Below are positions 1 to 27,091 of a DNA stretch of 27,091 nucleotides, piece after piece. The translations under genes and the position numbers were made by a program. Numbering within the stretch: the first letter of the stretch is position 1; the number at the start of each line of letters is the position of its first letter. Source of the stretch: a virus (taxonomy: Duplodnaviria > Caudoviricetes); the IMG/VR virus record IMGVR_UViG_3300048591_000337, positions 1 to 27,091 of that record. One strand, written 5' to 3'. The notes below the pieces were generated by a model. That model saw only the letters and a list, made by a program, of their open reading frames with translations. It was not told the DNA's origin and made no database searches.

Positions 1-197
1 TCCTTGATGGCTACCATCATGCCCTGTGCTTCATCTCTGATAACCTCGTCGCCCGAACGCTGCGTGACTGCGGAAGCCTTGTCCGCTTGCCGGGCATCCT
101 CGCCCGAACAAGCGGATGAAGCAGAATAGGGGCACTCATGCCTTTGGTAGTCTGTGTCCCAGCTAACTCCACATTTTCTGCAATAATCGCTATTCAT
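1..197 (-). CDS. Cassette hypothetical protein, partial (duplicate of 1563-1838, H to Y change); 3' end outside window
   Basis: Same sequence as 1642-1838; begins MNSDYCRKCGVSWDTDYQRHECPYSASSACSG. Confidence 0.65.
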   Translation of the reverse strand, partial: MNSDYCRKCGVSWDTDYQRHECPYSASSACSGEDARQADKASAVTQRSGDEVIRDEAQGMMVAIK

Positions 198-228
198 AAT
201 CCCCTCTCTGCTTATCACGCAGCGTTAT
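1..228 (+). repeat. Direct repeat copy A (matches 1642-1869; duplicated cassette, left end outside window)
   Basis: Identical to 1642-1869 except for one substitution (128 A vs 1769 G). Identity ends at GCGTTAT. Confidence 0.97.
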
Positions 229-230
229 GC
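103..230 (+). repeat. attC-like recombination site 1 (copy of site 5)
   Basis: R'' CCCGAAC 103-109. Arm GCGGATGAAGCAGA pairs with TCTGCTTATCACGC, with an extra G in the left arm. R' GTTATGC 224-230. Confidence 0.8.
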
Positions 231-233
231 CGA

Positions 234-554
234 TCATGTATCCAGCAAAAACTGCGTAGCTTTTCTGACGACCGCTGCTAGTGCTGCCTTGTCCTTATTG
301 TCAAATAAATCGAACAGCAGAGTGTCTATCGCTTGGTGAACATGCAGAGTACCGTTTCGACCTGCCCGCAACCACTCGACGTAACTTTGGTACGAATCAA
401 TCCGATCGCCGTTCCGAATTGCCCTCGCCAACTCAATTTCGTTGGTGACCTCAAGCATCGTCCTAGCGTGCTCTCTCAACTCATAAAGTGACGGCATAAC
501 AACGCGATGCAACGGAGCGGACGTATCCACGGCATCGACAGGTTTTTCATTCAT
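234..554 (-). CDS. Cassette hypothetical protein (106 aa, MNEKPVDAV...)
   Basis: 3' part of ORF 234..830. ATG at 554 is preceded by AAAGGAAA and lies in the loop of attC site 2. The ORF fills the cassette. Confidence 0.7.
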   Translation of the reverse strand: MNEKPVDAVDTSAPLHRVVMPSLYELREHARTMLEVTNEIELARAIRNGDRIDSYQSYVEWLRAGRNGTLHVHQAIDTLLFDLFDNKDKAALAAVVRKATQFLLDT

Positions 555-618
555 GTACGTTTTCCTTTGATTTATCGACACGTTGTAAATGTCCGCCCGC
601 TGATCGCGAGCGTTCGTC
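494..618 (+). repeat. attC-like recombination site 2
   Basis: R'' GCATAAC 494-500. CGCGAT(G)CAACGGAGCGGAC pairs with GTCCGCCCGCTGATCGCG. R' GTTCGTC 612-618. Confidence 0.85.
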
Positions 619-622
619 GTAC

Positions 623-967
623 CTAATCCGCCCGCATCGTCCTGATTCCAGGCTCTTGCGGAAAGAACCTTCCAGCGTCTTGCTTTGCCATGAATCGCAC
701 GAATACTTGATCTCTGAATCTTTCGTGCATCCGATGCAATGCTAACGCCCACATCATCAAACCACGTTTGCGGTTTCCGCCTGCCAAGCCGATGTATCGC
801 TTGGCAATTGGCGTATTTTGCTCTCGCCACACTGTGCCGTCTGGCATCAATGCCATGCCGAGGTAATGCACTCGCACACCGCTATCGTGCTGCCACGTAG
901 AGCATCCGACGAATCTCCAACCAGGACCGGGACGACGAACAATTCCTTCAATTGCCGCCTCGCTCAT
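623..967 (-). CDS. Cassette hypothetical protein (114 aa)
   Basis: ORF from the track. It overlaps the end of the upstream ORF and stops just before the R' box at 612-618. Confidence 0.65.
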   Translation of the reverse strand: MSEAAIEGIVRRPGPGWRFVGCSTWQHDSGVRVHYLGMALMPDGTVWREQNTPIAKRYIGLAGGNRKRGLMMWALALHRMHERFRDQVFVRFMAKQDAGRFFPQEPGIRTMRAD

Positions 968-1154
968 CTTCGATAAACTCCTGATACTTAACTCGAAACA
1001 TTGAAACGTGTGCTCGGTGCTTACAATCGAAACACTTTGCTCGCGTCAACTCGACTTGCTTGGCTCGATACGATCGACACTTCGGGCAACGCAATTCCCA
1101 ATCGGACGACGAACAATCGGATGCACCGAAGTCCTCGATCTTCTCTTTTGACAT
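948..1154 (-). CDS. Cassette small zinc-ribbon-like protein (68 aa)
   Basis: CPKC...CFDC motifs. ATG at 1154 lies in the loop of attC site 3, after a purine-rich GAGAAAGAGAG. Confidence 0.6.
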   Translation of the reverse strand: MSKEKIEDFGASDCSSSDWELRCPKCRSYRAKQVELTRAKCFDCKHRAHVSMFRVKYQEFIEDERGGN

Positions 1155-1197
1155 ACCAATCTCTCTTTCTCGGACTCGGTGATCCGTGACGTTAGGT
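1108..1197 (+). repeat. attC-like recombination site 3
   Basis: R'' GACGAAC 1108-1114. CGGAT(G)CACCGAAGTCC pairs with GGACTCGGTGATCCG. R' GTTAGGT 1191-1197. Confidence 0.85.
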
Positions 1198-1431
1198 GGA
1201 CGAAACGCCCATCGTTGAATCCAACGCAGAACGCAAACCATGAATGGAATCGCGAAGCTGTTCATTCACCTCAATCAAGTAATCAATTGCCGCTAGTGAC
1301 TGACCTGGTGGGACATCGATTTCTCGACGCAGACACTCTCGTATGTCATTGACAACTCCGGGGACATCAACCGCGCGTTGCCGCATTGCCTCTATCATCA
1401 CGCCATAACCGCTCGGAAACTTAACTGACAT
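1192..1431 (-). CDS. Cassette hypothetical protein (about 79 aa; alternative GTG start at 1440)
   Basis: The ORF fills the cassette exactly. An SD-like AGGTGG overlaps the R'' box, and the TAA stop lies within the R' box GTTAGGT. Confidence 0.7.
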   Translation of the reverse strand: MSVKFPSGYGVMIEAMRQRAVDVPGVVNDIRECLRREIDVPPGQSLAAIDYLIEVNEQLRDSIHGLRSALDSTMGVSST

Positions 1432-1438
1432 AATCGCC

Positions 1439-1527
1439 ACCTAACAAACCAATGCAACCGAGCGGCCATCGATCGCTTTTGAAGTGGTAAATCAACCGTG
1501 GCCGCCGGTTGATTGGTAGCGTTCTGG
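1439..1527 (+). repeat. attC-like recombination site 4
   Basis: R'' ACCTAAC 1439-1445. CCAAT(G)CAACCGAGCGGCCA pairs with TGGCCGCCGGTTGATTGG. R' GTTCTGG 1521-1527. Confidence 0.88.
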
Positions 1528-1562
1528 CGACGAATGGAATTTCGCGTCCATCGCTCATGCAA

Positions 1563-1838
1563 TTATTCTTGACGAGTTATCTCGATTCGCACTTTGAAAC
1601 CTTCGATTAAAAAGTCTTTGTATGCCCCATGTATCCGAAGTTCCTTGATGGCTACCATCATGCCCTGTGCTTCATCTCTGATAACCTCGTCGCCCGAACG
1701 CTGCGTGACTGCGGAAGCCTTGTCCGCTTGCCGGGCATCCTCGCCCGAACAAGCGGATGAAGCAGAATGGGGGCACTCATGCCTTTGGTAGTCTGTGTCC
1801 CAGCTAACTCCACATTTTCTGCAATAATCGCTATTCAT
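1563..1838 (-). CDS. Cassette hypothetical protein (91 aa, N-terminal CxxC...HxC)
   Basis: Part of ORF 1563..1859. ATG at 1838 follows GAGAGGGG inside attC site 5. Confidence 0.65.
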   Translation of the reverse strand: MNSDYCRKCGVSWDTDYQRHECPHSASSACSGEDARQADKASAVTQRSGDEVIRDEAQGMMVAIKELRIHGAYKDFLIEGFKVRIEITRQE

Positions 1839-1869
1839 AATCCCCTCTCTGCTTATCACGCAGCGTTAT
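1642..1869 (+). repeat. Direct repeat copy B (matches 1-228)
   Basis: Direct comparison of the two segments at offset 1641. Confidence 0.97.
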
Positions 1870-1871
1870 CG
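1744..1871 (+). repeat. attC-like recombination site 5
   Basis: R'' CCCGAAC 1744-1750. GCGGAT(G)AAGCAGAATGGGG pairs with CCCCTCTCTGCTTATCACGC. R' GTTATCG 1865-1871. Confidence 0.8.
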
Positions 1872-2132
1872 GGACGACGCCATCTGAATCGCCCGATCAA
1901 CTGCGTCTCTTGCTTCCTTCAAATCTTGCATTGCGTCACCCTTACCGCGAATGCCACTACACAACAGTTTCTTGATGGCGTGTTGCCTCGCTGGACACGT
2001 CACCGCAAAGGCTTCGAGGATCGCGTAAACATCGGCCCGGCCATCAACCAGACAACGCATCTCACGAAGATACTTCGAGCCGCTTTGGTTGAATCGTTGA
2101 ACAACATCATCTTTGGTTAGGTTTGTAGACAT
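1866..2132 (-). CDS. Conserved phage protein, DUF3310-like (88 aa)
   Basis: Motif DVYAILEAF...HAIKKLLCSGIRGKGDAMQDLKEA resembles a common phage family from recall. GGAGGTGA precedes ATG 2132. Confidence 0.65.
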   Translation of the reverse strand: MSTNLTKDDVVQRFNQSGSKYLREMRCLVDGRADVYAILEAFAVTCPARQHAIKKLLCSGIRGKGDAMQDLKEARDAVDRAIQMASSR

Positions 2133-2263
2133 TTTCGCCCGAATCACCTCCGGGCTAATGTCCTGCGTCCCTGGCTTCCTCTCTTTGCTTTCATGTAAAG
2201 CAACGGCCTGTTGATTCAGCCTCTTCAAAGTTTCCAGTCCGTGTACCAATTTCGTTCTCCTAT

Positions 2264-2584
2264 TCAGTTTGTGTAACCAGGAGGCGTCCAATCCGTCGCC
2301 ACCTTTCCTTGCTCGATATAACTCAACTCCGGCGCCTTCATGCCCCATCTGGAAGCAGCCTCGCGCAGACCAAGACCAAGTGTGGTCACTCGGTACTTGC
2401 GGAAAGTTAGCCCACGTTCATATTGCTCAACCTGTTGGCTTGAAATCCACCCAACTCCTTCACAGGTAGTACACTCAAGCTCTCTTATTGGTGGTCCACT
2501 CATTCCAGGTGCATAGGACACAATGACAATGGAAGACTCGCCAGCCCCGTTACATTCCGGGCATTTTGTCTTGTCGCTACTCAT
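2264..2584 (-). CDS. DnaJ-type zinc finger (CxxCxGxG x2) fused to an XRE-like HTH
   Basis: CPECNGAG and CTTCEGVG, followed by LGLREAASRWGMKAPELSYIEQG. GGAG RBS precedes ATG 2584. Confidence 0.75.
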   Translation of the reverse strand: MSSDKTKCPECNGAGESSIVIVSYAPGMSGPPIRELECTTCEGVGWISSQQVEQYERGLTFRKYRVTTLGLGLREAASRWGMKAPELSYIEQGKVATDWTPPGYTN

Positions 2585-2614
2585 TCGCAACTCTCCAATA
2601 ATCCCAGTTAGTCC

Positions 2615-2694
2615 AAAAACCCTGCCCGCAGTGTTCATCGTGAACTCCAACAGCCACCTCGAAAAAGTGTTAGTGTTGTTCACCTGCGGGCAGG
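2615..2694 (-). terminator. Long hairpin followed by a U tract (terminator or processing stem)
   Basis: Perfect 11-bp inverted repeat CCTGCCCGCAG (2621-2631 / 2684-2694), inner GTGAAC/GTTCAC stem, then GTTTTT on the minus strand. Confidence 0.5.
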
Positions 2695-2697
2695 CAG

Positions 2698-2778
2698 AGC
2701 CCCATCGCGGATTCGAACCGCTCCAGTGCCTGGCCGTCCTTGGACGCTCCTTGCACCACTCAACCTTGAGCATGGGGC
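2698..2778 (-). ncRNA. tRNA-like RNA with no canonical anticodon loop
   Basis: Acceptor GCCCCAT/ATGGGGC, D-like hairpin CTCAAGGTTGAG, T arm GCGG-TTCGAAT-CCGC. The central arm GGTGC...GCACT encloses CGTCCAAGGACG. Confidence 0.65.
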
Positions 2779-2819
2779 TTAGGTGCCACACTCCCAGCAG
2801 TGGCCGCTGACCGTACTTT

Positions 2820-3140
2820 TTAAGTCCTTAAACGGCTTTGACTTTTTTCTTCGCCTTCCTTCGCTGCCACATCAGCCGCAATCCCTGGCTGATTCGCTTC
2901 TGTCGTTCCTTCGCTGTCAGTTTCTTGCGTTTCTTCATCGTCATCTTCAACCAATGGTTCGTATGTCCAGTCTCCGTCTTGACACGCCAACCTTCCCTGT
3001 ATTGTGTCGCACCAATAAAACACCATCACATGGCCAAACGCACAGTCGATATCCCTCGCTTCGTTCAGTGCATCAATAACTTTGGCGATTGCCCGCAGCT
3101 CGTCTGCAGTGTGATACATTCCATAACGTTTCTTGGCCAT
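2820..3140 (-). CDS. Hypothetical protein with acidic C-terminus (106 aa)
   Basis: ORF with a GAGGA RBS, lying between tRNA-like elements. Confidence 0.7.
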   Translation of the reverse strand: MAKKRYGMYHTADELRAIAKVIDALNEARDIDCAFGHVMVFYWCDTIQGRLACQDGDWTYEPLVEDDDEETQETDSEGTTEANQPGIAADVAAKEGEEKSQSRLRT

Positions 3141-3161
3141 TTGGTTTCCTCTCTGTAAAAG

Positions 3162-3298
3162 CGGACCAGGCAGGAATCGAACCTGCGCCCCGGTTGGTGT
3201 CTCGCGTCAACCGGTTGTACTGCCGTTCGTGTTGAAACAAACCGAACCGTACTATCCAGGGGCGGTCAGCCCCCAGCTCTACCCTGAGCTACTGGTCC
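3162..3298 (-). tRNA. tRNA-like RNA, possible Val(GAC), with an approximately 70-nt variable-region insertion
   Basis: Acceptor GGACCAG/CTGGTCC, D arm TAGCTCAGGGTAGAGC, anticodon arm GGGGG-CTGACCG-CCCCT, T arm GCAGG-TTCGATT-CCTGC. Total 137 nt; no encoded CCA. Confidence 0.65.
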
Positions 3299-3437
3299 AA
3301 AATGCCCGTCTCTCCGAGCTGTCACGGTCTCCATGCTTCGCACCCACCGTTCGCTGCTGTCAGTCATGGCCCCGGCGACGATGTAAGCCATCGGTCTCGT
3401 CGCTCCACTTAACCTTGCGGTGATGGCTAGTGCTCAG

Positions 3438-3536
3438 TGACTCGGGCAGGATTCGCACCCGCTATTGGCTTCTGCACCGTCAGGAGAGCCACATCCCTGA
3501 TGCAGATATTGCGTGTTCCCACCACGCCGCCGAGTC
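3438..3536 (-). ncRNA. tRNA-like RNA with extended anticodon-position stem
   Basis: Acceptor GACTCGG/CCGAGTC, D-like GCGTG-GTGGGAA-CACGC, T-like GCGGG-TGCGAAT-CCTGC, central stem TCTGCA-TCAGG...CCTGA-CGG-TGCAGA. Confidence 0.6.
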
Positions 3537-3543
3537 AAAAAAA

Positions 3544-4275
3544 TCACTCCCAAACTTCAACTATTCTCCTTCCAATCCATTCTGCGACTTGCGGCACAAC
3601 TGCGTTGCCGAGTCCTCTAAGTCGGTCCACATAGGCGGAAATCCCTGAACGGCTTCGATGACCGCTATGCTCGGGTATGGCTGGCCATGATGCCTTGCCC
3701 ACCAATGTGTAAATGTTGTTTCTCGGTTGGCTTTCGGATGATCTTTGGTGGTTCCACCCTTCCATGCGTTGGCTGTCGGCGTTGGCATCGACACCGAGCA
3801 CAAACAATCGTTCTCGACGATGCCTAGCGCCAACGCAACACGCCCTAAATCGGAAGGGCAAGCAAGCGTAACCAAGCGACTCAAGGCCAGCTCGGAATCG
3901 AAACCAAGGCCAGGGAGCATCGACTCTGATGTGGCTTGGATTTTCTCTGACCACAATGCGAGGGCGAACCTCTTCAACAATTCGCAGGAACTCACCGCCA
4001 AGACTCTCTTTTTTGGATCGACCGGCACCCACTGCCGCGCTGTTAGCTTGGCATGGGTCTCCTCCACAGATAACGTCAACTCGCTCAAGGTTGTGTTTTC
4101 CGCACTGCTTAATGTCTCGTTCTCTATGAACGCTTGGCCAATGTTTTTCAAGCACTTTTGTTGCGTAGTCATCTATCTCCACCTGCCACTTGCAAACCAT
4201 CCCTGCCTGTTCAAAACCAAGATCAAATCCGCCGATTCCAGCAAATAAACTTCCAAACGTAATCACAGATTCCAT
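3544..4275 (-). CDS. DNA (cytosine-5)-methyltransferase
   Basis: Motif I SLFAGIGG, catalytic GGDPCQ, REN, RRERLF and C-terminal LGNAVVPQVAEWIG. Likely start is MESVITF at 4275. Confidence 0.93.
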   Translation of the reverse strand: MESVITFGSLFAGIGGFDLGFEQAGMVCKWQVEIDDYATKVLEKHWPSVHRERDIKQCGKHNLERVDVICGGDPCQANSAAVGAGRSKKESLGGEFLRIVEEVRPRIVVRENPSHIRVDAPWPWFRFRAGLESLGYACLPFRFRACCVGARHRRERLFVLGVDANADSQRMEGWNHQRSSESQPRNNIYTLVGKASWPAIPEHSGHRSRSGISAYVDRLRGLGNAVVPQVAEWIGRRIVEVWE

Positions 4276-4425
4276 CCTAAAAATTGCACCGCCCACTTTG
4301 CCGCCGATATGGTCACGGTGCTGAGAAGGAGCCTCACAATCACCTAGCGTCAACGGCTGCCTGTAAGTGATTGCTACATGAAAAAGCGCCCGAGGTTTGC
4401 CGCGCCGGGCTCGCGGTCGAAAGGT

Positions 4426-4590
4426 TCAATCAAACAATCCTGGCTGCCTGAGCACCGCGCCCAGGGCATCATCCACCTGCTTTTCGAGCCGCTTCGATTT
4501 CTCGAGCGCCGGCCCGCTGCGCGTTCGAAAATACTCTCGCTGAGCCGTTCGCATTTCCTGCACCAAACTAGCTAGTTGCTCTACAGTCAC
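4426..4590 (-). CDS. Small phage hypothetical protein (54 aa)
   Basis: GTG start overlaps the upstream TGA (GTGA). Helical MRTAQREYFRTR...LEKQVD; ends QPGLFD. Confidence 0.65.
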   Translation of the reverse strand: MTVEQLASLVQEMRTAQREYFRTRSGPALEKSKRLEKQVDDALGAVLRQPGLFD

Positions 4591-4823
4591 GCCAGCACCC
4601 CAGCGTCGTTTCGTTTCTTGCCTTTGGAAACGTCCTGCAGCCAAACCGACCTGGTATTGGCCTGGTAGTCCCGACCATCCCATTCCAGCAACTCACCATT
4701 CCGCCAGATGCAGAACTCACCCCAACCGATGATCGAGAACTGAATGTATCCCTCGTCAACGTCGGTGATTTGCACTCGATTGGCCCCGAGCCCCTGGAGA
4801 AGTCGGTTAAATTGCTCAATCAT
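4587..4823 (-). CDS. Hypothetical protein (78 aa)
   Basis: ORF tightly overlapping both neighbours. Confidence 0.6.
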   Translation of the reverse strand: MIEQFNRLLQGLGANRVQITDVDEGYIQFSIIGWGEFCIWRNGELLEWDGRDYQANTRSVWLQDVSKGKKRNDAGVLA

Positions 4824-5157
4824 CGCTTTGCCCCTCCAGCGCCAAAACCAAACTCATCACCACATCGTTGCCAGCAGATAGCGGAACATCGATGTACCAA
4901 TCCACATGGCCAGACGAACAGTGCTGTATCGTGATCCAGGGACAATGGTTGGACTCACCGATTACTTTCACCTTCCCCTTCCGGTAGGTCGGCCTGGTCG
5001 GTCGATCTGGCCTGCTGTCAGACTCGGAAGGCTTAAACCCAAGCCCCAACAGCAGCTCCCTGGCGCAGCTCACTGTGGCCGGTCTGGAGTCGCTACGCCG
5101 CTTGGGGCGTCCGCTGACATGGACGCCACCGCTTTTCTTTCGCTCCTTAACTCGCAC
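4816..5157 (-). CDS. Hypothetical protein (113 aa)
   Basis: ORF coupled to recT and to the downstream ORF. Confidence 0.55.
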   Translation of the reverse strand: MRVKERKKSGGVHVSGRPKRRSDSRPATVSCARELLLGLGFKPSESDSRPDRPTRPTYRKGKVKVIGESNHCPWITIQHCSSGHVDWYIDVPLSAGNDVVMSLVLALEGQSDD

Positions 5158-6058
5158 TGGGAGCCTCGCTGACTGGAGCCTCTGGCTCCTGCTCGGGATC
5201 TACTGAAGACGCAATCAGCCGCTCGGTCAGGTCATCCAGTCCCAGTCTCTTTGCAGTGCCCTGGATGACTTCAGCGCCGCCAAAAGAGTTCTCCGAGTCG
5301 ATCGACAGCGCCCGAACGCTTTCTACATCATCGATCACACACCAACCCCGCGATACCGCGTAGTGCATCGCTGTCTTCATGGATTGCTCAATCGGCCATT
5401 TGTGCCAAGGGTCAGACTCTCTAGCCCAGTCGTTAGCCAGAGCAAACCTATAGGCATCGGATTGATTTCTACGAAGCTCAATAACCGACTTTGGCACCCA
5501 GCCGCGAAAAGTCACAATGCCGCTTGTTCTGTCTTTTACCAAAACAACCACACCGCGCAGGTCGTCCATCGTCGCCGGTGGATTGTCGATGTCGCGAGAC
5601 TTGACTACAGCCTCGCCGCCATCGTCTACTCCAATATCGTCTTTGTAGGAAATCGGAATCGGTATCAAGGCTTGATCGCATCGCTTTGCCAGTGCAGCAA
5701 TACCGCGATGAGAAAGCTCATATCGAAGTATTGGTGGCTCACCCTTCCTAGCACGCCGAGGGATCGCGTAGGCAAGAGCGTTTCGAGTCGTTCCGACCAT
5801 AATTCCAGTCAACGCAGAAATTGCGACTACAGAACCGATACTTTCTTTTGTGCAGTTATAGAACTCGTCTGGTTTCTTGCTGCTAGCTGCTGCTGCTGAC
5901 AACGCGATCGAAACTCTTCCTATCGCGTCAGCCGCCCTCTCTTCTCCGACCCAGTCTGTTAGCAAGCTGGTCGCGATTGCAGTACATGTTGCCCGAAACT
6001 GCCTTGCTGGTGTCAATACTGGCTGCTTGTTGTCGCTGTTTGTTACTGCTGTACTCAT
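5147..6058 (-). CDS. recT: RecT-family single-strand annealing recombinase
   Basis: RecT-like motifs AYAIP...YELSHRGIAALAKR and SDPWHKWPIEQSMKTAM; lies next to a YqaJ exonuclease. Confidence 0.8.
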   Translation of the reverse strand: MSTAVTNSDNKQPVLTPARQFRATCTAIATSLLTDWVGEERAADAIGRVSIALSAAAASSKKPDEFYNCTKESIGSVVAISALTGIMVGTTRNALAYAIPRRARKGEPPILRYELSHRGIAALAKRCDQALIPIPISYKDDIGVDDGGEAVVKSRDIDNPPATMDDLRGVVVLVKDRTSGIVTFRGWVPKSVIELRRNQSDAYRFALANDWARESDPWHKWPIEQSMKTAMHYAVSRGWCVIDDVESVRALSIDSENSFGGAEVIQGTAKRLGLDDLTERLIASSVDPEQEPEAPVSEAPSAS

Positions 6059-6088
6059 AATGCCAATACCCTTCTGCTTAGATAAAAA

Positions 6089-6424
6089 CTAACCCTCTAA
6101 AGACGATCTAAACTCAATCAGTGCGGCAACGTGCAATTCAAGTGACTTTACTTGCCGCTTTAGCTCCTCGATCTGCTCCTGCAAGCACTCATTGCTCAGA
6201 CGCTTTTGGTATGTCTCAACCACCCGAGTAACTTCCATCTTGGCATCCTCGCAGACACCGACGATATTTCGGCGAGTCACCGGAAACTGAATCGCTTTGG
6301 AAAAATAAGAAATGGCCTCATCCCAATTTTTCAGCGGGCTTTCCAGTGCTGAAATGGCGTCCCGCAGTTCAAACGACTTCGCGCGACCCAAGACATTCTG
6401 CCGTGTTCCCCTGACACCACCCAT
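6089..6424 (-). CDS. Hypothetical protein with C-terminal coiled coil
   Basis: ATG overlaps the YqaJ stop (TAATG); LQEQIEELKRQVKSLE heptads. Confidence 0.65.
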   Translation of the reverse strand: MGGVRGTRQNVLGRAKSFELRDAISALESPLKNWDEAISYFSKAIQFPVTRRNIVGVCEDAKMEVTRVVETYQKRLSNECLQEQIEELKRQVKSLELHVAALIEFRSSLEG

Positions 6425-7419
6425 TATTTGCCCACCCTTCTTAAAACGCGAAACGTAGAACACTTCTCACACTCAAGCGCGATCTCTGGATGTCGCTCCC
6501 GCAGCAAATCCGCGTCGATCGACCTGCGCGACTGCTCCTTCCACGAATACCGCCCACCACCAGGCAGAGAGCCCCAGGTAGCCCCACCGATCGCCGCTTT
6601 CAGGCGGTTCTCGATGCCATCAATCTTGGCCTCGATCTGCTTTCGCTGGTCCTTCAGCTCCAGCAGCTCTCGGTCCAGATCGAAAAAGTCAACTGGCAAG
6701 CTCACTTCCTCGCCCGAGTCATGCGGGTAGATCAACCCAATGACAGCCTTCGTCGCCTCCGACTCATCGACCGGCGGCATTTCCTTTTTAAGCACGTAAA
6801 TCCAGAACCGAGCCAGCTTACTCAGCATGGCCTCGATAAATCGGTCGTTCCGCTCGATAAGCCTAATACTCAGCTCATCGCCACCAATCAATCCAACCAG
6901 GTAGCAATGACTCGCACCCGTAACCGCCATCTGAGTCTGGCACTGCACCATGTACTTCAAAGGTGGCTCGATGTCCTCATCCCAATCGCCGCGAAACCGA
7001 CCATTGACCGCTTTCAGCTCCACTGGGATGCAGCCATGTTCTGGGTGTCGGCACCACCTATCGAGAGTCGCAAACAGCCACTCATAGGTGTCACTGCGAT
7101 AGATCGTGAAGTCGCCTGGATCGACGGTCTCAAACCCCGTTTCCTCCTCGAACTCCATCGCGATATACGGCTCCAGCCGCTTGCCCCTGTTCATGCGTTT
7201 CAAAGTGGCCGCGTCAAACTCTTGCTTGGCCGCTCCGGTCTTCTCTGCCCAGACTGTGATCGGGCTGGTATTGGCGTAGCCAACACCGAAGATACTCGCC
7301 ACTTCGCTGGCACCGATGCCAGTCCTCCGAGTCTCCAGCCACTGCTCCCGAGTGTCATGGAACTCGGTTATCGATGTCCACCTGCTCTTTGTCTCGTACT
7401 TCTCCGCTGTCTCCGTCAT
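6424..7419 (-). CDS. YqaJ-like viral recombinase exonuclease
   Basis: WLETRRTGIGASE, GKRLEP, ATLD, VELK and YMVQCQTQM motifs. Confidence 0.93.
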   Translation of the reverse strand: MTETAEKYETKSRWTSITEFHDTREQWLETRRTGIGASEVASIFGVGYANTSPITVWAEKTGAAKQEFDAATLKRMNRGKRLEPYIAMEFEEETGFETVDPGDFTIYRSDTYEWLFATLDRWCRHPEHGCIPVELKAVNGRFRGDWDEDIEPPLKYMVQCQTQMAVTGASHCYLVGLIGGDELSIRLIERNDRFIEAMLSKLARFWIYVLKKEMPPVDESEATKAVIGLIYPHDSGEEVSLPVDFFDLDRELLELKDQRKQIEAKIDGIENRLKAAIGGATWGSLPGGGRYSWKEQSRRSIDADLLRERHPEIALECEKCSTFRVLRRVGK

Positions 7420-7549
7420 CCTTCTCAATCCCCTTGCATTTGATCCCATAACCACGAAGCGCAACCTTCAAAAACTTGCGCAGCCTTATAGCTGCTGGGC
7501 TCGGCCAGCCCTTTTCAATTACCTCAACCTCCAGTCTGTATTTGGCCAT
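7355..7549 (-). CDS. Small basic hypothetical protein (64 aa)
   Basis: ORF in the operon; IRLRKFLKVALRGYGIKC amphipathic segment. Confidence 0.55.
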   Translation of the reverse strand: MAKYRLEVEVIEKGWPSPAAIRLRKFLKVALRGYGIKCKGIEKDDGDSGEVRDKEQVDIDNRVP

Positions 7550-7790
7550 CCTTAGCCGCTCTCCTTACTCGCTCCCTGACTTCACTGGCCACTTCGTAGT
7601 GGCTCACGTATCGGCCAGGGTATTCGTCGCTCAGCGCGTTGGAGACTCGCAAGGCCAAGCGATTAACCGACTCCATTGGCTCTTCGTCGGGCTCAGCCCC
7701 CTCGAAGAATTGCCGCTCGACTTCAGCCACCGCAACCTGATGCAGTTCATCGGCTGTCAGTCGTAACGCCTCTGGAATCGCCATCATCAT
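7524..7790 (-). CDS. Hypothetical protein
   Basis: ATG overlaps the upstream stop; acidic helical composition. Confidence 0.6.
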   Translation of the reverse strand: MMMAIPEALRLTADELHQVAVAEVERQFFEGAEPDEEPMESVNRLALRVSNALSDEYPGRYVSHYEVASEVRERVRRAAKDGQIQTGG

Positions 7791-8158
7791 TTCCCCCAAA
7801 CAAGCCACTCGAAAAACAACGACCATAAACTCACCGGCTTGACTGGCTTCGGGACTGGTCTCGGAAGATCGCTCAAAGTCCGCATCTCCGCGTCCCTATC
7901 TCGCCGCTCGCAACACGCATGGCACTGGCATGCACTACCGCAAGCCTCTGGCCATTTCTCCCTGATCATCGCGACCAACTCAGCCGCGTCGTGAAAGTCC
8001 AAACCTGTCAGCAGATCCGCAGCCTCGCGACCAGGCCAGCGGAGCGCTTCGTACTTTTGATCCAGATTGCCATGCACGATGTACACATGACCATCCTTTA
8101 CGAGTCCAGCCGCAGCGGTCCTGCCAACAACAACGTCCGCTTCAATTTGCTTTAACAT
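7787..8158 (-). CDS. Hypothetical protein with a CxCxxC cluster (123 aa)
   Basis: ORF with an AAGGA RBS; CGSACQCHACC. Confidence 0.65.
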   Translation of the reverse strand: MLKQIEADVVVGRTAAAGLVKDGHVYIVHGNLDQKYEALRWPGREAADLLTGLDFHDAAELVAMIREKWPEACGSACQCHACCERRDRDAEMRTLSDLPRPVPKPVKPVSLWSLFFEWLVWGK

Positions 8159-8221
8159 GCTGGCAATCCTTTGCGTAAATGAGGTTCTGAATAGCCCCAG
8201 ACATACAACGCCCCCTTGAAA

Positions 8222-9001
8222 TTAGTTATCGTTTACCCACGCCCTAATCGCAGCCTTTGAAATGTCGCTGCACTTCGCCCAAAACTTTTTGAACTCATCG
8301 AGCTTGTTGTCTTCCTTCGGTTTCTGAAGTTGCTCCTCTTCTTGTTCTTCCACATCCTCGTATTCAATCGCTTCCGGTTGAACTAGATGATTTATTGACT
8401 GTTTTGGTTGCGTCGCTTCCTTAACAACTTGCCTAACCGCCTTGATGCCTTGCTTTAAAATCTTCGCTTGCTCTTTCTTGTCAGGCACTGCTTTGACAAA
8501 CTTAGCCGCAAGGCTTGAGGTGATCTCGTCGCGCTCCATCGCCTCAACAAGCTCTTTGCAACCGCCTTTAATTGCAGCCTTGGCTCGCTTGACTGATGGT
8601 TCGCTGACGTTCAACTGTGCAGCCGCATCTGCCAAAGTATCATTTGATCCCTTGCCACCTGTGTGCTGATTTCCGCGCTCTCCACCATGTTTCAGCTTCG
8701 CCAGCTTCGCCGCCACCGTTTCTCGCTGCGTTTCACTCAGGTGCCTGCGATGCAGGTTATGGCTGATAACGTACTTCCAAGGATCGGTATCAGGATCAAG
8801 CTCCGACACATGGGGATTACGCTGCAGCTCCTCGCACGCCCGCAGCCGGTGCCTACCATCTATTAGCTTGTCGCACCAAACAACGATATCCTCACGCTGT
8901 CCGTTTTCTGCGATGTCCTTTTTTAGTCCCTGATACTCCTCCTCAGTCATCGGAGGAAACAACGTAGCTGCTGGATGCACTTCATACTGATGCTTTAGCA
9001 T
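8222..9001 (-). CDS. ParB/Srx N-terminal domain protein with HTH
   Basis: HPAATLFPPM...LIDGRHRLRAC...NLHRRHL motifs; AAAQLNVSEPSVKRA HTH. Confidence 0.88.
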   Translation of the reverse strand: MLKHQYEVHPAATLFPPMTEEEYQGLKKDIAENGQREDIVVWCDKLIDGRHRLRACEELQRNPHVSELDPDTDPWKYVISHNLHRRHLSETQRETVAAKLAKLKHGGERGNQHTGGKGSNDTLADAAAQLNVSEPSVKRAKAAIKGGCKELVEAMERDEITSSLAAKFVKAVPDKKEQAKILKQGIKAVRQVVKEATQPKQSINHLVQPEAIEYEDVEEQEEEQLQKPKEDNKLDEFKKFWAKCSDISKAAIRAWVNDN

Positions 9002-10367
9002 TGCTCTTTGCCTCCATGTAGTCTTTAACTAGATAGCCCATCGCCTGCCCAAAGTCTTTGAACGAAAACTTAAAAAGCTCGTTCCCTTTTTCGTCATGGC
9101 GGCACCCGTAGTCGGCAATCAAAGCAACTGCACAAGCAGTCAATGCTGCCCTATTAGATTCAGACTTAGCCAAGGCAATCAGTCCGTTGTTTAGGTTGAG
9201 CGAAACTCGCATTCCAGCGCGATCAAACGAACCAAGCACTGATTGGTCTAACTCACACCAATCGAGAATGTACCCGCCACGCCTGCCAGTCTTGCCGTTA
9301 GTGCAAAGCGAATCACCAAGACCATGAACCTTGCTGGCTTTTGTATGCTTTTTACCAGTGCTCTTTGGTGCTATAGAGCCAACAGAATCTCCTTTGTCTC
9401 TCTTGGCCTTGCCTTTGTTCGCTTCATTGACTGCCTGATTCAGCATTTGCTGAAGTTCACCACGCAGAGCAGATGATTCGATAGTCTCGGCAAGCTGGTC
9501 AGCCTTCTTAAGAACGTGCTCGATGCGAACAAAAATCGCATCAGCCAATCGCTCTTGGTTCTCGCTCAGGTCGTCTTTGTTTTTAGCTAAAGCCCAGCCT
9601 TCACCGAGATGAATCGTTCCAGCCATGCGTCGCACGCTGTATTGTCCAGCACCTAGCGAATTGGCATCAATGATTCTATGGCCATAGACCAGCCAAAACG
9701 GCCCTCGTTCTATTGAGACGCCATCCGGCAAAATACCAATGTCAATCCTTACGGCCTTGCCATCAATTTCAAACTCGGATTGCACAACATCGTTTCGCAC
9801 TGGCATCTCAACCGGCGGCAAAACCTTCTTCTTGCCATTGATGGACCTTACTATCTGAATGCCATGAGCAATTGCAGGGGTGAAGACAAACGCCAAGCTC
9901 TGGAAAGCATCTTCATTGGGCTGCTTCTTCCCGTTTCGCAGCGGCAGCTTAATGACTGTTCCCGATGGACCGTTGCAATCTCGGATTTCAGGGTCTGGGA
10001 CGTTCCAATTGTTCTGCATCCACTCGGTATAATTCACCTTCATTGTGGATTCTTTCTTTCCGCAGCACGTGACTACCTCCATTGTGTCAGCGCAAGAAAG
10101 CCAAGCATCCTTTGCACCAATCCCATATCGACCTAGCTTGCTGGTCTTTCGGTGCTTGTGATCGCCAAGCTTGAAGACTGAAGTAATATCTTCGCATCCA
10201 GCACCGTCATCAGAGACAGTTAGAACTCTGTTGGTAATGTCGATAACGACACGTGTTGCACCGGCATCAAGAGAGTTGTCTACTAGCTCAGCAAGAGCCT
10301 TCCACCAAGGAAGATTTGCATTAGCAAGCGAAGCCAGTAAATGCGGTGCTGGTGGCAAGTGAACCAT
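8982..10367 (-). CDS. GHKL (HATPase_c, MORC-like) ATPase
   Basis: ELVDNSLDA, DDGAG, GRYGIGAK and GT boxes. AGGAG RBS precedes ATG 10367. Confidence 0.88.
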   Translation of the reverse strand: MVHLPPAPHLLASLANANLPWWKALAELVDNSLDAGATRVVIDITNRVLTVSDDGAGCEDITSVFKLGDHKHRKTSKLGRYGIGAKDAWLSCADTMEVVTCCGKKESTMKVNYTEWMQNNWNVPDPEIRDCNGPSGTVIKLPLRNGKKQPNEDAFQSLAFVFTPAIAHGIQIVRSINGKKKVLPPVEMPVRNDVVQSEFEIDGKAVRIDIGILPDGVSIERGPFWLVYGHRIIDANSLGAGQYSVRRMAGTIHLGEGWALAKNKDDLSENQERLADAIFVRIEHVLKKADQLAETIESSALRGELQQMLNQAVNEANKGKAKRDKGDSVGSIAPKSTGKKHTKASKVHGLGDSLCTNGKTGRRGGYILDWCELDQSVLGSFDRAGMRVSLNLNNGLIALAKSESNRAALTACAVALIADYGCRHDEKGNELFKFSFKDFGQAMGYLVKDYMEAKSNAKASV

Positions 10368-10426
10368 ATCCGTACTCCTAAACCCAAAAGAATCCTGCAA
10401 GCCAGCGTAGTGCCAGCCTGCCACTA

Positions 10427-10666
10427 CTACTTCAGAACAACGCTGACCTTTGCAGCCAGCCAGTCTTGAATCTGCTCGGCAACGTCTTCACAACGTCGCT
10501 CGCCTGCCAGCCTGAAAGCCTGCTTAGCCCCACGAAAAACGTGGAACCACTCAGAGATTTCCTGCCTACTAGTGGGAAGCAGAATTGCGTCCCGAACTTC
10601 GGCGAATGTGTCGCCTTGAGAAATCCGATCGAGTGCTTCGAATGGATGGTAAATGCAGTCAGACAT
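10427..10666 (-). CDS. Hypothetical protein (79 aa)
   Basis: GGAGGT RBS before MSDCIYHP. Confidence 0.7.
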   Translation of the reverse strand: MSDCIYHPFEALDRISQGDTFAEVRDAILLPTSRQEISEWFHVFRGAKQAFRLAGERRCEDVAEQIQDWLAAKVSVVLK

Positions 10667-10700
10667 AACACCTCCCAAGTGGGCTAGGGTAACTAATAAA

Positions 10701-11231
10701 CTAAACAACGTGACGCCAAGTCTTACCACAAATAGCCCGCGATGCAGTTTTGTGACTCACGCCAATCTGCTATGCAAGCCAAGAAATACTAATACCTAGC
10801 TCATTGTGAAGAACCCGCAGGTTCCTGACTGTACTCTCGTTCAGCACCGCATTCCATGAACGCTCGCCTCGAAAGTGATTTGATCGACCACGCAAATATG
10901 CGTCCTTCACATTTCTCGACTGATCAACGCACTCAAGATGCTCCGGGTTGACACAAAGCCTATTATCGCACTTGTGAGCAATCACCATATTATGCGGGAT
11001 TTCTTGTCCGTTAGCGATAACCCACGCTGCCCTATGAGCAAGCACATTCCACTTTGACCCACCGACCTTTTGGCACAAAACACCGTACCCGTCAACCGTC
11101 GCACCTTGCCACTCAACGCAACCCGCCAAATTAGGCTGAGATTTGCCTCGCTCCATACTGGCAAGCAGCGATGGGTTTACGACAATTGGTCGCTTCTTTT
11201 GTTTTTTCTTGTCCATGCTACCCACCTGCAA
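10701..11231 (-). pseudogene. HNH endonuclease with C-terminal HTH, interrupted by an in-frame TAG at 10770-10772
   Basis: CVEWQG...GYG...AHRAAW...HKCDNRLCVNPEHL...N motif. The frame continues past the stop: WLA*QIGVSHKTASRAICGKTWRHVV*. Confidence 0.8.
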
Positions 11232-11258
11232 ATTATTTCTAAATCCAAACCAAAAAAA

Positions 11259-11435
11259 CTACTTAGGCTTGCAGCCCCTATTTGGTTTCCAATGCTTTCG
11301 AATCTTCGCAATGTCAGCATCGCTTAGCATGTGAGCGTATCCGTATTTCTTTCCAAGACTCAACGCCTTCGCCCACCGTGTTACAGTTGCGATTGAGCAG
11401 TTAAGTTCTTTGCTTGCTTCCGTTGCTGTTTTCAT
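11259..11435 (-). CDS. Small helix-turn-helix DNA-binding protein
   Basis: TATEASKELNCSIATVTRWAK. Confidence 0.75.
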   Translation of the reverse strand: MKTATEASKELNCSIATVTRWAKALSLGKKYGYAHMLSDADIAKIRKHWKPNRGCKPK

Positions 11436-11443
11436 GATGTTGA

Positions 11444-11472
11444 ATGTTATCGGCAACAAAAACCTTTTGCAA
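11444..11472 (-). promoter_or_regulatory. Putative sigma70-like promoter, near-leaderless
   Basis: TTGCAA-17 bp-TAACAT, ending 8 nt before ATG 11435; overlaps a GCCGATAA motif. Confidence 0.5.
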
Positions 11473-11480
11473 TAGGTATT

Positions 11481-11681
11481 CTAAGATTTTTTAGAATTAT
11501 TTTTCCTCGGCTGCCCAGGCGTTGCCCGTTCGCTTAGTTGGTCCCTGACCTCCTTCGGTAAGGACCGATTGCACTGCTTGCCGATCCATGCAGCCAAAGA
11601 CAATCCAGCGGATTTTGCCGCCGCCTCCCATGCAGCCCACCAGTCAGTGGGCTGGGTTGTGTTTCGCCGTTCGTTGGTCAT
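11481..11681 (-). CDS. Probable ribbon-helix-helix DNA-binding protein
   Basis: Short beta-like N-terminus, then WAAWEAAAKSAGLSLAAWI. Confidence 0.65.
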   Translation of the reverse strand: MTNERRNTTQPTDWWAAWEAAAKSAGLSLAAWIGKQCNRSLPKEVRDQLSERATPGQPRKNNSKKS

Positions 11682-11962
11682 TATTCGACCACCATCAACG
11701 CATCGCGTGCATAGCTAGGTCCATCGCTAAAACCTTCAAGGCTCTGAATCGCACGCCACGTTGCGGAGTCAACCGTTGCTCCACCTTCTCGGACTTGATT
11801 TGCGATCTCTGGGTAAGCTTCGTCAAATGCTGCCCAAAAGGTTTCTGCGTTATTTTCAAAGTCTGCTTTGATAGTGACTTGCTTTGTGTTTTTATCGATC
11901 ATGCTCAGGTGCTTTCGGTATTGTCGAGTCCCAGAATTTCTTGCTGAGTTTTGCTTTTTCAT
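11681..11962 (-). CDS. Hypothetical protein
   Basis: First ORF after the promoter; TAATG coupling to the next gene. Confidence 0.6.
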   Translation of the reverse strand: MKKQNSARNSGTRQYRKHLSMIDKNTKQVTIKADFENNAETFWAAFDEAYPEIANQVREGGATVDSATWRAIQSLEGFSDGPSYARDALMVVE

Positions 11963-12017
11963 TTTGCTGTCCCCTGTGTTAGTTGTTTTCGGCTCGCGAC
12001 TGTCGCTTGCACGATTC

Positions 12018-12061
12018 TATTATACACACAATATCGGGCACAGCAAGAGTATTGTACACAC
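12018..12061 (-). promoter_or_regulatory. Putative early promoter flanked by 12-bp direct repeats (operator candidates)
   Basis: TTGCTG (12046-12041)-16 bp-TATAAT (12024-12019). Repeats TATTATACACAC 12018-12029 and TATTGTACACAC 12050-12061. Confidence 0.6.
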
Positions 12062-12133
12062 TTTTTGAAATTATTTCAGAAGTTTTCCCAGTCGGGAAAA
12101 TAGCCGGTTTTTAGAAAAACCAGGCTTGATTTC

Positions 12134-13489
12134 TTACCGATCGGGATACGGAAAATGCCGGTTGACCATCTTTAACGCCTCGGAGCGCCGGCAGCTGTAG
12201 AACCTTAACCAGCACCGTACCAGCCGCGATAGTTCTGGCTGCTCCCAATCGCCCAGAACGCGAGTAGCCGTGTCCCCCAGCCCTTTGTCCTCTGGCTGAA
12301 CCAACTCGCGGAGTTGGGCTATTACAGCTTCATGTTGCTCATAAGGTAGCTCGTTGATTTTTTCCCGTACAGCGCGGACCTCATGGATTGCCAGCGAAGT
12401 CTCCTCGGGTGCTTCGTCACAGCAGCCCGCGACCACTACAGGGGTAACTGTGATCGTTGCGTTTTCGTACCGGCAAGACCCTTCGTCCCCTGGGTCGCTG
12501 GAATCGTAGTCATCGTCGATTCGCATATCCTCTGGCAACGCGGAACTGCCAAAGCCCTTAAACCAGTTCCATTCGTTTTGGCCGTTGTCATCAGGCAGGA
12601 TTTGCAGCTGCAGCGTTTTCTCGCCTGTCGTTGCGTTGCAAAGCAACACCACGCTAATTTGGGAGTTTCCTGCAAAGCAGTCATGGGGGCCGGTCACTGT
12701 CGCAGCAAATGAAGGATTGCAGCCGCATTGATCCTCGAAGCCGACTCCAGTCTGCAAAGTGACCCTGACAGACACGCTTTCCAGGCAAGTGCAATTATTG
12801 GACTCAATGTCTGCAATGGTCACGTCAAAAGCCGCGATCGTTCGATTGACCGTTGGGAAGCAGCATGACCGAGCGCACCGAGGGCATGTGGTGTTGTGGA
12901 GGTAGTGGTCTGAATAGGTGATCTCAGACCATTTGGTGACTGTGGAACTACCAGCACCTATCGCAAACCAGTAGCCGCTAGCTGTGCCGCAATACCTCTG
13001 AGTAAGACCACCGCTGACCGATGACTCGAACAGGTTGTCACCCATGCAGACGGTCCAAATCAAAGTCGCATCGGTTACGACGTAGCTTTCCTCAAACTCC
13101 ACCGAACCACCAACCACAATCCGCTGAGTAATCTCGTTGGTGTCGATCACTTCAATTTCAGTGTAGGTATCAGTCGGCGAGCCGCATGGAGTACCAAGAC
13201 TGCCGTGGAAAGCATAGATGCGGAACTTCTGTCCAACCGTATCGGCTTCGATTGTTGCCGTGAAGATTCCGTATGGATGCCCAACCATGTGTTTGAGCAC
13301 CATCTTGGAATCGCTTGCTCTGCTGACGATTCCAGTGAACGCTGGGGAAGATGGGTTTATCTCCCAGTCGGTCCAGTCGCCTCCGCACACTTCCCAGTCC
13401 GGCTCAAGCAACGTTTCGTCATTGCTGGTTCGCTGGAATCCGTCTGAGTATTCGTAGCAAGGCCCGCAGCAGCATCGCTTGGTCGGCAT
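12134..13489 (-). CDS. Cysteine-rich putative virion (tail tip/receptor-binding) protein
   Basis: Last gene of the tail module. MPTKRCCCGPC start, many Cys clusters, beta-rich middle, C-terminal KGLGDT...NRHFPY. Confidence 0.7.
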   Translation of the reverse strand: MPTKRCCCGPCYEYSDGFQRTSNDETLLEPDWEVCGGDWTDWEINPSSPAFTGIVSRASDSKMVLKHMVGHPYGIFTATIEADTVGQKFRIYAFHGSLGTPCGSPTDTYTEIEVIDTNEITQRIVVGGSVEFEESYVVTDATLIWTVCMGDNLFESSVSGGLTQRYCGTASGYWFAIGAGSSTVTKWSEITYSDHYLHNTTCPRCARSCCFPTVNRTIAAFDVTIADIESNNCTCLESVSVRVTLQTGVGFEDQCGCNPSFAATVTGPHDCFAGNSQISVVLLCNATTGEKTLQLQILPDDNGQNEWNWFKGFGSSALPEDMRIDDDYDSSDPGDEGSCRYENATITVTPVVVAGCCDEAPEETSLAIHEVRAVREKINELPYEQHEAVIAQLRELVQPEDKGLGDTATRVLGDWEQPELSRLVRCWLRFYSCRRSEALKMVNRHFPYPDR

Positions 13490-13911
13490 CAGGCATCCCC
13501 TGCTACGCAACATCGATCGTGGGCCACATAGTGGCAGGGTGTAAGCTCGCCTTCTTCGGCTTCAGGATCTTGAGAGGCTGCAATCCCCCTGCCAAACCAA
13601 ACCCAAACACCGTCCAGATCTTCAATCGGCAAATCGAAAACACACCCCGACCAATCCACCACTTGAACAGACGTTCCAACCACAGTGCCTTCGTTGCAGG
13701 GGCCGACTTCCACCATGACCGTTCCGACTTTTTTGCCGGTATAGTGCCCAGTACCATCAGTTAAAGCAGTTAGCGTTCCCTGGTAGGTCGCACCATCACC
13801 ACCCAAGTCCCTTGGCACAATCTCTGGGAACTCGCCATCCGTGTTGCCAATGAGGTTGATTACCTCAATCGTGTCGGCTTTATTAAAGCCATAGACTTTA
13901 TCGTCAGGCAT
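13489..13911 (-). CDS. Hypothetical tail-region protein (140 aa)
   Basis: Coupled ORF in the tail module; ends HDRCC. Confidence 0.75.
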   Translation of the reverse strand: MPDDKVYGFNKADTIEVINLIGNTDGEFPEIVPRDLGGDGATYQGTLTALTDGTGHYTGKKVGTVMVEVGPCNEGTVVGTSVQVVDWSGCVFDLPIEDLDGVWVWFGRGIAASQDPEAEEGELTPCHYVAHDRCCVAGDA

Positions 13912-14318
13912 TATGCCCTCGGTATGCCAGTGGCACGAATGTCCAAGTCAAGCTGTGTTGCCGTAGCCGCTGTGCCCAATCGAGTTACGTTGTAGCCAGT
14001 TGTCAATTCACTCGCTGCGATGATCTCTCCAGCAGTCGCACCCACGTAGTACGTTTCGCCTACCACCATCGTCGTACCAACCAGGATGATACTGCCACCA
14101 AAAGCAGCAATGCCATACCCACCATCTACTCCAGGTGTCATCGCAATGCACTTGGCCGCAGCTGCTGTCGCCGATAAGTTAGCATCGGCTAGCTTGTGCT
14201 CATTGTCTGCGCTGTCTAAATACAATGGATTCCCAGGGGCCACAGTCGCACCATAGGGCACGTTCCGATAGTCCGTGTTGGCGGTTGGCCTGACTGCTGT
14301 GATTCCAGTAAGCGGCAT
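13911..14318 (-). CDS. Ala/Gly/Thr-rich virion protein, decoration/cement-like
   Basis: GATVAPGNPLYLD...KLADAN...GETYYVG pattern resembles small virion decoration proteins. Confidence 0.65.
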   Translation of the reverse strand: MPLTGITAVRPTANTDYRNVPYGATVAPGNPLYLDSADNEHKLADANLSATAAAAKCIAMTPGVDGGYGIAAFGGSIILVGTTMVVGETYYVGATAGEIIAASELTTGYNVTRLGTAATATQLDLDIRATGIPRA

Positions 14319-14320
14319 GG

Positions 14321-15178
14321 CTAGAGCCTCAGAAACGAAAATGAAATGGATGGGTAGATGTCAAACTCTAAGGTTGCCGGAGGACTACCAGCCGCTGCTT
14401 TTCCGCCGCTGCCGTTGAGGCTGCCAAGAATCACAGTCCGATTGTCGTCGTCTAGGTACGGCTTCCTCTGCCCTGTGGCAAGGTAGATCGTCCCAACATC
14501 AAGCCGCTTGTGAGTCCAGAGACGGTCGTTGTACTTCAAAGAATACTGAGTGAGTCGCCGCCGCGCCCCGTAGTAGAACCCTACGCGACTACTCAGGATT
14601 GTTAGCAGCAATGACTTCGCGGCCCGTCCTTTGAATGAAGCATTATTGACGGTTTCGTTACGATCGATGATTTGCTCATCGGTAACGGTTGCGGGCTCGA
14701 ACTGAAAGAACTCCCAGACTGGAATGAAACGGCCAATTGTCAGGCCGACCTGGAAAGGCTGCCCAGCCGAGTTAGCAATGGAGGTGCCACTCTGGTCTTT
14801 CGTAACAACCTCCTGAAGCCGTTCGAACTTGGTTTCGTAGATCGGCACCCAGACGGTTGGATCGGACTCCGGGTCTTGCGAGTCTTGGCCTTCTTCAACT
14901 TCACTGGAAAAGGTCGCGGTCACATCCCAGATCAGTGGATTGTCCGCCCGCCTAAATGCGTCCACGCCAATACAGACCGCCGCGCCAAAGGCTGATACCG
15001 TCTGGTTTGCCCGTGGCAGACCAGGCGTACCGTACAGCACCTCAATCCGCGTCGTGGATTTGTTATCGGTCTGGACAATGTAGCGGTAGGTCTCGTTCAG
15101 GACCGCCATGCCGTTTGAGTTGGAGACCGTAGCACTACCGTCCCGAGTCTGGCTGTTGTCAACGATCCATGATGCCAT
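14321..15178 (-). CDS. Putative distal tail protein (285 aa)
   Basis: Immediately follows the tape measure gene; function inferred from synteny only. Confidence 0.65.
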   Translation of the reverse strand: MASWIVDNSQTRDGSATVSNSNGMAVLNETYRYIVQTDNKSTTRIEVLYGTPGLPRANQTVSAFGAAVCIGVDAFRRADNPLIWDVTATFSSEVEEGQDSQDPESDPTVWVPIYETKFERLQEVVTKDQSGTSIANSAGQPFQVGLTIGRFIPVWEFFQFEPATVTDEQIIDRNETVNNASFKGRAAKSLLLTILSSRVGFYYGARRRLTQYSLKYNDRLWTHKRLDVGTIYLATGQRKPYLDDDNRTVILGSLNGSGGKAAAGSPPATLEFDIYPSISFSFLRL

Positions 15179-16794
15179 TACCGCGCCCTCGCCAAAACAG
15201 TCGGCTTTTCTGCAATCTTGCGAAGCAACGCGATTTGCTCTTCGCTTTGCTTGGCTTGCTCTTCCATCAGCTCCATTTGCCGCTTGGCTTCAGCAATCAA
15301 TTCGGCCTCGCCGGGTGTTGGGGCATCGGGCATTGTCTTATCTGCGAGTGCCGCATTGGCCTGGTCTGCCAGAAACTTTGCAGCCTCTGCGCTGCCAGCT
15401 TCCATGCCGCCGCCTGGCCCCTTGGCAATGTCGGCCTTCATTTGCTTGTGGCGTTTCTCGCGTTCATCGAACTCCTTTCGGGCAGCATCCAGGGCGGTCT
15501 TGGCCATCTGGTCGCGCTTTTGCGATTCTTGCTCGATTAGCTTGAGCCGCTCTTTTTCAGCTTGGTCCAGCTTGCTGTCGGTGTCCTTGGCATCTTCATC
15601 GAGAAGGTTTTTGCGTCTTTCATCAAGCTCTCGTTGCCTCTTTGCTGCTGCTTGATCTAGTTCGAATCGCTTGTCATAAAGTGCCTGAAGTGCTTTTTCG
15701 CCGCTGCTAAAATCCAGAGCCGCTTGAATGCCTTCTATAGCGCCGCCAAAATTTAGCGTTGCTGTGTTGTAAAGAACCCGATCGAAGGCTCTCGCTACCT
15801 CATAGAGATCCGTGAAAACACCAACGAGATAGACTGTGGTATCGACGACTGAACGAATCGTACCGTCAACTCCACTGAGTCCGTCCGCTGAATCCAGAAT
15901 CAAATCGGCAACTAAGTGCATGGCTGGAGCAAACTCAGCAGCTAATTTTGTTGAGATCCCATCTACAACTGTGAACACTCGGCCCCATGCGTCATTGTTG
16001 GCCTCAACGCCCATTGTTTGAGCAACAGTCAATGAGTTCCACTTTTCCTGGAAAGCCGCTGATTCTTCGATGACAGCCCTGCCAGCCGAAAGAGTATCTA
16101 CAAACTCAGTGCCAGACTTGCCGAAAATCTCCATTGAAATTGCCAGCCGATCTGCCTGGCTGTTTACCGACTGCATTGAATCGGCAATCATCTTGACGGA
16201 CTCTACCGGACCAGCCTGCATCAGCTGGCCAGCATCAAGGCCCAACTTCCGAAACGCATCCCTGGCTGTCGGATCGCCCTCCACTGCTTTGGAAATGTTG
16301 ATCAGCATTTTTTTGACGGAATTATCGACTGTCGCCGCGTCCATCCCGCCAATTTCGCCAGCTGCAAATCGCAGTTGCGATATTTCGTTGAAAGTCAAGC
16401 CGAGCTTTGCCCCAGCTTTTACAGTCTCGTCGATCTCAGCCTGTACGTCTCGTAGGTGATGAACGAATGCCACGCCACCAGCAATGGCCGCAGCGCCGGC
16501 TACTGCTACGGTTTTAAATGCTGTGGCATAAAGATTGACTGACGAACTTGCCAGCCCCAGCTTGCTTTTCTTGTCATCCAGCAGCCGGTTGTACGTCCCA
16601 AGGTCAATCGCCCCCTTTTTGTACGCATCGCTCAGTCGGTCTTGCTCACGAGCGTACTTTTCAGTGGGGCTCCGAGCACCTTCAATATCCTTGATAAGCG
16701 CCCGCGTTTCGCTGCGAGAGATTTTGGCGCCATCGATATAGCTCCTGGCGTCCATGCCAAAGCCGACCGAATAACTATTGATCGTGGTAGCCAT
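15178..16794 (-). CDS. Tail tape measure protein (538 aa)
   Basis: Ala/Gly-rich helical protein after the chaperone pair; AFRKLGL...EIFGKSG segment typical of TMPs. Confidence 0.85.
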   Translation of the reverse strand: MATTINSYSVGFGMDARSYIDGAKISRSETRALIKDIEGARSPTEKYAREQDRLSDAYKKGAIDLGTYNRLLDDKKSKLGLASSSVNLYATAFKTVAVAGAAAIAGGVAFVHHLRDVQAEIDETVKAGAKLGLTFNEISQLRFAAGEIGGMDAATVDNSVKKMLINISKAVEGDPTARDAFRKLGLDAGQLMQAGPVESVKMIADSMQSVNSQADRLAISMEIFGKSGTEFVDTLSAGRAVIEESAAFQEKWNSLTVAQTMGVEANNDAWGRVFTVVDGISTKLAAEFAPAMHLVADLILDSADGLSGVDGTIRSVVDTTVYLVGVFTDLYEVARAFDRVLYNTATLNFGGAIEGIQAALDFSSGEKALQALYDKRFELDQAAAKRQRELDERRKNLLDEDAKDTDSKLDQAEKERLKLIEQESQKRDQMAKTALDAARKEFDEREKRHKQMKADIAKGPGGGMEAGSAEAAKFLADQANAALADKTMPDAPTPGEAELIAEAKRQMELMEEQAKQSEEQIALLRKIAEKPTVLARAR

Positions 16795-17174
16795 TACTGA
16801 AACACCTTTTCCGCCATCTTCTGAGCCGCAGCAAACCGCTGTTTAAGCTCTTCCGCTGTCACCTTTTCATGGCTGGTTGCCTGCTTTTGCCCCACCCAGT
16901 TGCCAGGCATCATGCACCTGGCTATTGCATTGACGAACTTCTCGATATCCTCAATCTCGCCGCCATGCCTTCGACACAGGTAAAACAGCAGCCCAACTAT
17001 CTTGGCCAGCAACTCCGACTCAAGGCCGAAGGGCTCAAGCCGATAGTAGGCCAGCCAATTGTCAAACACTCTGGCAGGGCAATCTTCCAGCCACTGCTCT
17101 GGATCTTCTATTCCAAGCCGCAGACCCAACCTGTGAGCCAGTGTTAGCTCTGGGTTGAGTCTGAGCCTTTTGGG
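16794..17174 (-). CDS. Tail assembly chaperone, frameshifted C-terminal extension (gpT-like)
   Basis: The -1 frame is open from the slippery site into ORF 16794..17129; WLAYYRLEPFG motif. Confidence 0.8.
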   Translation of the reverse strand, partial: PKRLRLNPELTLAHRLGLRLGIEDPEQWLEDCPARVFDNWLAYYRLEPFGLESELLAKIVGLLFYLCRRHGGEIEDIEKFVNAIARCMMPGNWVGQKQATSHEKVTAEELKQRFAAAQKMAEKVFQ

Positions 17175-17497
17175 TCGCGGCGCACCCGCTGTATGTCGTC
17201 CTCATCGAAGCCAAGCAAACTGATCACCGAGGCCAGCAGCGGGCTGGTAATGTGGCTGCCAACTTTGCTCCACTGCTCTTTCGTCAGCGTCGAGCCATCT
17301 TCCTTCATCGTGACGCACTCAGTCAGCAGCGTCTGGTCGAACAGGTCGCCGTTAAGTGATCCGTCTTTTTTGCGACAACTGGCCAGCAAAGCCGCTTTGT
17401 CCCCAAGTGACTTGCCAGTGACAACGAACACATTGCCAAGCACCGTTACCTCTTCGCTGGCAACTGGGATCTTGAGTAGCTCTTCTGCTAGGCTCAT
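17144..17497 (-). CDS. Tail assembly chaperone (gpG-like)
   Basis: Position between tail tube and TMP; slippery site at its 3' end. Confidence 0.82.
   Translation of the reverse strand: MSLAEELLKIPVASEEVTVLGNVFVVTGKSLGDKAALLASCRKKDGSLNGDLFDQTLLTECVTMKEDGSTLTKEQWSKVGSHITSPLLASVISLLGFDEDDIQRVRRDPKGSDSTQS
17168..17174 (-). other. Programmed -1 ribosomal frameshift site C CCA AAA
   Basis: X XXY YYZ heptamer in the correct phase, 7 codons before the chaperone stop. Confidence 0.85.
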
Positions 17498-17805
17498 TCG
17501 TCGTCATCCTCCGCGCCGGCAGCTGCATTGACAATCTCGACCAGCTCGGACAAACCAGGCGGCGCGATGCCAGCAGCAACAGGCTTGCCCAGATGCTTTG
17601 AGCATGCCGCCGCGACGGGCTCGCAAAGCTCCTGTGGGAAGCCAGCCAGTGGCAGGAATGTAGTGTCGCCAACGTAGCCACACTGAACAAACTCGCCGAT
17701 TTCCTGGTTTTTCAGCAGCACGATATGCTGATTGAGCGACTTCTCAACAACTCCCCAAGGTGTTTTTTTGGGAACAGTGTGAGGTCGCAATTGCACTTCT
17801 ACCAT
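17494..17805 (-). CDS. Hypothetical protein (103 aa) between tail tube and chaperone
   Basis: AAGGA RBS; ATGA coupling to the chaperone. Confidence 0.7.
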   Translation of the reverse strand: MVEVQLRPHTVPKKTPWGVVEKSLNQHIVLLKNQEIGEFVQCGYVGDTTFLPLAGFPQELCEPVAAACSKHLGKPVAAGIAPPGLSELVEIVNAAAGAEDDDE

Positions 17806-17855
17806 TGCCTGATTCCTTAACTAGATGACTGATGAACGAAAAGTGAAACCGTTTG

Positions 17856-18281
17856 CTAGGATGTGGTGGCCTTCGTGTAGGTCGGGCCGGTGTCGCCGTT
17901 GTACTGGAACTCGCACTCACCGAACAAAACTTCTCCGAGCTTGCCATCTGGCAGCTTGAGGTCAGTAAAGACCGCAGTGCCAGCCAGATTGGCCGCTGCT
18001 ACGTTGCCAGCCTGCAATGCGTAGGTAATGGTCATGGTCTCGGGTGCCGCGCCGACTACAGGCATGGTTGCAGAAGTCACAAAGACAAACTTCAGCTTGC
18101 ACTTGCCAATCTTTTTCAAGTCGCTGGCAATCAACTCCTGAAAATCGGTCGTAGCCAACGTGCTTACGTCGAGCATGTCCAGCGTAATAGAGCCGACAGT
18201 GATCTCCGTCACGGCCAGCGAAAGCGATGAAGTCCCAAAGGTTGCTGTCATCCCTTGGCCGGTATCTCCGATGTTTGGCAT
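17856..18281 (-). CDS. Major tail tube protein
   Basis: Thr/Gly-rich beta protein after the terminator; LDVSTL...ELIASDLKKIG pattern. Confidence 0.78.
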   Translation of the reverse strand: MPNIGDTGQGMTATFGTSSLSLAVTEITVGSITLDMLDVSTLATTDFQELIASDLKKIGKCKLKFVFVTSATMPVVGAAPETMTITYALQAGNVAAANLAGTAVFTDLKLPDGKLGEVLFGECEFQYNGDTGPTYTKATTS

Positions 18282-18284
18282 TTT

Positions 18285-18722
18285 TTACCCTTCCAAATAG
18301 AAAACCATCAAATCAAACTCGGCGATATACCGCCAGCCTTGGCCGCCATCAGTAGGCGATTCGGCAAAGCAGCTTAGCCCTTCTTCGATCACTACGCCGC
18401 GAAAGTCTACGCCACCGCTTAGCCCCTTGAGTGTCGCTATTCCGCAGTTCTTGATTGCCCTTGCCAGTCCGGTCGCAGCCGCATGCGTGTTCGCGTAGGC
18501 TGTAATCCGCGTCCTCGATTGCACTATCCCGGCCCTGTCGGCCAGCGTCTGCGTCTCGGTGCTGGTTATGATTTCGTAGGTGGCAGCTGGTCCGCTTGCG
18601 AGGTCGCAGTCTTGGGGCAGCACGATGGCAAACAGCCTTGCATTTGCTCCCGATCCGATCAAGCTTGTTACGGCTGTCTTGGAAAGTATGTAGCTGCACA
18701 GTGCTGTCTCCATTACTGCCAT
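18285..18722 (-). CDS. Tail terminator/completion protein (DUF3168-like)
   Basis: VTSLIG...RLF...LPQ...PAATYE...RITAYA motifs and synteny. Confidence 0.8.
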   Translation of the reverse strand: MAVMETALCSYILSKTAVTSLIGSGANARLFAIVLPQDCDLASGPAATYEIITSTETQTLADRAGIVQSRTRITAYANTHAAATGLARAIKNCGIATLKGLSGGVDFRGVVIEEGLSCFAESPTDGGQGWRYIAEFDLMVFYLEG

Positions 18723-18723
18723 G

Positions 18724-19221
18724 TCACGATCTCATGTTTGCGTCAATGTCCGCTTTGAGGCTGGTTTTAACTGCTGACAATTGCTCGCTCTTGGTTTCGT
18801 CAAATGCTTTTACGATCCAGGTTTCATCGGCCTTATACTGCGCCACCGCCGTTCGGCTTCCCCACAAAACATGCCGCCTTGGCTTTTCCTGCATGAAGTG
18901 AGCCATGTTGCCTTCTGGATTCTTTGGTCCAACTACTGCCCAGGTTCCTGTGTCGTATTTCAAAATTCGGTGTCTGATTTGCTCTCTCAGTTTTTTTGGC
19001 CAGCCTGCCCGAGACTTTTTGCTTTGCTTTTTCCTCGAGTCTCCCTTTGGGTTTTTCTTGCTGTCAGGTGCTAGTTGCTTGGCTCGTTTTGCCACAATCT
19101 TTGCCGCCGCCGTGACAGCTCGATCCATCGGACCACCGCTGAGCACCACGAGCTTTGGCAGCCTGTCCAGTAAGTCCATGACCTCCTTTTCGCCTGTTAT
19201 GTCGATCTTGATTTCAACCAA
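18724..19221 (-). CDS. HK97 gp10-like tail component (start approximate)
   Basis: ITGEKEVMDLLDRL...AKQLAP...AHFMQ...KAFDE pattern and synteny. Confidence 0.75.
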   Translation of the reverse strand: MVEIKIDITGEKEVMDLLDRLPKLVVLSGGPMDRAVTAAAKIVAKRAKQLAPDSKKNPKGDSRKKQSKKSRAGWPKKLREQIRHRILKYDTGTWAVVGPKNPEGNMAHFMQEKPRRHVLWGSRTAVAQYKADETWIVKAFDETKSEQLSAVKTSLKADIDANMRS

Positions 19222-19567
19222 CGGGAGCAGCCTTGCAGTACAAGTGAATAAATCGCTCAATACCACTAGGGATTTCGACTCTCACGATTCCGTACGTTTG
19301 GCCGTTAAACAAAATTCGGTCTTGAACTGAATAACCAGGCTTCGCGTTCACCTTAAAAACTGCAGTCACGCCAGCTTCAATTTGCTTGCCGCGAATTACT
19401 TCTCCGCCCGTAACCTCTTCGAAAGTTGCTGGTTCGCTAGTAAGTCGATTCACGTAGGAGACGATCTTTTGCCTGGACGCATCGATAGTCTGAACGGCAG
19501 TCTGGACCGTGATGCGATGGCGCATGTCGCTAATTTTTTGGCGATACATTGAGCCAATGCCAGCCAT
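19214..19567 (-). CDS. Head closure / head-tail adaptor (SPP1 gp16-like)
   Basis: MRHRITVQ...GGE...DRILFNGQTYGI...LYC. Confidence 0.85.
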   Translation of the reverse strand: MAGIGSMYRQKISDMRHRITVQTAVQTIDASRQKIVSYVNRLTSEPATFEEVTGGEVIRGKQIEAGVTAVFKVNAKPGYSVQDRILFNGQTYGIVRVEIPSGIERFIHLYCKAAPVG

Positions 19568-20178
19568 TACCCTTTAACTCCAAAGTAGTCGTACTGAGCG
19601 CCGCATTTGAGTGAATCCATGGCCCATTTGATATGACTTGGGATTTGCTGATTGGTGTCGCCACGATTCATAAAACGAAACGCCACAAGTTCAAAAATTA
19701 CATTTTGATATTCCACTGGAACACTGGCCGCCGATGATCCGAATCCAGCAACGTAAGTGATCGAAACAGCCTCTGAGGTTTCTGGCCTGAGGACAGGCCA
19801 CGACTCACCAAAGGCTGGTTCAATAAATGCTGGATGCGAGTCATCAGCGACCTGGTAAGCCGAGCTACTCAACGTTTGAGTATTTCCATTGGCGTCCACG
19901 TAAACGATTGAAGTAATCGACTGCAGTGGCGGCCTTGGCAAATAAACTTTGGTTCGATTTACCGGCGAGTAACCAGGAAACTCACGCAATGTCAGCTTCC
20001 AGGTTTGCGTTATGAGAGCCCTTCGCGTATGTCGCTCCACTTCGCCGGTGGCCACCTTGATAAGCCTTATCAGGTGGTCATCATGCGTAGTGTCCGTGTC
20101 TCCAATTTCAACTTGCTTCTTTGCATCAACAAGTGAAACAGCGAGGCTGGCTGGATCAACCGTTCGCTTCAGGCCCAT
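19567..20178 (-). CDS. Head-tail connector (gp6-like)
   Basis: VSLVDAKKQV...RALITQTW...LPRPPLQSITSI...YVAGFG. Confidence 0.88.
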   Translation of the reverse strand: MGLKRTVDPASLAVSLVDAKKQVEIGDTDTTHDDHLIRLIKVATGEVERHTRRALITQTWKLTLREFPGYSPVNRTKVYLPRPPLQSITSIVYVDANGNTQTLSSSAYQVADDSHPAFIEPAFGESWPVLRPETSEAVSITYVAGFGSSAASVPVEYQNVIFELVAFRFMNRGDTNQQIPSHIKWAMDSLKCGAQYDYFGVKG

Positions 20179-20371
20179 CGTTCACCTTTGCTTTAGCTCT
20201 GGTTTTTTTCGATGCTTGCTGATCAATCACTGGTTGCGGACTAGCTGGCTTGATGATTTTCACGGCCCCAGCAGCTAGCATGCTTTCTACCAGACTGTCT
20301 GGTAGATCGATGCTTTCGCCTGGTCCGAAGCAAACTTCGCCAGCAGCCCGCTTTAGTGTGTAGACGAGCAT
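20156..20371 (-). CDS. Small hypothetical head-region protein (71 aa)
   Basis: Fills the gap between the decoration and connector genes. Confidence 0.6.
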   Translation of the reverse strand: MLVYTLKRAAGEVCFGPGESIDLPDSLVESMLAAGAVKIIKPASPQPVIDQQASKKTRAKAKVNDGPEANG

Positions 20372-20383
20372 GAAAGGAAAACC

Positions 20384-20815
20384 TTATGCAGTACCAGCCA
20401 CAGGTGAAATGTGAGTCTCGCCGCTGACGGTCGCGCCATCAGTTGCTTCCAGTGTTCGCAATCCCGTACAGATGTAGGTGATTGCTCCCACGGTCGCATT
20501 CTGAGTGGCCCTGCTGACGACGACGCGACCATACCGCTTGTTAGGCTTGATGATTCGCAACACTTTGGTTGTGTCGTCCTCAGTGTCTGCCACGGTGATG
20601 TTAGTGCCAGCAACATCGGTGGTTGGGCTCGTTGTGTCGCCTTCCTGGAACTTGATGCTTGTGACAGCACCTGAGACGATCGCACCAAACGGCACGATAA
20701 TCAGAAGTTCCTCAACGCCAGAAAGGTCAACAGTGGCACCATTGACTGCTGATGTTCCAGCAGCGCCAGCCGTTACTGTGGTTGCCTGGATGACGCGGAT
20801 ATCTTTGACTTTCAT
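20384..20815 (-). CDS. Probable capsid decoration protein
   Basis: Directly after the MCP; NGATVDLSG...KFQEGD...KRYGRV pattern; GGAG RBS. Confidence 0.7.
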   Translation of the reverse strand: MKVKDIRVIQATTVTAGAAGTSAVNGATVDLSGVEELLIIVPFGAIVSGAVTSIKFQEGDTTSPTTDVAGTNITVADTEDDTTKVLRIIKPNKRYGRVVVSRATQNATVGAITYICTGLRTLEATDGATVSGETHISPVAGTA

Positions 20816-20873
20816 TTGACTTACTCCGAAAGACTTTTGGATTACAAAAAACTATTGCTCTAAGTGGCTGCGA

Positions 20874-22193
20874 TTAAGAGGTAGCGCACTTCAAGCGGAC
20901 AAACGCCTCTTCCAGAGTTGGCATTCCGTCAGTCTTCAGCCGCCCGATGTAACCGATCTGGTTGGTGTCGGCGTACTTCTCGAACAGCACTTGGATTTCC
21001 ATGTCCAAAGCATCGGCGATTTCGTAGTAGTTCCAGTTGGCCAGCAACCCGCAGTACAGGCCGCTGGTGTAGGTGTTTGGAACTCGCTCTGATTCGTCGA
21101 TTGGGTAGCCAAGCAACATATCGGGTTGCCCCATCTGCAGGCCTGGCTGCCACAGGTACTGGTTATCCTGCAGCTTCAGCTTGCTGATGATCTTGACGGC
21201 ATCGCGATGGAACAGCCACCGAACCGCGCCCAAAAGACCAGTTCGATACTGGGCCTTCAAAGCGTACTTGGCATCAACCAGGCCATCAGCCGTGATGCTA
21301 GTGGCTGATCCGGTCGCAACATCCCGAGCGGTGCTGATGCCGTCAGCCGATGCAGTAAAGACCCCAAGAGGCTGCTGAGCGCCGTGGCCTGTCAGGTAGC
21401 CATCTTCCATGGCTTCGCCCGCGTCCCTGGACATTTCAGACTGAACCTCGGTGACGATCCCCTGCATCGTTCGTCGGACAAGATCCCGCGAAAGCCGGAT
21501 CATGCCGGTCAAGTGATGAGGGGTCAAAACCTTTTTGCCGTACTTGAGAGCCGTGTCTTCGGATGACACGGTAAGCTCGCTGGACCAGCCAAAGGTGTTC
21601 ATCCTCGCGGTTCGCTTGCGAATCCCAAGGCTGCCAGCTTCGGCAACCGTATGAATCTTGGCGTACCGCCGAATGAAAAGCAGGTCATCAACCTCTTTCA
21701 GAAGCCCAGCTGCAAACTGCTCAGAAGCCAGCAAATAGCCAGCCTGCTCAGGGCTGTCGGACTGCAAGGCGGCCAGCTGGTTTGGCAGCAAGCTGTCTTT
21801 GCCTCGATGCAAAGCATGAGTAAAAGCCTGTTCGTAGTCTGCGGAGCCACGTGCGCCACAGTCCACAAACTTGTATTGCGGCTTACCGTCTCGGCTAAAT
21901 GACCGAATAGCCACTTGCCGCTTTTCGTCCTGAGTTCGGCTGGGATTGACGCTTGGATCGTCAGGCGTGATGCGTGCGCTTCTTTGACGGGCCTCGATAT
22001 TCTCGATTGCCTTACGACGCTCTAAGGCGGCGGTGATATCCGAGGTGTCGGAAATCATCGCGTTGTACTTTTCGTCGCACTCCTTGGACCAGTTGGATTC
22101 ATTGGCCTCAAGGTAGGATCGTGCTTCAGTGACCAACTTTGCCCGAGCTTCCAAAAGCTCCTTGTTGGTCTTTCCCTTTGGATCGAATGCCAT
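20874..22193 (-). CDS. Major capsid protein, HK97 fold
   Basis: Coiled-coil N-terminal delta domain; AGYLL, LTGHGAQQPLG, YLWQPGLQMGQPDMLLGYP, GYIGRLKTDG motifs. Confidence 0.95.
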   Translation of the reverse strand: MAFDPKGKTNKELLEARAKLVTEARSYLEANESNWSKECDEKYNAMISDTSDITAALERRKAIENIEARQRSARITPDDPSVNPSRTQDEKRQVAIRSFSRDGKPQYKFVDCGARGSADYEQAFTHALHRGKDSLLPNQLAALQSDSPEQAGYLLASEQFAAGLLKEVDDLLFIRRYAKIHTVAEAGSLGIRKRTARMNTFGWSSELTVSSEDTALKYGKKVLTPHHLTGMIRLSRDLVRRTMQGIVTEVQSEMSRDAGEAMEDGYLTGHGAQQPLGVFTASADGISTARDVATGSATSITADGLVDAKYALKAQYRTGLLGAVRWLFHRDAVKIISKLKLQDNQYLWQPGLQMGQPDMLLGYPIDESERVPNTYTSGLYCGLLANWNYYEIADALDMEIQVLFEKYADTNQIGYIGRLKTDGMPTLEEAFVRLKCATS

Positions 22194-22229
22194 TTGTGTT
22201 GTCCCTTCATTTTGACTGTCGGGACCAAC

Positions 22230-22287
22230 AAAAAAGGGCGCTGGCCACCGACGACTGTAAAAAACAATCGTTGGAAGACAACGCCCT
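22230..22287 (-). terminator. Long hairpin with U tract in the capsid gene leader
   Basis: AGGGCGTT...CCAACGATTGT-loop-ACAGTCGTCGG...AGCGCCCT followed by TTTTT. Confidence 0.5.
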
Positions 22288-22400
22288 TGATTTACTCAGG
22301 CACTTCTTACCTCAACTCCCATTGAGCCGCCATCTAGTTGGCTCGCCAGAAATCGCGTTTTTAGTTGTAGTTGCGGGTATCTCTCCCGCGTTCGCCTTAA

Positions 22401-22430
22401 ATCATAAACATAAGTGAGTGTAAAAGTCAA
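22401..22430 (-). promoter_or_regulatory. Putative sigma70-like promoter upstream of the capsid gene
   Basis: TTGACT-18 bp-TATGAT in an AT-rich intergenic region. Confidence 0.45.
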
Positions 22431-22455
22431 GTGTTGATGATTTTTTAACCATCAA

Positions 22456-23322
22456 CTACGCTCCCAGTTGAGCCCTTGCCAGAGCCGCCCTAGCTCCTGC
22501 CGGTGCTTTTCTGGTCATCATTCGATTGATAGTCTGGTCCAGCGTGCCAATGCGGTCAGCAAGCCCAGCTTCGACCGCCTCTTCGGCCCGCATCATCTCG
22601 CCACCACCAAACTTGCTTTCAACCTGGTCAATTCTGACTCCACGATTTGTAGCCATGGCCCGCTTGAATTTCTCATAGCTTCCGGCAATGCGGTCCTGCA
22701 CGAACGCCCGCATTTCATCAGTCATTGGCTCAAACCCGCTGAATCGTGCTTTCTTTTCTGGAGTTCGCATGATCTCCACCTTGACTCCAAGCTTTTCCAG
22801 CCAGCCAGACTCATCGGCGTACATCGAAATCACGCCGATCGAACCCACTTCACCGCTGGGAGTTACAACCAGCTCGCCGGCCGCAGCTCCGATCCACAGG
22901 GCCGCCGATGCCATCATGCCATTGGCAATCGCGGATATCTGGGTATTGCCATTGTCCCGAACCCTGCGAACTGCATCAGCAGCTTCCTGGGTGCCTGTTA
23001 CCGTTCCGCCTGGACTGGTAACGTTCAGCAAGATTTTGGATACATTGGGGTTGGCATCCAATGTTGCAACCAGCCTGGCCAGTCCGTCCAGGGAAGTTCC
23101 CCCGTAGTCTCCTGATGGAGACAGCACACCCCAAACTGGCACGACTGCCAGCATGTTACTGGTCGTTGCAGCCCCAACAGCCGATTGCTCGTTTCCGTTT
23201 TCGTCAAGAAACATCAGCTCTTTAGGGGACTCAAGCAACTTGCCTGGTTCGCGTTGCCTTGCAATTAGCGTCGATACATACTCTGGCAGAATGGCCATCG
23301 GTTCCATTGGATCAAATCGCAT
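22456..23322 (-). CDS. S49 (SppA-like) prohead maturation protease
   Basis: TSPGGTV, MASAALWIG and VGSIGV motifs; lies between portal and capsid. Confidence 0.92.
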   Translation of the reverse strand: MRFDPMEPMAILPEYVSTLIARQREPGKLLESPKELMFLDENGNEQSAVGAATTSNMLAVVPVWGVLSPSGDYGGTSLDGLARLVATLDANPNVSKILLNVTSPGGTVTGTQEAADAVRRVRDNGNTQISAIANGMMASAALWIGAAAGELVVTPSGEVGSIGVISMYADESGWLEKLGVKVEIMRTPEKKARFSGFEPMTDEMRAFVQDRIAGSYEKFKRAMATNRGVRIDQVESKFGGGEMMRAEEAVEAGLADRIGTLDQTINRMMTRKAPAGARAALARAQLGA

Positions 23323-24868
23323 TTTGTAACTCCTCAGAATTGGTGGCTGTCGCAGCCAAAGTATTGAGCCGCTGAATTACCCTGCCATAAAGCTCATCGA
23401 TTCGCGGCTGAATCGACTTTGGCCCTTGCTCTGGCTTGAGCGAATCAAGCCATCCAAGAAATTCACTTGGGATCTTGGCTTTTTGCTTTGCCTGAGCCGT
23501 GATTCTTTTTTCTATCCTGTCTAGATAAGCGTCTGCTACGTCGCTGTAATCGATTGCCTCTTCTCGATCGCTATCTTCTGGGCTTGCCTGTGGGGATTGC
23601 TGCGGCGGAGCTACCAAAGCCTGGTCGTCTTCGTAGACAATGTTTGATGGAATTCGATAGGATGCCGCGCGAGCCGATTTGCTTGGGCCAAAGTTCACCT
23701 TTCGTCTGCCTTCGTCTTTGGTGATTAACCCGTTGTTATAAAGCTCGACCGACCCAGAAGCCCTTTCGCTGAAGGAAACCCAGTCCAGCATTTCATCATC
23801 TACATCGATTGAGTGTGAGCCGGAATCAACCTGATCACTACTTAGTAGCTTTCGGTCATATTGGACCCTGAACTTATTGACCCACGGCAGTATATCGTCG
23901 TCTTTGTGCTCGTGGTTGGCTTGCTCAAGGGATGCAAAAGCCGAGTTGGCCCCGTCAATCAGCTTGTGGACTTTGATGCCAATCGCCATGGCAAGTAGCC
24001 GGATATCGAATTGCTTACCTTCCAGCATCTGAGATTTTTGCGGGTCGATCGTGACTGGGACAAACTTGGCCCCTTCTTCCAGCAAAATCAACTTGTGGGC
24101 CTTGCCAAGTCCTGACATTGCCTTTGACAAGCTTTGCATGTAGGTCTCTTCCGCTTCTTCATCAAGAGCCCCGTCCATCGTGATAAATCCGACTGGATTG
24201 GCTCCGTTGCTAAAGAAACGATTGGAAAATTCACCTTTGGCCATCGCGCCGCCAAAACACTCGGTCAGCAACTGAACCAAATCCCAACCCCACCATGGAC
24301 TGGGGCCAAGCCCTTTGATGTGCAAAACGTCTTGGTAATCGAAATACTTCGTCTGGCCTCCGATTTTCGTTTCGACCATCAGCATTCCGTCTTGATCATC
24401 AGCGGCCCCGATCTTTTGAGCCATCTCTTGATTCATTCGAATCAATCTTGTCCTGTCAGGCAAAAGCGGATAAAGCTCGATATGCCCGCTCTCAGACTCT
24501 CGATCAATCCACGCACAGCCATTTCCAAACAGTAACGCCCATTGAGTGAGCTGCTGTCGAAGAGAGGGCGCGTCAATTTCTTTGTTGGCCATTAAGTTGA
24601 CGCATCGCCACGCTGGGTGGTCTCGATCAAACAGCCTGCCATCCTCTTCTTCCCGAAAGACATACCATGGCATTCCAAACATCTTATCGGTAATGATTTG
24701 CACAGCCCGCTTGATTGCTGGTAAGGCCATAACTTTTTCGTGAGTGACGCTCACCCCAGCCGTATTTTGGTTGCCCAGCCCAAGCATGCGAACCACGGCA
24801 GGATCTCTTGGGTGAGATCCACTAAGCGAAATCGCGGAAAACATGGATGCCACTGTTTCAAGAATCAT
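23312..24868 (-). CDS. Portal protein, HK97 family
   Basis: LLFGNG, LYPLLPDR, VLHIKG, FFSNGANP and LLEEGAKF motifs. Confidence 0.95.
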   Translation of the reverse strand: MILETVASMFSAISLSGSHPRDPAVVRMLGLGNQNTAGVSVTHEKVMALPAIKRAVQIITDKMFGMPWYVFREEEDGRLFDRDHPAWRCVNLMANKEIDAPSLRQQLTQWALLFGNGCAWIDRESESGHIELYPLLPDRTRLIRMNQEMAQKIGAADDQDGMLMVETKIGGQTKYFDYQDVLHIKGLGPSPWWGWDLVQLLTECFGGAMAKGEFSNRFFSNGANPVGFITMDGALDEEAEETYMQSLSKAMSGLGKAHKLILLEEGAKFVPVTIDPQKSQMLEGKQFDIRLLAMAIGIKVHKLIDGANSAFASLEQANHEHKDDDILPWVNKFRVQYDRKLLSSDQVDSGSHSIDVDDEMLDWVSFSERASGSVELYNNGLITKDEGRRKVNFGPSKSARAASYRIPSNIVYEDDQALVAPPQQSPQASPEDSDREEAIDYSDVADAYLDRIEKRITAQAKQKAKIPSEFLGWLDSLKPEQGPKSIQPRIDELYGRVIQRLNTLAATATNSEELQNAI

Positions 24869-25019
24869 TGGCCACCACCTTTGTCTGTTCGTAAATTGCA
24901 ATCGCAATCATCGGAACTCCCAGCGCCAACAGGCCGATCGGAGTCGCAACAAGAAAGCCCGCCACCACACAGCATGCGTAGCCAGTGATAAACACCAAAT
25001 TGAGGACTAGCGATTTCAT
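24858..25019 (-). CDS. Small two-TM membrane protein (53 aa), not in the ORF track
   Basis: MKSLVLNLVFITGYACCVVAGFLVATPIGLLALGVPMIAIAIYEQTKVVANDS. ATGA overlap with the terL stop; also overlaps the portal start. Confidence 0.7.
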   Translation of the reverse strand: MKSLVLNLVFITGYACCVVAGFLVATPIGLLALGVPMIAIAIYEQTKVVANDS

Positions 25020-26779
25020 GCTGTCAAAACTCCTCTGCGACGATAAACACTGGAACGCTTTGGCAGTTGCTTGGTTCCCCAGTACGCCATCACGCTTGCT
25101 ACCATTCCGTCTATTTTTCGGTAATCGTCGTTTTTGTAAGGCTTTTTAAGTATCCTAAACCCGCGAGCATTCATGTAAGTCGAAGTGTGGCCAGCTTGCC
25201 AATTAAGACAAGGATTGTTGCAATGAATCAGGCTTTGATCAATGACAGCCGCCTCGAAGTCGTCAATTGGCTTTTCCATCATCTGAGCGTTTTGCGGGTA
25301 CTCGATTTGATTGATCTTCGGGTACTTGTCTTCACACCATTCCGTAAAGTCCGCCGCAAATGTTCGGTCCTTTACCAAAACCTTGATATCCAGCGATTTG
25401 GTTAGCCTTTCAAATTCTTCTCGAATGAATCCCTCTTGGATCGTGTCGCCGGGAATCATTACCAGGTGCCCAGCCGCTACCCACTCTTTGAATGCGGCTT
25501 TATCAGCGTTGGCTTCAATGTAACTCTCCGTCATCCAGAGCCGCGCGAACAGCTGGATTCTGTCACCAACTGGAATGCAAATCCCCAGAGCCGACATGTC
25601 TTTTGTCTTGCTCAGGTCCATTCCAATAGATGCTGGTCGGCCACGATAATCTTCAATGCTGTACGCCGCACCGCAAGCCAACCATTGGTCCATGCGGAGC
25701 CATTGATTCGCGGTGTGCTGCCAGATGTTCAATCGGTACATCTTGAAGTCCGCTAGTCCGCTGATGGTTCGTTTAGATTCATTGTAATCAGCAAGGAATT
25801 CTTCTTCGTGGGCAGTATGTCCCCAAGCTGGATTGGCCATTTTTCCATACTTGACTGGATCTTCTGCCAGTTGCTGATCAGTTAAAGTCTGCGGTGCTTC
25901 GTAAATTGCCACAAACAACTGGTCATTGCGTTCCGCGCCACTGACAACTTGCCTTGCGTAATCTTGGCGCTCCTTCCCATAGCCATCAGGGTTGTTGCCA
26001 GCGGTGGATACTTCTATGTGGAATGGCTCGGCCCGAGAGATCCCAGCCCGCGAAATGATCTTAATGAAATCGCGGTCAACTACGTGAGTTTCGTCAATCA
26101 GGATATTACCATTGATTCCCTCCTTGCTTGTCTTTGTTCTTTCGTTGGCCGATGAAAGAGGTTTATATTTTGACCTGGTTGGAATGTGCTCAATAGACTT
26201 CTCGTTGCGATTGGTCTTACATTCACTAGAAAGCTCTGGCGATTGCTCCACCATGGCTATCGCATGAGCCATTGCAATGCCAGCCTGAGTTCCGTCCTTG
26301 GCACCACCAAAACACTTAGCGCCCATTTCTCCATCGCCACAAGTAAGATAAACTCCCCAGGCTGCAAGTGTTGGCGTTTTTTTCTGCTTCTTAGGTATGT
26401 AAATTGACGCTTGATTAAATCGCCTAATGACGCGACTCCATCTTTCAGAATTGCGAACCCAACCAAACATCCGCATCGTGCATTCGTACTGCCAATCAGG
26501 AAATCCACCATCATTCACCCATCGAGCGTAAACCGCAGCTCGTTCAATCGACTTTTCCTCACCTCCATCTTCCCATTCATCAAGTATCTGTCGATCAACC
26601 TCTGGGCACCCAGACCGCAACAACACATTTTGGCCAGCCCATTCACCTTCATAAAGCCTGCAATACTTTTCGATCCACCAAACAGTATAGGCTCCGCGCG
26701 AAGGATCGAACCAACAACCATTGGCAGTCGCCAATCTGTCTGATTCATTTCTGATCCATTGCTTGGTTGCGCTGTCCAT
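25016..26779 (-). CDS. terL: Terminase large subunit
   Basis: Walker B ILIDETH, STAG coupling motif, ANPAWG, GMDLS and KIDGMVA nuclease motifs. Confidence 0.95.
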   Translation of the reverse strand: MDSATKQWIRNESDRLATANGCWFDPSRGAYTVWWIEKYCRLYEGEWAGQNVLLRSGCPEVDRQILDEWEDGGEEKSIERAAVYARWVNDGGFPDWQYECTMRMFGWVRNSERWSRVIRRFNQASIYIPKKQKKTPTLAAWGVYLTCGDGEMGAKCFGGAKDGTQAGIAMAHAIAMVEQSPELSSECKTNRNEKSIEHIPTRSKYKPLSSANERTKTSKEGINGNILIDETHVVDRDFIKIISRAGISRAEPFHIEVSTAGNNPDGYGKERQDYARQVVSGAERNDQLFVAIYEAPQTLTDQQLAEDPVKYGKMANPAWGHTAHEEEFLADYNESKRTISGLADFKMYRLNIWQHTANQWLRMDQWLACGAAYSIEDYRGRPASIGMDLSKTKDMSALGICIPVGDRIQLFARLWMTESYIEANADKAAFKEWVAAGHLVMIPGDTIQEGFIREEFERLTKSLDIKVLVKDRTFAADFTEWCEDKYPKINQIEYPQNAQMMEKPIDDFEAAVIDQSLIHCNNPCLNWQAGHTSTYMNARGFRILKKPYKNDDYRKIDGMVASVMAYWGTKQLPKRSSVYRRRGVLTA

Positions 26780-27090
26780 TACCGCTTTCTACTTACAACA
26801 CCCTGCTGAATGGCTGGCCGCTTCCTTCGTGCATCAGGCACCAAGCCAAACAGCTTGAAGTATCGCAAGATTTCTGCTTGCGCCGCCCGCTTGTCTCTAA
26901 TTGCAGGGTGCTGAGTAAATCCACCCTGGGCCGAAACATGGTATCGCCCGTCCTTTTTTATCGCTTTGTCGCATGCATCAATTTCATCGAAGGCTTCGCA
27001 AAGCTTCAACCATCCGTCTAAATCCCTTGAGGTCAAAACGCCTTCAACCCATAAGGATTTACCCTTCAACCACATCTCTTTCCCGGACTT
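26779..27090 (-). CDS. terS: Terminase small subunit, P27-like; probably 5'-truncated by the window edge
   Basis: QHPAI...FGLVPDARR motif; frame is open to the window edge. Confidence 0.85.
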   Translation of the reverse strand, partial: KSGKEMWLKGKSLWVEGVLTSRDLDGWLKLCEAFDEIDACDKAIKKDGRYHVSAQGGFTQHPAIRDKRAAQAEILRYFKLFGLVPDARRKRPAIQQGVVSRKR

Positions 27091-27091
27091 T

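What the first reader, a model, noticed from the sequence alone, without database searches (positions are those of the whole stretch)
1..1871. Phage-borne integron-type cassette array (attC sites without a visible integrase)
Seen: five imperfect palindromes of 89-128 bp share the attC architecture (AAC box, left arm with one unpaired G in ATG(C/A)A, variable loop, right arm, GTT box). The core sites pair across each cassette rather than within each site: GTTATGCCG(224)/CGGCATAAC(492) 9/9; GTTCGTCGT(612)/ACGACGAAC(1106) 9/9; GTTAGGTGG(1191)/CCACCTAAC(1437) 9/9; GTTCTGGCGA(1521)/TCGCCCGAAC(1741) 9/10. Established: this is the signature left when circular cassettes are inserted by an IntI tyrosine recombinase at G|TT, and integrons are described mainly from chromosomes and plasmids, rarely from phages. 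Inference: the phage maintains a shufflable accessory gene array, using either the host's IntI or a recombinase encoded left of the window.
Basis: partly seen in the sequence, partly recalled or inferred. Interest (0 to 1): 0.95.

Follow-up and report, generated by a model that had tools for sequence, protein, structure and literature searches.

The report
Phage integron array with backwards cassettes
This bacterial virus, likely infecting a planctomycete, keeps small accessory genes in a row of integron-type cassettes whose genes face the opposite way from those in bacterial chromosomes, and, as no integron enzyme was found in its genome, it likely borrows one from its host or from another phage to swap them.

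Summary
Confirmed and extended. The five hairpins are real attC sites (four distinct: 1-228 repeats 1642-1869 with one SNP, so cassette D is duplicated between crossover points). A 41.4-kb record of the same phage (G001, 100% identical over 25.4 kb) adds eight more cassettes and an attI-like end; a 43,035-bp contig fits the sum, giving about 13 cassettes inside the early operon, with no tyrosine recombinase. Across viral contigs 96 of 129 cassettes are antisense (10 sense); in cellular, mostly Planctomycetota, arrays 68 of 89 are sense. Three of 36 viral records encode a true IntI of a separate phage-linked branch beside attI; one shares cassette B1 at 95.5%. Phage and host cassette genes did not overlap in my sample. 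Phage CALINs are published (PMC9892861); the reversed layout and phage IntI branch were not found in print in my searches, but this scan noted them before on other DNA (e1-6197296, e1-5359260). Recombination and expression are untested.

The parts
1..197 (-). 5' part of the gene of cassette D' (duplicate of D; Tyr where D has His); cut by the contig end; start codon inside attC D'
   Evidence: the full 91-aa Tyr variant exists as P0121 on contigs up to 43,035 bp
103..230 (+). attC D' (AAC at 107, crossover G|TT at 224/225)
   Evidence: (41 bits; near-identical to a training site)
225..612 (+). cassette A (388 bp); antisense gene 234-554 (106 aa, start and SD-like motif inside the attC loop; alternative start 497)
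   Evidence: no Pfam, PHROG or PADLOC match
494..618 (+). attC A (AAC 498, GTT 612)
613..1191 (+). fused cassette B (579 bp): antisense gene B1 623-967, orphan inverse core at 933-941 (remnant of B1's own attC), antisense gene B2 948-1154 starting in the attC B loop
   Evidence: (family D12), 9, 40, 42: 611-944 is 95.5% identical to a stand-alone cassette with intact attC in G002/L040
1108..1197 (+). attC B (AAC 1112, GTT 1191)
1192..1521 (+). cassette C (330 bp); antisense gene 1192-1431 (79 aa) whose TAA stop is the TTA of the left core
   Evidence: exact protein on 5 contigs, longest 43,035 bp
1439..1527 (+). attC C (AAC 1443, GTT 1521); 75-87% identical to chromosomal sites in 43 of 301 genomes of the family of G053 (Pirellulaceae by record title)
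   Evidence: z -5.4
1522..1865 (+). cassette D (344 bp); antisense gene 1563-1838 (91 aa) whose first ~30 residues are coded by the attC
   Evidence: (G001 identity begins exactly at 1522)
1744..1871 (+). attC D (AAC 1748, crossover G|TT at 1865/1866), right end of the array
1866..2348 (-). flanking phage gene (phrog_2452-like); its TAA stop lies on the TTA of the last core; no attC upstream of it
3544..27091 (-). siphophage backbone co-directional with the cassette genes: C5 methyltransferase, RecT/RecE, ParB-like, HNH, tape measure, connector, capsid, protease, portal, terminase

Best explanation
The region is the right end of an array of attC-bounded cassettes in a tailed phage, with every cassette gene on the strand opposite to normal integron cassettes, and its cassettes are likely moved by an integron integrase supplied in trans. 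Shown: attC architecture and cross-cassette core pairing; cassette D present twice with ends at the two crossover points; cassettes shared with unrelated phages; an AT-rich attI-like junction at the far end (G001:37580); no recombinase match in the 41-kb record; genes co-directional with the phage early genes. Inferred mechanism: IntI would excise a cassette through its folded bottom-strand attC and insert the circle at attI or at another attC (copy-and-paste gives duplicates such as D/D'). Because genes are inverted, transcription would come from the phage early operon through the array toward attI, not from a Pc promoter; the attC loop would often supply the ribosome-binding site, start codon and first residues, and the core the stop codon, so each cassette is a self-contained translation unit. 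The enzyme is more likely the host's chromosomal IntI (about 55%) than the IntI of a co-resident phage (about 35%). The cargo is likely accessory early functions, including anti-restriction in related phages.
For: Core pairing and folds; covariation. G001 is 100% identical over window 1642-27091 and matches 1522-1768 at its other end, preceded by a different attC; 8 further attC. Exact proteins of window-only cassette C, of G001-only cassettes g4 and g6, of D' and of the capsid all have a longest contig of 43,035 bp = 41,394 + 1,641. Cassette B1 95.5% in G002, 306 bp of g1 94.8% in L306, g4 78% in G029 starting at the core. Polarity: viral 96 antisense/10 sense/23 unclear of 129; cellular 10/68/11 of 89; Fisher p 4e-28 on cassettes, 26 of 30 viral versus 2 of 18 cellular arrays antisense-majority. 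PHROG matches for 20 of 123 antisense ORFs versus 0 of 116 sense ORFs, 8 of them methyltransferases. Of 96 antisense ORFs 40 stop on the TTA of the core, 25 at +10 to +12, 35 have their best start inside attC. Polarity is fixed independently by intI-attI position in G002, G009, G029. G001's junction ranks 1 of 1366 GTT sites with a matrix from 8 chromosomal attI-like sites, 31-47 with one from 10 phage-IntI sites. IntI over cutoff in 11 of 18 cellular genomes with such arrays.
Against: No recombination, circle or expression data. G001's terminal repeat is the D repeat itself and CheckV calls it 55% complete, so a missing segment with a recombinase is not strictly excluded. G001's SNP pattern (start of D', end of D) fits assembly collapse or homologous recombination, not IntI excision, so G001 versus window is not proof of IntI shuffling. 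One G001 site has A|TT instead of G|TT and B1's attC has decayed: parts of the array are fixed. The attI matrix rests on 8 sites I called myself. The cassettes shared at high identity are with IntI-bearing phages or contigs, which favours a phage enzyme or block transfer. Orientation was called by longest ORF; 23 of 129 were unclear and arrays are not phylogenetically independent. The model R1 was built from this phage, not IntegronFinder's model.
Confidence: 0.78

Rival explanations
1. The array is a mostly frozen relic: real cassettes assembled in an IntI-bearing phage and inherited as a block by RecET or host homologous recombination, no longer recombined by IntI in this phage.
For: No integrase in G000/G001; RecE and RecT present; decayed sites (A|TT core in g8, fused B); cassette C is on as many contigs (5) as the capsid protein, so no turnover is visible among those assemblies.
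Against: D and D' differ at only 2 of about 344 bases and end at both crossover points; 12 distinct attC keep compensated stems; an attI-like end is kept; B1 is 95.5% identical to a cassette in an unrelated backbone.
Confidence: 0.14
2. The hairpins act mainly as RNA elements (terminators or translation-control stems) and exchange is by homologous recombination between similar repeats.
For: Starts and SD-like motifs lie in the loops; attC C scores as terminator-like on the minus strand (within chance: 16 found, 12 expected).
Against: The sites share little sequence (47% column identity); cores pair across cassettes in 114 of 129 viral cassettes versus 19 within sites, which RNA folding does not explain; the same site family lies beside intI and attI.
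Confidence: 0.05
3. The segment is host chromosomal integron DNA misassembled onto, or flanking, the phage.
For: It lies at a contig end inside a repeat; the attC family is shared with Pirellulaceae chromosomes.
Against: In G001 the array is flanked by phage genes on both sides; chromosomal arrays have sense genes; no cassette gene body matched in 301 family genomes or in canonical cellular arrays; several assemblies carry it.
Confidence: 0.02

Closest known systems
CALINs and integrons in phage genomes (Qi, Rajabal, Ghaly, Tetu, Gillings 2023, PMC9892861; main text parts 1-4 of 7 read, supplement searched by terms)
   Same: Cluster of attC sites without intI in a phage; methyltransferases among cassette genes of related phages; 5 of 6 tested phage attC recombined with IntI1 in that paper.
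   Different: That paper describes 17 CALINs, calls TJE1 and PH101 typical in structure, and its complete integrons are captured host or class 1 integrons. It does not describe in text systematic antisense genes, starts inside attC, planctomycete phages or a phage-linked IntI branch (figures and Dryad annotation files not seen).
Sedentary chromosomal integrons of Planctomycetota (taxon-specific attC model mentioned in Ghaly et al. 2021, PMC8352920, passages read)
   Same: Same attC family (model R1 finds 134 sites in 79 cellular loci; attC C matches 43 of 301 family genomes), same core pairing (82 of 89), same intI-attI-array geometry.
   Different: Chromosomal cassette genes are sense and longer (median cassette 574 versus 389 bp); no shared cassette proteins found; chromosomal IntIs are at most 40% identical to the phage IntIs.
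SALINs and small CALINs made by IntI insertion at GWT (attG) sites (bioRxiv 10.1101/2022.09.11.507474, passages read)
   Same: Cassettes away from any intI, placed by an integrase acting in trans at a short GWT motif.
   Different: Here 13 cassettes are stacked at one site with an attI-like end and uniform polarity; attG insertion showed no orientation bias relative to genes in that study.
Copy-and-paste cassette duplication by IntI (Souque et al. 2021, PMC8024014, passages read)
   Same: A duplicate cassette bounded by crossover points within one array, as D/D'.
   Different: Shown experimentally there for a class 1 integron on a plasmid; here only inferred from sequence.

Membership tests
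attC site | RYYYAAC/GTTRRRY-type R boxes, L stem, 5/6-7 nt unpaired central spacer, bulged bases, variable loop on the bottom strand | tested here: met
   bulged bases are C and T on the bottom strand (the G/T pattern of attCaadA7 is recalled, not from a call)
attC site | Inverse core pairs with the core of the same cassette (circular-cassette signature) | tested here: met
   6,6,6,5 of 6 in the window; 114 of 129 viral cassettes at 5-6 of 6 versus 19 within sites
attC site | Hit to the IntegronFinder or attC-taxa covariance models | not testable with these tools
   models not held; Rfam gave no match in 1-1871; own model R1 used instead
attC site | Bottom-strand recombination by an IntI | not testable with these tools
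   needs an assay
CALIN | Two or more attC in a cluster | tested here: met
   5 in the window, 9 in G001
CALIN | No integron integrase nearby | tested here: met
   no PF00589 at E<=1 and no TIGR02249 in G000 or G001; completeness of G001 not certain
Complete integron (this phage) | intI gene next to the array | tested here: not met
   met in related phages G002, G009, G029
Complete integron (this phage) | attI site at the 5' end of the array | tested here: inconclusive
   attI-like junction at G001:37580 ranks 1 of 1366 with an 8-site chromosomal matrix; outside the window; function untested
Canonical integron cassette | Gene on the attC top strand, upstream of its attC, read from Pc at attI | tested here: not met
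   4 of 4 window cassettes and 6 of 7 scored G001 cassettes antisense, 1 unclear; PHROG 20 of 123 antisense versus 0 of 116 sense
Integron integrase (related phages G002, G009, G029) | TIGR02249 above cutoff, IntI-specific insertion, catalytic R-K-H-R-H-Y | tested here: met
   280-310 bits versus cutoff 265; insertion and residues aligned with chromosomal IntIs (residue roles recalled)

The most novel reading that the evidence does not exclude
Planctomycete phages run their own integron economy: a phage-specific IntI branch with its own attI, and a cassette pool separate from the host's, built from phage genes fitted backwards between attC sites so that the attC loop donates the translation start and the core the stop. 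Integrase-less phages such as this one are freeloaders that trade cassettes using IntI in trans. Such cassettes would show de novo cassette genesis from phage genes.
Probability: 0.5. Interest if true: 0.87.

Novelty: new variant of a known kind. Interest (0 to 1): 0.7.

Why it matters
Integrons are viewed as bacterial platforms, and integron parts in phages as captured cargo. Here the platform looks refitted for a phage genome: inverted genes read with the early operon, a separate cassette pool, and a phage-linked IntI branch. It gives a site-specific route to phage mosaicism and anti-restriction gene exchange. It also makes the open question of cassette genesis testable, because gene starts and stops are built into the recombination sites, and it offers natural attC/attI/IntI sets from host and phage for cross-recognition assays.

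Tried and rejected
Naive hairpin scan: 3 sites versus 1.7 by chance, not discriminating. Folding z-scores: significant for 1 of 5 sites. Rfam: no family on the array. Relatives of the flanking gene (30 other loci) and of the replication protein (2 other loci) had no attC at E<0.05 in the DNA held, so no sister phage with the same backbone and a different array was found. Metagenome scan for the attC D junction: 0 hits; viral scan for the flank: only G001. Sequencing runs: one small-share DNA holder, no RNA holder listed; laying it showed only related cassettes with other flanks at 943 and 1190 and one weak joint 625-1103 with a 23-base side, not used as evidence. No Pfam, PHROG or PADLOC match for the window's cassette proteins; ESM Atlas gave no usable hit for B1. 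Promoter scan: 5 found, 8 expected, uninformative. Rooting the IntI tree with two non-IntI recombinases failed: one fell inside the phage branch; the careful IQ-TREE search did not finish. One search had an off-by-one error in the attI test, corrected. No PF04860 portal in G053; its prophage status rests on integrase, RecE/RecT, replication and RusA genes. I first read window versus G001 as two IntI-shuffled variants and rejected it after the SNP pattern and the 43,035-bp length match. Literature searches listed no paper on antisense phage cassettes or a phage IntI branch; the library lacks most subscription papers.

Full report
Observation. Five sites on the + strand have AAC, a 5-base spacer, an L arm with an unpaired G, a variable loop, the complementary arm, a 6-7-base spacer and GTT. 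The six bases after each GTT pair with the inverse core of the next site at 6, 6, 6 and 5 of 6, and with their own site at 1, 2, 2 and 2. All five bottom strands fold into the attC shape, but only one is more stable than shuffles, and a naive hairpin rule is not above chance. Covariation over 12 distinct sites of this phage is strong: 93% of cells paired, 11 of 16 pairs with changes on both sides, 0 of 500 shuffles as high in covariation score (the structure was drawn from these sites).

The host element. The window is a whole 27-kb contig of an HK97-type tailed phage, with all genes on the minus strand. G001, a 41,394-bp viral record, is 100% identical over window 1642-27091, continues through tail-like, replication-initiation and RusA genes, then carries eight further attC cassettes and rejoins cassette D exactly at window 1522, behind a different attC. 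Exact proteins from window-only cassette C, G001-only cassettes g4 and g6, D' and the capsid all have a longest contig of 43,035 bp (5 of 10 proteins looked up were in the collection), which equals 41,394 plus the 1,641-bp D'-A-B-C unit. I infer one genome with 13 cassettes, and that G001 lost the unit between the D repeats by assembly collapse or homologous recombination; its SNP pattern does not fit IntI excision. I did not see the 43,035-bp contig. Neither record matches PF00589 or TIGR02249. G001's terminal repeat is the D repeat and CheckV estimates 55% completeness, so absence of a recombinase is likely, not proven.

Mobility. D and D' share sequence from the first T after one crossover to four bases past the next, which is what copy-and-paste duplication by IntI gives (PMC8024014, passages read). 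Window 611-944 is 95.5% identical to a stand-alone cassette with an intact attC in G002, whose 16-kb locus shares no backbone with this phage; in the window that cassette's attC has decayed to an orphan inverse core at 933 and is fused to B2. G001 cassettes g1 (306 bp, 94.8%) and g4 (440 bp, 78%) recur in L306 and G029.

Polarity. A degenerate attC pattern returned 125 viral and 123 cellular loci; I scanned 79 of each with model R1, dropped duplicate arrays, single sites and gaps over 1,300 bp, and added the window, G001 and L040. By longest ORF, 96 of 129 viral cassettes are antisense, 10 sense, 23 unclear; 68 of 89 cellular cassettes are sense, 10 antisense, 11 unclear; 26 of 30 viral and 2 of 18 cellular arrays are antisense-majority. 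Two viral arrays are sense-majority and two tied. The antisense ORFs are the real genes: 20 of 123 match PHROGs (8 DNA methyltransferases, a Lar-like protein, an HNH nuclease, 10 unknown) against 0 of 116 sense ORFs. Of 96 antisense ORFs, 40 stop on the TTA of the core, 25 at 10-12 bases from it, and 35 have their best-scoring start inside the attC loop, mostly 36-54 bases from the inverse core. Homologues of the D protein keep the middle and vary in the part coded by the loop.

The enzyme. Three of 36 viral records encode an IntI above the TIGR02249 cutoff, each directly left of its array, behind a conserved AT-rich attI whose core pairs with the first cassette; this fixes attC polarity independently of genes. 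Three more viral loci and five metagenome contigs of unproven nature carry relatives. A profile of these IntIs lists 120 proteins at 524 bits or more, while the best match in 301 sampled Planctomycetota genomes scores 293 (different pipelines, so rough). In a quick tree the phage-type IntIs lie on one side of a branch with support 95, or 99 with L319 (FastTree 0.999); the metagenomic rows were chosen by likeness, and rooting failed. The two cellular arrays that were antisense belong to genomes whose IntI falls on this branch: L319 in a prophage-like region of a Pirellulaceae MAG and L316 in the MAG of L213. This phage's own left junction (G001:37580) ranks 1 of 1366 GTT sites with a matrix of 8 chromosomal attI-like sites, but 31-47 with 10 phage-IntI sites, a weak pointer to the host enzyme. 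IntI is over cutoff in 11 of 18 cellular genomes with these arrays.

Host and pools. attC C matches 43 of 301 genomes of G053's family; all listed matches fall on attC sites, none on cassette genes (two candidates scored per genome). The 96 phage cassette proteins hit only the phage-type arrays among 0.82 Mb of cellular loci, and 68 chromosomal cassette proteins hit nothing in 1.0 Mb of viral loci. A Pirellulaceae host and separate cassette pools are inferred; the samples are small.

Comparison. It works like an integron cassette array and meets the CALIN definition; it is not a complete integron, and fails the canonical gene-polarity feature. Phage CALINs and their recognition by IntI1 are published (PMC9892861; parts 1-4 of 7 read, supplement searched, figures and Dryad files not seen, and they may show gene orientation). 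Six searches listed no paper on reversed phage cassettes or a phage IntI branch. Earlier notes of this scan report the reversed layout on other genomes, including a planctomycete-type case and a phage-linked IntI branch; I had reached both readings before seeing them and count them as no support.

Verdict. Recombination, the source of IntI and expression are untested.

Noticed in passing
window 3162-3298 (-): Rfam tRNA match (45 bits, 137 nt) with a long insert in the anticodon arm; ARAGORN finds nothing. Possibly an intron-bearing or degenerate tRNA.
   Followed up: no
G001:C1:41060-41153 (L036 15061-15154): The attC before D' ends in A|TT instead of G|TT, which would likely block recombination there.
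   Followed up: partly
window 1750-1838 (-); P0121-P0127: The N-terminus of the D protein is coded in the attC loop and carries Cys pairs; homologues have different loop-coded N-termini, most still with Cys pairs. The D/D' SNP at 128/1769 changes His to Tyr there.
   Followed up: partly
G003 (62.5-kb record with terminal repeats): 16 attC matches on both strands and no tyrosine recombinase match: at least two opposed arrays in one phage.
   Followed up: no
L054, L115, L066: Viral-collection records with sense or mixed cassettes; L054 is classed provirus; they may be host integrons.
   Followed up: no
L076, L059 versus L068, L073, L082, L103, L109, L117: Phages without a detected IntI keep attI-like ends of two kinds: the phage-IntI type and other AT-rich types.
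   Followed up: partly
L300 900-2100, L301 1150-2050: First cassettes beside these phage IntIs hold several short antisense ORFs; the 'sense' calls look like shadow frames.
   Followed up: partly
window 8222-10424 (-): Adjacent ParB-like (259 aa) and GHKL-type ATPase (480 aa) genes in the phage early region.
   Followed up: no
G051 (Planctomycetaceae SH139), L312: The array next to its chromosomal intI gave mixed orientation calls (4 sense with the first cassette, 3 antisense, 2 unclear among the rest), unlike its other array L225.
   Followed up: no

Follow-up and report, generated by a model that had tools for sequence, protein, structure and literature searches.

The window, that is, the whole stretch of 27,091 nucleotides of a Caudoviricetes genome that we analysed (IMG/VR record IMGVR_UViG_3300048591_000337), carries five attC sites of the Planctomycete type (Table 1). 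AAC and GTT are present in the cores of all five, and their flanks show the Planctomycete pattern instead of the strict RYYYAAC/GTTRRRY consensus. As the sequence-only reading had said, the cassette ORFs (6/6) are all on the minus strand and co-directional with the phage operon. The window also contains RecE-like and RecT-like genes.

Table 1. Cassettes, attC sites and neighbouring features of the array in the window
Feature	Position	Strand	Remarks
ORF A, second copy of cassette gene E, truncated by the contig end	1..197	-	start inside attC A
attC A	103..230	+ (top strand)	AAC..GTT core 107-226; crossover G224|TT
ORF B, 106 aa	234..554	-	start inside attC B; cassette B = 225-612
attC B	494..618	+	core 498-614; crossover G612|TT; R'' complementary to the start of cassette B
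ORF C1, 114 aa, widespread small phage protein family	623..967	-	own attC decayed
Remnant R'' and spacer of the lost attC of C1	928..950	+	repeat D12
ORF C2, 68 aa, Cys-rich	948..1154	-	start inside attC C, weak SD; cassette C = 613-1191
attC C	1108..1197	+	core 1112-1193; crossover G1191|TT
ORF D, 79 aa	1192..1431	-	start just outside R'', SD overlaps R''; cassette D = 1192-1521
attC D, host-like, without internal start	1439..1527	+	core 1443-1523; crossover G1521|TT
ORF E, 91 aa	1563..1838	-	around 30 N-terminal residues (CxxC, HxC) encoded by attC E; cassette E = 1522-1865
51-nt in-frame module flanked by 10-nt direct repeats of the R box	1690..1750	-	similar to an inverted attC E that has collapsed
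attC E, last site of the array	1744..1871	+	core 1748-1867; crossover G1865|TT
228-nt direct repeat of 1-228 (cassette E duplicated)	1642..1869		one difference
Upstream phage gene, phrog_2452	1866..2348	-	stop TAA in R' of the last attC

With a second record of the same phage the array grows to 13 cassettes and 15 ORFs, all 15 of them inverted; L170 is identical to window positions 1642-6838 and L171 carries the array onward. Having 13 attC sites and no intI nearby, the array fits the definition of a CALIN, and neither a protein query nor TIGR02249 found intI in G001 (positive control G002, 279.9 bits). The array ends at position 3815 of L171 in an attI-like G|TT without a hairpin, which looks like a loose end in run X3 and like the site that flanks intI in L015. 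Regarding promoters, a sigma-70 scan matched nothing in window positions 1-4500 and gave two matches in L171, below the shuffle mean. No Rfam family was found over the array, and no DNA match to it among 50,697 annotated phage records.

The polarity of the attC sites is indicated by several features. The extrahelical base marks the plus strand as the top strand, the extra G being in the left arm on this strand at all five sites, and in folding the minus strand was more stable than the plus strand, again at 5/5. A covariance model trained on 40 host attC sites gave 72.8 bits on the plus strand against 13.2 on the minus strand at 1108-1197, 66.3 against 12.7 at 1439-1527, and 17.9 bits on the plus strand at 504-607; it missed both 120-nt sites (attC A because of its long loop), so that its strand preference was seen at three of the five. 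Furthermore, sequence comparison of the duplicated copies, and of cassettes shared between phages, puts the crossover at the G|TT of R', and all 13 sites of the array have one polarity, which matches it. Plus had already been named as the top strand, with a duplication breakpoint at the right-hand GTT, and both statements held: the 228-nt repeat ends just beyond this GTT.

If the minus strand were the top strand after all, the ORFs would be canonical and would run toward their own attC. From the gene side the layout does look canonical, with stops at or near an R box, and R-box complementarity (R'' pairs with the first bases of its own cassette at 9/10 positions in B, C, D and E) fits both models when taken alone. 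However, the extra base, the strand stability and the host-trained model all favour plus and the breakpoints contradict such a misreading. Besides, the hairpin moves with the gene that starts in it, both in the duplication and in cassettes common to several phages, and in L141 genes of both orientations lie between attC sites of a single polarity. We regard a misread polarity as extremely improbable. Actually, none of the 15 ORFs runs toward its own attC to end near R'', as in canonical cassettes, and the attC is not inverted along with the gene, as in top-strand-inserted cassettes.

Regarding the starts of translation, 8 of the 13 cassettes are predicted to start inside the attC and 5 just outside, hence the proposal that attC is a portable translation start stands for around half of the cassettes and falls for the rest. 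The starts at 197, 554, 1154 and 1838, which had been placed in the attC loops, are all ATG codons between the L boxes; nevertheless, the SD of 1838 is paired in a predicted mRNA stem and is not in the loop. As 197 and 1838 belong to two copies of one cassette, only three of the four starts are independent. A weak SD (-3.3 kcal/mol) precedes 1154. The peptides SAPLHRVVMP, GASDCSS and ASSACSG, described as attC-derived N-termini, are present in the translations, and the AGGTGG upstream of the start at 1431 indeed overlaps R''. What had to be abandoned is the claim that all the genes start inside their own attC, since ORF 1192-1431 starts outside and ORF 623-967, unlisted in the sequence-only reading, starts in a decayed remnant.

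The two copies of the 228-nt repeat have a single difference, at 128/1769, and the left crossover of the left E copy reads ATT instead of GTT. ORF A runs on to a stop codon in L171, and P0004 is a 91-aa protein bearing the one-residue change of the ORF A copy. We rejected an assembly artefact as the source of the repeat, since the two copies can be told apart by one base and by the bases with which they begin, and the variant protein sits on a contig of 43,035 bp, 1,641 longer than G001. Cassettes B-D are absent from G001, due to either excision or collapse at the repeat. The module inside ORF E encodes 20 residues that are invariant in 8/8 aligned E proteins, and we infer that it derives from a collapsed inverted attC E.

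These cassettes could also be a relic, a fragment of a host array that was captured once and is no longer rearranged by any integrase. This would agree with the phage record without intI, with the loss of attC sites in cassettes C and 7 and with the mutated crossover at the left E copy. Against it, the R''/R' pairs match 7/7 in 7 of the 8 cassettes of L171, E has a near-exact copy at a distance of four cassettes, and cassettes recur beside other neighbours in other phages. Moreover, host arrays are mostly forward, therefore capture alone does not yield 15 inverted ORFs, and we consider a static relic quite unlikely.

Apart from close homologues, there is little or no independent evidence for B, C2 and D as proteins. 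ORF B has three homologues, conserved from VVMPS onward with differing heads, and an alternative ATG at codon 20, within R'' and without an SD; a search of viral and metagenome contigs returned no relative. Pieces of C2 at 981-1070 match contigs of runs X1 and X3. The first three bases of cassette D, read on the complementary strand, form the stop TAA of ORF D. The upstream gene has an R''-like remnant at 2130-2143 (repeat D2) and was possibly a cassette in former times.

One might suppose that the cassettes are non-coding or have genes on the plus strand, the minus ORFs being their shadows. Indeed, five of the window proteins had no PHROG or Pfam match above the cut-off, and the Atlas gave nothing usable on the function of B and only leads below 0.9 for D. 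Nevertheless, the plus-strand ORFs within the window cassettes have only 29-55 aa, and PHROG families were matched by 15 of 74 inverted ORFs versus 1 of 65 forward ORFs. The family of C1 has 256 representatives, and its minus-strand frame is under purifying selection, judging by the 10 synonymous and 3 non-synonymous changes between C1 and L001 (ratio 0.09). Shadow ORFs are thus a very improbable explanation.

The conserved residues of C1 begin at R'', the next in-frame start being codon 31. Where C1 has a remnant, an intact attC is found in L001, L141, L175, L176, L182 and contigs of runs X1 and X3. In L001, L141, L175 and runs X1 and X3 the C1 body has differing attC heads joined at R'', and such a single gene body with different attC-coded heads supports, by comparison, an exchangeable head. 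Four distant relatives lie in operons without attC, each starting with its own SD and ATG; accordingly, the proposed check on homologues outside arrays turned out as expected, with the head lacking in relatives from ordinary phage operons. Among the family members carrying the motif, the heads have 8 residues or fewer in 62 of 150. The L177 attC has a left arm as in L175 and a different right arm, which points to crossovers inside the loop too. One host contig has the gene of window 623-967 inverted between forward cassettes. Regarding selection on the attC-encoded heads, there were too few changes for a test.

In other viral contigs the longest ORF was inverted in 61 of 75 non-redundant cassettes, whereas in genome contigs it was inverted in 14 of 35, and 7 of those 14 came from two contigs with phage-like flanks. 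Leaving out L112 and L144, 7 of 28 are inverted in the host arrays, so these are not purely forward. In 47 of the 61 inverted cassettes the stop lies 0 or 9-11 nt from the crossover. An SD and ATG in the attC opening at least 40 codons was found at 59 of 137 phage sites versus 2 of 46 host sites (both in phage-type cassettes), where the former figure may be raised because the pattern used for the viral search came from sites that bear a start, and where the counts include sites related by descent, which are not independent, so that P values based on them are exaggerated. The SD-ATGs are in an open frame in 55 of 58 cases, against an expected 0.39, and the ATGs without SD in 19 of 77. The regex detector of attC missed some sites, two of them in L171, and found none in the stretches of TJE1 and P12002L, which were read by eye; runs X1-X3, holding only small shares, were used for junctions and not for habitat. 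When the same cassette had different neighbours (5 full-length pairs), the 25 bases just inside the right crossover agreed at 23-25 positions and the 25 bases outside it at 7-11. IntI was above the cut-off in four viral records, each time on the strand of the inverted ORFs; the L001 IntI as query returned only its own contig. These sequence comparisons support the inverted layout as characteristic of arrays in phages, but not of those in hosts. The cargo of related arrays (DNA methyltransferases, a Mom-like protein and a Lar-like protein) suggests a putative role in counter-defence.

On this basis we consider the following explanation highly probable. The phage carries an integron array with Planctomycete-type attC sites and all its genes inverted, so that they are likely read by its own transcript. 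For around half of the cassettes the RBS, the start codon and the first 9-30 residues are predicted to come from the attC, thus the hairpin likely serves as an exchangeable site of translation initiation too. A host IntI would act in trans on the attC bottom strand, and new cassettes would be added at the attI-like end, the most distant one along the transcript. As the attC bottom strand is rich in purines, an SD and ATG would be easily gained, and ordinary phage genes would become cassettes when an attC is joined at a GTT near their 5'-end. The heads may be exchanged later at R'', most simply by a rare top-strand excision between two attC sites, which would leave one gene with the attC of its neighbour and every R''/R' pair still complementary. 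Top strands have been reported to recombine around 1000-fold less often (PMC5371416, PMC5027507).

A different view accepts the array as real and inverted, but takes the heads as incidental, with chance starts on a purine-rich strand and heads exchanged by homologous recombination or repeated independent capture, not by top-strand events of IntI. The RecE-like and RecT-like genes, the chimeric attC of L177 and the poor conservation of the attC-coded heads speak for it, as does the purine content of the bottom-strand loops, which is also high in the host (0.52 versus 0.59 in phages). Furthermore, near-identical attC bodies are joined to unrelated genes at R'' in host arrays too, so that the junction alone is no proof of top-strand swapping. 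However, most junctions lie exactly at the AAC of R'', where the shared sequence is too short for homology-driven exchange, and the open frames behind nearly all the SD-ATGs are hard to attribute to chance. We consider incidental heads rather unlikely. Going further, we tentatively suggest, as a possible but less than probable reading, a mirror-image integron: phages may make their own operon genes into cassettes by joining an attC at a GTT close to the 5'-end, the attC may be an interchangeable translation head in one of two frames, top-strand recombination may swap the heads, switching genes on or off or giving new N-termini, and host arrays may store the same cassettes silently.

Phage attC clusters are already known, and Qi et al. 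2023 (PMC9892861) described CALINs in phage genomes, where IntI1 recombined 5 of 6 phage attC sites with preference for the bottom strand. These also have several attC sites in a phage without intI, but ORFs inverted with respect to attC, or starting inside it, are not described in the part of that report considered here; its deposited annotations could show the ORF orientation. We did not find the inverted-gene layout with attC starts described in the literature searched. TJE1 is forward at the one site checked, and in the cultured Polaribacter phage P12002L the methyltransferase cassette beside attC1 looks inverted when read by eye, although the same part of PMC9892861 reports only 'divergent' attC sites. 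As for the sedentary chromosomal integrons of Planctomycetota, 10 of the 13 array sites reach 46-78 bits with the host-site model and some phage and host attC bodies look alike (95-96% identical), whereas the host cassettes are mostly forward, longer and hardly ever have an SD and ATG. In the top-strand-inserted cassettes presented by Nivina et al. 2016 (PMC5027507) the gene likewise faces the Pc side, and the crossover at R'' is the step that we propose for the exchange of heads, but gene and attC are inverted together; here only the gene is, and the attC polarity is normal. ORF-11 of attI1 in class 1 integrons, as outlined in PMC8876359, is similar because a recombination site gives an SD and start that aid cassette translation; however, it belongs to the top strand of attI and acts for the first cassette, whereas the predicted start in the phage array is in attC, on the bottom strand, and moves with the cassette. 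Finally, the Treponema integrons with a reverse or inverted integrase, as characterized in PMC4909258 and PMC4889954, resemble the four intI-bearing phages in having intI and cassette genes on the same strand, but there intI is turned to follow attC; in the phages intI keeps its usual orientation, opposite to the attC top strand, and it is the genes that have been turned.

Thus, a whole class of arrays seems to keep the recombination polarity, turn the genes and reuse attC as a predicted translation start. The usual explanation of strand choice at attC is that it makes the genes face the Pc promoter. The origin of cassettes is a long-standing open question. The term 'cassette genesis' is found in PMC5371416. 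Since C1 has relatives in attC-free operons as well as cassette forms with several heads at R'', a route of cassette origin becomes testable, and P12002L, apparently with one inverted cassette, offers a bench model. Phage and host appear to share one cassette pool, in which the genes of each side would be antisense for the other. If the mirror-image reading is true, the birth of cassettes would be visible here, with their non-cassette ancestors in hand.

Read on the plus strand, each of the five hairpins of the window (table below) has an additional G in its left arm, and at all five the minus-strand fold was the more stable, by 0.8-4.3 kcal/mol. We trained a covariance model on 40 attC sites from Planctomycete genome contigs, leaving out contig L121 and one site of L141, which looked start-bearing, one duplicate each from L075 and L083, and all the sites of the provirus record L010. 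This model scored site C at 72.8 bits on the plus versus 13.2 on the minus strand and site D at 66.3 versus 12.7; site B reached 17.9 bits on the plus strand, and sites A and E were missed because their loops are long. On sequence, the window sites are attC sites.

Hairpins of the window
Site	Core (AAC..GTT)	Top strand
A	107-226	+
B	498-614	+
C	1112-1193	+
D	1443-1523	+
E	1748-1867	+

Regarding the assignment of genes to hairpins, R-box complementarity is uninformative and breakpoints are informative. The R'' of each cassette pairs with the cassette's own first bases at 9 of 10 positions. The 228-nt duplication stops just beyond the right-hand GTT, and where shared cassettes could be paired over their full length (5 pairs), 23-25 of 25 bases were kept inside the right crossover versus 7-11 outside. 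These breakpoints make the plus strand the top strand, and the hairpin moves with the gene on its left. The sequence-only reading had claimed this polarity, which is borne out by the extra G, the strand stability, the host-trained model and the breakpoints at the right-hand GTT.

That reading had also placed the cassette ORFs on the minus strand, co-directional with the phage operon, and indeed 6 of 6 lie there, the plus-strand ORFs within the cassettes reaching only 29-55 aa. The window array does not show the canonical cassette orientation, and the inversion of the genes relative to attC is very likely real. The further claim that every ORF starts inside its own attC stood for the starts at 197, 554, 1154 and 1838, but not for 1431, which is outside, nor for 967 (gene C1), whose site has decayed. 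Predicted anti-SD pairing was -6.7 kcal/mol for A and E, -4.0 for B, -3.3 for C2, -6.6 for C1 and -6.9 for D. The SD of E is paired within a predicted mRNA stem, and B has an additional ATG in R'' that lacks an SD.

The window is an entire virus record of 27,091 bases, and the array lies at the downstream end of its run of minus-strand phage genes, which include terminase, portal, protease, major head, connector, tape measure, RecE-like, RecT-like and DNA methyltransferase genes. Both here (1866-1868) and in the phage contig L001 (3027-3029), the phage gene upstream of the array has its stop codon within R' of the last attC, and an R''-like remnant at 2130-2143 suggests that this gene was possibly a former cassette. 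The methyltransferase ORF (3544-4353) is overlapped by a 203-aa ORF in a different frame of the same minus strand (3561-4172). There is also a tRNA match of 45 bits on the minus strand at 3162-3298, its anticodon arm followed by roughly 66 inserted nt, and by eye a second tRNA-like stretch near 3440-3535.

A second record of the same phage, G001, completes the array. One of its pieces, L170, is identical to window 1642-6838; the other, L171, comes from the opposite end of the record (direct terminal repeats), extends past the left end of the window and contributes 8 more attC sites of the same polarity, with 46-78 bits in the host-trained model. The R''/R' pairs were matched 7/7 in 7 of the 8 cassettes of L171. 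In total there are 13 cassettes with 15 ORFs, all 15 inverted. The proposal that attC is a portable translation start is likely for only about half of the cassettes: 8 of the 13 are predicted to start inside attC, and the other 5 start beyond R'', at a distance of up to about 25 nt. The array stops at a G|TT that forms no hairpin (L171 3815) and is similar both to the site next to intI in contig L015 and to a loose end of sequencing run X3 (at 1521); beyond this attI-like end come RusA-like and replication genes. No intI was found in G001 (the control record G002 gave 279.9 bits), and the array is of CALIN type, with no complete integron in this phage record. The transcript would cross the window first and the attI-like end afterwards, leaving the most recently gained cassette until the end. 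L171 607-1014 is an in-frame fusion that apparently arose by attC loss, an L024 cassette being matched by its residues 1-53 and an L033 cassette by 53-135.

Viral contigs were scanned with two patterns, which found 10 and 57 loci; in genome contigs the second of them matched at 99 loci, mostly without any attC. Counting the longest ORF of non-redundant cassettes with an R match of at least 6, it was inverted in 61 of 75 viral cassettes versus 14 of 35 from genomes. Five of the 14 forward viral cassettes belong to the provirus record L010, and 7 of the 14 inverted genome cassettes to L112 and L144, both with phage-like flanks. PHROG matches were found for 15/74 inverted versus 1/65 forward ORFs, and in several inverted ORFs the match starts where the attC-coded N-terminal segment (head) ends. 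In 47 of the 61 inverted cassettes the stop lies 0 nt (19 cases) or 9-11 nt (28 cases) from the crossover.

An SD and ATG inside attC opening at least 40 codons occurred at 59/137 phage versus 2/46 host sites, and a start within attC or close beside it at 122/137 versus 10/46. In these sets L112 and L144 were in neither, L010 counted as host, and opposite-strand shadows and cut or duplicate matches were removed. The frame was open for 55 of 58 ATGs with an SD, versus 0.39 expected (per codon), and for 19 of 77 ATGs without one. All of these counts are biased, since the pattern was drawn from start-bearing sites and the sites are related by descent. An IntI above the cut-off is present in four viral records, a number that is not a frequency, since three were pre-chosen as already showing intI; each intI opposes the attC top strand and so shares its strand with the inverted genes. 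In L001 neither strand of the first cassette after attI and intI (4353-4983, about 630 bp) carries a clear ORF. The sole forward ORF in a phage array with a PHROG match (phrog_585; L011 4583-4975) converges on a short inverted ORF. L141, a short contig, belongs to a Planctomycetota bin with two IntI above the cut-off in its genome; at 947-1841 the contig holds two inverted start-bearing cassettes between forward genes, one of them C1 (91%). In hosts such inverted genes may be silent, as the sequence-only reading proposed.

C1 is under coding constraint, with 10 synonymous and 3 non-synonymous changes relative to L001 (ratio 0.09; 0.07-0.35 for the other shared inverted genes). Conservation across its 21 aligned homologues sets in at IVRRPG, the R'' sequence, and the next in-frame start of the window gene is codon 31. 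The intact attC heads of C1 differ in DNA among L001, L141 and L175/L176/L182, L177 has a chimeric one, runs X1 and X3 hold two more, and the window gene retains only an attC remnant. Homologues outside arrays do lack the N-terminal segment, a check put forward by the sequence-only reading: four remote relatives, 39-51% identical, sit in ordinary operons that lack attC, have their own SD and start MK[LH]RPGPGW. The family motif was present in 150 of the 168 proteins examined, 62 of these 150 having heads of at most 8 residues. Many distant relatives (P0033-P0178) have longer heads ending in motifs such as LVM, LVL or VVI; these heads may derive from attC sites of other host types. Similarly, three homologues of B are conserved from VVMPS on and differ in their heads. 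Gene E contains a 51-nt in-frame module bounded by R-box repeats (1690-1750, and 49-109 in the second copy), whose peptide is invariant in 8/8 aligned proteins whereas heads and tails diverge. The module looks like a collapsed inverted attC, and may be the footprint of an insertion at R''.

Furthermore, the AAC of R'' is the exact junction at which attC bodies that are 95-100% alike are joined to unrelated genes, also in host arrays. Such exchange could come from a host IntI acting in trans: an excision on the top strand, between two attC sites, would break at R'' and give one gene the hairpin of its neighbour, and the freed circle could re-enter normally. Homologous recombination of heads is a live rival, because recombination of top strands is about 1000-fold rarer, according to parts of PMC5371416 and PMC5027507, and because the chimeric attC of L177 points to crossovers inside the loop too. 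Heads occur almost exclusively in two frames (32, 22 and 1), so a swap would have to match the frame or else silence the gene. The bottom strand would be read by the phage transcript; since attC bottom strands are described as purine-rich in part of PMC5027507, an SD and ATG would be easily gained. The purine fraction of bottom-strand loops was 0.59 in phage and 0.52 in host sites.

Phage attC clusters recombined by IntI1 are reported in sections of Qi et al. 2023 (PMC9892861); four of its seven text parts and half of its supplement describe neither inverted ORFs nor starts in attC. In TJE1, a phage of that study, the cassette at the first site is forward by our own reading. In contrast, Polaribacter phage P12002L (L173 29237-30060) has a methyltransferase gene in inverted orientation, flanked by a G|TT end and the published attC1 and with the stop 10 nt from the crossover, and this cultured phage likely carries an inverted cassette. 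We also consulted portions of PMC8876359, PMC7923331, PMC4909258, PMC4889954, PMC10661359 and bioRxiv 10.1101/2022.09.11.507474. No description of inverted cassette genes with starts in attC was found among the full-text papers searched, which include only a minority of subscription papers. Judged by its sequence, the array is real and a novel form of integron cassettes, in which attC polarity is normal and the genes are turned.
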